IMG/VR virus record: IMGVR_UViG_3300010340_000980
From: an uncultured virus (IMG/VR IMGVR_UViG_3300010340_000980)
Lineage: Duplodnaviria > Heunggongvirae > Uroviricota > Caudoviricetes
Length of the DNA: 64,000 nucleotides
Reading direction: 5' to 3' (one strand)
In this document: piece after piece, positions 1 to 64,000 of the stretch
How the letters are laid out: each line of letters begins with the position of its first letter
Numbering within the stretch: position 1 is the stretch's first letter
The notes under the pieces: generated by a model
What the model was told of the DNA's origin: nothing
Database searches by the model: none
What the model saw: only the letters and a program-made list of their open reading frames with translations
Translations under genes and position numbers: made by a program

Positions 1-125
1 TTCTTTCAGATCATAGTTACAATTAAAAATAGGATATAGTAAAGCAATTGCACATAATATCATAAACATTTTTATACGATTTTCTTTGATCGTATAAAAT
101 AAAAATCTTAAAATTCTTTTAAATA

Positions 126-470
126 TCATAAACTTTTAGTAACTAAATTTTCAAAAATATCATTTAAGTCAGAAGTTAACTCAACTTCATATTCATCAAT
201 AGTAACACTATTAATAGTAATATCAATAGAATCGATATTTACATCATAACTTGGTGGTGTCCAGTAATCACCCTTATCATAATAAGATTTGCCTGAAACA
301 TTAATCTCATAATCAATAGTTATACTAACCCCCTCACAATCAAAGGACATAAATTGTTCTTTTACAACGAAAGAACCATCTTCATAGATTCTATCAACAA
401 TATCGGCATATTTTAAGAAATCACCATCTACCAGATTCGTTTTATTCGGATTGAATGTTATGAAGTCCAT
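126..470 (-). CDS. hypothetical acidic protein
   Basis: 114-aa ORF with a TAttTTTG promoter box upstream (~486-494). Confidence 0.7.
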   Translation of the reverse strand: MDFITFNPNKTNLVDGDFLKYADIVDRIYEDGSFVVKEQFMSFDCEGVSITIDYEINVSGKSYYDKGDYWTPPSYDVNIDSIDITINSVTIDEYEVELTSDLNDIFENLVTKSL

Positions 471-543
471 CGTTTCTTTGTTTTTACAAAAATACGGAAA
501 TTTATTATAAAATAAAAATATATACTAAAAATAATGAGAAGAA

Positions 544-660
544 ATGACAAAAACAGGTAACAAGGTTAAAAAAAAATTAGGAAAGCATTCAAAAAAAAGA
601 CATTCAAATAGTAAAAATTCTAAAAACTATAAGAAATCTTATAGAGGACAAGGTAGATAA
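544..660 (+). CDS. small basic protein (38 aa, MTKTGNKVKKKLGKHSKKRHSNSKNSKNYKKSYRGQGR)
   Basis: Translated by hand. AATATATA box upstream (~517) and terminator immediately downstream. C-terminal YRGQG resembles small basic proteins of T4-like phages (recollection). Confidence 0.6.
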   Translation: MTKTGNKVKKKLGKHSKKRHSNSKNSKNYKKSYRGQGR

Positions 661-661
661 A

Positions 662-692
662 ATTAAACCCCTGTAAATCAGGGGTTTAATTT
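662..692. terminator. bidirectional intrinsic terminator
   Basis: taaacccctg-taaat-caggggttta hairpin between convergent genes. Confidence 0.75.
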
Positions 693-977
693 TTAAATAA
701 ATTTGTATAAAAAATATCCAAATAAAATTGAAATGCCAACAACAATAGTCCATTTACCAAGTTGGTTAAGTCTATAAACAATTTCTGAATTGTCACATAC
801 TCTATTATATGATTGTCCACTTATCAACCCATATACCCAAGTTAATGGTACAATTGAAGCTGACATTATTGCAACAATAATAAAAACACCACCAAAAATT
901 AAAACCAATGAGATTAGTAATAAAACCAATAGAAAAATGGCTTTATTAAAAAACGAAACTCTATTTTGATTAAACAT
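693..977 (-). CDS. small membrane protein
   Basis: Two hydrophobic segments; TAtaTTTG promoter upstream. Confidence 0.7.
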   Translation of the reverse strand: MFNQNRVSFFNKAIFLLVLLLISLVLIFGGVFIIVAIMSASIVPLTWVYGLISGQSYNRVCDNSEIVYRLNQLGKWTIVVGISILFGYFLYKFI

Positions 978-1033
978 AGGAATAAGGTTTTTGTGTATTC
1001 AAATATACAAAATTTAGTTGAATACACAAAAAC

Positions 1034-1324
1034 TTATGCAATTTTTTTTATTTCAGAAAAAACACTCTTTCGAGGTTGACGAACCTTTTCACTATAATGT
1101 AGATCACTAGGGGTATAAATTGCAGATTCGACTTGTGATGGACTTTTTACAGTATTTTCATCCTTGAGAATTTTATAAATTTTCTTTATTTGATCCATTG
1201 GTATTCCTGAATTAGCTAGGAATCCTTCGATAGATTCTCGAGGAATATCATGAAATTTTTTCCCAGATGCTAAGATGGCATCATTTGTTGCTGCTAAAAT
1301 TTTTTCAATTGATAAATTTTTCAT
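1034..1324 (-). CDS. hypothetical protein
   Basis: ORF at the end of a tightly packed operon. Confidence 0.65.
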   Translation of the reverse strand: MKNLSIEKILAATNDAILASGKKFHDIPRESIEGFLANSGIPMDQIKKIYKILKDENTVKSPSQVESAIYTPSDLHYSEKVRQPRKSVFSEIKKIA

Positions 1325-1334
1325 ATTTTATATT

Positions 1335-1829
1335 TTATAGTGAGATAACACGATCAAATCCTTCATCATGTTTAATAGGTTGATATGATGATATCATATT
1401 TTTAATAACATGCATAGGGATGCTTTTATTTTCTTCATCTGTTCTTTTTTTATTCCGAGTAATATATTCATTATCAGTAAGAATAGGGAAAATAACAGCA
1501 AGCTTATAGTAACTATCATCAAAAAAAGAAAGATTATATTTTCTTCTTTTTGAATTCATATGTGTCATATCAATAATAACATTTTTACCATCATCTGAAG
1601 CTTTTGATAAATTATAAATAAGTGTATTATCAACTTCTTTTTGATTAACAGTTTTAAATGCAGTATTATAATCATCATCTCCATGAAGATCAAGAACTAT
1701 TTCATCTCTTGAAATAAGTTCAAAAGAATCTGGTTCAAAGTTTTTTCTAATCCAAGTTGTTTTACCACTCAATGGGGGTCCAATAAGTATAATAACATAT
1801 GGTTCTTTTAATTTATCTAAATTCATCAC
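1335..1829 (-). CDS. P-loop kinase (AAA_33 / polynucleotide-kinase-like)
   Basis: GPPLSGKTT Walker A, ISRDEI, VIIDMTH, R-x-x-x-R lid. Confidence 0.8.
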   Translation of the reverse strand: MMNLDKLKEPYVIILIGPPLSGKTTWIRKNFEPDSFELISRDEIVLDLHGDDDYNTAFKTVNQKEVDNTLIYNLSKASDDGKNVIIDMTHMNSKRRKYNLSFFDDSYYKLAVIFPILTDNEYITRNKKRTDEENKSIPMHVIKNMISSYQPIKHDEGFDRVISL

Positions 1830-2347
1830 ACTTTATGATTATATCTTGCCCAATTAACAGCAATGATTGTTTTTGCATCTCTAAATCGAGTAGTCATTAA
1901 TTCCTCACGATCCATTTCAATAGTATCAATTTCTTCAAGTTCTCCAGGAACTCCACCACCATCACCAATTTTTTTGGATACTTCACAAAAATAAATAGTA
2001 ATTACCTCACTAGTTCCACCAGGTGACATATAACATTCATCAATTAACTTAATTGAATCAGTTGCGTATCCAACTTCTTCATCAATCTCACGTTTCATTG
2101 CATCACGAGGATCTTCTCCAGGCTTGTCAAGTGTTCCTGCAACAATTTCTACAATATCAGAAGCTGATCCTGGTCGCCATTGTGAGATAAGAATATACTT
2201 TTCTTTCACCGTGTCATAAAGAAGAGCACCGACTGCGTTTTGCCGAACCATTACTTCACGTTTCCCTTCTTTGCCAGATTTTGTTTTATAGGTAATCTCG
2301 TCAATGTTGAGATATCCTTTGTATTTATTTTTACGGTCAATAATCAT
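1826..2347 (-). CDS. NUDIX hydrolase (ADP-ribose pyrophosphatase-like)
   Basis: Nudix box AG..D.PGED..DAMKREIDEEVGY, QWR and SPG motifs. Confidence 0.9.
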   Translation of the reverse strand: MIIDRKNKYKGYLNIDEITYKTKSGKEGKREVMVRQNAVGALLYDTVKEKYILISQWRPGSASDIVEIVAGTLDKPGEDPRDAMKREIDEEVGYATDSIKLIDECYMSPGGTSEVITIYFCEVSKKIGDGGGVPGELEEIDTIEMDREELMTTRFRDAKTIIAVNWARYNHKV

Positions 2348-2844
2348 ATAAACTGATAGTTTTTTACAAATATAAGAAATTTTTCTAAATTGTCCTCTTT
2401 TGTAACGATTTTATTCCATTCATCACAAATAGTTTCAAATGCTAAAAAATTTACTAAAAGTTTTTCATAGTTTAATTTTAATATCTTTTCCTGTTCTTTA
2501 CTTAAATTCCATTTTACCGGACAAAGATTTTTCATAGTCTTAATCTTATCTTTATCAACAAAATGTGGATATGTTCTACATATCAAAGGTCTTATTTCAT
2601 AAACAGAACACTTATCATCTTTAAGAAATTGACAAATTCTATCAGGATTATTTAAACATAATACCCACTTTTTCTTTTTACCATTTTCCCATAAAATAAA
2701 TTTAGGAACATATCCAAAAGACTTATCATATTCTATTTTTTTAATAAAAGATAAGTCTTTTGAAATATTCAAATCTTCATGATCAATAAATACATCATAG
2801 TTTTTACAGCACTTTGCTGTACAGCTTGAACAAGGAACACTCAT
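2344..2844 (-). CDS. YkgJ-family cysteine-cluster protein
   Basis: CxxCxxxCC, CQFL...C.VYE.RP..CR.YP. Confidence 0.85.
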   Translation of the reverse strand: MSVPCSSCTAKCCKNYDVFIDHEDLNISKDLSFIKKIEYDKSFGYVPKFILWENGKKKKWVLCLNNPDRICQFLKDDKCSVYEIRPLICRTYPHFVDKDKIKTMKNLCPVKWNLSKEQEKILKLNYEKLLVNFLAFETICDEWNKIVTKEDNLEKFLIFVKNYQFI

Positions 2845-2875
2845 ATCTGAGTGTATATATACTATTTAAATTTCA

Positions 2876-3256
2876 TTATAATAAATTTTTGTTTTTTAGA
2901 AATTCAATAGCCTCAATATGGTTTGATATCTGATGGTATTTCCAAACTTTATCAGTATCCTCCATATAATTTGCGTTGAAATATGGATAGTCATGATACC
3001 TATCTCTTTCAATGAGTTGAATCATCATTTTTTTATTTTTCCAACCAGCACTTATATAAGAATCATCTTTAAGAACTGCTTTAAAAAAAATATAAACACA
3101 TTCTTCTGCATCCACACCATGTTGATTTACATACTCCTGTCTATATATTTTTTCAAATGAAAAATCAAACATACTAGAAGTTGAACTTTTCAATAATAGT
3201 TTTGAAACTTCTATGGCATCTGAATCACTAATTGTTTTTAATTTATCTTTTATCAT
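2876..3256 (-). CDS. hypothetical protein
   Basis: ORF; start moved to the ATG next to the upstream gene's stop. Confidence 0.6.
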   Translation of the reverse strand: MIKDKLKTISDSDAIEVSKLLLKSSTSSMFDFSFEKIYRQEYVNQHGVDAEECVYIFFKAVLKDDSYISAGWKNKKMMIQLIERDRYHDYPYFNANYMEDTDKVWKYHQISNHIEAIEFLKNKNLL

Positions 3257-3257
3257 T

Positions 3258-4010
3258 TTAATCATTTTTAATTCTAAAAACATTAAATGGTATATTACCA
3301 TCAGCTGCTATAATTCTGTGAAATCCATCAATGATTTTATAGTTGTCAATCTCACCACGAACTATACCTCTTGGTAATTCATAATTTGATGAATCATAAT
3401 GTGATAAATCTTCCATTTTAACATTAGTGATATGGTTTTGATTTAACTTCTTAAAATCAATATAATTTTTATAAATTGAAATAAGTTCAAAATCACAATC
3501 TTTTACATCATCTAATAAAAACCCATACTCTAGTTCAAGAACATATCTTAATTTTTCGGATAAAGTTTCTAATTGAAACAATTTCACACATTGATCATTA
3601 ATTATATTCAAAATATAAACATCAATAGTCACATCATCAATCTCTTGACCATAATAACCACCACAAATATTTACTTCCCAATATGACGCATCATATGCTT
3701 TGTTAATAGCAAGGATTCGATAAATACAATATTTATCAACAATCTCACCGCCATATAAAATTTCAGATATACGAATATCTCGTCTTTTAGTTTTTTTATC
3801 GCCAGTTATAAACTGAGAATATATTTCTTCTGTTAATCGAGATAGATTAATACTATCCACATAAGCATCTTTTATTTTACCACAACGACAAATACCCTCA
3901 TCATAACAGCCAGAAGAATCACAAAAGTGTTCTGTGTTGTAATCATAGGATGTGCAATATGTATAATCAAGTTTTAACATTTTTGGGTTTAGTCTTGTAG
4001 AATTTTCCAT
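3258..4010 (-). CDS. protein with Cys-rich N-terminus and C-terminal ParB/Srx-like motif
   Basis: IIDGFHRI motif; C...C...CRC cluster. Confidence 0.6.
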   Translation of the reverse strand: MENSTRLNPKMLKLDYTYCTSYDYNTEHFCDSSGCYDEGICRCGKIKDAYVDSINLSRLTEEIYSQFITGDKKTKRRDIRISEILYGGEIVDKYCIYRILAINKAYDASYWEVNICGGYYGQEIDDVTIDVYILNIINDQCVKLFQLETLSEKLRYVLELEYGFLLDDVKDCDFELISIYKNYIDFKKLNQNHITNVKMEDLSHYDSSNYELPRGIVRGEIDNYKIIDGFHRIIAADGNIPFNVFRIKND

Positions 4011-4260
4011 CTATATTCTTATAGAAGAAAAATTCCTTATTCTTTAATTTTTTCAAAATATATAATAATTCTTTATCTTTAATTTTTCTCCAATCAAGAA
4101 ATACTACTTCCTCTTCATTATATAGAAATCCTTTACCAACACGATTGATCTTACCAACATTACTATTGAAGTGCAAAAATCCATCATGAGAGAATTTTTT
4201 ACAATTCTCATTGTAATTTTTAAGTATTTGAGATATCAAATGCATTCTAATAAAATTCAT
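3967..4260 (-). CDS. hypothetical protein
   Basis: 97-aa ORF overlapping the next gene. Confidence 0.55.
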   Translation of the reverse strand: MNFIRMHLISQILKNYNENCKKFSHDGFLHFNSNVGKINRVGKGFLYNEEEVVFLDWRKIKDKELLYILKKLKNKEFFFYKNIDGKFYKTKPKNVKT

Positions 4261-4293
4261 AATATGTAAATATAGTAAATTTATATATATTAT

Positions 4294-4738
4294 ATGGAAA
4301 AAATTACAAAAAAATGTAATAAATGTTTAGAAGTAAAAAATCTTGATCTTTTTTATAAACACAAAAAAGTTTGCAAAATTTGCCATAATAAAATTTCTAA
4401 AGAATATAGATTATTAAATATAGATAAAGTCAAAGAAATTAGTCATAAAAACTATCTTAAAGATAAAGAAAAAAGAAGGGCTTTTATCGGAAGAAATACT
4501 TGGATGCACATTTGTTGAATTCAAATTATATTTGGAATCAAAATTTGAACCTTGGATGAATTGGGAAAATAGAGGAATATATAATGGTGATTTTAATTCC
4601 GGATGGGATATAGATCATGTAGTTCCTTTATCAACTGCAATAAAGGAAGAAGATATAATTAAATTAAATCACTACACAAATTTACAACCTCTGTGTAGTA
4701 AAATTAACAGAGATATTAAAAAAGATAAAGTAGAATAA
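4294..4738 (+). pseudogene. split/internally deleted HNH homing endonuclease
   Basis: N-terminal CxxC..CxxC fragment and C-terminal ILGC..FE.WMNWEN..WDIDHVVP...LNHYTNLQPL fragment in different frames; paralog of the intact gene at 36765..37439. Confidence 0.75.
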
Positions 4739-4936
4739 CCAGCCTTCTGTTTTTAAACACACAATTTATCTATTGTCCTCTACCTCGACATCATCGCGTT
4801 GCTCACCCGCTAGTCTGTTTTGAGTTTAATCCTCGATAGTGCTAACGACTTATTAGGTCTCCTATCTTAAGCAAAGATTGGCTGAGTTTCCTCACATCCA
4901 TTTCTGGGTAGTGCTGTGCGTCCTCTTTTTCTTCTT
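4728..4936 (-). ncRNA. rnpB: minimal RNase P RNA (catalytic domain only)
   Basis: Minus strand: GAGGAAACTCAGCC (CR-I) pairs with AACAGAAGGCTGGTTA (CR-V) to form P4. TAAACTC...GAGCAA (P15 region) and TAGATAAAT (CR-IV) present. P2 ACGCACAG/TTGTGTGT. TAtaTTTG promoter directly upstream. Confidence 0.8.
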
Positions 4937-4972
4937 ATATACAAATATAATAAAAAATTTAATATATAACCT

Positions 4973-5710
4973 ATGAAATATTTATTTATTTTACTAACAC
5001 TGATTGTTATAGGTTGTACTCCAAATAAAAATCTATCAAATAATTCAAATAAAAATGATAATTTTGTAGATTCTAATGAAGTAGAAGAGGTTTCAATGCT
5101 TATGAGTAAAAGAGAATCTTATAATCCAATTATAATTCCAGAAAGTAATCAAACACAAGAAAAACAAAAAGTTTTTAACAATAATTCAAGTATTGTTAAT
5201 ACCGAAACTAATTTAGGTCAAGTTGTTTATAAAGTACCTGATACAATGCAAGTAATGAAAAATTATGAAGTCATTGTTAGAATATCAAAGTCTCAAACTA
5301 ATGTTGAAATACATAACAATCTAAACGGTAAAGTATTCCAAAAGAATATCAAAACATCCAATAAAATGCAAGTTGAGTTAATAGACCCAACTGGAAATTC
5401 TTTTAAAGTTACTCCAGTTAATATTGTGAAACAACTTGTAGATTCAACTTATACAGAATGGAGATTTAATGTCACTCCTTTAAAATCAGGAACTAATAAA
5501 TTAAATTTAGTTATCTCTATATTCAAAGATGATGATATCAAACAAATAGTTTATTCAGATGATATATATGTTCGCTCAAATCCTAAAGCAGAGATTAAAT
5601 CTTTTTGGTATGATAACTGGAAATGGGTTTTTGAAAAAATGTTAATTCCACTAGCATCATGGTTGTTCGGTATATGGTTAGGTAGAAAAACGAAACGAAG
5701 AAGAAGATGA
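4973..5710 (+). CDS. putative lipoprotein with C-terminal membrane anchor
   Basis: Signal peptide with lipobox IVIGC; C-terminal hydrophobic helix followed by a basic tail. Confidence 0.7.
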   Translation: MKYLFILLTLIVIGCTPNKNLSNNSNKNDNFVDSNEVEEVSMLMSKRESYNPIIIPESNQTQEKQKVFNNNSSIVNTETNLGQVVYKVPDTMQVMKNYEVIVRISKSQTNVEIHNNLNGKVFQKNIKTSNKMQVELIDPTGNSFKVTPVNIVKQLVDSTYTEWRFNVTPLKSGTNKLNLVISIFKDDDIKQIVYSDDIYVRSNPKAEIKSFWYDNWKWVFEKMLIPLASWLFGIWLGRKTKRRRR

Positions 5711-6557
5711 GATACTTGAAAAAACATAATGAAATTTTTGGATTCTTTAATAAAAAAGATACTAATGTAAAAAATTCCATGTGGATAATTAATCCATCAT
5801 TGAATCTAATAGATCCTGGTGAAAACATATATAAATATCATGTAGATATTATAGATGATAGGAGTGAAAAATTCAATATTGATGATTTATCTAAAAAGCA
5901 ATTTGATGGCATAATGATGATAAAGCACTTTGGTTAAAAGATCGTCCTTATAATCGTTCTGGTAAAATGGTTAGAGTTAGTAATACACTAGAATATATTA
6001 GAGAAGGTGGTAAGTTATTTGACTTCAAAAAATATTTCAAAGAACTTCAAAAAACTTCAAAAGAAATAGGATATACTATCGGAACTAATGTTTATGTTAA
6101 AGAATTTGATAAAGTTGGAAAAATAGAATCTCTAAGAGAATCATGTATATGTACAATAAGTAATAGCGGTGGAGTCGAAAATATTGCCCTAACTATTTAC
6201 TATAAAGTAAATATTCCTGGAGAAAAACATCCTTATGGATTTTATTATAGTATATCTCAAATAGAAAAAATAGATCAACAAGAAAAACTAGGAATAGATC
6301 CTGATTATGTTTCTGACTTTTTTATAGATTTAATAGATAATGAATCTGTTAAATTAGATCTAGAAGTTTTACAAGATCAAAAAGGAGACTATCTGTTATG
6401 TATAATATCCTATATTGAAAGAATACAACCGATATTTAATGAATTAATGGAAAATTATTTAAGACTTACTAAAGCAATGAATTCGGAAAATAATTTCGTT
6501 ACAGAAATTGTAAATATTAGTATGTCTAAGATATCATTTAAAATAAAACAATCTTAA
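5707..6557 (+). pseudogene. probably one frameshifted gene (MRYLKKHNE-leader protein)
   Basis: The 76-aa ORF continues in a shifted frame (..HFG/LKDRPYNRSGKMVRV..) into the 196-aa ORF; single-base indel near 5933. Confidence 0.55.
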
Positions 6558-6559
6558 AA

Positions 6560-6588
6560 TAAAAAAGAAGGGATTAACCCTTCTTTTC
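6560..6588. terminator. bidirectional terminator
   Basis: aaaagaaggg-attaa-cccttctttt inverted repeat between convergent genes. Confidence 0.65.
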
Positions 6589-7389
6589 TACAAATTCATC
6601 ATATTTTTCAATAACTCGATTCGAGTCTCTTTTGTTCCAAGCCTTGTTTAGAAAAAGAAGTTTATTCTTATCAATTCCACAATTGCGGTTAGAAATATTA
6701 CCCTCATTGAAAAGAGCAATCATTTCATCCATACTCAAAGTCTTATGCTTACTATCAAATTTAGGATCAGGATGTGACCATCCAAATTTAAACAACCAAT
6801 TTAAAAGAGCCTTTTTATTGACATCTTTATAATCTTCTGTCGTTCCATTGCCACTTCTTTTTGAAAGTTTTTTATTTCCTTCGAAAAGGAGTCCGGCATG
6901 TATAACTTCAGGGAATTGCTTATCACCTTCAACTTTACAAATTTCATCCCAAATTCTTTTTTGTTTATCAAGGTTAGAAATATGATCCACACCACGAATG
7001 ATGTGAGTAATATCATAGTCATAATCATCTAAAATAGAACAGAAGTTATAAGTTGGAAATCCATTATTTCTAAGAATAACCATCTTATATTCTCCCATAT
7101 CAAGTTCGTAACCATTTTCAGTTTTGGTTCCGATCTTTTCAGCAACCTCCTTATATCGATCTAATCTATCAGATTGCTTGAAAGTCAAATCATAATCAAG
7201 ACCAAACTGGTCCATTTGATCAAAGATATAGTCAATATACTCTTGCTTATTTCTTTCTTGATCAGTATCATCGATGCGAAGTATAAATTGACCACCATTG
7301 GCTCTCGCCATCAAATAGTTAAGAAGAGATGTACGGAGATTTCCGATTTGAATATATCCCGTTGGGGATGGCGCAAAGCGACATTTCAT
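6574..7389 (-). CDS. glutamyl-tRNA synthetase catalytic domain only (GluRS/GluQ-RS-like, 271 aa)
   Basis: RFAPSPTG, HIGH-like QIGN, LRIDDTD, ITHIIRG.DH, KLSKR; no anticodon-binding domain. Confidence 0.85.
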   Translation of the reverse strand: MKCRFAPSPTGYIQIGNLRTSLLNYLMARANGGQFILRIDDTDQERNKQEYIDYIFDQMDQFGLDYDLTFKQSDRLDRYKEVAEKIGTKTENGYELDMGEYKMVILRNNGFPTYNFCSILDDYDYDITHIIRGVDHISNLDKQKRIWDEICKVEGDKQFPEVIHAGLLFEGNKKLSKRSGNGTTEDYKDVNKKALLNWLFKFGWSHPDPKFDSKHKTLSMDEMIALFNEGNISNRNCGIDKNKLLFLNKAWNKRDSNRVIEKYDEFVEKKG

Positions 7390-7558
7390 ATGTTTTTGTT
7401 TTCTTTTATATATTTTACAAAGATAATAAAAAATATAAGATTTTCAAATTTTTAAAAACTTTCACTTGGGTAACTTTTAGTAGTTAAAGGGTATACATAT
7501 AGATATTTCAGTTAGTCTCACTGAAATTAAGATATCTCAAATTATTTAGCATTAACTT

Positions 7559-8092
7559 TTAAACATTGAAATACAATGCCCACCCAAGTGGATAGATATT
7601 CGTGTTTCTTTTTTGCCATTTTTTAGTATCTTTCATTAGATATAGATAAATAGAGTCTTTTCTTTTATCACCTGTAGCTCCTATACAATATTCATCATAG
7701 TCTATTTTTATATCTTTTAATATCCATAATAATCTTGAATAAACTTCAATTGCTTCCCCTTTATCACTTGGATCCTCATAGTTTACTTGATTTCTATCAA
7801 ATAGAGTAAATGATATATGATAGATTTTTGTATTTGGCTCTTTATGTAATTCTAATTTATAATCACTTTCCGATTTAGATTTGAAAAGTATTAAATAATT
7901 ATCACCGTTTTTTTCAACATCATAATCAGTTTTAATACCATCAAAAACCTCCTCATTTACTTTTTTAAATCCATTTAGTACAAAATCTTTAGATTTCGAA
8001 TATATTCTATATTTTTCTTTTCTATCTAAGTAAGGATTATTATTATCATTTATGTATGATGTATAATGATCATATTTTACTAAAATATTCAT
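7559..8092 (-). CDS. hypothetical protein (late-type promoter)
   Basis: 177-aa ORF with TAATATATA upstream. Confidence 0.65.
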   Translation of the reverse strand: MNILVKYDHYTSYINDNNNPYLDRKEKYRIYSKSKDFVLNGFKKVNEEVFDGIKTDYDVEKNGDNYLILFKSKSESDYKLELHKEPNTKIYHISFTLFDRNQVNYEDPSDKGEAIEVYSRLLWILKDIKIDYDEYCIGATGDKRKDSIYLYLMKDTKKWQKRNTNIYPLGWALYFNV

Positions 8093-8102
8093 AGTTTATA
8101 TA

Positions 8103-9707
8103 TTAACCATTCCAACCTTCTTTAAGACTGACTGTTTTATTGAAAGCCTTACCACACTTGTCTAAAATGTAATATCCTTTACGCATCATTTGAACAGCAT
8201 CTTTCACATTTAAAACGTGTGGTTCAAAAACAGCTTTGTTATTCACAACTAATGAATTAGGATTCAAATCAGATATAAAATCATCTCCAGGAGTCTCAAC
8301 ACTGAATAATCTATCATATTCATTAACAGGTATATTAATACCATGTTCAATAGATACCCAGTGAATTGTACCTTTAATCTTTCTATCTAAAACCATTCCT
8401 GACTTAGAAAGAGGATCATAAGTACACTTGATTTCAATGACATCACCATTTAAATCCTTAATAACTTCTTCCGCCTTAATAACATACGCACCTTTCAATC
8501 TAACTTCACCACCTAATTTCAATCTGTGAAACTTGTTATTAGCTTCTTCTCTGAAATCTTCCTTTTCAATCCACAACTCACCACTGAATGGAATCATTCT
8601 CTTACCAGCAGTTTCATCTTCTGGATTATTCTCTACTTCAACCCATTCAGTGCCGCCAGTCCAGTTAGTTATAGTAACCTTTACGGGTTCCATAACGCCC
8701 ATTAATCGATTAGATTTTTTGTTTAGATCATTTCTAAGACACTCTTCTAAAAGAAGATATGAAACAACCGAATCTCTTTTAGTTACAGAAATTCTATCAC
8801 AAAAATCTTTAATTGACTCTGGTGTAAATCCACGTCTTCTTAATCCAGAAATAGTTGGCATTCTTGGATCATCCCATCCGTCAACAAATCCTTCTTCAAC
8901 TAATCTCTTCAATTTCCTTTTAGACATTACCATATAGTCAATATTCAATCTAGCAAACTCAGTTTGTACAGGAAGATCAGATGGTAAAAAGTTTTTCAAT
9001 TTGGTCAATATCCAATTATAAAATTCTCGATGTGTTTCAAATTCTAGTGTACATAAAGAATTAGAAATTTTTTCTAAAGCATCGGAAATAGGGTGAGCAT
9101 AATCATACATTGGATAAATACACCATTTATCACTTGTTCTATAATGTGTATGTTTTTTTATTCTATATAAGACCGGGTCTCTCATTAACATATTTGATGA
9201 TTCTAAATCAATTTTTGCCCTTAATGTAGCACCGCCTTCCTTATAATCTCCATTTTTCATTCTCTCAAAAAGAAGCAAATTTTCCTCAATGCTTCTGTTC
9301 CTAAATGGACTTTCAGTGCCTATGGTAAATGGAGTTCCATTATATCTTGAAAGTTCTTCAGAACTCAACTCACAAACATAAGCATCCCCATTACTAATTA
9401 GTATCTTGGCAAATTCAAAAAGAATTTCATAATAATCAGATGTATAAAATACATTTGATGGTTTGAATCCAAGCCATTCTATATTTTCAATAATTGGATT
9501 TATAAAATCAACCTTTTCAGTTGTTGGATTTGTATCATCGAATCTTAAATTACACTCAACTCCATATTTTTCCGCTAATCCGAAATTTAAACAGATTGAT
9601 TTAGCATGGCCAATATGCAAATATCCATTATTTTCTGGGCTAAATCTAAATTTTAGATTCTTTTCTTTAAATTCATCTTCTATAATTTTTTCTATAAAAT
9701 TTTTCAT
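8103..9707 (-). CDS. glnS: glutaminyl-tRNA synthetase
   Basis: RFSPENNGYLHIGH, RFDDTNP, WCIYPMYD, MSKRKL, GWDDPRMPTISG, KGTIHWVS. Confidence 0.97.
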   Translation of the reverse strand: MKNFIEKIIEDEFKEKNLKFRFSPENNGYLHIGHAKSICLNFGLAEKYGVECNLRFDDTNPTTEKVDFINPIIENIEWLGFKPSNVFYTSDYYEILFEFAKILISNGDAYVCELSSEELSRYNGTPFTIGTESPFRNRSIEENLLLFERMKNGDYKEGGATLRAKIDLESSNMLMRDPVLYRIKKHTHYRTSDKWCIYPMYDYAHPISDALEKISNSLCTLEFETHREFYNWILTKLKNFLPSDLPVQTEFARLNIDYMVMSKRKLKRLVEEGFVDGWDDPRMPTISGLRRRGFTPESIKDFCDRISVTKRDSVVSYLLLEECLRNDLNKKSNRLMGVMEPVKVTITNWTGGTEWVEVENNPEDETAGKRMIPFSGELWIEKEDFREEANNKFHRLKLGGEVRLKGAYVIKAEEVIKDLNGDVIEIKCTYDPLSKSGMVLDRKIKGTIHWVSIEHGINIPVNEYDRLFSVETPGDDFISDLNPNSLVVNNKAVFEPHVLNVKDAVQMMRKGYYILDKCGKAFNKTVSLKEGWNG

Positions 9708-9726
9708 ATTTTAATTTTTTAATATT

Positions 9727-10548
9727 TCAAGAGTTTATCCACCTCCTTATTGTGCTTCTGGTAACACCATATTTTTTTCCAACTTCTGTATAGTTTGATA
9801 GTTCAACTTCTTTGATTAAATCTTTTTTATTTGGTCTCTTTATTTTTCTTCTTTCTAAATCTTGACAATTTCTACATCTTTTTGATTTGTAAGAAATCAC
9901 ATTTCCACAAGAACATTTTGGTTTTTTACTTTCTATATTTCTACCGGCAAATGTTTCAAGTGTTGAATTGCAATTTGGACAAATTATTTGAAGATTTTCT
10001 ATTCTATTATCATTATTTATCCCATTTATATGATCTATTATCAGTGACATTTTTTTACCATGCCAATTCTCATCCTGACCACATAATTCGCATTTCCTCT
10101 CTTTTATTTTCTCCTCAAAGAGTCTTCTTTTAAGTGTTGATCTATCGTAATTCGAATTTTCTGTAAGAACTTCTGATAGTTTAACTTTTTCTTTTTTACC
10201 AAATCTGCTTCTTTTATTGAAAGACTCGAAATGTGAAATATCAATATTATATTTTTTGATATATTTATTTAGAGTTCTGAAATTACAACCGTGTGGTGTT
10301 AAACTCATTTTTATTAGAACATCAGTTTGATTAATTGACTCAGATATAAGCTTCGATAGATTATCTTTTTGCCAATGGTCTTTAACATAATCAAATTTGA
10401 AATTAATTTCATATTTTTCTAAATAAAATTTTAACGAATTATAGGAGGAGGCACCAACCTTTAATCCTAGTTTTTCAATTACTTCCTTAAATGTAGAAGA
10501 ACCTTCAACACATTTTTCCAAATTTTCTCTTGTCCATCTCTTTTCCAT
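9727..10548 (-). CDS. HNH homing endonuclease
   Basis: CELCG...DHING..NDNR.ENL...CPNC; C-terminal HTH. Confidence 0.9.
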   Translation of the reverse strand: MEKRWTRENLEKCVEGSSTFKEVIEKLGLKVGASSYNSLKFYLEKYEINFKFDYVKDHWQKDNLSKLISESINQTDVLIKMSLTPHGCNFRTLNKYIKKYNIDISHFESFNKRSRFGKKEKVKLSEVLTENSNYDRSTLKRRLFEEKIKERKCELCGQDENWHGKKMSLIIDHINGINNDNRIENLQIICPNCNSTLETFAGRNIESKKPKCSCGNVISYKSKRCRNCQDLERRKIKRPNKKDLIKEVELSNYTEVGKKYGVTRSTIRRWINS

Positions 10549-10616
10549 TATGTAGTGTTTTTTAAGTATATATTAAAATGGTGACTTAAAAACCGTTATT
10601 TATTGTTCCCAAATTG

Positions 10617-10687
10617 TTCCTCCATCTCGTACTGACCGAGATCCCAGTGTTTCAAAGACACTGATGCTTCCTTCACACCCTGGAGGA
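10617..10687 (-). tRNA. tRNA-Gln(UUG), atypical T-loop
   Basis: Acceptor TCCTCCA/TGGAGGA; anticodon arm AGTGT-CTTTGAA-ACACT; T-loop GTCAGTA. Confidence 0.7.
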
Positions 10688-10694
10688 GTGTTTG

Positions 10695-10768
10695 CTATCC
10701 GGGTAGGGTTTGAACCTACAAAAACTAAGGTCAAAGCTTAGTGCGTCTGCCAATTTCGCCACCGGACA
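10695..10768 (-). tRNA. tRNA-Gln(UUG)
   Basis: Acceptor TGTCCGG/CCGGATA; anticodon arm CTAAG-CTTTGAC-CTTAG; GGTTCAAACCC T-arm. Confidence 0.9.
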
Positions 10769-10775
10769 ATATTAG

Positions 10776-10848
10776 ATGCTCTGACAGGGTATGATCCTGT
10801 AATATCTGAGTCAAAGTCAGATGTGATAGCCAATTTCACCACAGAGCA
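10776..10848 (-). tRNA. tRNA-Gln(UUG)
   Basis: Acceptor TGCTCTG/CAGAGCA; anticodon arm TCTGA-CTTTGAC-TCAGA; T-loop ATCATAC. Confidence 0.85.
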
Positions 10849-10850
10849 AT

Positions 10851-10883
10851 AAAAAACCCGAATCAATTAGATTGATTCGGGTT
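10851..10883 (-). terminator. attenuator terminator upstream of the tRNA-Gln cluster
   Basis: AACCCGAATCAAT-CTA-ATTGATTCGGGTT followed by a U-tract ending 2 nt before the first tRNA. Confidence 0.9.
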
Positions 10884-10912
10884 CAGTACTTTTAGACAAT
10901 ACTATACCATTA

Positions 10913-10966
10913 TCAATCTGTTCGATTAATTTGTTGTTGCTGTTGGTATTGAGTAAAAGTTGTCAT
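10913..10966 (-). CDS. Gln-rich attenuator leader peptide MTTFTQYQQQQQINRTD
   Basis: 17-aa uORF with 6 Gln codons (5 CAA, 1 CAG); its stop overlaps AGATTGAT, which is complementary to the terminator 5' arm. Confidence 0.85.
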   Translation of the reverse strand: MTTFTQYQQQQQINRTD

Positions 10967-10970
10967 ATTG

Positions 10971-11012
10971 TTTATATATTTTTTATTATGTCTTTGTTTT
11001 ACAAATATACGG
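10971..11012 (-). promoter_or_regulatory. tandem host-type (TAtaTTTG) and AATATATA promoter boxes of the Gln leader
   Basis: ccgTATATTTGtaa ... aAATATATAaacaatATG. Confidence 0.65.
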
Positions 11013-11019
11013 ATTTTTA

Positions 11020-11529
11020 TTAAAAAATGTCTTCAACAATTTTCTTAAAAGTATTCATCAATATATCTAAATTAATATTTTCTTTAAATAAAATAAATGA
11101 TTGATTTCCATTTTCAACATTTGTGTATAATTTATAACTATAGTCTTTTTCTATTTCTTTAGAAAATCTCCAATACAGTTTTTTTCTACCTTCTGATTCA
11201 TCTAAAGATCCAAAAATTAAAGCATCTGGATCCTTAGTCTCAATCAAGTACTTCATTCCTTTTCTAACGGTTGATAAAACTGACATCTTACCGGTATTAA
11301 AATTAGTAAGTCCTGGATTCATAACATTTGTATTTTGATCATATAAATAAAATTTATAAGTCCAAATATTATTATCTCTGTTAATACAGTCTATTTGATA
11401 AACTTTTTCATCTACTGAAAAAAGACCTATCAGTTTATTAGACCTCTCAATCCATCTAATTTCTACATCAGAATCATAAGATTCTTTTAATTTGTCAAAA
11501 AAGATTTCAAGACTTTTAATGATTTTCAT
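11020..11529 (-). CDS. hypothetical protein
   Basis: 169-aa ORF; ends with an R.KLY motif region loosely similar to 7559..8092. Confidence 0.65.
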   Translation of the reverse strand: MKIIKSLEIFFDKLKESYDSDVEIRWIERSNKLIGLFSVDEKVYQIDCINRDNNIWTYKFYLYDQNTNVMNPGLTNFNTGKMSVLSTVRKGMKYLIETKDPDALIFGSLDESEGRKKLYWRFSKEIEKDYSYKLYTNVENGNQSFILFKENINLDILMNTFKKIVEDIF

Positions 11530-11554
11530 TTCATATATATCATTTTTCTATTTG

Positions 11555-11642
11555 TGTAGATGTGAGGAGTCGAACCTCAATTTACCTTACGGGAATCGAA
11601 CCCATACGGATGCCTCCGTTAAGTCACCAGACTACATCTACA
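11555..11642 (-). ncRNA. tRNA-like RNA with two T-arms and no anticodon loop
   Basis: Acceptor GTAGATG/CATCTAC-A, short D-arm, ACGGA-GGCA-TCCGT hairpin, then GGGTTCGATTCCC and GAGGTTCGACTCCTC. Confidence 0.55.
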
Positions 11643-12246
11643 TTATAATTATTTGTTTAATTTTATTTTTTATATTTTTACCACCATTTGTTTCTAATGT
11701 TGCATTGCAATTTGGACAAACAATTCTTAAATTTTCTAACCTATTATCGTCATTTACACCATTTATATGATCAAGAATTAAAGACATTTTTTTACCTCTC
11801 CAATTTTCATCTTGACCACATAATTCACACTCTTTCTTTTTAATTTCATTGCTAAATAAAACTTGTTTTATTTTTCTTCTGTCTGTAATAGAATTTTCTA
11901 CAAAAATATCATTTAATTTAGTGTTTGAATTCTTTTTTCTTTCTATATAAAAATGTGAAGTTTCTAATTTTTTTATTTTTATCCATTTTTTAATGGTATT
12001 TCTGTTACCGCCTGTTGTCTTTAATTTTAAATTTCTACATATATCAACTAAGTTTTTTGACTCTAAAACCACCTTATCAAACTCTTCACTTTCATAAAAT
12101 GAAGATGAATTAAATTTTAATCCAAGTTTCTTTGCTTTATTACCAATAGATCTTGGTGTTCTATTTAATTCCTCTGATAAAATTGTTGGTCCTTTAATTT
12201 CATAAAAATCAATCAATATTCTAATTTCAACCTCTGTCCAGTTCAT
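11638..12246 (-). CDS. HNH homing endonuclease
   Basis: CELCGQDENW..KKMSLILDHING.NDDNRLENLRIVCPNC; paralog of 9727..10548. Confidence 0.9.
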   Translation of the reverse strand: MNWTEVEIRILIDFYEIKGPTILSEELNRTPRSIGNKAKKLGLKFNSSSFYESEEFDKVVLESKNLVDICRNLKLKTTGGNRNTIKKWIKIKKLETSHFYIERKKNSNTKLNDIFVENSITDRRKIKQVLFSNEIKKKECELCGQDENWRGKKMSLILDHINGVNDDNRLENLRIVCPNCNATLETNGGKNIKNKIKQIIIM

Positions 12247-12306
12247 AACTTTTTTCTTTTATATATTAAAAAATACTTACACCCTGGACAGAGTTTGAAA
12301 GGTCAG

Positions 12307-12380
12307 CGGACATGAAGGGATTCGAACCCTCGATCTTCTCAGTGACAGTGAGATATGTTAGGCCTCTACACCACACGTCC
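12307..12380 (-). tRNA. tRNA-Asp(GUC)
   Basis: GGACGTG/CATGTCC-G; anticodon arm TCTCA-CTGTCAC-TGAGA; GGTTCGAATCC. Confidence 0.92.
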
Positions 12381-12386
12381 GGTTAG

Positions 12387-12458
12387 TAGGGTATACCAGA
12401 TTCGTCCAAAACCAAGCGCACTAACTAACGTTAGTTAGATGGACTTTGCTAATACCCT
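12387..12458 (-). pseudogene. degenerate tRNA-Pro copy
   Basis: Ends nearly identical to the tRNA-Pro at 12742; palindrome CTAACTAACGTTAGTTAG in the D-loop; 3' anticodon strand and 5' T-stem deleted. Confidence 0.7.
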
Positions 12459-12463
12459 ATTTG

Positions 12464-12552
12464 CGGACACACCCGGACTCGAACCAGGATCTACCCCACG
12501 CACGGGGCCACTCTAACCATCGACGATTTTCGTCTAATTAAGCTATATGTCC
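12464..12552 (-). pseudogene. tRNA-Asp-like RNA with aberrant anticodon loop and D-loop hairpin insertion
   Basis: GGACATA/TGTGTCC-G acceptor; intact T-arm; GACGA-AAA-TCGTC insertion; CCCC-GTGCGT-GGGG 6-nt loop. Confidence 0.6.
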
Positions 12553-12557
12553 TTTTG

Positions 12558-12645
12558 CAGTCCCAACGGGAATCGAACCCGCTATTCAGCTTTCACCTAC
12601 TTCCTGATAGACAGTCAGGTGCACCAACCATTATGCGCTAGGACT
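12558..12645 (-). tRNA. tRNA-Asp(GUC) with long variable region
   Basis: AGTCCTA/TGGGACT-G; CCTGA-CTGTCTA-TCAGG; ~20-nt variable region. Confidence 0.8.
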
Positions 12646-12656
12646 AAATTTATTTG

Positions 12657-12736
12657 TCGCAGAGGTGAGAATCGAACTCACCACTCTAATGCTTCCAATG
12701 CACTGAGGCCTTTTTCATTACCTTGGTCACTCCGCG
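12657..12736 (-). tRNA. tRNA-Pro(UGG), atypical D-arm
   Basis: CGCGGAG/CTCTGCG-A (C1-G72, A73 Pro identity); loop ATTGGAA; GAGTTCGATTCTC. Confidence 0.7.
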
Positions 12737-12741
12737 ATATG

Positions 12742-12815
12742 TAGGGTATGCCAGATTCGAACTGACGATCTCTTGGTCCCAAACCAAGCGCGATACCGGA
12801 CTTCGCTAATACCCT
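12742..12815 (-). tRNA. tRNA-Pro(UGG)
   Basis: AGGGTAT/ATACCCT-A; CTTGG-TTTGGGA-CCAAG; CAGTTCGAATCTG. Confidence 0.9.
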
Positions 12816-12872
12816 TTTTTCTAATTCTATGCAAGGCCCAAGCCTTCTATGAATTAGTAACAGTCTCACTCG

Positions 12873-12944
12873 CAGTCCGTACGGAAATCGAATCCGCTTC
12901 TTCCGGTTGACAGCCGGATATTTATACCAACATACCCACGGACT
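12873..12944 (-). tRNA. tRNA-Asp(GUC)
   Basis: AGTCCGT/ACGGACT-G; TCCGG-CTGTCAA-CCGGA; GGATTCGATTTCC. Confidence 0.85.
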
Positions 12945-12960
12945 ATTTTTTAGATAAACT

Positions 12961-12997
12961 TACAAATATATTTCAAATTTTCTTAACTTCCAAATTT
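12961..12997 (-). promoter_or_regulatory. Bacteroidota-type promoter (-33 TTTG / -7 TAtaTTTG) directly upstream of the Asp/Pro tRNA cluster
   Basis: aaaTTTGgaag...aaaTATATTTGtaag on the minus strand. Confidence 0.6.
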
Positions 12998-13016
12998 ATT
13001 TTTACTTTTTAAAAAC

Positions 13017-13052
13017 AAAAAACCCAGTTAATCTTTTCAGACTAACTGGGTT
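13017..13052 (-). terminator. attenuator terminator upstream of the Asp/Pro tRNA cluster
   Basis: AACCCAGTTAGTCT-GAAA-AGATTAACTGGGTT followed by a U-tract. Confidence 0.9.
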
Positions 13053-13075
13053 CAGTTCTTTATAATGTCTCTACA

Positions 13076-13180
13076 TTACATAAACATGCAGTTAGCCTCT
13101 ATCGTATCAGGATCCTGATCCTGATCGACTACAACTTGTGGTTGCGGTTGGCTAACAAATATGTTTACAAATGTTTTCAT
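13076..13180 (-). CDS. attenuator leader peptide MKTFVNIFVSQPQPQVVVDQDQDPDTIEANCMFM
   Basis: 34-aa uORF rich in Pro/Asp/Gln/Val; contains AGGCTAACTG, complementary to the terminator 5' arm CAGTTAGTCT. Confidence 0.8.
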   Translation of the reverse strand: MKTFVNIFVSQPQPQVVVDQDQDPDTIEANCMFM

Positions 13181-13264
13181 TTCTTTATATATTAAAAAGT
13201 TTTTGTCTCTTTTGATTTTATATTACAAATATACGGAAAGTTTTTAAAACTTCCAAATTTATTT

Positions 13265-13606
13265 TTATTTTTTTGTAAAAATTGGTTCTGTTCTTGAACC
13301 AACTGATACCCACCTTACATTCAACTTTCCTTCTTTTACTAAAAGACTCAGACAAACTGATATCAATTTATAATGATAATAATAGTTAGGATGCAATGTG
13401 ATTACATGCTTAAATGAACTAAAGTAGTTCGTTGTTCTAACTATAGGATTAAGTGTGTTAAACTTATTCATAAAGTCTTCAATAGTAAACTCGTTTCCAA
13501 GTTTCGATTCAACAAATGGGTAAACATATCGACCAAAATAATCTGGTTGAACTTGTTCTTTTGCCCATCCTGTATAATTTGGGTTCCAAAGTGATTCGTA
13601 TTTCAT
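13265..13606 (-). CDS. hypothetical protein
   Basis: 113-aa ORF with TAtcTTTG promoter upstream. Confidence 0.65.
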   Translation of the reverse strand: MKYESLWNPNYTGWAKEQVQPDYFGRYVYPFVESKLGNEFTIEDFMNKFNTLNPIVRTTNYFSSFKHVITLHPNYYYHYKLISVCLSLLVKEGKLNVRWVSVGSRTEPIFTKK

Positions 13607-13727
13607 AACTTTAAAATTTATGAAAACTATCGTGTTTCTGTTACGCCACCACTGACTATTTTATTTTCATCAGTTATCAGTTCTGATTTCTTTTACAAAG
13701 ATAAGGAATTTTTTTGAACCACCAAAA

Positions 13728-14123
13728 TTAAATAGTATTTTTAATAATAACTCCACCTTTTGGATTATATTTTGGTAATCCAGTATGAATCTTCTTCAAA
13801 TATCTTTCATACTTTCTAAGAAGTTCTCTGATTTTTGGATCACTTGTATCATTGTAATCAAGTATACTTACTATAATTTGTTCTTTTTCATTATCTGGTG
13901 CTGATTCAATTTTTTCCTTCAGTAATGAAACCGTATCATCACTTACCCATAATTCGGATGGATTTATATATCCATCTAAAATAGATTGATAAAACTTGCT
14001 TTTTAGACCTTCTTTATTTCCAAATTTTGAATTTGCAATAATTTGAGTTTTATTAAATACTTTTTCACCAATTTTTTCTTTTAAAGAATTAATAATTTGA
14101 TCTTGTTTATTTTGTTTAGTCAT
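13728..14123 (-). CDS. hypothetical protein
   Basis: ORF; start moved to the ATG downstream of the tRNA. Confidence 0.6.
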   Translation of the reverse strand: MTKQNKQDQIINSLKEKIGEKVFNKTQIIANSKFGNKEGLKSKFYQSILDGYINPSELWVSDDTVSLLKEKIESAPDNEKEQIIVSILDYNDTSDPKIRELLRKYERYLKKIHTGLPKYNPKGGVIIKNTI

Positions 14124-14136
14124 AAATTTTAAATAG

Positions 14137-14210
14137 TGGGCCATGCTGGGTTCGAACCAGCGACCTTCTCGTTATGAGCGAGTTGCTCTGACCGACTGAG
14201 CTAAAGGCCC
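14137..14210 (-). tRNA. tRNA with CAU anticodon (probably Ile2, lysidine-modified)
   Basis: GGGCCTT/ATGGCCC-A acceptor; CTCG-CTCATAA-CGAG; body resembles ileX-type tRNAs. Confidence 0.85.
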
Positions 14211-14320
14211 TTGATTAATTTCTTTTACAAATATAATCAAAAAAGTTTACAAAAAAACATTTTTTGAAAATACTTTTCTAATATATAGTATAGAGGATAA
14301 AATAAAAAAATAACTAAACT

Positions 14321-14863
14321 ATGGAAAGGGAAGTATTAGAGAAATTTTTAGAAGATGGTTACTCATTAAACAAAATTTCAAAAGAAACTGGGAAATCATT
14401 AACTACAATAATATATTGGAAGGAGAAATATCAACTAAAATCAAATTATAAAAATTTTAAAAATCTTGAAAAAAGTGAATACGGTGAAACAAGATTTTGC
14501 CAAAGATGTCAAAAAGATGTTAAAACAGAAAATTTTTATCAAAGAAGAGGAAGAGAAAATAGCTCACCATATTGTAAACCATGTACAAATGAGCAAACAA
14601 TTGAAAGAACTAGAAAATTAAAGACTCAAATGATTAAGTATAAAGGAGGTTGTTGTGTTAGATGTGGGTATGATAAGTATCAAGGAGCTCTAGAGTTTCA
14701 TCACTTAGACCCAAAAGAGAAAGACTTCAATCCCTCACATTTAAAGAAATATTCTTTTGATGATAGAATAAAGAATGAACTTGATAAATGTATTCTTGTT
14801 TGTGCAAATTGTCACAGAGAGATACACTTCGAAATAAGTGAAAAACAAAAAGAGACACTCTAA
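14321..14863 (+). CDS. HNH homing endonuclease
   Basis: HTH, CxxC..CxxC, GGCCVRCGY....ALEFHH.DP..K....ELDKCILVCANCHRE.H. Confidence 0.9.
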   Translation: MEREVLEKFLEDGYSLNKISKETGKSLTTIIYWKEKYQLKSNYKNFKNLEKSEYGETRFCQRCQKDVKTENFYQRRGRENSSPYCKPCTNEQTIERTRKLKTQMIKYKGGCCVRCGYDKYQGALEFHHLDPKEKDFNPSHLKKYSFDDRIKNELDKCILVCANCHREIHFEISEKQKETL

Positions 14864-14877
14864 AGTGTCTCTTTTTT
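14848..14877. terminator. bidirectional terminator
   Basis: aaagagacact-ctaa-agtgtctcttt hairpin between the HNH gene and the tRNA. Confidence 0.7.
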
Positions 14878-14878
14878 G

Positions 14879-15157
14879 TGATCCCGACAGGATTCGAACC
14901 TGTGACCCACAGCTTAGACATACCACTATAGCTTTCGCTACCTATTGTTTGTGGTCTGGACTATATCATCACCTTCAACCTAGTTGTTCAGGTGCCTCCC
15001 CCTTAGTCTCTACACACTCCCTCATTTGAGGTTTGGCTCGGTATTACCATCAACATTACTTGGAAGGTTTCACCGAATTCGAGAAGTTCTATTCTAACTA
15101 TTTCTAATTAGATGCCCCCTTTGAGGCTGTTGCTCTATCCAGCTGAGCTACGAGACC
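14879..15157 (-). tRNA. tRNA-Arg(UCU) interrupted by a group I intron (exons 15157-15124 and 14918-14879)
   Basis: Spliced product GGTCTCGTAGCTCAGCTGGATAGAGCAACAGC-CT^TCTAA-GCTGTGGGTCACAGGTTCGAATCCTGTCGGGATCA. Confidence 0.9.
14919..15123 (-). mobile_element. group I self-splicing intron (IC3-like, ~205 nt) after U33
   Basis: P GAATTCGGTGAAACC, Q AATACCGAG, R GTGTAGAGACTA, S ATGATATAGTCC; P1 GCCU/GGGC with U-G wobble; terminal G. Confidence 0.9.
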
Positions 15158-15211
15158 GTTTTTTGATTGTTTCTATCTTATTACAAATGTAAGAATAAGT
15201 TTTTTAACTAC

Positions 15212-15406
15212 CTAATTTATTTTCATACTTTTTATTATCTCAATAGTTTTGGCATCACTAATTTTAGCAATTACGTCTTCCAATGCTTGGTTATATCCAT
15301 CTCTATTAGCCCATGTCAAATAGTCTGCAATTTGACCTTTTAATATGTGTGTATTAAAGTCTGCCTTATTTGAAAGGCGATCAATTAAATCTTTTAAGTT
15401 TTTCAT
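15212..15406 (-). CDS. hypothetical protein
   Basis: Short ORF with its own TAtaTTTG promoter. Confidence 0.6.
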   Translation of the reverse strand: MKNLKDLIDRLSNKADFNTHILKGQIADYLTWANRDGYNQALEDVIAKISDAKTIEIIKSMKIN

Positions 15407-15443
15407 TTTACAAATATAAGAATAAGTTTTTTAATTACCTAAT

Positions 15444-15734
15444 TTATTTTTCTTTTTCATAATCATCTGAAAAAACGCCGGTTCTAACCCACCACTTTTC
15501 AAGATTACCTTCTTTGGTTTTAACATCAACTTCAAAAATGTTCTCACCCTTATTCAACCAATTATATGGTGTTCCAAATACGGTCATATGTGTTTCAATA
15601 TCAATAATTTCATATTGATTACTAAGAGCCCATTGTTTGACATTATCTTTACCCATCTCTATTTTTGATACAAGAATAAAAATGACTAATCCAATAATAA
15701 ATATAACTCCAAAAATCTCAAATACACTTTTCAT
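15444..15734 (-). CDS. membrane-anchored hypothetical protein
   Basis: N-terminal TM helix; own TAtaTTTG promoter. Confidence 0.65.
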   Translation of the reverse strand: MKSVFEIFGVIFIIGLVIFILVSKIEMGKDNVKQWALSNQYEIIDIETHMTVFGTPYNWLNKGENIFEVDVKTKEGNLEKWWVRTGVFSDDYEKEK

Positions 15735-15755
15735 TTTACAAATATAAGGAAAAAA

Positions 15756-16157
15756 TTAGTCTATTAATTTTGATATATCTTTAACCATATTATGAGAGTT
15801 GGAATGATCGTAGACATTATTCCATAACTCAGGCATATGAATCATTTCATGAAGCTTTGATTTTGGTAAAACTTTAAATGAATTATAATAGGTGTCATAT
15901 TTACCATTATTATCTAATAGCCAGTTATCAATTTTTAATAAAATATGAGAAAACTTAACATCATAGTTGGGTTTTCCAAATGGAGGAGTATCTGATTCGA
16001 TATAAACATATTCTGGATCTATATTGAATTTTTCTTGAATTATACTACCTAAATAGTATGAAAAGGTTCCACATCCTCCAAAGTTAATATGAGGATATTT
16101 TTGATTTATTGTTGGGAGTATTTCTAGTACTTTAGAAATAATATCTATACTTTGCAT
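15756..16157 (-). CDS. hypothetical protein
   Basis: GGCG and H..L.I motifs, possibly a papain/transglutaminase-like fold. Confidence 0.6.
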   Translation of the reverse strand: MQSIDIISKVLEILPTINQKYPHINFGGCGTFSYYLGSIIQEKFNIDPEYVYIESDTPPFGKPNYDVKFSHILLKIDNWLLDNNGKYDTYYNSFKVLPKSKLHEMIHMPELWNNVYDHSNSHNMVKDISKLID

Positions 16158-16172
16158 GAAAAATGAGTGAAA

Positions 16173-16589
16173 TTAAGATGATACTTCAACACTATAAAAT
16201 TTTGGACTATTTTTAGATAGAAATTCTTTCAACATATTAAATACTTTTTCAAACTCTGGCTCTGAGTCTTTTGCGGACTCAACATCTTTTCCTAATTCAG
16301 TTAGTATAATTTCAATAAACTTATTATAGTCTTCTATATAATCTTCTTCTTTAGAATTTCTAATCTCGTCTACATAATTTGGATTATGATCATCATCTGT
16401 GATGATTGTTCCGAACACACAAGAGTATAAATCACCTTTTATTTGACCACCGTGGTAAGGAAAATCTATTTCCCAAAACTTTCCATTGATATTTTTTCCA
16501 AATTCTACATCATAATCATGTAGAAGGTTATTTAGTTCTGTATTTTCAGACACTTTATGTCCAAAACAATATAAGTTATATGTGTACAT
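16173..16589 (-). CDS. hypothetical protein
   Basis: 138-aa ORF in operon with coaD. Confidence 0.6.
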   Translation of the reverse strand: MYTYNLYCFGHKVSENTELNNLLHDYDVEFGKNINGKFWEIDFPYHGGQIKGDLYSCVFGTIITDDDHNPNYVDEIRNSKEEDYIEDYNKFIEIILTELGKDVESAKDSEPEFEKVFNMLKEFLSKNSPKFYSVEVSS

Positions 16590-16592
16590 ATT

Positions 16593-17063
16593 TTAAATTT
16601 TAACTAGATATTTTTCTCCACTACCTGGTCTAAAAGATTCTAATGCTCTAATTGCAGATGAACTGATATGTTCAAATTCTTCATCACAACGGATGAAAAC
16701 TACATTAACATCCTTTTTAAAATCTTTGATAAATTTCAATTGGTTATCTTCGTAGTCCAAATCATCACCATTTCGTAACCCACGAACTAAAATAACATTA
16801 TATCCTTCAGTCTCTTTCTTCTCAATCAATTCGTGTAAGAAGGTAGTATATACTTCTACTGGAACATCTAATCCTTTTGATAGTTTTAGTGCACGATCAA
16901 GAAGTTCAGATTGATCCATTGGTGTAGTAACCTTTGAGGGGTTTACACCAATGGCAATCATAATATTTCCATATCCGAATATTTTTTCCATTTTATTTAC
17001 TATATTCAAGTGACCAATATGGAATGGATTGAAACTACCACAATATACAGCTAGTGTCTTCAT
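16593..17063 (-). CDS. coaD: phosphopantetheine adenylyltransferase
   Basis: Y.GSFNPFH.GH, LVRGLR...D..YE, ISSSAIR. Confidence 0.85.
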   Translation of the reverse strand: MKTLAVYCGSFNPFHIGHLNIVNKMEKIFGYGNIMIAIGVNPSKVTTPMDQSELLDRALKLSKGLDVPVEVYTTFLHELIEKKETEGYNVILVRGLRNGDDLDYEDNQLKFIKDFKKDVNVVFIRCDEEFEHISSSAIRALESFRPGSGEKYLVKI

Positions 17064-17095
17064 ATTTGATTTGTTGTTTTACAAATATAAGGATA

Positions 17096-18295
17096 TTAAT
17101 CGAAATTATTCCATTTTTCTGAAATTGGATATTGATTAATTGGAAGTGTTTCATCATCATTTAGGTCAATAAAATCAGATAAATCAAGTTCATCAATATA
17201 TTCTTCGAGTTCTTGACGATTTGCCTCAGTCACTCGTCCATCAGAATATGTTACTTTCAATAAAAAACCATCCCATGTCATTGTGAAATATGAAAGCTCT
17301 ATATCTTCTAAAAAGTTATAGATTGCAGCTTCTTCATTTATGATTCTTAAAGGATCAAGTTCAATAGATACTAGTTTACCAGTTAGTTTTTCAACTTCAA
17401 TGGAACTAACATATCGATATTCTTCATCCCAGAATCTAATCTTCTCAGTTTTAGCAACTGGTGTCATTGGCTTATATGAAGATGTTGTGTAACTTGGATA
17501 TGGATATTCCCAATCATCCCAACCACTTCGTCCACTATATCCATAACCATAAGAAGAGTATTCAACTTTAGAAGGATCACGCTCAACTGGTAATGAATTC
17601 CAATCAACTTTAGTACAAGCTTCAGCTAACTTTGTTAAGTGTTCGATATCTTGTCTCTCACTAAAAGTGTGTTCGGAATAATACCCTACTGAAATATTTG
17701 TACATTCTGGATAGATTTTTACAAATTGAGCAGAGTCTGTATAAATACCAGTTGGGTCATTTTTATATTTGAAACTAGATTCAGCATCATTAAGTTGTTT
17801 AGAAAGTTCTTCTCCAAACTTATCTGAACAACATCTTGAACTAGCTTGAAAAGTTATTACTGAATCGGTTCCTCTACGGTCAAATGAGATTACTTTATTT
17901 ATATAAGGTAATTTTTCTATTTTGTGTTTTTCAGCAACTTTTTTAGAACCAATACAACCAACTTCCTCACCCAAAAAAAAGTAATAGAGTCCTGGAATGT
18001 TCTTCTCAATCATATAAAACATAATAGTCATACCTGCCTTATCATCAGCACCTAATATTGTAGTACCATCTGTTTTAATAATATCACCATCAAAAACATG
18101 ATTAATTTTAGTATAAGCTGAAGTCGCTGTATCTAAGTGAGAAGTAAACATAACATCACTTTCACCAATTTTTATGAAAAGATTACCAAAATCATCCATT
18201 TCTAGATTCTGTGGTAGTCTATCAAATAACTCATGTTCCTTACCGTGTGGGTAAGTATGAGTGGTAAGACTTATAAATTTTTCTTTAATGTTCAT
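17096..18295 (-). CDS. M20/M28-family metallopeptidase-like protein
   Basis: SHLDT, LGADDKAG, GEEVG..GS, SFDRRG, NISVGY...H. Confidence 0.85.
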   Translation of the reverse strand: MNIKEKFISLTTHTYPHGKEHELFDRLPQNLEMDDFGNLFIKIGESDVMFTSHLDTATSAYTKINHVFDGDIIKTDGTTILGADDKAGMTIMFYMIEKNIPGLYYFFLGEEVGCIGSKKVAEKHKIEKLPYINKVISFDRRGTDSVITFQASSRCCSDKFGEELSKQLNDAESSFKYKNDPTGIYTDSAQFVKIYPECTNISVGYYSEHTFSERQDIEHLTKLAEACTKVDWNSLPVERDPSKVEYSSYGYGYSGRSGWDDWEYPYPSYTTSSYKPMTPVAKTEKIRFWDEEYRYVSSIEVEKLTGKLVSIELDPLRIINEEAAIYNFLEDIELSYFTMTWDGFLLKVTYSDGRVTEANRQELEEYIDELDLSDFIDLNDDETLPINQYPISEKWNNFD

Positions 18296-18421
18296 AGATT
18301 CACACTATTAGTCGAAATAAACATATTTCAGATACAAATATAAGAACTTTTATTTAATTTACAAATTTTCATCACACTTTTAAAAAACTTTTTACAAATA
18401 TACTAATTTTATATATACATC

Positions 18422-20716
18422 ATGTCACAGATTCTAAATGATTTTAACACTGGTATAATAAACATTAGTCAAAAATATAATGTATCAGCTACTCAATCAG
18501 AGATAGATGCAACTCCATATTTTGAAAATATAGAACAAGAATACACAATATCTTTTATACAATTAGAAAAAATTAAAAAATTTACAAAATTTTCTTACAT
18601 TGCTTCTGATATGCTAGAAACAAGATATTTAAACGCATATTATAGAATATCTAGAAATGGAAGTTCTTGGACAGATTGGTTAATTTTAATTGATAATTCT
18701 GGAGATGAAATAGAAAATAATGCTGAGATATATAATTTTCCATTATTTGATCCACTTGATAAAATGTGGATAGATATAAAATTTATTAGAAAAGGTTCTA
18801 AAGAAGATGGTGATATAAGACTAATTTCATTTGAAATAGAAGGGGAACTATTAAAAGATTTAAATGATGGTACGGTAATAGTTAAAAATGGTAAAGAATC
18901 TATAATAGAACCACCATTTATATTTAAAGTTTTCAAAATACAAGATATTGAAATAATATCATCAAATAATTTATTAGATGTTGAATTTAAATATAGATTT
19001 TCACAAGATAATTCTAGAACTTGGTCAGAGTGGGAACCACTTACAAAACAAAATATATCAACAAAAAGAATAAATCCTATTCGTTTTTTTCAAATTCAAT
19101 ATTTGATAATTAATAATTCTGGATCATCTGTAAAAATACAAGATATAAATCTAATTGGAGATTTTCAAAATGTATCTCTTGATAGCCAAAAAACTAATCT
19201 ATATGGTATAAGAGATTGTTGCCAATCATATGTACTTGCTGATGGTTCAATTGTAAATGGTGCTTTAGATGAAAATGGTAATATAGTTATAAATACAACT
19301 GGTGTTTTGGATAGTCAATCCTGTACAACTGGAAATGTTTTTAAACCATTAACTACTGATGAAAAATCGAAATTATATAATCCTTATCAACAAAATTCTG
19401 CTATGAATTTACTTAATAAACTAAGTAATGATGCTATGGAAGTTTTTGGTTGGAGAGTTAAATATTTTGTCACCGATCCAGATGGTAAAGGTATAGACTA
19501 TTCATTACATGAATTCCAATTATACAATATTGTATGTGAGGAAGAGATTAAAATAGCAGTTGAAAATAATCAATTCCCGGATAATCAAATAGTAATGAAT
19601 CAATTCGACCTATCACTATTTGATTCATTTGAAGTTCATATAACTAAAGAATCATTTAAAGCATCTTTTGGTGTTCAAAGAAGACCTTCAAAAGAAGATT
19701 TAATATATTTTTGTGATATTAACAGAATGTTTATTGTCGATCATGCCCAACAATTTAGAAATTTTAATAATGCTGCAATATATTATAAAGTTGTATTGAA
19801 AAAATACAACAAATCTTCAAATGTATTACCAGGAAGTAAAGGTGTTGAGGATAGAATTAAGGAGCTTACTAAAAATTCAACGATTGATGAATTATTTGGT
19901 GTTGAAAATTCTCAAGATAAAAATTCTATTGCTAATAAACCACAACAACAAACACTCACAAAAGATCCAATTAGATTAGAATATAAATCAGATATAGTAA
20001 AAGAATTAATTGAAAATTCATCAACAATTATATCTAAACAACATTATGATTTTGCAAGTTTATTAATAAATGGATTTGTAGTTGCTACACAATCTATACC
20101 AGCTGTTACATATAAATCGATTGATTCTACTTTAAAAGTATCAGATAATATTGGATACTTTATGTGGTTTAATATAAATAATTATATTCAAGATGAAGTC
20201 TATAATATATTTACAAATTATGATGAAAGTAATAATTTAGGCTGGAAGATAAATCTAAAAAATGATAATATTAAACTTAATATAAATAGTGATTCATATA
20301 CATTTAGTTTTACTGGATCAACAAATTCTGTAAGTGATATATATGAAAATATTTGGTATTGTTATGTGATTAATGTAGATCAACGAAATAGAAAATTAGA
20401 TCAATGGATTTATAAAAGAAATGTTGATATAGATTCAGAAGACGAAGCTAGATTTCTACCATCAACTATTTTAGAAAAAGTCTTTGTAAATACTCAAGAA
20501 TATACCCCTGTTGATTTCCAATTAGAAGGAGTTGATTCTTTAATTTATGCATCAGATATGAAAGTAACAAATATTAGATTATTTAATGATGTGATTCCTG
20601 TAACTGAACATAATAAAATATTAAATCAGTATATTATAGGTGATGATTCTAAACATTTAGTATTTGCGGATAATGCAAATATCCGTTTAACTCTTCCAAA
20701 TTTTCCTTTAAATTAA
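18422..20716 (+). CDS. probable virion protein (neck/head-completion-like central region, LamG-like C-terminus)
   Basis: 764 aa; late-type TATATATA promoter; RRPSKEDLIYF resembles T4 gp14-type neck proteins. Confidence 0.5.
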   Translation: MSQILNDFNTGIINISQKYNVSATQSEIDATPYFENIEQEYTISFIQLEKIKKFTKFSYIASDMLETRYLNAYYRISRNGSSWTDWLILIDNSGDEIENNAEIYNFPLFDPLDKMWIDIKFIRKGSKEDGDIRLISFEIEGELLKDLNDGTVIVKNGKESIIEPPFIFKVFKIQDIEIISSNNLLDVEFKYRFSQDNSRTWSEWEPLTKQNISTKRINPIRFFQIQYLIINNSGSSVKIQDINLIGDFQNVSLDSQKTNLYGIRDCCQSYVLADGSIVNGALDENGNIVINTTGVLDSQSCTTGNVFKPLTTDEKSKLYNPYQQNSAMNLLNKLSNDAMEVFGWRVKYFVTDPDGKGIDYSLHEFQLYNIVCEEEIKIAVENNQFPDNQIVMNQFDLSLFDSFEVHITKESFKASFGVQRRPSKEDLIYFCDINRMFIVDHAQQFRNFNNAAIYYKVVLKKYNKSSNVLPGSKGVEDRIKELTKNSTIDELFGVENSQDKNSIANKPQQQTLTKDPIRLEYKSDIVKELIENSSTIISKQHYDFASLLINGFVVATQSIPAVTYKSIDSTLKVSDNIGYFMWFNINNYIQDEVYNIFTNYDESNNLGWKINLKNDNIKLNINSDSYTFSFTGSTNSVSDIYENIWYCYVINVDQRNRKLDQWIYKRNVDIDSEDEARFLPSTILEKVFVNTQEYTPVDFQLEGVDSLIYASDMKVTNIRLFNDVIPVTEHNKILNQYIIGDDSKHLVFADNANIRLTLPNFPLN

Positions 20717-20766
20717 TACAAACAAAACAATTTATTCAATATATAAATTAAAATATTAAAGAGATT

Positions 20767-21030
20767 ATGGGATCAATGAAAGAAGAGTCTATTAGAAATT
20801 ATGTATTATCTATTGACTTCAATAAAGATGATTGGAGACTTTCACAAATAAAAGAGGATATGAGAAAATTTCTTGGAGAAGAACCTGGAATTGACATTCT
20901 TTATAAAAAAGATGTAATTCTTAATGAATTTATTGGAGAAGCTGAAGAAATTAAAAAAATTGAAAAAATATCAATCGTTTTCACAGATTTGGATGATAAA
21001 TTTAAAAAAATAGAATTCTTAATCGACTAA
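20767..21030 (+). CDS. hypothetical protein
   Basis: 87-aa ORF. Confidence 0.65.
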   Translation: MGSMKEESIRNYVLSIDFNKDDWRLSQIKEDMRKFLGEEPGIDILYKKDVILNEFIGEAEEIKKIEKISIVFTDLDDKFKKIEFLID

Positions 21031-21046
21031 AAAATTATTTTTATGA

Positions 21047-21277
21047 ATGGATATTACAAATTATTATCTAAATTTTGGAGCACTTAATTTACTTGAAAAA
21101 GAAGATAAAACTAGAATACATGAATACTATCGAGACATGGTTTATGCAAACTCAGATGGTCGAAAAGAAGTCGTTACTTCTTTATTTAATACTCTAAATC
21201 AAAATGGATTTTTACTAAATATTAGAGAAGAAAAATTAAATAATATTTTAGATGGAGATAACAGCATCGATTCTTGA
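21047..21277 (+). CDS. hypothetical protein with REEKLNNIL motif
   Basis: ORF in operon. Confidence 0.6.
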   Translation: MDITNYYLNFGALNLLEKEDKTRIHEYYRDMVYANSDGRKEVVTSLFNTLNQNGFLLNIREEKLNNILDGDNSIDS

Positions 21278-21533
21278 TTATCTTGGCAAATATGAAAACG
21301 GAATTCTTGTATCTGTAGGATTAATGTATAAAGATAAATTTTATAATTCTATATTTTATTATACTGAAAATCAAATGATCATTAATGTTGAAGAAAAAAT
21401 GATTAATGATGTTGGTTACGAAATTGAACAACATAAAGATTACTTACCATTACTTAAATCTATAATAGAAAAATGTGAACCATTTGAAGAAGTTATAGAT
21501 CAATTAAATGAAATAAAAACAAATAATGAATGA
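21252..21533 (+). CDS. hypothetical protein
   Basis: ORF in operon. Confidence 0.6.
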   Translation: MEITASILDYLGKYENGILVSVGLMYKDKFYNSIFYYTENQMIINVEEKMINDVGYEIEQHKDYLPLLKSIIEKCEPFEEVIDQLNEIKTNNE

Positions 21534-21864
21534 AGATTTAAAAAATATAGTAGGTTTGTATAATTTTGTAGATGAAGATACATTTCGTCCAAAATCCAGA
21601 CTTATAAGATATATTGATGGTCAATTATTTCACTCACCATTATTAAGTATGTCAGCTGAAATGGTACAAGATTTAAGAGCCTATATGTCACAAGAACAGG
21701 TTGAAATTGAAATCACAAGTACTATTCTAAAAGAATATAAGTTAGAACAATATACTTTGATGAATGAATCTGATATTCAAAAAGCATCTGAACAGATTGA
21801 GTACCTTAAAAAGGTTATACTTAGAGATATTAAAATTAATGAGATTTTAAATGGAAATATATAA
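21526..21864 (+). CDS. hypothetical protein with RDIKINEIL motif
   Basis: ORF in operon. Confidence 0.6.
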   Translation: MNEDLKNIVGLYNFVDEDTFRPKSRLIRYIDGQLFHSPLLSMSAEMVQDLRAYMSQEQVEIEITSTILKEYKLEQYTLMNESDIQKASEQIEYLKKVILRDIKINEILNGNI

Positions 21865-21886
21865 TTTCTGTTTAATTAACATTATT

Positions 21887-22270
21887 TTACATAACGAATG
21901 ATAAATACATCTGACTGAAATAATCAGGTATCAATTCAAAAAATTCTTCAAAATTAAATTCAGGAGTTGTAATATCAGAACTTTCATTCTCAGTCCAATA
22001 ATAAGAGAGTTCGAAATTTTCCGAACTTAGATATGTGATTAAATGTTCAAGTATACCTTTAATCACATTTTTGTCAATAATTTTATAGTGGTCTTCGAAA
22101 TCTATTTCGATTTTTTTCCTATCATTTGTTGGAAAAGTTACTTTATAATTTATAAATTCATCTTTAAGTGGTAATAGAATATCATCAATTTCAGATGGAA
22201 GTATATCCCTTCTAAATTTATAATTATTACCACTTATACTTGCCTCATTAAATTTTCTCAAATATTTCAT
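21887..22270 (-). CDS. hypothetical protein with MKYLRKFNE leader
   Basis: ORF in a late-type unit. Confidence 0.65.
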   Translation of the reverse strand: MKYLRKFNEASISGNNYKFRRDILPSEIDDILLPLKDEFINYKVTFPTNDRKKIEIDFEDHYKIIDKNVIKGILEHLITYLSSENFELSYYWTENESSDITTPEFNFEEFFELIPDYFSQMYLSFVM

Positions 22271-22668
22271 ATTTTTATGTTTTTCTTATATGTTTTGTAT
22301 ATTCCTAATACAGCACCTGCTGCCCAAATTATAAAGTGTGGCACACCTGGTTCTTGTCCTTTATTAGTTACAAAAGGTTCTACTCCAGAGATATCTAAAA
22401 CAATTGAAAGTAAATAAAAAATAAAACTTCCTAATATAGCACCTAACTCATATTTTAATAGTTTTAGCTCTAGTTTATAATAAAATTTTAGCAATTTTTT
22501 AGCAATTTCTAATTTTGGAGTATTTTCATCAATATCTAGTTTTTCTTTAAGTAATTTTTTTATTTCTTTTAAATTAAATTTATTATATAAATCTGATAAT
22601 TTGCTTTCAAAAATAAATGTATTTTGATTTTCATTGAACTCTCTGAAATTTTGTATGTTCTTAACCAT
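22267..22668 (-). CDS. membrane protein with NIQNFREFNE leader
   Basis: Two C-terminal TM segments; TAATATATAC upstream. Confidence 0.65.
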   Translation of the reverse strand: MVKNIQNFREFNENQNTFIFESKLSDLYNKFNLKEIKKLLKEKLDIDENTPKLEIAKKLLKFYYKLELKLLKYELGAILGSFIFYLLSIVLDISGVEPFVTNKGQEPGVPHFIIWAAGAVLGIYKTYKKNIKI

Positions 22669-22745
22669 AACAATAAATTTTGTTTAAAGTATATATTAAA
22701 CTACTTAGTTAATTTTGAATAAAAATAAAAAATAATTTTTATGAA

Positions 22746-24458
22746 ATGTTAATTGAAGAAATTGGAATCAAAAATTTTAAATCATTTGGAAATGCTAGAC
22801 AATCTGTGACTCTAAATACTGAGAAAGGTGGTCTTATTTTATTGGTGGGTAATAATGGTATGGGTAAATCTAGCTTTTTACAATCATTTGATTATATTTT
22901 ATATGGTAAGTGTCGTGGATCAAAGAAGAAATGGGCATCACAATCCACACTACCCAATAGAATAAATGGCGGTGAATTACAGATAGATATAAAATTCAAA
23001 TCTAAAGGAACGGATATAATATTAAAGAGAGGAATTTCACCAAATATATTAGAACTCTGGGAAAATGGTGTTTTAAATGAAAGAGCTGGTAAAATTAATA
23101 TAGATCAGAGGGTAGAAGATTATATTGGAATGGATGTAGAAACATTTAATTCTTTTATGTCAATGAATGTAAATTCATTTAAAAATTTTATCTCATTGAG
23201 TTCAGAAGAAAAACAACTACTTCTTGATAAGTTATTTAATCTTGAAGTTATTAATATTCTTAACTCAATTCTTAAAGAGTTAAATAAAAATAATAAGATT
23301 CGTATGGCAAGTTTAGACTCTGAAATATCTACACTTAATGAATCTATTCAATCTATTCAGAGATCTATTGATAAAGCAATTGAAAAAGAAAAAGAAAATA
23401 CACAATCGGAAATTGATAAGATTAAGTCTGATATGGATTCTAAGAAAGAAGAATATGCTTCTTTAAAAGAAAAAGTTGAAAAAATTAAATCTAAAGATTC
23501 TGAATTAGTTGACGAATTAGAAAAAGAGAAACGCCAATATATCATTTTACAAACTGATATTAAAGGTGTTCAAAAAGATATTGATCTTTATGATTCTGGT
23601 AAATGTCCAACTTGCAAAACAGATTTCGATTCTGATCATTTTGTCTCTTTAAGATCGACACTTGTTGAAAAGAAACAATCACTGGAAAATATTAGATTGG
23701 AGTTAGAAACTAATATCAAAAGTATTAAAGAAAAACAACTTAAACTACAAAATATTTCTGAAAAAGCTTCAAAAGCTTTTAACGATATAACTTATTTTTT
23801 AAAAAATTGTAAGTCTCAAATTGAAAAATTACAACTAAAACAAACAAAAGAAGATGATAAATCTTCTGATAATGTTAGTGAGTTTAAAAAAACAATAGAG
23901 GATTTAGATAAAAAGAAATCTACATCAGGTGAAAATATTGCACAATGTAAAGATAAGGAGTTGTACTATAAAGAATTAAATAAAATATTTGGTGAAGATG
24001 GTGTTAAGAAATCAATTATATCAGGTATTATTAAACCTATCAATTTCTTTATTAATGAGAATATTAAAAAAATGGGAATGAATTTTGAAGTTTCTTTAGA
24101 TGAAACATTTACAGCAGAAATAAAACATTTAAATTCTCAAATTGATCATGATACATTGAGCACTGGTGAGCAAAAGAAAATTAATGTCGCAATATTAATC
24201 GCTTACTTAAAACTTATTCGTACAAAAAGACATATAAATGTACTTTTCTTAGACGAAGTATTTTCATCAATCGATTTAGAGGGTATATCAGACATATTGT
24301 TGTTGTTAAAGTCATTTTCTAATGAATATAATATTAATATCTTTGTTGTACATCATGCTCTTTTAAATCATGAGAATTTTGATAGAATTATCAGAATTAA
24401 TAAAGAAATATTTTCAAGTATAGAAGAAGTAAATTTTGATACTTTAGTCGATGGATAA
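22746..24458 (+). CDS. Rad50/SbcC/T4 gp46-like recombination ATPase
   Basis: NFKSFGN, GNNGMGKSS, coiled coil with CPTC zinc hook, LSTGE signature, LFLDE. Confidence 0.92.
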   Translation: MLIEEIGIKNFKSFGNARQSVTLNTEKGGLILLVGNNGMGKSSFLQSFDYILYGKCRGSKKKWASQSTLPNRINGGELQIDIKFKSKGTDIILKRGISPNILELWENGVLNERAGKINIDQRVEDYIGMDVETFNSFMSMNVNSFKNFISLSSEEKQLLLDKLFNLEVINILNSILKELNKNNKIRMASLDSEISTLNESIQSIQRSIDKAIEKEKENTQSEIDKIKSDMDSKKEEYASLKEKVEKIKSKDSELVDELEKEKRQYIILQTDIKGVQKDIDLYDSGKCPTCKTDFDSDHFVSLRSTLVEKKQSLENIRLELETNIKSIKEKQLKLQNISEKASKAFNDITYFLKNCKSQIEKLQLKQTKEDDKSSDNVSEFKKTIEDLDKKKSTSGENIAQCKDKELYYKELNKIFGEDGVKKSIISGIIKPINFFINENIKKMGMNFEVSLDETFTAEIKHLNSQIDHDTLSTGEQKKINVAILIAYLKLIRTKRHINVLFLDEVFSSIDLEGISDILLLLKSFSNEYNINIFVVHHALLNHENFDRIIRINKEIFSSIEEVNFDTLVDG

Positions 24459-24720
24459 AAACATACTCATAAAATACGATATTAAAGGAGACTTTCAAGA
24501 AAGATACTTCTACAATATCACATTTATTTATAATAAAGCATCTAATATAATTACTCTTGAGAATGATCCGATTGATGGTGATCTATTTCTTAAAGAAATA
24601 GATGGTAAAAGTATATTAATGGAATATCGAGGGATTTCAAGAGTTGATGGTATGAAAATATTTGTCTTGAATTCTTCTAAAATACGAAGAGAATATAAAA
24701 TTAATGAAATATTAAAATGA
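24451..24720 (+). CDS. hypothetical protein with C-terminal REYKINEIL
   Basis: ORF in operon. Confidence 0.6.
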   Translation: MDKNILIKYDIKGDFQERYFYNITFIYNKASNIITLENDPIDGDLFLKEIDGKSILMEYRGISRVDGMKIFVLNSSKIRREYKINEILK

Positions 24721-25121
24721 AATCATATCTAATAATTAATGAGGACCAAATAATATCAGTTAATCATGTTGATAATCCGATTCGCAGTAAAATGGCTAAT
24801 TCATTTAGACCACTTGGTAATACCTATTCCGAATTAAATATCATACTAAATGTTGATGAATATGTTAAAATTAGAGATTTTTTTGGAACAGATAGAAAAA
24901 AAGAATTTTCTTTAGTTAATATTTATGATGATGATCAAATTTCATTAGTAAAATATTATGGTTCTTATATAAAAGAAATTGCAATACCTCATAACTTTGA
25001 ATCTATTGATGTTGAAATAAATTCAGATTATCATGAAGTTTTTTATGAGAATCTTGATGATTTAAAATATTTATTTAAATCTTGGGAAAGAGAGCGTAAA
25101 ATAAACCAATTGGGAATATAA
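24717..25121 (+). CDS. hypothetical protein with C-terminal RERKINQLGI
   Basis: ORF in operon. Confidence 0.6.
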   Translation: MKSYLIINEDQIISVNHVDNPIRSKMANSFRPLGNTYSELNIILNVDEYVKIRDFFGTDRKKEFSLVNIYDDDQISLVKYYGSYIKEIAIPHNFESIDVEINSDYHEVFYENLDDLKYLFKSWERERKINQLGI

Positions 25122-25123
25122 AT

Positions 25124-25351
25124 ATGGCAGATTTAAATAATGTATCAACAACAATAGTTGGTAATCAAAATATTTCGTATAACGGATCTGTATTTACTAC
25201 TGAAATATCAATTGGTAGTGATATGACTGATTTTTTTGAATTAGTTTTAGCAGCACTTGGATATGATATTACTTATGATGATTTTAGAAAAATGAAAAAA
25301 CATGAACGTAATAAACTAATCCGAGATATAAAATTAAAAACTATAATTTAA
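25124..25351 (+). CDS. hypothetical protein with C-terminal RDIKLKTII
   Basis: ORF in operon. Confidence 0.6.
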   Translation: MADLNNVSTTIVGNQNISYNGSVFTTEISIGSDMTDFFELVLAALGYDITYDDFRKMKKHERNKLIRDIKLKTII

Positions 25352-25755
25352 TGGGATTTAATAAAAGATTTATAAGCAAAGATTTAGTTCTTTCTCAAAA
25401 AAAATTTGAAGATATTGAGAGATTATTTAATGCAGATGCTTTAATATTTGATAATTGGTCATCTAATTTTTTTCAAAGGTTTGATGAAAAATATAAGGAA
25501 TATCAAGATAAAAGAAATAAAATAAATGAGGATCATAAATTTAAATCATCTTGGCCAGATGTCTCAACACTTGATGGATATTATTTAAGTAATATTTTAA
25601 TTAACTTAAAATTAGATCCAAATTGGATTGATATACAACTTTGTATTGAGAATTTTAGACCAATTGATATTCCACAAAGTATTTCAGGTAAATTTGACCT
25701 AATGTGTAATTTTTGCATACAACTAATAGAAAATAAATTAGAAAATGAATTTTAA
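25351..25755 (+). CDS. hypothetical protein
   Basis: ORF starting MGFNKRF, in operon. Confidence 0.6.
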   Translation: MGFNKRFISKDLVLSQKKFEDIERLFNADALIFDNWSSNFFQRFDEKYKEYQDKRNKINEDHKFKSSWPDVSTLDGYYLSNILINLKLDPNWIDIQLCIENFRPIDIPQSISGKFDLMCNFCIQLIENKLENEF

Positions 25756-26473
25756 CAAAAATTACTATAATATACTCGGTGTTACTCATGAGAGTACTGA
25801 GAAAGAAATAAAAAAATCTTATTATAAATTATCATTTGTTTATCATCCAGATAGAAACAAAGACATAGATACTACTATATTTAATTCTATAACAGAAGCA
25901 TATGATGTTCTTATGAGTTCTGAATTAAAATTAGAATATGATAAGAAAAGTAAATATGGTAAAGAATATAATGAACTTGAAGAATTATTTAAAGTAAATC
26001 TAGAATTCGATTATAATAGAGAAAATAATAAGTATGAGGAGTTTAAAAAAAATGCAGTACTTAATATAATTGAATATGTGGATGATAATTTTAATGGAAC
26101 AATTGAATATAATCGATGGGTTATATGTAAAAAATGTAATGGATCTGGTAAAGATACCAAATCTAAATTTGTTATTAAAGATGATAAAGGTAATATAAAA
26201 GGAGTTTTTGATTCAGATGATGGATGTGATTTTTGTGAAGGAACAGGAAAAGATCATTGGGGTAATAAATGTAGTTTCTGTTTCGGTCAAGGAAAAATAG
26301 GTTCTAAAGATTGTGATACTTGTAAAGGTGAAAAACGAATACTAGGAAAACAAAAACTAACAAAGATAAAATTAGATAAAGATAAAGATGAGACAATAGT
26401 TTCACACATGGGTCATTTTTCTAAATATGAGCCTGGTAAAGTTGGAAACCTTATACTAGTTAAAAAAATTTAA
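25745..26473 (+). CDS. DnaJ-family co-chaperone (J domain + zinc finger)
   Basis: YY.ILGV, HPD, four CxxCxGxG-type repeats. Confidence 0.92.
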   Translation: MNFNKNYYNILGVTHESTEKEIKKSYYKLSFVYHPDRNKDIDTTIFNSITEAYDVLMSSELKLEYDKKSKYGKEYNELEELFKVNLEFDYNRENNKYEEFKKNAVLNIIEYVDDNFNGTIEYNRWVICKKCNGSGKDTKSKFVIKDDKGNIKGVFDSDDGCDFCEGTGKDHWGNKCSFCFGQGKIGSKDCDTCKGEKRILGKQKLTKIKLDKDKDETIVSHMGHFSKYEPGKVGNLILVKKI

Positions 26474-29400
26474 TTTTTTTTCTTCGTTTCTGGTAATAAA
26501 TTAAAAATTCCTTTACTACTACCAGTCGTCTCTACACTACCAATACCACCAGAAAAACTGATAACAGGATTAATAGCTGTCTCAAATAAAGTCTCAGTAA
26601 TATTGATACTATCAATTAATGAAAATTCAGAATCGGAGTAATTTATTTGTGGAGCTACTGATGATAATGGTGCTTGAATTGATTGATTGATTCTATCCTC
26701 TCCGGCATAGTAGAAGAATGGAATAGCATCTACTTCATACATTTTAATGTAATCAAACTCAGTAGTATAAGGTTTTAATACAAAAACTACACCACCATCA
26801 GTTCCTAATGGAGTATTGTCATAATATGGTATACTAATACGAGCTAAGTAACCCCACACAGGATCAATTGTAATATCTTCTATTATAAAGAATCTATTAA
26901 TTTGTCCATTTAGATTAACATTTCTTTTAGAAACATATACTACGTCACCACCAGTTAAACCTGGATTTGATCCTGTAAAACCTAAATTATAACCACCACC
27001 ACTTGCTATAATATCATAAAAGTAAAGAGTTTGTGCCATAACCATTTGTAAAGATGGTTTATTATAGAAATATTCTTTCTTAATTATCTCAGATGTTTGA
27101 TTATGACCAACGATATCAGGAACTGCTGAAATATATGATACCAAATCATCACCTGTAAATAATTTAGCTTGAGGCTCATTTAATAAATATGGATATTTAA
27201 ATCCATTATTTTGAGATTGATGATTCATTTCAAATTCAATAATAGAATATCTAAATTTAGGTATATTTTTTGTGTTATCATTTTCAAGTAAAAATGGTCT
27301 ACTACTTTGAGTAACTGAAAATATTTTTAACTTATCAATATTATCAACAGATGTATTGGCAGTTAAAAATGGAGCCATTGTAACTCCACTAAAACTAGGA
27401 GTTAAAATACTTGTTCTCCACTTATTATTTTTTGTAAATCTATATAATCCTGGTATAGAGTATGTAACTCCCATTTCATATGATTCTGTTAACCCATCAA
27501 CATCCGACTCGAATAAACCGGTTACAAAACTTTGAGTTGAATTTATAGGATAATTAAAAAATGGATTTTCTATATAATCATCATATATTTGATATTTCCA
27601 CCCTAATGAATAATCTTTTATATCATCATTAAAAGTATTCTTAAAACTTGATATACTTGATAATATATCTTTAGTTGGATATCCATTATAATTAAGAATA
27701 GCTTTATTTGTTTCTAAATTAGCATCCCAAGAAATAGAATCTCTATAGATATTAGTCATTGATGATGTAAAATAATTTACATCAATCCAAGAATTATATT
27801 TTAAATAATTTTTAAATGTTGTAGAATCACTAAATCCGATATTTTCATCTTTGAATATAAAATTTTGAACTAATCCTGATGGATAGATAACAATCTGTCT
27901 ATCTTCATTTGAATTGTCAATATCATCCTGAATAGACATAGTTAATCCTTTAAATCTACCACCTTCAAACCTACCATCAATCCATTGAGAATCTATCATT
28001 TTTGTAATATATGGCCTTCCTTTAAATAATCCATTATTCCAAATTCCTTTAAATAATCCATTTAAAAATGCACCATTAAGCCAAATATTTTTTGAAAGAG
28101 AAATTAGATGGTTTTCAGAATCTTTTGAAATCCTTCTAATTGGGAAATTTAAAGTAACTTGTAATTTAATTATATCATCAGATACCTCAATAACTGTAAA
28201 ATAATCTCTTATAAGCTTTCTAGTATTATTAGAATCTAAACTAACAATATTACCAACAGCAACTTTATCACCAACTTTAAAATAATTTGGTATATTAAAA
28301 TCTTGTTGATTTAAAAATAAACCGTCATAATGAATATAACCTTTAGTTTTTCTTAAAGAAATAATCCAATTTTTAGTAGATGTTTTAATTTTTGTTAGAT
28401 TATTATCTATACTAGATGCTATATTTCCAATTTTTGTAGATTTTATATCAATAGATCCAGGAAAAGATAACGGTTTAGTGGTTCCTGGAAATATATCAAA
28501 ATCATCAAATAAATAAACATATTTATCATATCTCAATCCTTCATTCCAAACCCCATTTTCCCAAATACTTGAGAAAGCACTAGATGTTCCACTTGTGAAA
28601 ATACCATTACCAAATCGTGTAGATATTATATTACCATTGGATAAACCACCAATTAAGTCAATACTTGGTAGTAATAAATTATCATTATACGATGGGGTTG
28701 AATTTAACATTGAGTAAGTTGCGCAATTATATTCAGAATACTGAGATGTTTTTTTAACAACTTTAGCACTAGTTATTATTACTCTACCACCAGATGTGCC
28801 CGATATTTTTTTAATTTTCAATCTATCTAAATCTGAATAAGTTGCACCAATTGAAGTTGGTTCAAATGTTGAAGTCCAAGTTAACTCATCACTCTGACCA
28901 TACCAGGTCCCACTTGGTGGACATCCTATTTGATAAACTCTTAAATTCTGTGAAATTGATTCAACAAATCCACCATTATCATATCCAGGAAAATATCCTA
29001 CTTCTACTTGAAATCCTACTATTGCTATATTATTTAATGGTTCTGAAAAAGTTGGTCCATATTGTAGAACATATTTTATCTCAATATCATATTGACCAAA
29101 ATCTCTAAATATATTTCTATTTTGAGATGTATTTAAAGCGTATAAATAATTACCACCATTATATTCTATATAATAATTAGTATTATTCATAACTTGAGTT
29201 CCTTTATTCCAAACATATGGACCACCTGCAAATCCAACTGATGTAGTACAGTTTGTTAAATTTAAATATTTAGTATAAGATGTGGAATATTTCCATCTTT
29301 GTTGTGAACTTACAACAGACTGTGTAAAAGAAAGAGATGTTATATTTGGTTGGTCTTGTATAACTAACCAAGATGGATCAACACTAACAGTGAATGCATC

Positions 29401-32400
29401 ATTTATGAAAACATCACGATAACTATTATCATTAACAGATTGTCTATATAAAGAAATATTTGTTAATATATCAGAAACATATCCCTCATTAACTTCTATT
29501 CTTGGCGTACAAGACTCTTCTTGTATGATAATGCTATCAATATAAAAATCAGAGGTTCCATATGGATTAACATGTAAATAAAATTTACCATCATCTCTCG
29601 ATGTCAATATTTCAGTGATAGTTCCACCTAAAGTAGCTTGATAACCATCAACCCCAGATATTAATAAGTCAGGTACAGAACTTCCTACATGTCCTTCTAG
29701 ATCTGATAAATAATGAAAAATACTTATAGAATCTTCTCCTGATGCTACTTCTATAGCACTTGGATATAATGACCCATTATATGTTCCTGTAGTCTCACCA
29801 TATGATGCATTTATTTCACCTGGTCTACCTATACTAAATTGAATTCCAATTTTAGATAAATCAGATACATTAGCTATAGATACTGTTCCTATAGTAATAG
29901 TAATTTTATATTTATTTCCTAATGTGAATTGATTAGGAGATGTTGTTTTAATAAATGGTAGTCCAACACTATTAACAAGACTTAATGAATTATCAATGTC
30001 TAATTCAGTATCTTGATATGTTGAATAGAATCCAGAAACCTCCTCAACAAATGAAAAACTTGCACCATTTGTTATTGAAGTATCAACAAAAACTCTTGAT
30101 GATCCATTTAATGGTGAATTAGATAAATCTAGATTATCCCAAACTGAGTTCATTGCTAGATTAGCAATAGAACCATATGTATATAAACATCCATTAGGGT
30201 TAACACTATCATAACTAAAAGGAGATCCGTTCCAATTACCATTTCGCCATACACCACCTTCCCAATAAATATTATATGAATTCATATAATTAGCAACTCC
30301 GTTTTTCCATATCATCCCAACCGCAGTTCCAGATATCCATTTACCATTATTCCATTTAGAAATATAAAATTCTGAATCTTCAAATATTCCATTATCCCAA
30401 TAACAATTATCACTTATATTAAATCCACTTGTTCCCTTAACAACCTCAATATTTGAAATTGAGCAAGTTGCGATATTCCAACTTGGGACTGATGATAAAT
30501 TAGGAATTGTTTTAGGAATAAATTCTAAGCAAAAATCAGGGCCTACTGCATTAAATGTGTATGAAAAACTAGTTTTAGATGAAATATCAGATGATGTTAA
30601 GATAGTATTTCCAGTTAAAATAAACCCAGATAATTTATAAGTTGTATTAATAGTATTTGGTATAATTTGTAATACTAAGTCAGAATAAGCAGCTTCAAAT
30701 GTAAGAAAATATTCATTTGATGTACCACTAGGTACAGAATATGTGAAATTAGTATTAATAATAAAGTCATTTTGTAAAACACCACTTTCAATTATAACTT
30801 GGCTTGAGTCACAACTACCAACATATGGTGATGTAAATGATATTTCATCAAATGTGTAGAACTTAACAGTATAGATTTTACCAATATCTAAAATATCTGG
30901 ATATATTATATAACCAATACTATCACTTGTAGATGCATCATATTCAATATATCCTGGTGATCCAGTGGCGACCATCAATGTTGGTAATGTGGATGATGAT
31001 GTACTTGATAATATCCAATTTGAAAAAGATCCTGAAATTCCCTCAGTTAAATTTCTATTTCTAAGTGATGATGTCCAATTACCAAATCGAATTTCATTGT
31101 TATAATTTTCATCAACTATTAATCTCAATGTATATGTTTCTCCAATAATTAAACCTGATGTTTGATTGATATTAAGAATACTTGATGTTCCTAAAAATTT
31201 TAATAATTTACTAGAATCATTTGAATATAATTGATTAGATAAAACTTCAACCTGAGCTCCAATTATATCACCACTATCATAATCAAAATCAGTATAAGAA
31301 TTGTTCCAATATCCAATAGATCCTAAATTATTTTGATCAATTAATTGGAAATTACCATTTACTAAATAATTTACATAAGGATTAAATGATGATTTATAAA
31401 ATTTACCATTTAAAAAAGAACCACCAGTCCAAACAGAATTTTCCATAATTGCATTATTATGTGAAAATGTACCACCTCTCCATAATGAATTTTTAAATTC
31501 TACTGTAAGTGATTTCTTTTTCTTTGTAAATTGTCTTTCTAATTTTGTAAATGTTTTTTTATTTTTAATAGCAATATCTTTTACTTCACTAACATAACCA
31601 TTGTTCCATAACCCGTAAAAACTATCTGAAAAATTAGAAACATAACTAGGTATATTTGATAAATTTGTAGATTCTGTTCCAGAACCTATAAAATATCCTT
31701 TTGTTAAAATACCAGAATTCCAATATCTTCCTATAAAAATACCACCATTAAATTCACCATCATACCATGTTGAATTAGTACCTAAAGATGCGTTTCCAAA
31801 TTCACCACCGTTAAATTTACCATCTTGCCATGCAAAACTACTAGACCCAGCAGATGAATATGATGCTGCTGTAACATAAGGGTATCCATAATATGAAGTA
31901 AATTTACCATTATTAAATTCACCATTTTTCCAAATAGCTATATCATCAAAAGATCCATTATTAAAAGTTCCGTCATACCAAATTGCATTAAAAGGATAAC
32001 TAGGAGCAATTGATTCATACATTGATTCATCAATTTTAACTCCAAATAGACCGTTATTAAATATACCATTATACCAATCAATTTGGAAACTTCCAGAAGT
32101 GGCACCAGTTGGATTTTCAGTTTTAAATTCGGCTGAAATAACATTAATATTACTAAATGATCCTGATAATATACGTGTTAATGGATATTTTAAATTTCTT
32201 TTACCAAAATTTCCAGAAATTGCTTTTCCTGTTAAGAAAGTTGAATTATAGAAATCACCATTTGAAAATAAACCATTTTCAAAATTACTTAATTCAAATG
32301 ATCCATTTTCAAATGTTCCATTTTGCCAAGAATATCTTGTAATTCCTTGATTAATTAAATTCTTTTGCTTATAATAAGATTGTTTCAAATCACTATAAAT

Positions 32401-35400
32401 ATCAGATGTTAATGGTAAATTTGACTTATTTTTGTAAAATAACCCATTTTCAAAAATACCATTAATCCAAGTTGATTCTTTAACTATACCATTTTTAAAT
32501 TTATTAGTTATAGTAGAATTTATATTAGATCCAGTTGCTGAATTAGACCAAGTAAAACTATCAACATTCCAAATTGAATTATAGAATATACCATTTTCCC
32601 ACTTATCAGTTCCTGATATAAAAGATGAGTTAATAATTAATCCTGATTTTATAGTATTATTATTATCAGTGAATAAAATATCAGACAATAATAAGCTTCT
32701 CCAATTATTATAATTAATTGGATCTTTATCTAAATTATTAAATAATTGATTATCAATTATACAATCTTTGAAATAACTTCTTCTAAAAATACCAGATTGT
32801 ATTTTAGAATTTTCAAATTTAACAGGGTGTAAATAATTATAAGCATTTAATGCAAATTTTGTTGTTAATGAACTGACTGATACAGCATTTGTTACGTTAA
32901 ATAAAACAGATGATGTCACATATATAGCATCACTTATTTTTAAAACTCGACCATTACCACCTGGTGAATTACTATTAACTTTATATGTTTCTGGTAATTT
33001 AACTAGGTTATCACCACCTGTTAAAGTGGTATCATAATATAATCCATTTATAAACAAAATATCCGACTCTTTAAATAACTCTCTTCTATAATTTGAATAA
33101 ACAGATAATTCAATAGTACCTAAAGAACTATCTATATTTACAGCATCATAATATGATGATGATAATCCTGTATTCAGCGAATTATCTTTATTATAATTTA
33201 TATAGTTACCACTTATCCAAGTAGAATCTTTAAATAAACCACTCTTAAAATCGGAATCAACTAAATATGCATTAGATATATCTAATGTTTTAATAGTTTC
33301 AGAAAATACATTTCTATTAGATTGTGTAGAATAAATTGCAACTTCTGTAAAATCAACACCATCAGTTAATATTAAACTATCATATGTGTAAGATCCTTCT
33401 ACTGAAAAAATATTTCCACTATATGTCCATGTTCCAATCGATAAATTTGTTAGCTCATCATAAAGAATAGAATTCGAAAAAGTTGATGAAATAGTAGGAG
33501 AACCACCAGAATAGAAAATTTGTAAAACTGATAAGGTGGCATTCCAAGAAGTAGTTGATAAAAATTGAGATATGTCAAATATGTAGGGACCATATGATTC
33601 CTCAACTATTTGACTATTAAAATCTTCTATATTATTACTAGGACTAGCACAAATTATAATATCTATTGATGGATATCCATAATTAATATTAATACTTACT
33701 GATCCGTAAAGACCTGTTGGTATTTTATAATTATCTTCTTTAGTAGATAACTGTGTTATTACTCTTTTCTCACCTTTAGTGTTATCATCAAATGTTGAAT
33801 AATAAGAATCAATTGTAAATTTATCATCAAAGAAATTTAATACTGGTAAATTATTTTTAGTAATATTCAAACCATCAAAATAAAAACTTTGATTTTCTTT
33901 GAGTCTTTTAAATCCATCATCATTAATATAAAATTTATACATCTTATATTGAACATAATCTACACCATTATACCAATTAAATATTTTCTCATCATAATTT
34001 TGTATTTTGATTATTTTATCTGATGTGAATTTAGAATCTAAGAAAAGAGATTTCTCAAATTCAGAATTAACTGATTTCGATTTAAAAATTTTCGAATTTG
34101 AAATAATTGAACTAAATAATGATGAGTTAAGTATATTACTATAAATTATATCAGAATTTATATAATTACCAGATTTTGTAGTAACTGAATATGTTGGTGT
34201 TTGTGATATTAAATAATCTCCTAAAACCAACTCACTTGAGAAAGATCCAATTATAGAGTCATTGAATGTACCATTCTCAATTATAGAATTTTTTATATAA
34301 GAATCATAAACATAATTATATCCAATTCCTGAATTATTTTTCGCATTAATTTTAATATTTGGTAATCCAAATTCATCAAATGATGTGAAATATGATTCAT
34401 CACTACCAATTCCTTTCCCAATATTACCTATAATCCATTTAGTATTTAAAATACTACCCAATGAAAATTTAACATCTGATCCACTATAATTAATAGTTTC
34501 TTGATGAGTTCCTAATAAACCTTGATTAAATTCTCCTTTTTTGAAAGTACCATTTCTGAAGTTTTGTTCAGTTATTATTGGATTTAAATATTTTCTATCA
34601 ACCTTCCAAGTTGATTCATAATTATATGTATATCCTCTTTTAAATTTAATTCCAGATTTTTCAAAATCACTATTCATGATTTTCAAATCTCCATTATTTG
34701 TAAGACCTAATGATAAATAGTTACTATGACTACCTGATATAACATCAATTGTGATGTCTCTTAAATACCCAGATATTGTTCCACTAAGAACTAGAAATGA
34801 ATTTGAATAGGTTAAATAACTAATACCAGATGATGTAAATCCTAATATACCATATTCATTACCAGTAACTGAAAATGTACCATTAATATATAAAAAGTTA
34901 TTATTAGAAAATGTCCCATAATTAGAAAATCTATTAGCAACATAATCGTAATCTCTAGTAGAAGTTGTTTGAATAAAATAATCAAATTCTTCCTGACTTG
35001 ATGCAACATAAACTTTAACAAAATTATCAAGTGGTTCTTCAATATATGGAAGATTTCCATTATATTCAATATCTAAAACAACTTTAGTTCTATCAACATA
35101 TTGAACTATATAACCATCTGAAAGTTTATTAAACTTATTTTTCTGTATAACTAAGTCGGAATCATATTGACCACCCGTTATAAAAACTCTATCTCCTAAT
35201 TTTAAATTATGATCTACCTCAGTATAAAATAAAGTATATCTCTGGCCTTTAACTAAATATGGTTCAACATAATTTAATAATCTGATAGAAAAGCTTTTAT
35301 TGATTTTTTTATATAAAATCTCTTTAGTATTTAAAGAGACTATACTTTTAGTAGAATTTACACTAATTGTGGAATCTACAACTTTCTTATCAGCATCTGA

Positions 35401-35448
35401 TAGTTTTTTAGTTATGGTCTGAAGTGGAAATTTACCGGGTATTTTCAT
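26470..35448 (-). CDS. very large probable virion protein with (W/F)xxGx repeat blocks
   Basis: 2992 aa; many WxxGxFxxG pentapeptide blocks; S/T/N/G-rich; AATATATAC promoter. Confidence 0.7.
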   Translation of the reverse strand: MKIPGKFPLQTITKKLSDADKKVVDSTISVNSTKSIVSLNTKEILYKKINKSFSIRLLNYVEPYLVKGQRYTLFYTEVDHNLKLGDRVFITGGQYDSDLVIQKNKFNKLSDGYIVQYVDRTKVVLDIEYNGNLPYIEEPLDNFVKVYVASSQEEFDYFIQTTSTRDYDYVANRFSNYGTFSNNNFLYINGTFSVTGNEYGILGFTSSGISYLTYSNSFLVLSGTISGYLRDITIDVISGSHSNYLSLGLTNNGDLKIMNSDFEKSGIKFKRGYTYNYESTWKVDRKYLNPIITEQNFRNGTFKKGEFNQGLLGTHQETINYSGSDVKFSLGSILNTKWIIGNIGKGIGSDESYFTSFDEFGLPNIKINAKNNSGIGYNYVYDSYIKNSIIENGTFNDSIIGSFSSELVLGDYLISQTPTYSVTTKSGNYINSDIIYSNILNSSLFSSIISNSKIFKSKSVNSEFEKSLFLDSKFTSDKIIKIQNYDEKIFNWYNGVDYVQYKMYKFYINDDGFKRLKENQSFYFDGLNITKNNLPVLNFFDDKFTIDSYYSTFDDNTKGEKRVITQLSTKEDNYKIPTGLYGSVSININYGYPSIDIIICASPSNNIEDFNSQIVEESYGPYIFDISQFLSTTSWNATLSVLQIFYSGGSPTISSTFSNSILYDELTNLSIGTWTYSGNIFSVEGSYTYDSLILTDGVDFTEVAIYSTQSNRNVFSETIKTLDISNAYLVDSDFKSGLFKDSTWISGNYINYNKDNSLNTGLSSSYYDAVNIDSSLGTIELSVYSNYRRELFKESDILFINGLYYDTTLTGGDNLVKLPETYKVNSNSPGGNGRVLKISDAIYVTSSVLFNVTNAVSVSSLTTKFALNAYNYLHPVKFENSKIQSGIFRRSYFKDCIIDNQLFNNLDKDPINYNNWRSLLLSDILFTDNNNTIKSGLIINSSFISGTDKWENGIFYNSIWNVDSFTWSNSATGSNINSTITNKFKNGIVKESTWINGIFENGLFYKNKSNLPLTSDIYSDLKQSYYKQKNLINQGITRYSWQNGTFENGSFELSNFENGLFSNGDFYNSTFLTGKAISGNFGKRNLKYPLTRILSGSFSNINVISAEFKTENPTGATSGSFQIDWYNGIFNNGLFGVKIDESMYESIAPSYPFNAIWYDGTFNNGSFDDIAIWKNGEFNNGKFTSYYGYPYVTAASYSSAGSSSFAWQDGKFNGGEFGNASLGTNSTWYDGEFNGGIFIGRYWNSGILTKGYFIGSGTESTNLSNIPSYVSNFSDSFYGLWNNGYVSEVKDIAIKNKKTFTKLERQFTKKKKSLTVEFKNSLWRGGTFSHNNAIMENSVWTGGSFLNGKFYKSSFNPYVNYLVNGNFQLIDQNNLGSIGYWNNSYTDFDYDSGDIIGAQVEVLSNQLYSNDSSKLLKFLGTSSILNINQTSGLIIGETYTLRLIVDENYNNEIRFGNWTSSLRNRNLTEGISGSFSNWILSSTSSSTLPTLMVATGSPGYIEYDASTSDSIGYIIYPDILDIGKIYTVKFYTFDEISFTSPYVGSCDSSQVIIESGVLQNDFIINTNFTYSVPSGTSNEYFLTFEAAYSDLVLQIIPNTINTTYKLSGFILTGNTILTSSDISSKTSFSYTFNAVGPDFCLEFIPKTIPNLSSVPSWNIATCSISNIEVVKGTSGFNISDNCYWDNGIFEDSEFYISKWNNGKWISGTAVGMIWKNGVANYMNSYNIYWEGGVWRNGNWNGSPFSYDSVNPNGCLYTYGSIANLAMNSVWDNLDLSNSPLNGSSRVFVDTSITNGASFSFVEEVSGFYSTYQDTELDIDNSLSLVNSVGLPFIKTTSPNQFTLGNKYKITITIGTVSIANVSDLSKIGIQFSIGRPGEINASYGETTGTYNGSLYPSAIEVASGEDSISIFHYLSDLEGHVGSSVPDLLISGVDGYQATLGGTITEILTSRDDGKFYLHVNPYGTSDFYIDSIIIQEESCTPRIEVNEGYVSDILTNISLYRQSVNDNSYRDVFINDAFTVSVDPSWLVIQDQPNITSLSFTQSVVSSQQRWKYSTSYTKYLNLTNCTTSVGFAGGPYVWNKGTQVMNNTNYYIEYNGGNYLYALNTSQNRNIFRDFGQYDIEIKYVLQYGPTFSEPLNNIAIVGFQVEVGYFPGYDNGGFVESISQNLRVYQIGCPPSGTWYGQSDELTWTSTFEPTSIGATYSDLDRLKIKKISGTSGGRVIITSAKVVKKTSQYSEYNCATYSMLNSTPSYNDNLLLPSIDLIGGLSNGNIISTRFGNGIFTSGTSSAFSSIWENGVWNEGLRYDKYVYLFDDFDIFPGTTKPLSFPGSIDIKSTKIGNIASSIDNNLTKIKTSTKNWIISLRKTKGYIHYDGLFLNQQDFNIPNYFKVGDKVAVGNIVSLDSNNTRKLIRDYFTVIEVSDDIIKLQVTLNFPIRRISKDSENHLISLSKNIWLNGAFLNGLFKGIWNNGLFKGRPYITKMIDSQWIDGRFEGGRFKGLTMSIQDDIDNSNEDRQIVIYPSGLVQNFIFKDENIGFSDSTTFKNYLKYNSWIDVNYFTSSMTNIYRDSISWDANLETNKAILNYNGYPTKDILSSISSFKNTFNDDIKDYSLGWKYQIYDDYIENPFFNYPINSTQSFVTGLFESDVDGLTESYEMGVTYSIPGLYRFTKNNKWRTSILTPSFSGVTMAPFLTANTSVDNIDKLKIFSVTQSSRPFLLENDNTKNIPKFRYSIIEFEMNHQSQNNGFKYPYLLNEPQAKLFTGDDLVSYISAVPDIVGHNQTSEIIKKEYFYNKPSLQMVMAQTLYFYDIIASGGGYNLGFTGSNPGLTGGDVVYVSKRNVNLNGQINRFFIIEDITIDPVWGYLARISIPYYDNTPLGTDGGVVFVLKPYTTEFDYIKMYEVDAIPFFYYAGEDRINQSIQAPLSSVAPQINYSDSEFSLIDSINITETLFETAINPVISFSGGIGSVETTGSSKGIFNLLPETKKKN

Positions 35449-35561
35449 TTATACTTTAACTATATAGTTTCTGTATATATTATTAACACATTTTTATCCT
35501 ACTAATTTGTTTATATGATTTTTTATATTTATATTTGTCTATTACAATAAAAAAGTCATAA

Positions 35562-36650
35562 ATGAGTAATTTCAAAGTTTCAAAAGAAAAAATATCTTTA
35601 TTTACACACCCTAACGCGGATGCACTTATGTTAGGTCGAATTGGTTCATACCAAGTTGTTGTTCAGAAAGGTCTATATAATGATGGTGATGAAGTAGTAT
35701 TCGCACCCGAAAAGTCTGTGCTTACTGGTCAGTTGAAATCCGAGTTCGAAAAATATCTTGCCGGACCCAATAAAGACCGTGTAAAAGCTGTTCGACTTCG
35801 TGGTGAGATTTCAAGTGGAATTATTGTACCACCATTTCTTGTTCCTAATATGTTTGAACTTGAAGTTGGTACTGATGTATCTGAATTACTTGGAATTACT
35901 AAATATGAGCCACCAATTCCAACACAATTGGCTGGTAAAGTAAAAACATTTGATATGCCATTCGTTGGTAGTCATGATTGTGAGCACGCTAATGTCTATG
36001 TTAATGATCTTATAGACGGTGAGCGTGTTGTAATTACCGAGAAAGTTCATGGTAGTCAATTCATCTTGGCACATAATATTGATGATAATGAAACAATTGT
36101 TTCTTCCAAAGGACTGTTAAAGAACGGTTTGACTATTGAGGAAAGTGATGAAAATTCTTACTGGTTAGCAGCTAAGAATGACGATATTATCAATAAAATT
36201 CGTTCTAACTGGACATCTGGAGTTGTTCAAATCTTTGGTGAAGTTATTCCAGTTCAAGGTGGTTACTCATACGGCCAAACTAAACCAACTGCAAGTTTGT
36301 TCGATATTCGAGTAAATGGTGAATCTATTCCATATGATGTGGTTCCTGATATTTTCAAAACACATTGGGTTCCTGTTATTTACGATGGTGTTTTGAATTT
36401 GGATAAAAAAGAAGTTGTAATCTACTCTGATCCAGAGCGTGGTATTCATAAAACACGCATTGACTACATTCTTCCAAAAAGTATCGTTGATCTTTGTAAA
36501 GGTAACGAACTTGTATCTGGTCGAGAAGTTCATATCCGAGAAGGTGTTGTTCTTCGACCATACATCGATAGAACAGCTGTTGATGGTACAAAACTTCGTT
36601 TGAAAATCATCAATCCTGCTTACAAAGAAACGGGTGAAGAAATCAATTAA
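35562..36650 (+). CDS. RNA ligase (DRB0094/Rnl2-like) with N-terminal OB-type domain
   Basis: HPNAD.L, VRLRG..S.G, TEKVHGS (motif I), FGE, FDI, REGVV, LKIINP. Confidence 0.88.
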   Translation: MSNFKVSKEKISLFTHPNADALMLGRIGSYQVVVQKGLYNDGDEVVFAPEKSVLTGQLKSEFEKYLAGPNKDRVKAVRLRGEISSGIIVPPFLVPNMFELEVGTDVSELLGITKYEPPIPTQLAGKVKTFDMPFVGSHDCEHANVYVNDLIDGERVVITEKVHGSQFILAHNIDDNETIVSSKGLLKNGLTIEESDENSYWLAAKNDDIINKIRSNWTSGVVQIFGEVIPVQGGYSYGQTKPTASLFDIRVNGESIPYDVVPDIFKTHWVPVIYDGVLNLDKKEVVIYSDPERGIHKTRIDYILPKSIVDLCKGNELVSGREVHIREGVVLRPYIDRTAVDGTKLRLKIINPAYKETGEEIN

Positions 36651-36657
36651 ACAATTT

Positions 36658-36690
36658 AAGGTCTCTTTTATATAAAGAGACCTCTTTTTA
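36658..36690 (+). terminator. intrinsic terminator
   Basis: aggtctcttt-tatat-aaagagacct followed by a T-rich tract. Confidence 0.7.
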
Positions 36691-36764
36691 TTTTTATGTT
36701 AATTTATAAATCCCACCATTCTTGACCTTTTAATTTTAATATATATCCTAAAATTAATTTTAAA

Positions 36765-37439
36765 ATGGAACAAAATGAAAAAAAAGAGAAAAGGAGAAAA
36801 TACTATCTTGATAATAAAGAAAAATATAAAAAGTGGAGAAAAAAATGGCATGATAATCCAGAAAATGAATCATATAAAAAGGAAAAATTGAAGGAGTGGA
36901 GAGAAAATAATGTAGAGTATTTAAAAGAATATTCAAAAAATCGATATGAAGAAAATAAAGATTCAATAACTGAGAATAAAAAATCTTGGAGAAAGAATAA
37001 TAAAGATAAAATAAATGAGTATAGAAGAAATTATCAAAAAGAAAGACTAAAAAATGATCCGTTATTTAAGTTAAAATCTTCTATTAGAAATAGAGTAAAT
37101 TTAAGTTTTAAAAGAGGAGGATTTACTAAGAGATCAAAAACAGGTGATATACTTGGTTGTTCTTTTGAAGAATTTAAACTATATTTAGAGCCTTTGTTTG
37201 TGGAAAACATGAATTGGGAGAATCAAGGTGAGTGGCATTTAGATCATATAATACCTATAAGCCTAGCAAAAACAGAAGAAGAGGTAATTAAGCTTAACCA
37301 CTATACGAATTTTCAACCATTATGGGCTGAAGATAATATAAGAAAGAGTAATAGAATAGATAAAGAAAGAGAACAAAAATTGAATAAAATTATAGATGAA
37401 AAAGAAAATATTAATATTCACAGGAGCTGGTGTAAGTAA
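36765..37439 (+). CDS. HNH-type homing endonuclease
   Basis: Basic helical repeats, ILGCS, MNWEN.GEWHLDHIIP, LNHYTNFQPLW..DN..K. Confidence 0.85.
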   Translation: MEQNEKKEKRRKYYLDNKEKYKKWRKKWHDNPENESYKKEKLKEWRENNVEYLKEYSKNRYEENKDSITENKKSWRKNNKDKINEYRRNYQKERLKNDPLFKLKSSIRNRVNLSFKRGGFTKRSKTGDILGCSFEEFKLYLEPLFVENMNWENQGEWHLDHIIPISLAKTEEEVIKLNHYTNFQPLWAEDNIRKSNRIDKEREQKLNKIIDEKENINIHRSWCK

Positions 37440-38115
37440 AGAAAGTGGAATCGACACATTCCGTGACAATGGTGGATTGTGGATGAATTATGATATTCAG
37501 AAAGTCGCTCATATTAATGCGTGGAAGGAAAATCCACAATTAGTATTAGACTTCTATAACATGCGTAAAAATGATATGTTAGGTGTCAAACCTAACATCG
37601 CACATGAAATAATTGCTGATCTTGAAAATTATTTTGATGTAACAGTAGTTACACAAAATGTTGATGATTTACACGAGAAAGCAGGTTCAACAAAAGTAAT
37701 TCACTTACATGGTGAACTATCAAAGATTAGAAGTGAGAATAGTACTGAATTTGTATATCCATATGATAAAGATATAAAAATTGGAGATTTGGCGGAAGAT
37801 GGTAATCAACTACGACCATATATAACTTGGTTTGGTGAGAATTTAGATTGGAAAAATGTTAAATTAGCAGAAGAATCAGCTTTCGATTCTGATGTTTGTA
37901 TTATAGTTGGTACATCTATGCAAGTAGCTCCTGCAAATAGTATTCCTTTTCAAACTAAAGAAACTGCATTAATATATTATGTTGATCCAAGTGATGTTGG
38001 TTTTTTTATTCCAGGATTTAGAGAATATTTTTTCTATCATATAGCAGAGCCAGCAACAAAAGGAATGGAGAGTGTGAGAAAAGAACTTTTAGATATATTT
38101 TCAAATGCAAATTGA
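37396..38115 (+). CDS. cobB: NAD-dependent deacylase (sirtuin, CobB-like)
   Basis: TGAGVS.ESGI.TFR, TQNVDDLHE.AG, HLHG, RP...WFGE, VGTS. Confidence 0.92.
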   Translation: MKKKILIFTGAGVSKESGIDTFRDNGGLWMNYDIQKVAHINAWKENPQLVLDFYNMRKNDMLGVKPNIAHEIIADLENYFDVTVVTQNVDDLHEKAGSTKVIHLHGELSKIRSENSTEFVYPYDKDIKIGDLAEDGNQLRPYITWFGENLDWKNVKLAEESAFDSDVCIIVGTSMQVAPANSIPFQTKETALIYYVDPSDVGFFIPGFREYFFYHIAEPATKGMESVRKELLDIFSNAN

Positions 38116-39412
38116 AAAATTAGGTAGAAATGCATTAGATTTTTTAAAAACAAAATCTAAATTACCAAATTCTGGCATTATTGCTGGTGGTTCTTTGGGT
38201 AATTTAATATGGGAACAAGTCTCCGGAAATATTGCTATTATTAATGATATCGATATTTTTGTTTTTGAAAATACTATAAACATAGATGAAGTCTATGGTG
38301 ACAACACAAATACAAATAATAGAAAAAAGTTATTTTATCGTAGTCAAGAAAAGATATATTGGAAAGACTATACTGGACTTTGTGAAGGTTCTAGGACTAA
38401 AGATTTCTATTTAATTGAAAAAACAAGTACAGATGGATTGATTAATTATATTCATTATTCATCTACATCAAATAAACCTGAACTAGTAATTGATTCATTT
38501 GATATTAATTGCACTCAAATTGGATATGACATAGAAAATGATAGATTTTTTTGGACAAAAGAATTTGAATATTTTTTAAAAACTGGAAATCTAAAATTAA
38601 CTAATTTAGGAAGTCCACAACATTCATCAATTCGTATTCTTAAAAAAAGGGATGAACTCAATGCGAATTTAGATGATATCGAGTTAAAAATAAGTGCCTT
38701 TACTATTTCAAAGTCTTTATCTGGAATAACTAGAAGATATTTTTCAGATAAATACTTTGAAGTTTATAAAAAATATCACAATGAACTTTCTGAGTATTTT
38801 AAAATCTCTAAAGAAGATCAAATTGCAAATTTGATAAATGAAAGGAAACAATCTATTGGTGATCCGGGACCAGATAAAATTAATATTTATACATTAAACA
38901 CAATCATTGCGTGTGAAAATATTTTTAAAGATGAAATAGAACTAGATATACTTAATAAAATTTGGAATTGTAATGATTTTTTATTTTTCATGAGGAATAT
39001 TCAAAATGAATTTAACTCATTTAAAGTGTGGTGTAAATTACAACCACTTTATATATATGAAGATTATTTAGATTGTGAACCATCTGATGATGATTTAGAT
39101 CAATTGAGTAGAGTCATTGAAAATATACCGAACTCAATAAAAAACTTACAAGGATTTACACTTTCAAATCAAATCAAATTTATTAAAAAACTATTTGAGG
39201 TATTTAAAGATGATATATCAATAGCATTCGCTCTATTAGAAAATAAGAGAATAGATCCTAATATTTTGTTTGATAAACAAAATATATTACTTTTAGAGCT
39301 TTCTGTAAGAAAAGAAATTGTAAATAATAACTATAATATTGATAAAATATTGTGTAATAAAATTATTTTTACACAAGATCTAAATAAAAACGACATTGAT
39401 TTACTTTTTTAA
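38105..39412 (+). CDS. nucleotidyltransferase-superfamily protein (CCA-adding/poly(A) polymerase-like head)
   Basis: IAGGSL...DIDIF, FDINCTQIGY, RILKK. Confidence 0.6.
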   Translation: MQIEKLGRNALDFLKTKSKLPNSGIIAGGSLGNLIWEQVSGNIAIINDIDIFVFENTINIDEVYGDNTNTNNRKKLFYRSQEKIYWKDYTGLCEGSRTKDFYLIEKTSTDGLINYIHYSSTSNKPELVIDSFDINCTQIGYDIENDRFFWTKEFEYFLKTGNLKLTNLGSPQHSSIRILKKRDELNANLDDIELKISAFTISKSLSGITRRYFSDKYFEVYKKYHNELSEYFKISKEDQIANLINERKQSIGDPGPDKINIYTLNTIIACENIFKDEIELDILNKIWNCNDFLFFMRNIQNEFNSFKVWCKLQPLYIYEDYLDCEPSDDDLDQLSRVIENIPNSIKNLQGFTLSNQIKFIKKLFEVFKDDISIAFALLENKRIDPNILFDKQNILLLELSVRKEIVNNNYNIDKILCNKIIFTQDLNKNDIDLLF

Positions 39413-39435
39413 TATATAAATAAAATTCATAAATT

Positions 39436-39987
39436 ATGCAAGAATTATTAAATAGATGGAATATTAAACTTGATTATAATATTCTTCTCTCAATGTGGAA
39501 TGAATCTCATAGAACATATCATAATCAAAATCACTTACTTGATTTGTTAAATCAAATAAATGAGAACAAATCTAAATTTGAATCTCATAAAGATTATGAA
39601 AAAATGATACTTTGTGCACTTTTTCACGATTGTATTTATAATCCAATGAGTAATGATAATGAGGAGAAAAGTGCTGAGTTTTTCATGAATTGTTGTCAAG
39701 AAAAAAATCAAGATGTTTTAGATATTAAACAAATGATTCTTGATACAAAAACACATGAATCTACTACACCTCTTTCCGAAGAGTTCAATCAATTAGATAT
39801 GAACATTGTAGAAAGAGATTTCAATCAATTACTTGAATGGGAAAATGGTATTCATGAGGAGTATAAAGCATATGGTGATATGTATAAAATGGGTCGTCTT
39901 CAATTTTTAGAAAGCTTATTGGATAAATACCCACATAATACAGAAAATTTATTAAAATTGATTGATTGGGTCAAAACTAATTACTAA
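39436..39987 (+). CDS. HD-superfamily hydrolase
   Basis: R.YH...H, LFHDCIY, NEEKSA, T..H, D. Confidence 0.85.
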   Translation: MQELLNRWNIKLDYNILLSMWNESHRTYHNQNHLLDLLNQINENKSKFESHKDYEKMILCALFHDCIYNPMSNDNEEKSAEFFMNCCQEKNQDVLDIKQMILDTKTHESTTPLSEEFNQLDMNIVERDFNQLLEWENGIHEEYKAYGDMYKMGRLQFLESLLDKYPHNTENLLKLIDWVKTNY

Positions 39988-39990
39988 ATT

Positions 39991-40458
39991 ATGGAATATG
40001 GTATTTTATATGCTAAAGTTACTTTTCCAAGTAATCATAAATTAAGTTGGTTGAATTACTGTTTTTTAACGGATATTTTGCCAAAAAATTTACAAAATGA
40101 AATTAAAAAATTATCTACTGAAATAAATTTAAAATATAAAGATTCTATAGTTATTCCAATGGATAATAGAATTATACCTGGATGTGTTTCAAAGCCTGAA
40201 ATGATTGAAGAAATTGCCAATGAAATATACCAAGGTATGTTAAATATTTTTAAAAAACTTACTGGTGAAGAAAATTGTATTAGATTGGTATATGGTATAG
40301 GTGATATAGATCAAGATCATTTAGAGAATAATGTAGATTCAACTCATGAAATTGGTAACTTCCCAATAATGATCAAAATAGGACATTTTTTAGATTATGG
40401 TCCAGCTGGTAAAAAGTCTGGAAAGAATGATTATACACCAGGTATATTTAAAGTATAA
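39991..40458 (+). CDS. hypothetical protein
   Basis: 155-aa ORF. Confidence 0.6.
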   Translation: MEYGILYAKVTFPSNHKLSWLNYCFLTDILPKNLQNEIKKLSTEINLKYKDSIVIPMDNRIIPGCVSKPEMIEEIANEIYQGMLNIFKKLTGEENCIRLVYGIGDIDQDHLENNVDSTHEIGNFPIMIKIGHFLDYGPAGKKSGKNDYTPGIFKV

Positions 40459-40663
40459 ATTTATTGGTATCATCCAATAAATGTTCTATTTTTTTATCTC
40501 TAAGCTCTTCTCTATATGATTTTTCACATTGGTCAATCATACAGTTCATAGTTTTTCGAGTTTGTTCGGTATCAAATTCCCATTGAAACCTCAGGGCTAT
40601 TTCTATTCTTTGTTCAGTATATTTTCTACCAATTTCTTTAACAGATTCTTCAATACTTTTCAT
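40448..40663 (-). CDS. hypothetical protein with RDKKIEHLL motif
   Basis: Coupled to the upstream peptidase gene. Confidence 0.6.
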   Translation of the reverse strand: MKSIEESVKEIGRKYTEQRIEIALRFQWEFDTEQTRKTMNCMIDQCEKSYREELRDKKIEHLLDDTNKFIL

Positions 40664-41772
40664 TATTTTTTAAATTCTTTTTTATCATTTGAGATATAAA
40701 ATTTATCAAAATCATAATATTGTTCATAAACTTTTTTGATATCTGATAATTTTACCGTATCTAAAATATCATAGACAGACCAACCTTCAGGTTGAATCCA
40801 TTGATTAACATTTTTATATCGAAGGATCTCGTCTTTTTCCATTCTTACTTTATAGTAATCTTTTACTAGATCAAATCGTTCTTTATTTAAAAACTTTTTA
40901 GGATCATTCAGAACAGTTTTAATACCTTCAATTACTCCATCAAAATTTCTATTTGAAGTTTGTGTATCAATTGATATTATCCCTTGTTTATTAAGTCTAG
41001 CTTGATAACAGTGTATATAATACACTAATCCTCTTTTTTCTCTAACCTCATCATAAAGTGGGGATTTTAATCCAAGTGATAACATAGCATTTAAAAAATG
41101 TACTTCAGCATTCTTCTCCTCAATAAATTGACTTAGGCAAATGATTGAAGTTTTATCTTTAAAATCATTATTTAATTCAAGAGGTACTTTATGATTGCCA
41201 AATTCAAATTTTTTATCAATTTTTCTATCAGAAAATTCAATGTCTAAATTTTTCAATTTTTTGTTTTTAGACACATTAATAATTTTTGTAGGTTTTGCAT
41301 ATTGTAATTCATAGAAATTTAAACAATCCATGAATTTTAATTTTTCTAAATCTTCTTTAAATCCAATTGGATCATAGTCGTTAAATAACTTTCTACTTAA
41401 ATTCAATGAATGTGATTGCGACTGATCATTAAAAGTATCTTCATATTCTTGTAAAACAATTTGTCTTTCATTTTCAAACTGATCTTTTGTTATTTCAAAA
41501 CTTTGAAGAGCTTCTAAATATCCCTTTTTATGTTTGTCTATCTTTTCATCGAGACCAGTCATGTAAAATACAATTTCATTCGATGATGTATAAGCATTCC
41601 ACTCAATACCGTCTCTATCGAAATCTTGAATCATATGGAAAAAAGTCTTGCATAAAAGGTGCTCCATAAGATGTGACAACCCATACCATCCTGGCTTTTC
41701 AATGTTTGTTGAACCTTCATAAACAACATAAAGTCCTGATAAACTAGATTGTGATTTTAAATTTATTATCAT
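40663..41772 (-). CDS. M16 (insulinase) family zinc peptidase
   Basis: G.SHLMEH (HxxEH), NAYTS, S.LY.EVREKRGLVY. Confidence 0.92.
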   Translation of the reverse strand: MIINLKSQSSLSGLYVVYEGSTNIEKPGWYGLSHLMEHLLCKTFFHMIQDFDRDGIEWNAYTSSNEIVFYMTGLDEKIDKHKKGYLEALQSFEITKDQFENERQIVLQEYEDTFNDQSQSHSLNLSRKLFNDYDPIGFKEDLEKLKFMDCLNFYELQYAKPTKIINVSKNKKLKNLDIEFSDRKIDKKFEFGNHKVPLELNNDFKDKTSIICLSQFIEEKNAEVHFLNAMLSLGLKSPLYDEVREKRGLVYYIHCYQARLNKQGIISIDTQTSNRNFDGVIEGIKTVLNDPKKFLNKERFDLVKDYYKVRMEKDEILRYKNVNQWIQPEGWSVYDILDTVKLSDIKKVYEQYYDFDKFYISNDKKEFKK

Positions 41773-41871
41773 TTTATAGTTAAATTTAAATTATATATCA
41801 ATTTTTATCATCTTAATGTTGGATATTGTCACACAAAGGAACATAATTTTTATATATAAAATAAAAATTAT

Positions 41872-42843
41872 ATGAATAAAGAACTATTTGATTATTTTAC
41901 AACAGATAATAATTCTGGTAAAAAATGCACAGAAAAATGGCTAAGAAATAATAATGAATCACTCTATAATGAAATTAATAGTTGGTCAGAAAGAACTGAC
42001 ATTCTAAAAGATATAGAATTCAAAAGGAAAGTATATCATTATATAAATGAAATGACTTATATACCAACTTGTAAAACTTGTGGATCTTCTATTAAATATA
42101 GAAGATTAAAAGATGGATACGGAACTTATTGCTCAGATAAATGTGTGAAAAACTCAGATGAGTATTATGAAAATTGGTTGTCTTCTATTAAAAAGACCAA
42201 TAGTAGTGGTCTATATTTAGAAAAAAGAAAAAAAACTCTTGAATCTAAATATGGAAATCTATATAATAAAGTTATACAAGAGAATAGAGAAAAGTCGATG
42301 AATGAAAAATATGGAGTTTATAATTCATTTCAAATTTTGGAAATAAAGAAAAAAAGAAAAAAAACTCTTAAAGAAAAATATGGTTCTGAAAAATTTAATA
42401 ATCCAGATAAAACAAGAATTACTAGAATAAAAAACGGAACACAAATTAATGACGAAATTATAAAAGAATTTATAGATTATAAAAAAGTTGCAACAAATAG
42501 AACAATAACTATTTATAATAATAATAAAGAATTGATAAATCCAAAAAATTTAAAAAGGTCTAAGAAGGACTACCATATAGATCATATCTACTCATTAAAA
42601 CAAGGATTTTTGAATAATATACCTGTTGAAATTATAACGCATCCATGTAATCTACATATGATAAATTATAAGGATAATTTAATTAAACAGGATAATTGTT
42701 GGATAGAAATTGAAGATCTTTTAAAAAAGATAATATATTTTAATATTGAGATAAATTTCACACACGAAAATTTAAAAAATAAATACTCAGATATTAAAGA
42801 AAAGTCAGAAAATATATTAATTGATTTATATTATCAACCTTAG
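41872..42843 (+). CDS. putative homing endonuclease (Zn-finger, KYG repeats, HNH-like)
   Basis: C..CG, YCS.KC, KYG repeats, YHIDHIYS...GF...H..NL..N..K. Confidence 0.7.
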   Translation: MNKELFDYFTTDNNSGKKCTEKWLRNNNESLYNEINSWSERTDILKDIEFKRKVYHYINEMTYIPTCKTCGSSIKYRRLKDGYGTYCSDKCVKNSDEYYENWLSSIKKTNSSGLYLEKRKKTLESKYGNLYNKVIQENREKSMNEKYGVYNSFQILEIKKKRKKTLKEKYGSEKFNNPDKTRITRIKNGTQINDEIIKEFIDYKKVATNRTITIYNNNKELINPKNLKRSKKDYHIDHIYSLKQGFLNNIPVEIITHPCNLHMINYKDNLIKQDNCWIEIEDLLKKIIYFNIEINFTHENLKNKYSDIKEKSENILIDLYYQP

Positions 42844-43718
42844 TTCTTATTTAAAAGCAAGGATATTAAATACTTATTTCTGTATTCTACTTTTGATTTC
42901 TTTTTAATATCCCAAATAAGTAATAACATTGTGATAATAAAAAATATAGAAATAAAAATAATTGTATTTACATATTTTGAAAAATTCAAATTTAATTTAG
43001 ATATAAGTAATTCTTGAGACTTTTTATTTTCATAATTAAAATCTGAAATTCTACTATTTAAAATTAATCTAATTTCATAAGATAAATTATTATTTATAAA
43101 AATATAATTTTGAAATGAGTTATAATCAATTTTTTGATTTGTCTTATTAAATTTTGAAAATCCATCTATATCAAATTCACTGGTGGTTCGATAAACCGTA
43201 TCTATATCAATTATAGTATCTGTTTTAGATTTACTAAATAATCTACCTTTAGTTTTAATAATCTTAGTAGTAGGAATATATTCAGTGACAATTTTGTCAA
43301 CTTTAAAGTCATTCTTATCAATTTTTATATCATTGCTTTTCTTATAAGAGTTTATAACTCTAAATAATATATCTTTCTCTATAAAAAGAGAGTCAATTAA
43401 ATCTGATTTTTTTTTCGATAAATTAAAACTATCTTTATATGAATAATAAGTATCTAACTTTTCATCAATATTTAAATTTTTAAGAGACATTGATAACAAT
43501 TCATCTTCTAATAAAGAAAAGTTATTTAATCGTTCTATCAATTTAATTCTCTCAATTTCTGTTTTATTTATTTGTATAGTAATAGATTTTGCAGAATCTA
43601 CCGAATCTCTAATATAGTTATATCCAAATGATATACTAAATCCCATTGAAAATATCAATATGAATATTTCCAAATTTATAAATGTTAATACTTTTAAAAT
43701 GGATTTTATCTTACTCAT
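42840..43718 (-). CDS. two-TM membrane protein (sensor-ectodomain-like topology)
   Basis: N- and C-terminal TM helices; start moved to the ATG behind TAATATATAC. Confidence 0.6.
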   Translation of the reverse strand: MSKIKSILKVLTFINLEIFILIFSMGFSISFGYNYIRDSVDSAKSITIQINKTEIERIKLIERLNNFSLLEDELLSMSLKNLNIDEKLDTYYSYKDSFNLSKKKSDLIDSLFIEKDILFRVINSYKKSNDIKIDKNDFKVDKIVTEYIPTTKIIKTKGRLFSKSKTDTIIDIDTVYRTTSEFDIDGFSKFNKTNQKIDYNSFQNYIFINNNLSYEIRLILNSRISDFNYENKKSQELLISKLNLNFSKYVNTIIFISIFFIITMLLLIWDIKKKSKVEYRNKYLISLLLNKN

Positions 43719-43798
43719 AAAAGTATATATTAGAATTCTTTTGATAAAATTTGTTTTGTAATCATTTTTAACTATATTTGTGTTTATAAATAAAAGGA

Positions 43799-44431
43799 AT
43801 GTTAGAAATAGGATTAACAGGGTGTAGATATTCTGGTAAAACATCAGTATCTAAATTATTTAGAAAAATTGGAGTTCCTGTATTTGATTCAGATACAGTT
43901 CTAAAATTCATTCTAAATTTTAGAACTCATGTGGATGAACCAATCAGATCAAATGTTGGTAGTTTTGTTTATAATTCAGGATTTTTAGATCCATCAGCAT
44001 TTATAACAGATTCATTATTTGACAGAACTATCGATGTGGTAGAATTTGAACTACTACAAGCTTGGGATAAATTTAAAGAAAAACATAAAGACAAACCATA
44101 TGTTATTTTTGAAAGTTCTATTCTCTTTGAAAGAAAGTGGGATCAAAAATTTGATCGGGTAATATCAGTTTTTGCACCAAAAGAGGAAAGAGTTTATAGA
44201 GCAAAGATGGATTCAAGTATGAGAATTGATTATATTTGGTCTTCTTTTGATAAAGAGATATCTGAGTTAGAAAAAAACTCAAATAGTAACTATATAATTC
44301 ATAACTATGATGGGGGACCTGATGTATTAGATCAAGTCAATGGTATTGATACTAAAATCACCAATATTCATCTTGATAATAAAATAGTTAAAAAGAAACA
44401 ATTAACAAAAAATGTTTTTATTTTCCAATAA
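43799..44431 (+). CDS. coaE: dephospho-CoA kinase
   Basis: IGLTG...SGKT.V, G.PV.DSD, E..ILFE, YII.N. Confidence 0.88.
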   Translation: MLEIGLTGCRYSGKTSVSKLFRKIGVPVFDSDTVLKFILNFRTHVDEPIRSNVGSFVYNSGFLDPSAFITDSLFDRTIDVVEFELLQAWDKFKEKHKDKPYVIFESSILFERKWDQKFDRVISVFAPKEERVYRAKMDSSMRIDYIWSSFDKEISELEKNSNSNYIIHNYDGGPDVLDQVNGIDTKITNIHLDNKIVKKKQLTKNVFIFQ

Positions 44432-44880
44432 TGAAAAAAATTCAAATTCAAATTAAACTTATTGAACCATGTACTCATAAATTACTCTTTGTTAAATTAA
44501 TAAAAGAGTGTAGTAATCTGGGTTTAAAAGAATCTAAAGATATTTGTGATAGACTTCATTCATTTCCTCGAGAAATTCAGACTTTTGAAGTTCGTGATGA
44601 TGATGTTATATATGCTAAAAAATTCAGACAAGATATTGTTAATTGTGGTGGTAAATTTCAAGTAAGTGGAGGTGTTGAGTTTCAACGAAACTATAAAATG
44701 TTAGAACTTGGAATTGGGGATGATTCAGACTATATAGATTTTATATCTGAATCTTTTTTTGAAAATAGTTTGGAAAATCCAGAAGAATTTCTTAAATTTG
44801 TACTCACAAAATTCAACAGAGAACAATTAATTGAACTTTTTAATAGAGCAAAAGAATCATATAAATATTTATTAGATTAA
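44431..44880 (+). CDS. protein with ribosomal L7/L12 C-terminal-like domain
   Basis: KL..VKLIKE..NLGLKESKD..D resembles the L7/L12 CTD KI.VIK.VR...GLGLKEAKDLVE. Confidence 0.7.
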   Translation: MKKIQIQIKLIEPCTHKLLFVKLIKECSNLGLKESKDICDRLHSFPREIQTFEVRDDDVIYAKKFRQDIVNCGGKFQVSGGVEFQRNYKMLELGIGDDSDYIDFISESFFENSLENPEEFLKFVLTKFNREQLIELFNRAKESYKYLLD

Positions 44881-45276
44881 ATGGCAAACGCACACGTACA
44901 TTCAAAATCATCAGCTCGTCGATATGGTGGGCAACCAGAAGATTATTTAAATATCCATATTAAAATGGACTGTTCAAAAGCTTATGTGGCCGATAATCGG
45001 CATCGAGCTCTCACACACACAAATTTTTGGATTCATGAGGTCATGATTCCAATTTTTGGTTATACTATTAAAAATTCAGTTGGTCGCGAAGTGTGTGTAA
45101 AAGATTTATGTGAACAACATATTCTTGAAGATTTTGGTATGAGATTTATTCCCACTGCTCAAGACTACCTAGAAAATATGGAGTTTAAAGACTGGATGCA
45201 AAATGGTATCAAAGGTCATCCTGCTTCTTTTGAAAAAATTTCACAAAAAGGCAATATTAAAATAAATGCTGATTAA
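44881..45276 (+). CDS. conserved phage protein (DUF6915-like)
   Basis: H..SSARRYGG.PEDY..IH..MD, RHRAL.H, EQHILED. Confidence 0.7.
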   Translation: MANAHVHSKSSARRYGGQPEDYLNIHIKMDCSKAYVADNRHRALTHTNFWIHEVMIPIFGYTIKNSVGREVCVKDLCEQHILEDFGMRFIPTAQDYLENMEFKDWMQNGIKGHPASFEKISQKGNIKINAD

Positions 45277-45953
45277 TGAGAGTAATAAGTCTTAAATCAA
45301 ATTCAAAGATATTAAAAGGTGTTGTTTATGAGGCAGACACATTTAATATTACTCGTATAAGAATTCAATATCCAACTGGTGGATATGGATCGTATCTCTC
45401 TAAAAACTTTACGGATTTAAATGGAAATCCACTACCCGCAATAAGTTATGTAAATCCAAATAGCCAAACTATTGAAGAAGAATTTGATATCGATAGTTTA
45501 AAAATAAATGATATTATTGTTTGTAACTCAAACAAATATAAATACTTAGTAAAAGGTGCCAAATATCAGATCTTAGAAATTTCAAATAAAAATATTTGGA
45601 GTGCACAAATTAAACTCAAAGGATATAATCGTAGAATTAAATTTACTAAATGGGATTTTAGAAAATTATCTCTGCAAGAGACTAGAGAAATTGCACTTTC
45701 TCAAATTTTCAATCAACCTGAAAACTTCTCAGTTGATTTTGTTAGAAAATTTGATAAAGAAACGAACAAAACTAAAATATTAGTACAATCATTAGCTAAA
45801 TCTATTTTAGATCCTTATCGACATCAATATAATATTGTTGATTGGTCAATAGAAAAGACTAAATTTCAAAATCTTAAAAAAGAAGATTTCAATGAAATAA
45901 TGAATTTACCACTTTCAGAAGTTTTAAAACTTTATGAAAATTCAATAGTATAA
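45276..45953 (+). CDS. hypothetical protein with internal REIALSQIF motif
   Basis: 225-aa ORF. Confidence 0.6.
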   Translation: MRVISLKSNSKILKGVVYEADTFNITRIRIQYPTGGYGSYLSKNFTDLNGNPLPAISYVNPNSQTIEEEFDIDSLKINDIIVCNSNKYKYLVKGAKYQILEISNKNIWSAQIKLKGYNRRIKFTKWDFRKLSLQETREIALSQIFNQPENFSVDFVRKFDKETNKTKILVQSLAKSILDPYRHQYNIVDWSIEKTKFQNLKKEDFNEIMNLPLSEVLKLYENSIV

Positions 45954-45984
45954 TAAATCTTTAACACTTAAATAAATAAATAAA

Positions 45985-46470
45985 ATGGAAGAAATGATAT
46001 TAGAAATTAAGGAAAAACAAGCTGAAATAAAAAAAATGCAAAAAGAATTGCAGAAAAGATCAGGTGATATTTTCCTATCATCATTCAAAAAATTGTTTGA
46101 AGAAAATCCAGAGTTGAAAAGTTTTGGTTGGACACAATATACACCATATTTCAATGATGGTGATACTTGTTATTTTTCAGCAAATACCGATTATCTTTGG
46201 ATAAATGGTGAAAATGAAGATGATGCATCTTGGGCTCAAGAGAAAAAAGTAATCAGTTGGGGAACATATAATCGTGATAAACGAGTATATGAGGGTAGAA
46301 TTGAACAAGATAATCCGGACTATAATCCAAAACTTAAAGAAATCTCAAATAAAATTAAAAACTTTTTAAATATATTTGATGAGGATTTTTATAAAAACCA
46401 ATTTGGAGATCATACTAAAGTAACAATAACTGAAAAAGGTATTGATACTGATGATTATGAACATGATTAA
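45985..46470 (+). CDS. conserved hypothetical phage protein
   Basis: WTQYTPYFNDGD.C.F and FGDH..V....Y.HD motifs. Confidence 0.7.
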   Translation: MEEMILEIKEKQAEIKKMQKELQKRSGDIFLSSFKKLFEENPELKSFGWTQYTPYFNDGDTCYFSANTDYLWINGENEDDASWAQEKKVISWGTYNRDKRVYEGRIEQDNPDYNPKLKEISNKIKNFLNIFDEDFYKNQFGDHTKVTITEKGIDTDDYEHD

Positions 46471-46525
46471 TCATTCTAAAAACATCAATAATTAAACAAT
46501 TTAAATAAACCAAATAAACTAAATT

Positions 46526-46875
46526 ATGAACACAATTTTAGATTTCGCATCTAGTTACTGGTGGATTGTAGCCATTTTGCTCTCCGCTGTATTTTACAAA
46601 TCCATTTTCCGCCTTTTCGGTATAGTAATTGTACCAGAAGATAAAATCGGGCTTGTTACAAAAAAATTCGTTCTGTTCGGAGCGAACAAAGAACTTAGTG
46701 GTGATCGTATCATCGCAACAAATGGTGAAGCTGGTCTTCAATCAGACTATCTAGCACCAGGGGTGGAACATCAATAGATGGTTTACTTGGACTTCAAATC
46801 TTAGACAAAATGGGTAAAAGCATTGCTCCTACTCAGGAAGTAAAAGAAATTGAAGAACCAAAGTCTAAGAAATAA
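46526..46875 (+). pseudogene. SPFH/band-7 (flotillin-like) gene with large internal deletion
   Basis: N-terminus ..VPEDKIGLVTKKF..IIATNGEAG.Q...LAPG joined out of frame to a C-terminal tail GGTSIDGLLGLQILDKMGK..KK. Confidence 0.7.
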
Positions 46876-46887
46876 TTTAGACTTTAA

Positions 46888-46927
46888 TAAAAAACCCCTG
46901 TCAATTAACTTTGACAGGGGTTTTTTG
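46888..46927. terminator. bidirectional terminator
   Basis: aaaaaacccctgtcaa-ttaact-ttgacaggggtttttt. Confidence 0.85.
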
Positions 46928-47192
46928 TTGTTGGATTATTTAACTATATTTTTACCGACTATTTTATTTTCTAGCCACTTTGATATAAATCTAAAGTCTC
47001 TAGTTTTTATATCAGTATATTCACCAATATCTCTTTTCATATCTTCAAGTAGATCATCCCAAGTAATAGTATCTGAATTACCTGAGTTTGTAATTGAATC
47101 TTTTCTCTTCTGAAGATATTCTCTAACCTTATCAGAATTATTCTGTATATATTAAAGTTTAAAATCAAAAAACCTACATATACACCCAACCG

Positions 47193-47528
47193 TTAGACAA
47201 CATTCAGTTTGAAGAACCCACATTTACCATCCTCAACTTCGTCATCATAATCCTTGTATTTGAAGAAAATCCAACCACCAGTTCTACTATGTTTGATGTC
47301 TATTGTATCTTCAATAACAAATTGTCCTATTTCAGACATTTCTTCTATTAGTATTTTCTTCAAACCTTCGTCATCCATCGCACAATGTTGAAGATTAACA
47401 CTATCCCTATGTCCATCATTAGTAAGTAGATAAACTGAACGTTGTCTAACATCAGATATATTCAAGTTTTCTGATTCAGTTAGTTTCTGTTTGAAAGTGT
47501 CTATGTATTTTCTCATTTCGTGTTCCAT
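47193..47528 (-). CDS. cassette protein with attC-encoded leader (..LTESENLNISD-VR)
   Basis: 111-aa ORF whose stop lies within the GTCTAAC core. Confidence 0.7.
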   Translation of the reverse strand: MEHEMRKYIDTFKQKLTESENLNISDVRQRSVYLLTNDGHRDSVNLQHCAMDDEGLKKILIEEMSEIGQFVIEDTIDIKHSRTGGWIFFKYKDYDDEVEDGKCGFFKLNVV

Positions 47529-47601
47529 AATTTTGCTTTATATATAAATATCAGAAAACCTAAATATATCTGAGGAGCGTTATGTGTAATAAAAAATAAA
47601 A

Positions 47602-47808
47602 CTACTTACTTCCTTTCTGAACACCAATTATATAACCATTGACAAACGATATTAGTTCTGAGTTATTATTGTCAAATCCACCAAAATTATCTGCTTCTTC
47701 CATTGCTTCTTCTATTAAGTCATCATCATCTGATATACAATGTGATTTGACAATATAGAACATTTCGCTATATTCTTTACTTTCATTGAATTTTCTAATA
47801 TGTTTCAT
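47602..47808 (-). CDS. cassette protein with MKHIRKFNES leader
   Basis: 68-aa ORF between ~22-bp inverted repeats. Confidence 0.7.
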   Translation of the reverse strand: MKHIRKFNESKEYSEMFYIVKSHCISDDDDLIEEAMEEADNFGGFDNNNSELISFVNGYIIGVQKGSK

Positions 47809-47865
47809 AATTAATCCCGTTTTATTTTTACTACACATAACAAGGTGTATATGTAAGTTTTTTAT

Positions 47866-48214
47866 TTAGTTATATCCTCTTTTTCTTTCATGTAATCTCA
47901 TGAAATAAACCGCTAATGATTTTATAACTAATTCTTTATCAACACAATCACTAATTAAATTGGTGAGTTCTTCGACATGATCAATAATCTTCATTCGATC
48001 ATTATCATCTATTTCATCTAAATCTTCTTGTAAATCTTCGAAATTAGCACTACCAAATTGCGTTGATAAGATAGAATCTTCTTCACTACCGAACCATTCC
48101 ATATCTTTATTTTCTTCAGCTTATCTACTATTAATTCAAATGAAATAATTAGTAAAGACAGTAATTTTGTTTTCTTTTTTGGAATTCATTAAATTTTTTA
48201 ATATGATTATTCAT
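47866..48214 (-). pseudogene. disrupted gene with MNNHIKKFNEF leader
   Basis: ATG at 48214 gives MNNHIKKFNEFQK then stops; an acidic 78-aa remainder survives at 47866..48102. Confidence 0.5.
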
Positions 48215-48336
48215 AATTATTTTTATTTATTTTTTGAATCCCCGAATAGTCAAAATGAAAATTCAGTAAAGTTATTTATATATAAAATATCCACTTCCCT
48301 ATATGAATAATGTTCAAGAAAATATATATTAAAATT

Positions 48337-48364
48337 AAATGACTATCGGCTTGATAGTCATTTA
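48337..48364 (-). terminator. hairpin/terminator
   Basis: aaatgactatc-ggctt-gatagtcattt. Confidence 0.6.
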
Positions 48365-48381
48365 AAATTATTTCCATCATT

Positions 48382-48939
48382 TCAAGTGGTCTTTAATTTA
48401 TACAAGTCAATAAGTGATTTAATACACTCAATTACTTTCTCAGATGAGGTTCCTATTTCAACTTCCATTGAAGTTCCACGATGATCATATCCAATGTGAA
48501 ATTTAACACCATCTATCTCAACAAAATGAGATGCGAACCTTGATTTGTTTTCTGGTTCTAAATAATCATCAGTTTCATCATCATACTCACCTTCAAAACC
48601 TTCACCGAATTCATCGTGGTATAGTGGATCACCAAGTAGAGATTTAAGAACATCTTCATCAAAAACTGATGTAAATACAAATATTCCTATATTGGCGTAT
48701 ATCCTTTCAGATTTACCATTCAATTTATCAATAATTCGAAGTTTATCTATCTTATCATTATAAAATGATAATCCACCTGGCAGGTCTCCATCAAATACAT
48801 CAACAAAATACTTCCCAACTTCAGCATACCAATTTTTACTCCTATCATTGATAAGAATATTCATCTGTGGGGTTAGCTTTGTTTTACCCTTTACATAATC
48901 ACTTAATTCTTTTGAATAAGATTCAAACTTCTTTATCAT
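48382..48939 (-). CDS. hypothetical protein with MIKKFESY leader
   Basis: 185-aa ORF. Confidence 0.65.
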   Translation of the reverse strand: MIKKFESYSKELSDYVKGKTKLTPQMNILINDRSKNWYAEVGKYFVDVFDGDLPGGLSFYNDKIDKLRIIDKLNGKSERIYANIGIFVFTSVFDEDVLKSLLGDPLYHDEFGEGFEGEYDDETDDYLEPENKSRFASHFVEIDGVKFHIGYDHRGTSMEVEIGTSSEKVIECIKSLIDLYKLKTT

Positions 48940-48960
48940 TTGGATATAATTTAGACAACC

Positions 48961-49608
48961 TTAGTATCGGTAATTTTTTTCAGGTTTACGACATTTTATT
49001 TGAGAACGCCAGTTATTTTTCTCACCAATTGCTACTTCAAGTTTTGCATTCTTTCTTTTCATTACAAGACCTTCTATCATTTCGATTTTAGTATAGTTAT
49101 CAAAAATATTTTTAAAACCTGAGTCATATGATTTTGAATGATAGATATTGTCTGATATACCATAAAAGTATTCTTTATCTGATGAATTTTGACCATATAT
49201 ATTATCTAACATATCTATTCTTTCTTCAAAAGTCTTTCCTATTAGATAATCAGAATCTAAAACTAATATATCAAAAATAATTAATTTTTGGTTGAAAATA
49301 ATACCTCTTTCATCCCTTTTACTTTTATTTAAAGTTTCACCATTTAAAACTAACCATCCACCTTTAATATTTAAAGGCCTATATAGGTTTTCTATAATTT
49401 CATCTCTTGATATTTGAAAATTTGTTAGATTTTGATTGTGTCTTCCCATTACTCTAAGAGTTTCACCATTAGTGAAAATCAATGTGTTGGAACCATTGAT
49501 TTTCAATTGTGATTTCATTGTTCTGTTATCCCAGAAATTTAAATCTTCTGGACTTATAGCATTGGCAGGACGACAAGGGTAGATATATCTGAAATTATTA
49601 TACGTCAT
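48961..49608 (-). CDS. ATP-dependent ligase/capping-enzyme-type nucleotidyltransferase domain
   Basis: QLKING (KxNG), LNGE, IFDIL, EGLVMK, QIKCRK; no OB domain. Confidence 0.75.
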   Translation of the reverse strand: MTYNNFRYIYPCRPANAISPEDLNFWDNRTMKSQLKINGSNTLIFTNGETLRVMGRHNQNLTNFQISRDEIIENLYRPLNIKGGWLVLNGETLNKSKRDERGIIFNQKLIIFDILVLDSDYLIGKTFEERIDMLDNIYGQNSSDKEYFYGISDNIYHSKSYDSGFKNIFDNYTKIEMIEGLVMKRKNAKLEVAIGEKNNWRSQIKCRKPEKNYRY

Positions 49609-49675
49609 ATTTTTAGTAATTTATACAAAGGTAAGGAATATTTTTAATATATATAGTAAAATTGGGAATAAAAAT

Positions 49676-50725
49676 ATGAAAACTATTTGGACTAAGGATA
49701 GATGTTTAGAAGAAGCTTTAAAATTTAAAACTAGAAATAATTTTAGAAAAAATTCTCCAAGTGCATATAATAAATCATTAAAGAAAAAATGGCTAAATGA
49801 TATTTGTACTCATATGAATGAAGTAAAAAAGCCTAAAGATTATTGGACTAAAGAAGAATGTCATAAAGAGTCTCTAAAATATAGTACAAGAAGTGACTTT
49901 AATAGAGAAAGTGTTTCTGCCTATTCAAAAGCTTGGGAGAATAATTGGTTAGATGATATATGTAATCATATGAAATATTGTGGTAATAAATTTAAAAGAT
50001 GTATTTATGTTTATGAGTTTTCAGACAACCATGCCTATGTTGGTTTGACATTTAATATACATACACGTAATCAACAACATTCGAAAAGAGGCCCAGTATT
50101 TAATCATATCAAATCTACTAATATAAATCCAGAATTTAAAAAAATAACAGATTATATAAATATAGATGATGCTAAAATTAAAGAATTTGATTATATAAAT
50201 TTATATAAAAAAAATGGTTGGAAATTATTAAACTCTGCGAAATCCGGAGCTTGTGGTGGTGGTGATAGAAAATGGACAAAAGAAAAGTGTGAGATAGAAG
50301 CTTTAAAATATAGTAATGTGTGTGATTATAAGAAAAACTCTCTTTCTTATAGAGCAGCAGTTAGAAACAAATGGTTAGATGATATATGTACTCATATGAA
50401 TCGTAAAAAAAATCCACATAATTACTGGACCAAAGAAAAATGTCAGGAAGAGGCTTTAAAATTTAAAACAAGAAAAGAATTTGAGCTAAAATTTCCAGGT
50501 GGTTATGCAGCTAGTAGAATAAATGGTTGGTTAGATGAAATATGCTGTCATATGAATAAAATAAAAGTCAAGCCTGCCGGATATTGGACAAAAGAAAAAT
50601 GTTATAATGAATCAATCAAGTATAAATATAGAAGTGATTTTCAAAAAGGATGTATATCAGCATATACAATTTCAGTAAGAAATAAATGGTTGGATGAAAT
50701 TTGTCAACATATGATCAGTAAATAA
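49676..50725 (+). CDS. GIY-YIG-like endonuclease with five ~50-aa tandem repeats
   Basis: Central CIYVYEF...AYVGLT....R..QH..E...LN; repeats WTKEKC..EALKY..R..F......AY......WLDDIC.HM. Confidence 0.75.
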   Translation: MKTIWTKDRCLEEALKFKTRNNFRKNSPSAYNKSLKKKWLNDICTHMNEVKKPKDYWTKEECHKESLKYSTRSDFNRESVSAYSKAWENNWLDDICNHMKYCGNKFKRCIYVYEFSDNHAYVGLTFNIHTRNQQHSKRGPVFNHIKSTNINPEFKKITDYINIDDAKIKEFDYINLYKKNGWKLLNSAKSGACGGGDRKWTKEKCEIEALKYSNVCDYKKNSLSYRAAVRNKWLDDICTHMNRKKNPHNYWTKEKCQEEALKFKTRKEFELKFPGGYAASRINGWLDEICCHMNKIKVKPAGYWTKEKCYNESIKYKYRSDFQKGCISAYTISVRNKWLDEICQHMISK

Positions 50726-50771
50726 TAATTCAACTACAAATTTAATATATAAACAAAACTTATAAATATTT

Positions 50772-51278
50772 ATGAAACTAAATGAACTATTTGATGATGA
50801 ATTTCAGAAAAATCTAAATCAAGATTTATCTAAGGATGATATAACTGATCAAGATATAGATACTAATTTTAGAAGTCCTGTAGCTGGTTTTTTTAAAAAA
50901 TTAAGATACTTCATTCCTGTTCTTAACAAGTGTATAGATTTTGAAGATGAAAATCATTTTGTATTACAAAAAAATGATGTTTTTTTATTTATAGTTAGAA
51001 ATGAATCTTACCACGTAAGTATATCAATCTATTTTAGAGAAAAATCAAAAGTAGATTTATGTATTTTATACCAAAAATCTGATTATCGTGGTGATGTGTT
51101 TGTTAAAGATATAACAACTGGTGATACTGAGTATTGTTACTTAACAGATTTTGATAATGTTACAATAGAGGAAACTATTGATATTTTGAAAAACAATTTT
51201 CTACCTTTATTAAAAAGATTGGGATTTACAGAAGATTATTCTTCAAATAAGAATAAAAATATTGAAAGATTTAATTAA
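50772..51278 (+). CDS. hypothetical protein
   Basis: 168-aa ORF with AATATATA upstream. Confidence 0.6.
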   Translation: MKLNELFDDEFQKNLNQDLSKDDITDQDIDTNFRSPVAGFFKKLRYFIPVLNKCIDFEDENHFVLQKNDVFLFIVRNESYHVSISIYFREKSKVDLCILYQKSDYRGDVFVKDITTGDTEYCYLTDFDNVTIEETIDILKNNFLPLLKRLGFTEDYSSNKNKNIERFN

Positions 51279-51597
51279 AATTGCTTAGAGATTCACTCAA
51301 GCTAAGTATAGCATTTTTTAGATCCTCAGCATTTTTATATCCTTCTTTTAAAGCATATTCATATGTTCTATTTGCAGCATCTAATACAACATCTTGATTT
51401 ATTGAGTCTCTATCCATAGAGTCAATACCTATTTCAGATTGTATTTTATCTTCAGCATCTTTACTTGTAATTGTATATTTTTCAGAAATAAACTTTCTGA
51501 ATTCAATAATCGATTCAGAGTTTTTAATAATTGATTTCTTAACCTCTTTTGGGAAAGGTAAGAGTTTAACAGCAATTTTTAGATTATCTAGTGTCAT
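51271..51597 (-). CDS. hypothetical protein
   Basis: 108-aa ORF. Confidence 0.6.
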   Translation of the reverse strand: MTLDNLKIAVKLLPFPKEVKKSIIKNSESIIEFRKFISEKYTITSKDAEDKIQSEIGIDSMDRDSINQDVVLDAANRTYEYALKEGYKNAEDLKNAILSLSESLSNFN

Positions 51598-51731
51598 TCA
51601 GTTTCTTTATTTAGTTCTTCAACTAATTGTTGATATTGCCAATCTTTGAACATTTGGCAAAGTGTTAAATATTGTGATTCTGAATCAAAATCAAAATTCT
51701 CTTTAACTTCTTCAAAATATTGCTCAGACAT
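51594..51731 (-). CDS. small acidic protein (45 aa, MSEQYFEEVKENFDFD...)
   Basis: Translated by hand; TAtaTTTG promoter upstream; ATGA overlap with the next gene. Confidence 0.6.
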   Translation of the reverse strand: MSEQYFEEVKENFDFDSESQYLTLCQMFKDWQYQQLVEELNKETE

Positions 51732-51760
51732 AGTATTTAGATTTATACAAATATAGTAAA

Positions 51761-52573
51761 TTATTTCTTATCTACAAAATTATACGAATATAAATACTCA
51801 AATCTGAACTGAAATTTCCTTATAATATCAGGATTTAAGTCAAAATAATTTGTAGACCATCCTTCAAGCTTTGACCAATCTTCTCTTTTCATATCTTTTA
51901 CTGGATATGAATCACATAATATTTTACAGACTAATCTTTCAGATGTATTATTAGATTTAAAGATCACATTTTCACCTTTTTTAAATTTTTCTGAACGTGT
52001 TGTTGCTGTTCTTAATCCAGCTTTAATAGCATCAAATGTTGTATAGATTTTTTGTTCTAATAAATCTTTTCTAAATTGACCAGGGACTAATTGACTATGA
52101 CCTAGTTTATTATGCTCATAATTCATTGCTAATTCTTTCGCAGTTTTTAACTCAGATGGTCTTGGGACTATTTTACCCAGTTTATTATGATATCCAAATT
52201 TTTCAAGAAGAATATCACATAAAAATTGATAAGTTTTTGGTGCTTTTTCTTTTAGTTTAGCACGATCTGTTCCGTATCCACCCTCTGAAAAAATTATTGT
52301 TGTTCCGAATAATAATTCATCTGATATTTTTTTAATATCTTGATTTATTTTCTTTTTATTTTCTTCAAATTCATCATCCGTGTAATAAGCATCTTTTTCG
52401 TGAGTAGGTTTCTTTTTAGTTCTAATTCCTAAAGTATTTGATTCATTTCGGATAATTGCTTGACCACCTAAACCAGTTCGTAAATCATTATCACCATAGA
52501 TGAAAATCTTATTCGGTGATTTTATAACATCTTCAACGGACCAAAATCCTTTAAATACTTGTATCATCATCAA
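51761..52573 (-). CDS. two-domain protein (phage FIYGDN domain + ASCH-like RNA-binding domain)
   Basis: IFIYGDN..R.G.GGQA.IR...GI.TK; AIKAGLRTATTR ASCH signature, EG. Confidence 0.65.
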   Translation of the reverse strand: MMMIQVFKGFWSVEDVIKSPNKIFIYGDNDLRTGLGGQAIIRNESNTLGIRTKKKPTHEKDAYYTDDEFEENKKKINQDIKKISDELLFGTTIIFSEGGYGTDRAKLKEKAPKTYQFLCDILLEKFGYHNKLGKIVPRPSELKTAKELAMNYEHNKLGHSQLVPGQFRKDLLEQKIYTTFDAIKAGLRTATTRSEKFKKGENVIFKSNNTSERLVCKILCDSYPVKDMKREDWSKLEGWSTNYFDLNPDIIRKFQFRFEYLYSYNFVDKK

Positions 52574-52901
52574 TTATCTTTTTCAATTGGAGGTTTCTCA
52601 GTTGTTGCTTGATGGATGCATCATCTGTTCCATTTGAAATAACTTCAATAACCTCATTAAATCTATTTATTAGATTTTCAAAATTATTAAAATTCATAAT
52701 ACCAGGATTTGTTGAATATTTTGAGCCTTGCCAAATTAATTCTACTTTTGTTTCCGATTTTACTGGCATAATCCATGTTGTTACATTCTCAAATGAGAAA
52801 TGGCTTCTAACCTGTTCTACTGATTCTCTAGCCATTTTAGTGGAATATCCACTAACATTTATATAAACAATAAATATTGGATTTTCTAAATTTAATTCCA
52901 T
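52551..52901 (-). CDS. hypothetical protein with RNLQLKKII motif
   Basis: ORF in operon. Confidence 0.6.
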   Translation of the reverse strand: MELNLENPIFIVYINVSGYSTKMARESVEQVRSHFSFENVTTWIMPVKSETKVELIWQGSKYSTNPGIMNFNNFENLINRFNEVIEVISNGTDDASIKQQLRNLQLKKIIDDDTSI

Positions 52902-53437
52902 TATTTTTTCTTAGGTTTTAGTATCATATTCCACTTAGATCCCTCTAATTTAGGCATTGCTTCTGGAACGCCAACTTCTTCAACTAAAGTTGCAAATCTT
53001 AACATAACAACTTGTCCTTGTTGTGCCATATTATGTTGACGACCTTTAAGTAAAAGTGTTAATTTAACTTTATTTCCATCCTCTAGGAATTCTAAAGCTT
53101 TTTTAGATTTGACTCCTAAATCATGGTCTGCAATAGTTACAGAAAGTGAGATTTCTTTAAGTTCTGTTTTCTTTTGATTTTTTCGGCTTTCTTTTTCACG
53201 TTTCTCTAGTTCATAGAGAAATTTACCATAGTCTTCAATTCTTACAACGGGAGGCGTTGCATTTTCTGAAATAAGAATCAAATCTTTTTCATTATCCTCT
53301 GCAAGTTTAGATGCTTCATAAGAAGACATAATTTGGCCCTGACCGATTTCACCAGTAACTCGTACTTGTGGAAATCTTACTTCACCATTTGTTTTGTGTT
53401 TTTTCTCCTTCACTGGAGGCTTTTTTCTATTATTCAT
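52901..53437 (-). CDS. infC: translation initiation factor IF-3
   Basis: N..VR...VRV, DL.LIS..A.PPV.RI.DYGKF.YE, KEI.LS..I..HDL..K....FL..G.KVK. Confidence 0.95.
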   Translation of the reverse strand: MNNRKKPPVKEKKHKTNGEVRFPQVRVTGEIGQGQIMSSYEASKLAEDNEKDLILISENATPPVVRIEDYGKFLYELEKREKESRKNQKKTELKEISLSVTIADHDLGVKSKKALEFLEDGNKVKLTLLLKGRQHNMAQQGQVVMLRFATLVEEVGVPEAMPKLEGSKWNMILKPKKK

Positions 53438-53981
53438 AATTTAAAATACGGTCTATTGATATATCTCTTTGTTCCTGAGTTGTTCTGTGATACCACCAAG
53501 TTTTTTCATAATGTTTTTTTAATTCTTTCCAATCTGGAAGTTTATCCCAAACTCCATATATTAGTAAATCATCACTCCATATAATCAGATGATTTATTCT
53601 AGTATCAATATCAAAAAAATAAGTTTTAAAGTTTCTACTTATACCATCACTATCCACACTTGTATATTGAAAACTTCTTCTATATTCCCAATTTCTTCTA
53701 TATGACGCCCATTCTATCTCAATAGTTTGATCACAAAGTTTATCATGTAAGTAAATTCCTATCTTTGGATAATGTAAAGTATCTATACGATCTGATAATA
53801 CTTCTTCATATAGAAATAATTGACCAGGTCTATTAAGATTATATTTACAATTAAAGTAACTATTTTTTTTATGATGTTCAATATAATTATTATATAACTC
53901 CTCATCTACTTTATTAATAAGTATAGTTGGCTCATACTTATTGTAGAATGCTTTATGTTCTTCTGTGAAAGGAATTGCCAT
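53430..53981 (-). CDS. hypothetical protein with C-terminal RDISIDRIL
   Basis: ORF in operon. Confidence 0.6.
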   Translation of the reverse strand: MAIPFTEEHKAFYNKYEPTILINKVDEELYNNYIEHHKKNSYFNCKYNLNRPGQLFLYEEVLSDRIDTLHYPKIGIYLHDKLCDQTIEIEWASYRRNWEYRRSFQYTSVDSDGISRNFKTYFFDIDTRINHLIIWSDDLLIYGVWDKLPDWKELKKHYEKTWWYHRTTQEQRDISIDRILNYE

Positions 53982-54373
53982 TAATTAAAATCCATATTTG
54001 TTCGATATTTTCCTAATCCGATAGTATCAAATTCATCTTGATTAGAAATTCTTTGAATACCCATTAGTTTTAAAACATCATTAATGGGCTTAACTGACCA
54101 GTCTTGTTCATCAGATTTATCATAAACTTTTTTATTATTTATAAAAAGTTTAGCAGATTGATTACCAGATCCACCAAAATAGTCTGTTTCAATTTTTGCA
54201 ATAGTTTTATTAATACCAAATTCTTTAATATTTGGTATTTGAGTAGTTGCAAGAATATTAGAACCTAATTCTTTGAATTTTATTCCAATGTTTTTATTTT
54301 CTAAAATTGAAACAATTTTAGAATCTCTAATTTCCTCTTTTCGGATTAAATATACTGATATACTATGACTCAT
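53981..54373 (-). CDS. hypothetical protein
   Basis: IETDYFGG.G.QSA and DEFD.IGLG.YR motifs; internal RDSKIVSIL. Confidence 0.65.
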   Translation of the reverse strand: MSHSISVYLIRKEEIRDSKIVSILENKNIGIKFKELGSNILATTQIPNIKEFGINKTIAKIETDYFGGSGNQSAKLFINNKKVYDKSDEQDWSVKPINDVLKLMGIQRISNQDEFDTIGLGKYRTNMDFN

Positions 54374-54400
54374 ATTAAATATACATTATATTAAATAGTT

Positions 54401-55249
54401 TTAATAAGTTTTTTCTAAAAAAGCAGAGTAATAAATAAATTCACTTTGACCTGGACTAAGACCGGATACTTGCCCATCACCACACTCAAGAATCATCCAA
54501 GACCCATCTTCTTTTTCGGCAATATCAATAGTAAAATAATTAGAGTCTATGTTTGGAATAATATTTTTTAAAAACTCATAATTAGGAACTTGTCCATAAC
54601 CAAGATCAGTATTTTGTTCTACTGAAATTATATTATGATTATAAACAAAAATTCTATATTCATTTGTTTTATCACCATATTTTCTCAAATTACAAAATTC
54701 TTTAAAAACAATTCCTTCATTAAATAATTTACCTCTACTTTCTTTAAACTTGACAACTCTTTCAAAAAAATCATTAGGAGATAGTGAATTTTCTAAATGA
54801 AAAATTTCATCAAATCCTTTTTCAGATTTGACATAATCTTTAATAATAATATCAGTTCCAATATGCTTACGGCATATATCAACATTTAATTGGTCTATTG
54901 TATTAAACCAAATAGATCGTGGTGCATAACTTTCAATATGCTTATATACATTTGGATAATAATGACAATTTAAATATTGTTCTGGTGAATTTATTAATTC
55001 AATTTTATTTCGAGATAGTGTATTATATAATTCTCGATACTGATCTCCTTTTAACATCCAGGAACGAAGAATCATTTTCCCACCATCAGAGAAATCAATA
55101 TTGGAAATAAGTTGTTTATAGCTCACAAACTGGTCATGATCAAATAAATAAACTTTAAAATCCATTTTAATTAATGCCTCATACTCTTTTTGAAAATCTT
55201 GATCGACTTTCTTAGTATTCATTGGCTCACAAGGTAATAAAAACATCAT
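54401..55249 (-). CDS. ATP-grasp domain protein (DUF4343-like)
   Basis: IIKDYVKS, EYR.F, FTIDIA..DG.W.I.E.GDGQVSG. Confidence 0.8.
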   Translation of the reverse strand: MMFLLPCEPMNTKKVDQDFQKEYEALIKMDFKVYLFDHDQFVSYKQLISNIDFSDGGKMILRSWMLKGDQYRELYNTLSRNKIELINSPEQYLNCHYYPNVYKHIESYAPRSIWFNTIDQLNVDICRKHIGTDIIIKDYVKSEKGFDEIFHLENSLSPNDFFERVVKFKESRGKLFNEGIVFKEFCNLRKYGDKTNEYRIFVYNHNIISVEQNTDLGYGQVPNYEFLKNIIPNIDSNYFTIDIAEKEDGSWMILECGDGQVSGLSPGQSEFIYYSAFLEKTY

Positions 55250-55263
55250 AGTTATTATATTTA

Positions 55264-55292
55264 AAAATCCCAGTATTAATACTGGGATTTGA
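55264..55292 (-). terminator. hairpin terminator
   Basis: aaatcccagtat-ta-atactgggattt. Confidence 0.7.
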
Positions 55293-55299
55293 TTTACTT

Positions 55300-55716
55300 T
55301 TAAATTACTGACTTTTTAACCATTTCTGATACCAATTTTTTATCAACTGGTAAAGAATTAAACTCTTTCATTATCATTCCTAAGTTTTTAACACCTGATG
55401 CAACAAGAGAGTCAATTTTAGATTGAATTTCTTCAACTGAAAGTTGTGTTGGTAGATATGATTCTACAATTCTTAGCTCAGTTTGAGTTGCTGATATTTT
55501 TACAGTCTCAGAAAGTGATGTTAAGGTTTCTTTTAAAGATTTTAAAGTCTTATTAAGAATTTTAATAACATCTTCGTCTGAAAGATTTTCCGCACCTGTG
55601 TTCTTTTCGATAGTTTGAATCTCACCTTTAATTACAGAAAGTAAGTTCTTTGCTACAGTATTTTTAGCCTTGAATGCTTCAATGTAGTCTTTGTTAATTT
55701 TTTCTTTCAGTTTCAT
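55300..55716 (-). CDS. GatB/YqeY domain protein
   Basis: L.EKI..D...A.KAK....L..IK.EI, E..I.ESYLP.QLS.EEI, G.IMK. Confidence 0.88.
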   Translation of the reverse strand: MKLKEKINKDYIEAFKAKNTVAKNLLSVIKGEIQTIEKNTGAENLSDEDVIKILNKTLKSLKETLTSLSETVKISATQTELRIVESYLPTQLSVEEIQSKIDSLVASGVKNLGMIMKEFNSLPVDKKLVSEMVKKSVI

Positions 55717-55743
55717 ATTCGTTGTTTTAAAAATTTAAATTAA

Positions 55744-55887
55744 AATGAAAAACTGGAACTTCTGTCAAGTATGGACGAAATCCTAGAACCTCACCTTGAC
55801 TTTTAGTGGTCTGACCACTTGGGATTCCTTTTAATGAGTTCATCACTCTTGGTTTAGCAGTGTTACCATTCTGCAGTGTTTTTCATT
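55744..55887 (-). ncRNA. unidentified structured RNA
   Basis: GC-enriched 144-nt segment closed by AATGAAAAAC/GTTTTTCATT with four internal helices. Confidence 0.5.
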
Positions 55888-56186
55888 AATAGTGTTTTCG
55901 AATCATAATTTTCATATCATATTATAATTCAAACCCAAACTAATACTATCATATAGTTCGAGCTTATCGGTATTTTATCATAAACCCACTCACATCACCG
56001 ATTTTGATCGTCGGACACCTTAGTTCATCTATTATATTACCATTTGACAAGATGGTTCATGGAGTTTTATCAAAAGTGTAATCTTATTAATCCACTAATT
56101 ACCATCATATAATACAAACTTACTCTAAATGGTAATTTCAGTTTGTAATTTTTCATTCTATACAAATATAGAAAAATATTTTAGAA

Positions 56187-56618
56187 TTAAAAATCTTTTC
56201 TTCGTAATTCTCTTTCAATATCTTTCTTTTTTATAGAATTTCTTTTATCATAGTCTTTTTTACCTTTACATACTCCAACTTTAAGCTTAAATCTTCCTCT
56301 AACTGTGAATATTTCCAGAGGTATCATTGCGATTCCTCTTGTCTCAGTCAATTTAGAAATCTTAGAAATTTCTTTTTTAGTAAGAAGAATCTTTCTATCT
56401 CTCATTTCTTCATGATTTTGAAAGGTTGCTTCTTTATATTTAGAAATACTCATATTCTTAACATAGAGCTCACCATCTTTAAAAAAGATGAATGAATCAC
56501 CAAAGTTAAAATTATTCTCTCTGATAGATTTAACCTCTGAACCAACAAGCATTAAACCTGCGGTGAAGTCTTCAATCACTTGATAATTATAATATGCTTT
56601 TTTATTGACAATTTTCAT
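56187..56618 (-). CDS. smpB: SsrA-binding protein
   Basis: NKKAY.NY, AGL.L.GSEVKSIR, R.RK.LL.K.EI, GKK.YDKR..IK. Confidence 0.95.
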   Translation of the reverse strand: MKIVNKKAYYNYQVIEDFTAGLMLVGSEVKSIRENNFNFGDSFIFFKDGELYVKNMSISKYKEATFQNHEEMRDRKILLTKKEISKISKLTETRGIAMIPLEIFTVRGRFKLKVGVCKGKKDYDKRNSIKKKDIERELRRKDF

Positions 56619-56642
56619 AGTTGCAAATATATGTATAATTTT

Positions 56643-56861
56643 TTATTTTTCCAAATAATAGTCTTGAGCCAATTTCTCATACTTTCCAAATATTTGTTTA
56701 AGTTTTCTTTCTCTAACACATTCGGTATCATTATTGATGTGATATTTTAATTTTTCAAGAACTCCACTAAACTGATAGTCAGAATCGCACCATCTAATCA
56801 TTTTATCACAGTTTTGACATGTAGTAGATTCAGATCTAGATATATTATTATAATTTTTCAT
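56643..56861 (-). CDS. small Zn-binding hypothetical protein
   Basis: CxxC...H.....C; RERKLKQIF motif. Confidence 0.6.
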   Translation of the reverse strand: MKNYNNISRSESTTCQNCDKMIRWCDSDYQFSGVLEKLKYHINNDTECVRERKLKQIFGKYEKLAQDYYLEK

Positions 56862-56866
56862 AATAA

Positions 56867-57409
56867 TTATTCAAATATTAAATTTGATATTTGAATTCTT
56901 GATTCAAAATCGTTTCTATCTTTTATAACAGTTAGATTATTTCTTTCTAAATAAACACAATAGTCTGATGAGTATAATGGATCTGATCCACCTATTAACA
57001 TACTTTTCTCATAACCATTATCAAAGGCGGTATATATAGAATTTAATAAAATTAATTTAATATTTCTACCATCAGTTGAGAGTTGATATAATTTAGAATT
57101 TAAAAAATTAACTAATTCTCTAATATCTCTAGATTGTGAAAATAGTCTATTATCGTCTTCATTTTTAAGATTATTTAAATTCAAAATAATATTTATAGAA
57201 ACAGATTCATCTAGTAATTCTATAAGTTTTATTTCTCGTATAACTTCTTTAGAAGTGAAATATTCAATATATTTTTCTTTAGAAAATACATTATCAAATA
57301 TAATTTTACTCGGAATGTTGTCAACTATTTTTTGAACAGTTTCTTCATTCCGAGTATCATAACCTATTAGTGAGCATCTATGTGATAATATTTTACTAAT
57401 TATTTTCAA
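56867..57409 (-). CDS. hypothetical protein (possible degenerate RecA/DnaB-like fold)
   Basis: GG....Y.SD..V.L and V.KDR end motifs; REIKLIELL motif. Confidence 0.55.
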   Translation of the reverse strand: MKIISKILSHRCSLIGYDTRNEETVQKIVDNIPSKIIFDNVFSKEKYIEYFTSKEVIREIKLIELLDESVSINIILNLNNLKNEDDNRLFSQSRDIRELVNFLNSKLYQLSTDGRNIKLILLNSIYTAFDNGYEKSMLIGGSDPLYSSDYCVYLERNNLTVIKDRNDFESRIQISNLIFE

Positions 57410-57735
57410 CTTGTAAGGTGTTTATCGATTAACTCCTTTAATTGGTTTTTTGAAATAGCACCAGTGTTTCTTTCAACAATTTGACCATCTTTATAAATGA
57501 GAATGGTTGGTATATTTCTAATTCCTAATATTTTAACAGTTTCTGATGAATCATCCGCGTCTAGTTTTCCAAAAACTAACTTGTCTCTATATTCATCAGA
57601 AAGTTCATCAATAATTGGACTTAATACTTTACAAGGACCACACCAATTTGCTTTTATATCTACAACTGTCAATCCTGTTGAAGTATGTTCAGTATAATTA
57701 TCATTATTTAATTCTAATACATTTACTATTAACAT
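57406..57735 (-). CDS. trxA: thioredoxin
   Basis: WCGPC, IRNIPT. Confidence 0.95.
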   Translation of the reverse strand: MLIVNVLELNNDNYTEHTSTGLTVVDIKANWCGPCKVLSPIIDELSDEYRDKLVFGKLDADDSSETVKILGIRNIPTILIYKDGQIVERNTGAISKNQLKELIDKHLTS

Positions 57736-57754
57736 AAATTATTTTATTTTTATA

Positions 57755-58348
57755 TTATAAAAACATATCATCTAATAATTCAAACTCTTTTTCAGTCTCT
57801 TTCATTAGAATGTTTCTACCATTACGTATTTGAGATTTCACTGTAGATAAATTAAGTTTTAATTTATCAGCGATATCTTTATATTGCATTTTATCAATTT
57901 CCCTCATTTCTATAACTCTTCTATAAGGATCTTTTAATTCAGAAATTCTTTTTTTCATTATTTCTGCTTTTTGTAACATCAAATTATGTAGATATTCCTG
58001 TGATTCTTCTTCTTGAAGAAAATCTTTCATTGTTGTGCCTTCTTCATCAATTTCAACATCAAGTGACATTGTTTTTTTAGAATTTTTAATGTCTTGTAAC
58101 ATTAAGTTTTTAGCGATAGTGAAAAGCCAAGTTGAGAATTGAGACTTTTCTTTTTCATACTTATCAATTTTTTCAAATGCAATTAAGAATGAGTCAGTTG
58201 AAATATCTTCAGCTTTTTGTGGATCATTACACATTCTAGATGTGTAATAAATTAATTTTGGGTAATACTTTGTGTAAAAGAAAGAAAAATCTTTTCCTGT
58301 TCTTTCTCTAAATAATTTTTCTTGCTCTGGAAAAAATGTTGAAATCAT
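57755..58348 (-). CDS. ECF-type RNA polymerase sigma factor
   Basis: AEDI..D.F, FSTWLFTIAKN, Y.DIA..L.....TVKS.I..GR. Confidence 0.93.
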   Translation of the reverse strand: MISTFFPEQEKLFRERTGKDFSFFYTKYYPKLIYYTSRMCNDPQKAEDISTDSFLIAFEKIDKYEKEKSQFSTWLFTIAKNLMLQDIKNSKKTMSLDVEIDEEGTTMKDFLQEEESQEYLHNLMLQKAEIMKKRISELKDPYRRVIEMREIDKMQYKDIADKLKLNLSTVKSQIRNGRNILMKETEKEFELLDDMFL

Positions 58349-58506
58349 AAGTGCCTTTAATTTTTTTTAATTCAGTTTGTAACCGATAATTGCCGTTTAA
58401 ATATAATGTATTTTACACATCATATTACTATTTTATAGTTTTATATATTCAAAAGTTTTATTCCCTGAATATTTATTTGGTAATTTTTACAACATTTTAT
58501 TTATCA

Positions 58507-58893
58507 TTAATTTAAAATTTCATTTAATTTTTCTTCTCTTATTTTTTGAATAGGGTCTTCGATCCATTCAATTAAATTTGAATCTATCCAAGAGTTATTA
58601 ACCATAGATATCATTTGATTTTTACTTGCCCCCTCACTATTAAATTCAGCACTAGATGTTGAAAGATTAATTACTTCAACTTTTGATCTATTTTGAGTTT
58701 TTTCTAATTCACCAACTTCAAATTGAGCATCAACATTCTTAGCACCACTATTAATAGAATATGAATTTGTATAAATTCCTCTTCTTAGGTATTTAGGCCT
58801 TTTTGTTTTTTGTTTATTTATTTTAATAAGTTGATATATTTTTAATAAAAAAATACCTGTAATAATTCCTAAGATATAATATAAGTAAAACAT
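58507..58893 (-). CDS. membrane-anchored protein with C-terminal REEKLNEILN
   Basis: N-terminal TM helix. Confidence 0.6.
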   Translation of the reverse strand: MFYLYYILGIITGIFLLKIYQLIKINKQKTKRPKYLRRGIYTNSYSINSGAKNVDAQFEVGELEKTQNRSKVEVINLSTSSAEFNSEGASKNQMISMVNNSWIDSNLIEWIEDPIQKIREEKLNEILN

Positions 58894-58899
58894 TTTATT

Positions 58900-59406
58900 T
58901 TATTTTTCGTTATTTAAATATTCATCCCAAAATTCATCATCCGAGACAGAGTTGTCAATATAGTTATCAATACCAAGACTGGTAAATTTCTTATTAATAG
59001 ATTCGTATTTCCTAATATTTGACTTGATTTTATTTTCAACATATTCAAGAATTTCTTCACCAGCATTACCTACAAATTTACCATCATCATCTACTTTATC
59101 AATATGACCTTTTTTAAAATGAATTACATTGATATGAGACTCACCAAGAACTTCAGAGATAGATTTATCTCTATTAAAAGATTTAGTGATTCCATTAGCA
59201 CTAAAAAAATCATCCATGCTTTTCATGGACTCATTTAGGGTAATTCCAAGTCTAGTAATTGCTGGTGCAATTGTTTTATACTTATTGGCATCAAACCAAT
59301 TAGGTGAATATTCATCCGAACATTTATTTTTATACTTAACAAAATATCCATCACCCTGTGCATAGTCATATGATTTGAAGGGTGTTCTCCATACAATATA
59401 TTTCAT
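58900..59406 (-). CDS. hypothetical protein
   Basis: ORF; internal RDKSISEVL. Confidence 0.6.
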   Translation of the reverse strand: MKYIVWRTPFKSYDYAQGDGYFVKYKNKCSDEYSPNWFDANKYKTIAPAITRLGITLNESMKSMDDFFSANGITKSFNRDKSISEVLGESHINVIHFKKGHIDKVDDDGKFVGNAGEEILEYVENKIKSNIRKYESINKKFTSLGIDNYIDNSVSDDEFWDEYLNNEK

Positions 59407-59416
59407 ATTTATAATA

Positions 59417-59851
59417 TTAACTATCAAACCAAAATACACATCTTACATTATCTGGATTTTGATCAATTTTTTTCATTTTTTCAATTGATTTAAGGAAACC
59501 TTCTAAATGCACATCTTCATATTTATTCCAATCCACATTTAATAGTTCTGTTAAGGTTATATAAGATGTAGAATGTGCATCCCATTCCCATCCTTGATAA
59601 TGATCTTTCAAATCATCTGATGCATCATCTGGAAATCCTCTTTGATCAACAATAGTGCCTTCTCGAGGAGAAGTTCTTACATTAGCAAGAACACCAAATA
59701 GACCATAATTTCTATCATCATACCATTCACCATCAACTAAAGTCCAATCAGGATCAATAGAATCATTTTCTTCAAGAACTTCATTGATTGACTGGTTTCG
59801 TTTAAATTGTGTAGATTTTTTTTCTACAAAAAAGTGAATATCACATCCCAT
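59417..59851 (-). CDS. conserved phage protein (MGCDIH...RNY.LF..LA.VR...F.FD family)
   Basis: Recognisable motif pattern, with RNQSINEVL inserted near the N-terminus. Confidence 0.7.
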   Translation of the reverse strand: MGCDIHFFVEKKSTQFKRNQSINEVLEENDSIDPDWTLVDGEWYDDRNYGLFGVLANVRTSPREGTIVDQRGFPDDASDDLKDHYQGWEWDAHSTSYITLTELLNVDWNKYEDVHLEGFLKSIEKMKKIDQNPDNVRCVFWFDS

Positions 59852-59853
59852 AA

Positions 59854-60033
59854 TTACATTAGTTTAGTTCTAATATCATTTAAAATTCCAGCGAAGAATC
59901 CCAAAATAAGTCCAAGTCCAATTGACTCTCTTAATCCAAGAAGCAAGAAAATATATGATATAAAAATAAAAATAATGCTGTAAAATCCTAATTGATAAAA
60001 TCCTTTAAAATTATATTTTTTATTATTTTCCAT
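59854..60033 (-). CDS. small membrane protein (59 aa)
   Basis: Translated by hand; two hydrophobic segments; fills the gap in the operon. Confidence 0.6.
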   Translation of the reverse strand: MENNKKYNFKGFYQLGFYSIIFIFISYIFLLLGLRESIGLGLILGFFAGILNDIRTKLM

Positions 60034-60034
60034 A

Positions 60035-60298
60035 TTAATATACTCCTATTTTTTCTACCTCTCCATGATTCTCCAAAATATAGTTCATAGCATCATCAAA
60101 TGACTTGAATTCATCAATATGAGTCCAATCCGTTTCATATGCTTCACCACCTTCAAATTCATCTATCCATAGATTATAAGATTTGTTTTTAGTAGTTACT
60201 AACTTTTGAGACTTTGCATCCCATTTATTCTCAAAGTCTTCATTAATTGAAAATCCAATATCAGGATTTGATTTCAGTTGAAAGATTGTAATTTTCAT
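60035..60298 (-). CDS. hypothetical protein
   Basis: ORF in operon. Confidence 0.6.
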   Translation of the reverse strand: MKITIFQLKSNPDIGFSINEDFENKWDAKSQKLVTTKNKSYNLWIDEFEGGEAYETDWTHIDEFKSFDDAMNYILENHGEVEKIGVY

Positions 60299-60482
60299 TT
60301 TTATCTTGTATTTTTAGTTCTTTACGATATTTTCTTCTTTTTAAAATTTTCATTTTTGACCTCACTTTTCGAGCGTTTCCATATCTTGGACCTCTTTCTT
60401 CTTGCCAAAAAGCACCTTCACGATCTTCGTTTAAACTCAGTTTAACTCCGGATCTTTTTGAGTATTTACTTCTTTTTTTCAT
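60261..60482 (-). CDS. small basic protein
   Basis: K/R-rich ORF in operon. Confidence 0.55.
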   Translation of the reverse strand: MKKRSKYSKRSGVKLSLNEDREGAFWQEERGPRYGNARKVRSKMKILKRRKYRKELKIQDKNENYNLSTEIKS

Positions 60483-60484
60483 AT

Positions 60485-60736
60485 TTATTTTGATAAATTG
60501 TCAAAGTGTTTCTCAAAGTTTTCCTTTGAGATGGTTATTAAAGGACATCCTGATAACAAAAGAAGAATTTCCTCTCTATTACTCTCTGGATTTATCCAGA
60601 TACTATAATCCAATATCTCTCCAATTGATAGTGTCATTCCTTCTAATTTAGCTTTCATTTTACAAATACAAGATCCTGATAAATTATCAATCGCATTTTG
60701 CATTGCAATTTGTGTTGTATAGGAGTTTAGCGTCAT
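60485..60736 (-). CDS. hypothetical protein
   Basis: ORF in operon. Confidence 0.55.
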   Translation of the reverse strand: MTLNSYTTQIAMQNAIDNLSGSCICKMKAKLEGMTLSIGEILDYSIWINPESNREEILLLLSGCPLITISKENFEKHFDNLSK

Positions 60737-60741
60737 TAGTT

Positions 60742-62598
60742 TTATTTTAAAAGATTTTCTAATTGTTCAATCGTCATAATTGACACACCAAGATCAATAG
60801 CCTTTTTCTCTTTGGAAGAACCTGAACCTACCGCTTTCATAATAAGATATGTAGTTGTTTTACTTACACCACTACCAATCTTACCACCACGAGATTCAAT
60901 AACAGATTCTAAATCGGCTCTACGAACACCCGTGAATACAAAAGTCATACCATCTAAGTCATTTGATACTTTTACAGCTTCTTTTTTCTCTTGAATGGTA
61001 ATTGGAAGACCATCAATAAATTCAAAGAACTTATCATACCCATCAATATAAGATTTTGCTGAAATTTCAGCGAATCCTTCTATTTCAAGAATTTGATCTA
61101 TCTTTGGCTTAGTTGTAAAGTGTTCAAGTAAAACCAGCTTTTTAGAACCTAAATTTTTGAAAATACCAGTAGCATGTTGAAGCTTAGAAAGACTTACATC
61201 ACTCATTGCTTTCTTAATAGAATTATACACAATCTGAGCTTTACGTTTTCCAAAACGGTCAATTTTTTCTAAATCAGATTGAGAAAGATTTAAAATATCT
61301 TTAACACTTTTATGACCATTGTCCCACAATTGTTTGATAACACCTTCTCCAAAACTATCAGTTTCAAGAATCTCAAAGAAAGAGACTACTTGTTTAAATC
61401 GTTGTTCATCAGTTTCGGTAAGTGTGATTAATTCTATACCATTATCATTCCATCCAATGTTTGGAACATCAGGCATTTGAAATTCAACTGTTGTGATAAC
61501 ATCAGCAATAATAGGAATAACCATTCCTGATCGTTTTACAAGAACTTTAGCACCAACACCAAGACCCATATCTTTTACAAAACGAGCATTATTACCAGTA
61601 ACATTAGATACAGTTACTCCATCTAAACGAACTGGTTTAATATGTAGAATAGGTTTTAATAAACCTTGTTTAGAAATATTCCAAGAAATACCAATAACCT
61701 CAGACTCAGCAGATTGTTCAAAGCTAGGATGTTTAAATGCTCTGGCCCAAACTGGATTGTTAGAAGATGTTTCACGACCTAACTTATTTTGTAAAGAAAG
61801 ATCATTAATTTCGATAATAAGACCATCTATCTCATATTCAGTACCAAATTTATGAAATAAACTAATAAGTAATTCTTCTGTTAAGTCTGAAATTTTACAA
61901 ATATGATACTCGACCTTTGTGTTTTGATATTCATTGAGTTTATCTAAGATCTCTTGTTTTGTATTTGGAATAAATGATTTTGATGGAATACCACCATATT
62001 TAATATAATTACAATCTGTAAGTGATGGTCTAGCATCTGGTGAGTTAAGAAGACCTGCTATAAAATTTCGTGGATTAGCAAAATCCATAGAATATCTATC
62101 TAAAAATGTTTTTTTAGGCATCATAACTTCGCCATATGTGAAATAAAATTCAATCTCTTTAAATGGGTCGCCATAAATATAGACATCTTCATATAAGTGA
62201 TTTCCAATGAATTTATAGTGTTCATTAGATTTTTGACCAAATTCACCATCCCCGCGAGTCCATGCCTCATAAGATGTCTCTTTTACACAAAGAGACAAAC
62301 CATCAAATTTAGGAGTGATTATAACGATTTCGTTTTTAGATATGCCTTTAAGACGACACCAATCGTCAATATCTAACATAGATTTAATCTTATTCATTGA
62401 AGCCATTTCAATAGGAAGGCGACTTTTACGAGATTCATCTTGAATCTCATGTCCTACTATATTGAGTAGATCATTATTTGGATCCAAACTTCTTAATTCA
62501 TCAATAAGAATATCATATTGAGAATCTGACATAATTGGTTTTCCAGTTCTATATAGATGATTGGCTTCTTTAATTTTACTAATAAGTTTTTCTATCAT
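60742..62598 (-). CDS. ligA: NAD-dependent DNA ligase
   Basis: Y....P.MSD..YD, KFDG, TRGDG..G, NPRN..AG, DGL.I, A.K, HhH motifs, C-terminal BRCT. Confidence 0.95.
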   Translation of the reverse strand: MIEKLISKIKEANHLYRTGKPIMSDSQYDILIDELRSLDPNNDLLNIVGHEIQDESRKSRLPIEMASMNKIKSMLDIDDWCRLKGISKNEIVIITPKFDGLSLCVKETSYEAWTRGDGEFGQKSNEHYKFIGNHLYEDVYIYGDPFKEIEFYFTYGEVMMPKKTFLDRYSMDFANPRNFIAGLLNSPDARPSLTDCNYIKYGGIPSKSFIPNTKQEILDKLNEYQNTKVEYHICKISDLTEELLISLFHKFGTEYEIDGLIIEINDLSLQNKLGRETSSNNPVWARAFKHPSFEQSAESEVIGISWNISKQGLLKPILHIKPVRLDGVTVSNVTGNNARFVKDMGLGVGAKVLVKRSGMVIPIIADVITTVEFQMPDVPNIGWNDNGIELITLTETDEQRFKQVVSFFEILETDSFGEGVIKQLWDNGHKSVKDILNLSQSDLEKIDRFGKRKAQIVYNSIKKAMSDVSLSKLQHATGIFKNLGSKKLVLLEHFTTKPKIDQILEIEGFAEISAKSYIDGYDKFFEFIDGLPITIQEKKEAVKVSNDLDGMTFVFTGVRRADLESVIESRGGKIGSGVSKTTTYLIMKAVGSGSSKEKKAIDLGVSIMTIEQLENLLK

Positions 62599-62634
62599 TT
62601 TTAAGTATTTAAGCAAATGTAAGGATTAATTTTA

Positions 62635-63024
62635 TTAATTCAATAGTTCATTTAATTTATCTTCTCTTTCCCATTGAAGTGTTACATCTTTACAAGGAGG
62701 TAGTCCAGTGAATGGACTCGTTATAAGAAAATTATCTAATGTAACATTTTTATTAATAATTGGATTAACAATATTAATATTTTCAATCCAAGTCCATTCG
62801 TATTTAGTATCTTCTGGATTATCACCAAAATGAAGTAGTTTATTATGATAAATTTTAACTAAAACACTTTCTTTTGTATATGATGCCGGGAAAGTTTCTC
62901 TTTTAACCCAACAAAAATTAGGTTCTATAAAAATAAAATCTCCTTTATACAAAACAAATTCATCAAACTCACCATTAGATGTGTAAGAGATAGAACAATC
63001 TTTTATGATCTCATAGACTTTCAT
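62635..63024 (-). CDS. hypothetical protein with C-terminal REDKLNELLN
   Basis: ORF. Confidence 0.6.
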   Translation of the reverse strand: MKVYEIIKDCSISYTSNGEFDEFVLYKGDFIFIEPNFCWVKRETFPASYTKESVLVKIYHNKLLHFGDNPEDTKYEWTWIENINIVNPIINKNVTLDNFLITSPFTGLPPCKDVTLQWEREDKLNELLN

Positions 63025-63257
63025 AATAGTTCTTCGAGATTTTTATTACGATTATAAGTTTTCTCATCATACACTTCAATCACATACCCATCAATTTTAA
63101 ATTCTGAGGCCCAAACATCATATCCTCTTTTGTAATTAGGATTTTCCTCTAAGACTTTATCAATAGCTCCTTGTTTCGATTCTGAAACTATAGTAAAATT
63201 TGGTCTTGGACCACTATACCAACCACCATCATTGAATGTGACTACCCAGATTTTCAT
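63021..63257 (-). CDS. hypothetical protein with C-terminal RNKNLEELL
   Basis: ORF with TAtcTTTG promoter upstream. Confidence 0.6.
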   Translation of the reverse strand: MKIWVVTFNDGGWYSGPRPNFTIVSESKQGAIDKVLEENPNYKRGYDVWASEFKIDGYVIEVYDEKTYNRNKNLEELL

Positions 63258-63342
63258 AAAAAATTTTATACAAAGATAAGAAAAAAAACATTACGTGAGA
63301 AAAATCGATTAATTAATATATAAAAAAAATTAAAGCCTAATT

Positions 63343-64000
63343 ATGCCAATTCAAAGTTCATTTGTAACGGTAGCTAATCAAATAACCGCATATAATAAAA
63401 ATATTGTAGAAACTCTATCTAAAATCAATGCTTTATCTACAACGAAGGAGCCATCTGTTGATGTTCAAATAATTGATGTTGAGGGTGTATTAAGAAGTTA
63501 CAGTTTGCCTTCTTTTACATTTTTAAAAACAGAGATTGAAAGATTAAATAATTCAATTAATTCACTTTATAGTATAGATACTGCTGGTGCTTTAATTCAA
63601 ACATCAACATCAAATAAATTTAAAAAAATAATTACAGTTGATTTAAATAGAGAGCCTAACCCAATTAATGACTTAGGTTCTATTACACAATTTAAATCTC
63701 AGAAGAATTGGTTTTTCGATTCTATGTTAAATCCTGCTTTATTTATAGAGTTTGATTTAAGTAATAAAATTGAAAATAATGTTAGAAAGACATTATCTAG
63801 AAGATATATGATTGATTTTAATAAAGATGCTGATGGTAATTTTACAAATTTAGGACAATCTGCTATTAATAGTTTTAATCAATTATTTAGAGGTAAAAGT
63901 GACGTAGATATTCAAGATTTTGAAAATTGGCATAGAACTACTCCAGGCATTGTAAGCCCATTGGAACCTAATTATGATGAACAAGTTTTTGATTTAGAAC
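63343..64000 (+). CDS. 5' part of a large probable structural protein (runs off the window)
   Basis: Open frame from MPIQSSFVTVANQITAYNKNIVETLSKIN... to the window end; TAATATATA upstream. Confidence 0.7.
   Translation, partial: MPIQSSFVTVANQITAYNKNIVETLSKINALSTTKEPSVDVQIIDVEGVLRSYSLPSFTFLKTEIERLNNSINSLYSIDTAGALIQTSTSNKFKKIITVDLNREPNPINDLGSITQFKSQKNWFFDSMLNPALFIEFDLSNKIENNVRKTLSRRYMIDFNKDADGNFTNLGQSAINSFNQLFRGKSDVDIQDFENWHRTTPGIVSPLEPNYDEQVFDLE

Follow-up and report, generated by a model that had tools for sequence, protein, structure and literature searches.

On the minus strand of a 64,000-nucleotide stretch of DNA from an uncultured Caudoviricetes virus (the window; IMG/VR record IMGVR_UViG_3300010340_000980) lies a compact array of hairpins and small genes, which we consider is probably an integrase-less remnant of an integron-like, and probably recombinase-driven, cassette system of huge phages. 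Integrons combine an IntI integrase, an attI site and cassettes bounded by attC sites; clusters of two or more attC sites without an integrase are termed CALINs. Such systems are known as gene-capture devices of bacteria and, recently, archaea. An attC site consists of R'' (RYYYAAC), an imperfect L''/L' stem with bulged bases, and R' (GTTRRRY). The cassettes are mostly promoterless and depend on a platform promoter, and attI lies beside intI, which is usually divergent. The phage array is not a canonical integron, and the link to integrons drawn in a first-pass annotation of the window is not supported as membership proper: it has neither an IntI-type integrase nor a canonical attC site. Because the window's sites are not canonical attC sites, comparison with a CALIN is an analogy only. 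What survives in the window is a short, damaged array with two intact cassettes, a single intact hairpin, halves of two more hairpins, and a truncated gene on either flank. One of the relatives has a contig that extends to 480 kb.

The array is built from four inverted repeats nested within 700 bp, with gaps of only 1-5 nt between them. The outermost pair (47167-47186 / 47844-47863; 20 nt, 95% complementary, 19/20 positions paired) surrounds a 22-nt repeat enclosing gene B (47579-47600 / 47820-47841; 86% complementary), the 24-nt arms of a hairpin that we call E2 (47452-47475 / 47550-47573; 92%) and the 19-nt ends of cassette C (47192-47210 / 47432-47450; 95%). The first-pass annotation had described repeats of about 22 bp around gene 47808-47602 and a hairpin with 22/24-matching arms, and both are there; the complementary ends of the second coding unit, given as 10 nt, extend in fact to 19 nt. 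A search of all 64 kb for inverted repeats (exact 10-nt seed, arms of at least 16 nt, at least 85% complementary, 20-1200 nt apart) returned only 20, among which the array's four rank 2, 3, 4 and 10 by match number. Folded as single-stranded DNA, the 711-nt array gives a four-way junction made of exactly these repeats at -87.4 kcal/mol, compared with -51.3 +/- 4 kcal/mol for shuffles of the same stretch (z = -9.0; 0/20 fold equally well).

At the centre of this structure is the one complete hairpin site, E2 (47447..47582, minus strand), which reads TAAC-g-ctc, left arm (47550-47573), promoter-like motif TTTATATATA (47539-47548), ATG (47528), leader codons, right arm (47452-47475) and GTTA. The loop thus holds all that the first-pass annotation had placed there, a motif that it read as a late-type promoter and an ATG followed by a leader peptide fused in frame to the cassette body: the 27-residue leader, MEHEMRKYIDTFKQKLTESENLNISDV, is in frame with the 111-aa ORF 47528..47193, and the right arm itself codes for ENLNISD. 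Both mismatches between the arms are G.T pairs on the coding strand, which also folds better (z -3.5) than the opposite strand (-2.3). With a stem of 25 bp, E2 is the only TAAC-hairpin-GTTA site of the window that stands above chance; the other eight matches have stems of 11-13 bp, and shuffled sequences yield 6-14 matches. The promoter-like motif is itself over-represented, as TTWATATATA occurs 23 times in the window against 5.2 expected (0/100 shuffles reach 23), and at least 12 of these copies precede, by 4-22 nt, the ATG of a same-strand ORF of at least 110 aa. The late class assigned to the motif in the first-pass annotation is not supported. A scan for sigma-70-type promoters gave a chance-level result (12 found, 12.7 expected).

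Each side of E2 is occupied by a cassette. Cassette B (47579..47841, minus), which runs GTTATGTGTAGT...ATTACACATAAC and has 22-nt terminal inverted repeats, contains gene B (47808..47602, minus; 68 aa) with its own start, MKHIRKFNES, and its end sequences recur in other loci. Cassette C (47192..47450, minus; GTTAGACAACGTTCAGTTT...AAACTGAATGTTGTCTAAC) has 19-nt terminal repeats that both fall within coding sequence. It forms the start-less body of gene C (full ORF 47528..47193, minus; 111 aa), and its stems overlap the coding sequence and include the stop codon. The cores of cassette C fit the attC consensus (GTCTAAC / GTTAGAC), whereas those of cassette B (ACATAAC / GTTATGT) do not. Besides the cassette-specific part, cassette ends share a loose 12-nt consensus (GTTAGTGATAGT / GTTATGTGTAGT and complements). 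Genes A, B and C have no family in Pfam or PHROGs, and the ESM Atlas offered no lead for the gene C body. Relatives of gene C differ in their surroundings: in loci L004 and L069 a 92-96% identical orthologue is followed by a different hairpin, in L070 the cassette ends have decayed, and in L071 the relative is an ordinary gene without cassette ends. Comparison with L071 hints that the terminal repeat of cassette C may have been built from the gene's own 3' coding end, and thereby at an origin of cassettes from ordinary genes.

The first-pass annotation had suggested searching the genome for more LNISDV-type junctions. Among viral loci these are widespread: the exact 24-mer of the E2 right arm occurs at 61 viral loci (51 distinct copies), and these 61 related loci served as our comparison set. 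The left arm accompanies 39 of 49 right-arm copies, in all 39 with TAAC no more than 12 nt upstream; it is absent from the other 10/49 leader copies, several of which are cut beside the promoter. The loop ATG leads in frame into a cassette body in 46/46 DNA copies, with bodies of 9-219 aa and 39 different leader sequences. With the left arm as the only selection criterion for sites, at least 16 of 18 positions paired in 14 of the 18 distinct arm pairs. Arm variants co-vary on both sides, the G.T pair at arm position 13 is retained in 14 paired arm variants, and the stems have no bulges, with conserved G.T pairs instead. A blastn search of the E2 hairpin against 50,697 deposited phage records, whose low-complexity filter may hide a match, returned none, and ENLNISDV and its shorter forms had no occurrence in the literature searched.

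Gene units bounded by GTTA...TAAC, with their own 12-26-nt terminal inverted repeats, are general in the related contigs. They are arranged head-to-tail at fixed spacing to intervening hairpin sites of several families, of the form TAAC-g-(2-4 nt)-stem...stem-(1-2 nt)-GTTA. The array of L004 is a clean example, with terminal repeats matching at 24/26, 15/16 and 24/26 positions. The loci hold 392 distinct TAAC-hairpin-GTTA sites, against 15-279 (most 41-133) for fifteen control tetramer pairs. Cognate cassette ends agree at 10.4/16 positions beyond the core and non-cognate ends at 6.2 (both strands counted), and at least 12/16 matches are reached by 105/255 cognate end pairs against 2.2% of non-cognate ones, counts that include related loci and are not of independent events. 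The hairpin type is linked to the next 9-18 nt, the leader type being followed by AGTGATAGT in 19/49 copies and the leaderless type by TGTGTTAGTAAAAA. One of the cassettes in L074 encodes a DNA methylase.

The same mixing of parts is visible among proteins. Gene C has 86 protein matches, of which 18 cover at least 60% of it and 68 cover only 20-63%. In the 32 that we compared, 22 share the leader only and have unrelated bodies, and this is true of every partial-cover match compared. Among the 10 body homologues, four start with the leader of gene C, two with a different ENLNISDV leader and four with an unrelated N-terminus, so gene C bodies are found behind different leaders or without one. 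The related DNA thus supports the earlier proposal of cassette shuffling in which a hairpin donates expression signals and a leader to the next ORF.

Strain comparison places changes at the cores. In run X4, a near-identical strain from another metagenome, there are 0 differences over cassette B and gene A, and after the TAAC-g of cassette B another hairpin follows and gene C is absent. The window and L004 likewise diverge after the TAAC-g of gene C. Between loci, 23 of 37 internal homology ends lie within 12 nt of a TAAC| or |GTTA boundary, compared with 8% of random positions, the endpoints again including related loci and so not being independent events. Cassette content therefore varies among relatives, with breakpoints at the cores, which is what the first-pass annotation had proposed to look for. 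Several run joints with 21-23-nt sides and window parts uncovered in some runs were excluded. No circles or excision junctions were seen in the run contigs, a data type blind to rare forms. Run pieces with an intact hairpin were considered as circles from the window locus and rejected, because they differ from the window at several letters and are thus other copies.

The outermost repeat has a different history. Its right half (47844..47871, minus) belongs to a leaderless promoter hairpin, E*, and comprises the 3' loop part and right arm (47844-47863), then tt-GTTA. Its left half (47145..47191, minus) belongs to a second E* and comprises the spacer ggttg, the left arm (47167-47186) and the promoter-like TTAATATATA (47146-47155); it ends after TATATAC and finds no partner arm downstream (9/18 pairs). 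Neither end of gene A (47866..48102, minus; 78 aa), a cassette-family gene, is in its original form. The loop of the broken hairpin supplies its final residues and stop codon: the 96% identical P0090 (95 aa) adds MKHIKKFNENKD in front and ends in ...RGHEKDFYL, and the window copy ends in ...RGYN*. A further homologue, P0093, bears an ENFNISDVSDS-type leader. The original 5' end of gene A is split by a 73-nt insertion (48112..48184, minus), leaving a 21-codon stub ORF at 48149-48214 (MNNHIKKFNEF...); contigs of runs X4 and X5 lack precisely this 73-nt segment and so read ...FNENKDMEW..., like P0090, and in runs X2 and X3 the 73-nt piece stands at 5-10 times local depth. At the other flank, the gene D fragment (46936..47151, minus) is joined to the loop at a shared TATATAC and covers residues 49-119 of a 119-aa protein, over which it is 100% identical to P0087; the first 48 residues are missing from the window. 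The complementary junction, the 5' half of gene D joined at TATATAC to an E* loop, occurs in L074/L075, and in run X4 gene D is intact at the corresponding place. Gene A and the gene D fragment had no usable relatives in viral_contigs.

The outer repeat is thus what survives of two different E* copies, one half of each, after separate illegitimate exchanges in their loops; one exchange was a deletion between the loop TATATAC and the TATATAC within gene D (7-nt homology). An alternative reading, in which one circle (B-E2-C and one hairpin) was opened in the hairpin loop and inserted into gene D to leave the outer repeat, is ruled out by run X4: there the gene A/hairpin junction coexists with an unbroken gene D, and the two junctions must have arisen separately, on two hairpin copies. 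The first-pass annotation was right that the outer arms belong to a hairpin site, as the E* halves are contiguous in at least six other loci (L042, L013 twice, L027, L055, L057 and L074 three times), but not that they are halves of one copy. Strain X4 diverges after TAAC-g, but both reconstructable rearrangements of the window broke in loops and not at the GTT core. These events are evidence that hairpin loops are fragile points for illegitimate exchange. L067, the closest flank relative (74% nucleotide identity; matching the 168-aa ORF 50772-51278, the ATP-dependent ligase-like ORF 48961-49608 and the 185-aa ORF 48382-48939), was rejected as an empty-site comparison, as a tRNA-like sequence and other genes occupy the array position.

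A tyrosine recombinase was not found in the 64-kb window, in keeping with the first-pass annotation (tblastn with three related integrases, best E 0.054; no PF00589 match among 50 window ORFs scanned with Pfam). In related contigs, however, one does accompany the arrays: a single PF00589 gene is present in 7/10 related contigs (122-318 kb), at distances computed from coordinates of 1.1, 1.2, 1.3, 1.4, 2.2, 3.3 and 11.8 kb from a copy; on the other 3/10 (55-85% complete) it was not found. In all five integrase loci that were examined, it follows the array and is read in the same direction. The enzyme (266-268 aa) belongs to the Xer/IntI clade, scoring 151 bits on TIGR02249 (cut-off 265) and 104 on NF011946 (cut-off 435); its best model is XerA-type (184 bits, cut-off 220), and its best solved relatives are the XerC-like protein 4a8e and then IntI4 2a3v. 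Since it matches the integron-integrase model in two stretches, the IntI-specific insert appears to be missing. The deposited proteins closest to it are annotated as integrases of Cellulophaga (40% identity) and Polaribacter (37.5%) phages, and one contig that carries it is classed as a provirus, so it could be an ordinary integration enzyme located in the same variable region.

If these elements form a cassette system, the two ends of a circular cassette and a hairpin would together make one long folded site with attC topology (R''-L''-loop-L'-R'). If integration proceeds by a cut near G|TTA, each cassette would keep its own R' part at the 5' end, which would explain the cassette-specific terminal repeats. 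The likely catalyst is the small recombinase encoded beside arrays in related phages, which probably acts on the folded coding strand, the strand on which G.T is the form of the conserved non-Watson-Crick pairs. In one of the hairpin families, to which 47447-47582 belongs, the loop carries a promoter-like motif, a start codon and a leader of 22-27 residues, and since the final leader codons, ENLNISDV, are the right arm plus GTT, a start-less body landing downstream would be expressed as a leader fusion. Against this mechanism, the link between hairpin type and the next 9-18 nt means that a conserved block spans the supposed crossover point, and the two datable rearrangements lie in loops beside the promoter motif and not at GTTA, as short-homology exchange would give.

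Like integrons, the phage loci have head-to-tail arrays of mostly single-gene cassettes, junctions at which ...AAC and GTT... cores enclose an imperfect hairpin, cassettes whose first bases are complementary to the bases before the 3' hairpin as if a folded site had been cut at G|TT, and, in relatives, an Xer/IntI-clade tyrosine recombinase beside the arrays; integrase-less arrays such as the window's exist in both. Unlike in integrons, the carrier here is a phage, the recombinase is about 267 aa, falls below the integron-integrase cut-offs and lies downstream of the array in the same orientation, cassette terminal repeats are 12-26 nt instead of about 7, and stems have a conserved G.T pair in place of bulged bases. 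The phage hairpin loops also hold promoter-like motifs, start codons and leaders, so cassettes would be expressed as fusions and not from one platform promoter. Xer-dependent elements include the dif modules of Acinetobacter plasmids and the CTX phage, which integrates through a single-strand hairpin. In these elements as well, gene modules with inverted sites at their ends are moved by Xer-type recombinases, or such enzymes use a folded single strand as substrate, but they are the host's XerC/D working on 28-bp dif-like sites, and no dif-like site was identified in the phage array.

Another precedent needs no recombinase: the promoter-early stem-loops (PeSLs) of T4-type phages recombine by homology, according to two reports (PMC2839356, PMC4122927). 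As described there, PeSLs are likewise repeated promoter and stem-loop modules that separate small accessory genes within the variable regions of large phage genomes, and mark points of gene gain, loss and replacement (PMC2839356, PMC4122927); their crossovers lie in the promoter region, between the -10 box and the Shine-Dalgarno sequence, like the window's TATATAC junctions, and mini-circles have been detected (PMC2839356). That the promoter-hairpin-leader units are regulatory modules of this kind, swapped by general homologous or microhomology recombination, we consider unlikely, even if the only events that can be reconstructed (the gene D cut at the TATATAC shared with the loop and its complement in L074/L075), the leader copies cut beside the promoter and the lack of a recombinase in the window all speak for it. 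It does not account for the position of hairpins from unrelated families, all at fixed spacing between TAAC and GTTA, for the terminal inverted repeat specific to each cassette, for the divergence of X4 and the window exactly after TAAC-g, or for a recombinase that lies within 1-3.3 kb of an array in 6/10 large contigs and, in one more, at 11.8 kb. As described (PMC2839356, PMC4122927), PeSLs also differ in having no conserved flanking cores, no coding leader and genes without terminal inverted repeats of their own. In the phage array the promoter is inside the loop. Of the window ORFs that were scanned, none was noticed to be a T4-type core gene.

A role confined to RNA, with stems serving mRNA processing, stability, termination or translational control and conserved for expression instead of mobility, seems very unlikely to us. 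It would suit the G.U character of the non-Watson-Crick pairs on the better-folding coding strand, the folding of the entire region as a four-way junction, and the RNA ligases and polynucleotide-kinase-like protein that the window encodes. However, the main hairpin cannot form in a transcript from the loop promoter, which does not include the left arm, the cassette C stems lie within coding sequence, stop codon included, and no Rfam family reaches threshold in the array (sub-threshold terminator-like matches fall near 46800-47030, none on the cassettes). Nor does it explain the presence or absence of a cassette at TAAC-g between near-identical strains, or many bodies behind one leader. We give hardly any credence to the idea that the cassettes are miniature transposons, elements with terminal inverted repeats of a GTTA-type family that use a transposase encoded elsewhere and hairpins as preferred targets. 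The loose 12-nt consensus of the ends would fit, but no target-site duplications were seen in the junction sequences inspected, the window ORFs scanned matched no transposase family, and head-to-tail arrays with fixed hairpin spacing fit site-specific insertion.

The leader itself recalls the internal-protein locus of T-even phages, in which a conserved capsid-targeting leader is carried by variable proteins. Both have a short conserved N-terminal peptide of the MK...F.E type on unrelated small proteins in a variable locus; here, by contrast, the last leader codons double as a DNA hairpin arm. We speculate, as a decidedly long shot, that the hairpin sites are fusion-making devices whose promoter, start codon and N-terminal tag label any captured ORF, that the leader MK.HIK.FNE...ENLNISDV could direct virion packaging or host delivery, and that the array may be a shuffled library of injected or early-acting effectors, such as anti-defence proteins.

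In the literature searched, no integron or attC is reported for huge, jumbo or mega phages, and we found no phage-encoded or viral integron and nothing on integron-like phage arrays; a phage cassette system with leader-donating hairpins has no published description that we could find. If the cassette-system reading is true, such a phage counterpart of integrons would be a distinct solution to gene capture, with a smaller Xer-like enzyme, long cassette-specific end repeats and sites that encode a promoter, start codon and leader. To our knowledge the birth of cassettes from ordinary genes is an open question for integrons, and in these phages it may be visible, as the same gene occurs as an ordinary gene, a cassette and a decaying cassette. 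The window adds an eroding integrase-less array and, in a pair of near-identical strains, a difference located exactly at a core site. A system of this kind would explain the turnover of the many small orphan genes in very large phages, and would provide a handle for finding exchangeable phage genes, possibly including anti-defence genes.

Four ORFs read from the minus-strand sequence, A, B, C and D (47866..48102, 47602..47808, 47193..47528 and 46936..47151; 48102-46936 overall), are accompanied by four inverted repeats that all lie within 700 bp. A 20-nt outer pair (47844-47863 / 47167-47186; 95%) encloses the other three, which measure 22 nt (47820-47841 / 47579-47600; 86%), 24 nt (47550-47573 / 47452-47475; 92%) and 19 nt (47432-47450 / 47192-47210; 95%), with gaps of only 1-5 nt between neighbouring arms. 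Only 20 comparable inverted repeats (10-nt exact seed, arms of at least 16 nt, at least 85% complementary, 20-1200 nt apart) occur in the whole 64-kb window, among which these rank 2, 3, 4 and 10 by number of matches. Folded as single-stranded DNA, the 711-nt stretch forms a four-way junction of the same repeats (z = -9.0; 0 of 20 shuffles as good). Given the ranks and the folding against shuffles, the repeats, all four of which the first-pass annotation had described, are real and far beyond chance.

The hairpin preceding the body of gene C (47447-47582), which we call the leader site, recurs as a module. Searched against proteins, the 111-aa gene C product gave 86 matches, 18 covering at least 60% of the protein and 68 only 20-63% of it. 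Among 32 fetched for inspection, 22 have only MEHEMRKYIDTFKQKLTESENLNISDV or a close variant in common with gene C, their bodies being unrelated, and the other ten are homologues of the gene C body, with the same leader (4), a different leader also ending in ENLNISDV (2) or unrelated N-termini (4). The 24-mer encoding ENLNISDV is present exactly in 61 viral-contig loci (51 distinct copies), and the site follows one plan: the TAAC of the preceding unit, G plus 3-4 nt, left arm CAGATATATTTAGGTTTTC, a T-run with TTAATATATA, about 20 nt, ATG and 12-20 leader codons, right arm GAAAACTTGAATATATCTG, AT and GTTA. The left arm is found in 39 of the 49 copies with enough upstream DNA, each time with TAAC at most 12 nt upstream of it, and in 46 of 46 copies an in-frame loop ATG opens a frame that passes through the arm and continues for 9-219 aa of body; the 39 distinct leader sequences retain a pattern such as MKDLKHIKRFNE. 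The further LNISDV-type junctions that had been suggested as a search target therefore exist in other viral loci, but the window has no second whole site above chance: the hairpin at 47447-47582 is its only one, and the leader-type N-terminal motif is confined to gene B and the broken 5' end of gene A (2 of 377 ATG-ORFs), with none elsewhere in the 20,158 residues scanned. A blastn search of 50,697 deposited phage records gave no match to the site, and we found no published description of such a phage cassette system in the literature searched.

A clean array is present at L004, a related viral-contig locus whose gene C orthologue is 92% identical in DNA and 94% in protein. Its units begin with GTTA, end with TAAC, carry their own terminal inverted repeats (24/26, 15/16 and 24/26 matches) and are separated by several hairpin families: the leader type; E*, a leaderless promoter hairpin with arms GGTGTATATGTAG / CTACATATACACC; a GCGTATATACGC type; and small hairpins of 12 bp whose loop reads TCGTTTTAAT. 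The spacing is always TAAC-g-(2-4 nt)-stem...stem-(1-2 nt)-GTTA. Over all loci, each selected for at least one such site, there are 392 distinct TAAC-hairpin-GTTA sites, against these counts for fifteen other tetramer pairs: TAGC 15, TAAG 41, TTAC 44, AATC 57, GAAT 71, CAAT 72, ATAC 74, AACT 74, TATC 88, TCAA 91, CTAA 95, TGAA 129, AAAC 133, GTTA in reverse arrangement 190 and TAAT 279. Cognate ends of units between consecutive sites match at 10.4 of 16 positions beyond the core, versus 6.2 for non-cognate ends, and 105 of 255 cognate pairs reach at least 12 matches, versus 2.2% of non-cognate pairs, in a comparison that counts both strands and can count a single unit twice. With the left arm as the only criterion for choosing sites, 18 distinct arm pairs were obtained, of which 14 paired at least 16 of 18 positions with the bases just before a downstream GTTA, arm variants changing on both sides together. 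These 14 keep a G.T pair at arm position 13, which would be an A.C mismatch on the opposite strand, and folding of the window hairpin is stronger on the coding strand than on the other (z -3.5 vs -2.3).

We propose that a circle in which a unit's 3' end and the hairpin behind it are linked to the 5' end of the same unit would fold into a single long site: the unit terminal repeat, TAAC/GTTA included, would be its outer stem and the hairpin its inner stem, separated by a small internal loop. A cut near G^TTA and insertion of the circle would then give the observed layout, in which the unit opens with its own outer-stem half and would carry the other half and the hairpin on its 3' side. Integron cassettes have this same arrangement, although the outer stems of the phage system are much longer. 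The hairpin at 47447-47582 would belong to cassette B (47579..47841) and serve cassette C (47192..47450), which fits the earlier suggestion that this site equips the next cassette.

Three forms of gene C suggest how a cassette may be made. At L071 it is an ordinary gene (71% identical protein) with its own start and a plain terminator hairpin, lacking GTTA/TAAC. In the window and at L004 the coding sequence finishes with ...KLNVV-stop, the TAA-C of which forms the core, and 19 nt at the 5' junction, encoding VRQRSV, mirror this 3' end. At L070 both ends have decayed, one position having changed on both sides (AGAC/GTCT to ATAC/GTAT). From these three sequences, it looks as if the 5' arm was made from gene C's own 3' end.

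Contigs of four public metagenome runs from different studies (X2-X5) were aligned to 46700-48400. X2 and X3 are arranged as the window is, without a single difference. In X4, gene A and cassette B are likewise identical to the window copies, but past TAAC-g at 47578 the contig runs into another hairpin (arm GGTGTATATGTAGTGTGAG...) and gene C is not seen; X4 also carries 1534 extra bases at 46761/46762, in or beside an 83-aa ORF (46526-46777), in a contig otherwise identical. The X5 copy of gene C has 10 differences in 289 nt and its flank diverges 5 nt past TAAC, and the window and L004 part right past gene C's TAAC-g. Among internal ends of high-identity matches between loci, 23 of 37 lie at most 12 nt from a boundary after TAAC or before GTTA, versus 8% of random positions, counts that are not independent because the loci are related.

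The outer repeat arms are halves of the E* hairpin, whose form is TAAC-ggtt-GGGTGTATATGTAGGTTTTTT...TTTAATATATAC, about 5 nt, AACTAAAT-AAAAAACTTACATATACACC-tt-GTTA. E* is intact at L042, L013 (twice), L027, L055, L057 and L074 (three times), and cassettes behind it usually start GTTATGTGT..., as does cassette B. In the window its right half comes after gene A and its left half, together with the promoter motif, after cassette C. Only part of gene D is present: the homologous P0087 (119 aa) matches it at 100% identity over residues 49-119, residues 1-48 are missing from the window, and the junction falls within TATATAC, common to the E* loop and the gene D codons Y-I-Q. The other half is carried by L074 and L075, which are identical to each other; L075 shares its data set with L073, the locus that is the window's own DNA. 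In both, TATATAC links gene D residues 1-53 to the 3' part of an E* loop, behind which come a right arm, GTTA and a long array including an N6/N4 DNA methylase cassette. Gene A, 96% identical to its homologue P0090, has lost the last six residues to two residues and a stop codon from the E* loop. X4 has an intact gene D at the window's position, and its 30-nt loose end past 47151 matches, in exact reverse complement, gene D codons present in L074. Because X4 combines the gene A/E* junction with intact gene D, the two junctions arose separately, each on its own E* copy, and a single circle opened in its loop is not needed as the origin of the outer repeat. Of the first-pass view of the outer ends as halves of one second site, the complementary halves stand, but they come from two copies. 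That view also expected breakpoints among relatives at the GTT core; X4 and L004 do part from the window right after TAAC-g, but both datable breaks lie just downstream of the loop promoter motif, not at GTTA. A 73-nt insertion (48112-48184, three bases ambiguous at the joint) splits gene A's original MKHIKKFNE start and is absent from the otherwise identical X4 and X5 contigs; its coverage in X2 and X3 reaches 5-10 times that of the surroundings, which suggests a small mobile or repeated element. With two whole cassettes, one whole site, two half sites and truncated neighbours on both sides, the array is an eroding remnant.

No tyrosine recombinase gene was found in the 64-kb window, but the search did place one near the arrays of relatives: among ten large contigs carrying the leader site, seven have exactly one PF00589 match, 1.1, 1.2, 1.3, 1.4, 2.2, 3.3 and 11.8 kb from a site copy by coordinates, and three, which are 55-85% complete, have none. 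The array-associated enzyme (266-268 aa; PF13495 and PF00589) has as its best NCBIfam model the XerA-type 'tyrosine recombinase/integron integrase' (184 bits vs a cut-off of 220), scores 151 bits vs 265 on the integron-integrase model, in two stretches, and has a XerC-like protein and IntI4 as its best solved relatives. Hairpin sites were detected in four of five recombinase loci examined, mainly upstream of the gene: three loci have only upstream sites (3, 3 and 2), L066 adds two weaker downstream sites to its three upstream ones, and L065 has none detected, with an ENLNISDV-leader ORF upstream. In four of the five, a TAT.ATATA-like motif before the gene adjoins the last TAAC or AAC. At two of the five loci (L065 1101-1962, L066 1101-1902) the gene is present as two separate ORFs (137 + 118 aa), which could reflect a frameshift, decay or an assembly error.

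The window, AT-rich at about 27% G+C, is part of a huge phage genome. It encodes a Gln/Glu-type tRNA synthetase, NAD-dependent, ATP-dependent and RNA ligases, SbcC-like, Sir2-like, sigma-factor-like (57755-58348) and translation-initiation-factor-like proteins, several HNH endonucleases and a 2992-aa ORF (26470-35448) with no family match in Pfam or PHROG. The best matches to the NAD-ligase, at 70-72% identity, come from two uncultured phages (635 and 642 kb), followed by Bacteroides phages at about 30-34%. A shorter second tRNA-synthetase-type ORF lies near the full synthetase (6574-7389 and 8103-9707; phrog_35649, phrog_12136), with three HNH endonuclease genes close by (9727-10548, 11638-12246, 14321-14863). 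A 349-aa ORF (49676-50725; phrog_20046) with four internal repeats and a possible GIY-YIG-like motif, read by eye, sits between a 168-aa ORF and an ATP-dependent ligase-like ORF; since these two are adjacent without it in the related L067, a homing-endonuclease-type insertion is suggested. TTWATATATA, 4.4x over-represented at 23 places (e.g. 4959, 8097, 18408, 36736, 49644, 63313) and 4-22 nt upstream of ATG in at least 12 ORFs of at least 110 aa, is probably the promoter motif of this phage, with very short leaders. Just upstream of the array, a terminator-like 13-14 bp hairpin (48335-48365) after a 185-aa ORF, with TTTTAATATA directly next, makes a plain terminator-promoter pair.

We lean towards a site-specific, integron-like mechanism, which best explains why unrelated hairpins sit between fixed cores, why each cassette has end repeats of its own, why strains part exactly at TAAC-g and why relatives have a recombinase nearby. 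A function of the repeats in RNA only seems improbable, and transposon-like cassettes highly improbable. Several observations speak against the integron-like reading: the recombinase is missing from the window and the three relatives, and the enzyme may be one for ordinary integration, since the deposited proteins closest to it are integrases of Cellulophaga and Polaribacter phages (40% and 37.5% identity) and one carrier contig is classed as a provirus. Each hairpin type is also tied to a particular following 9-18 nt, which could reflect frame compatibility or an exchanged block that crosses the core. Finally, the loop-located breaks resemble the promoter-region crossovers described for PeSLs of T4-type phages (PMC2839356, PMC4122927); we consider it unlikely that such homologous shuffling alone built the arrays, but site-specific and PeSL-like exchange may well operate together.

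The phage system would work like an integron, yet by its recombinase and its expression signals it falls outside the integrons. As for what such arrays carry, cassettes at L074 (3636-4613 and 4712-5380) hold the N6/N4 DNA methylase (PF01555, 1.3e-29) and a weak SAM-methyltransferase-like ORF, and cargo of this kind would fit a role in counter-defence.
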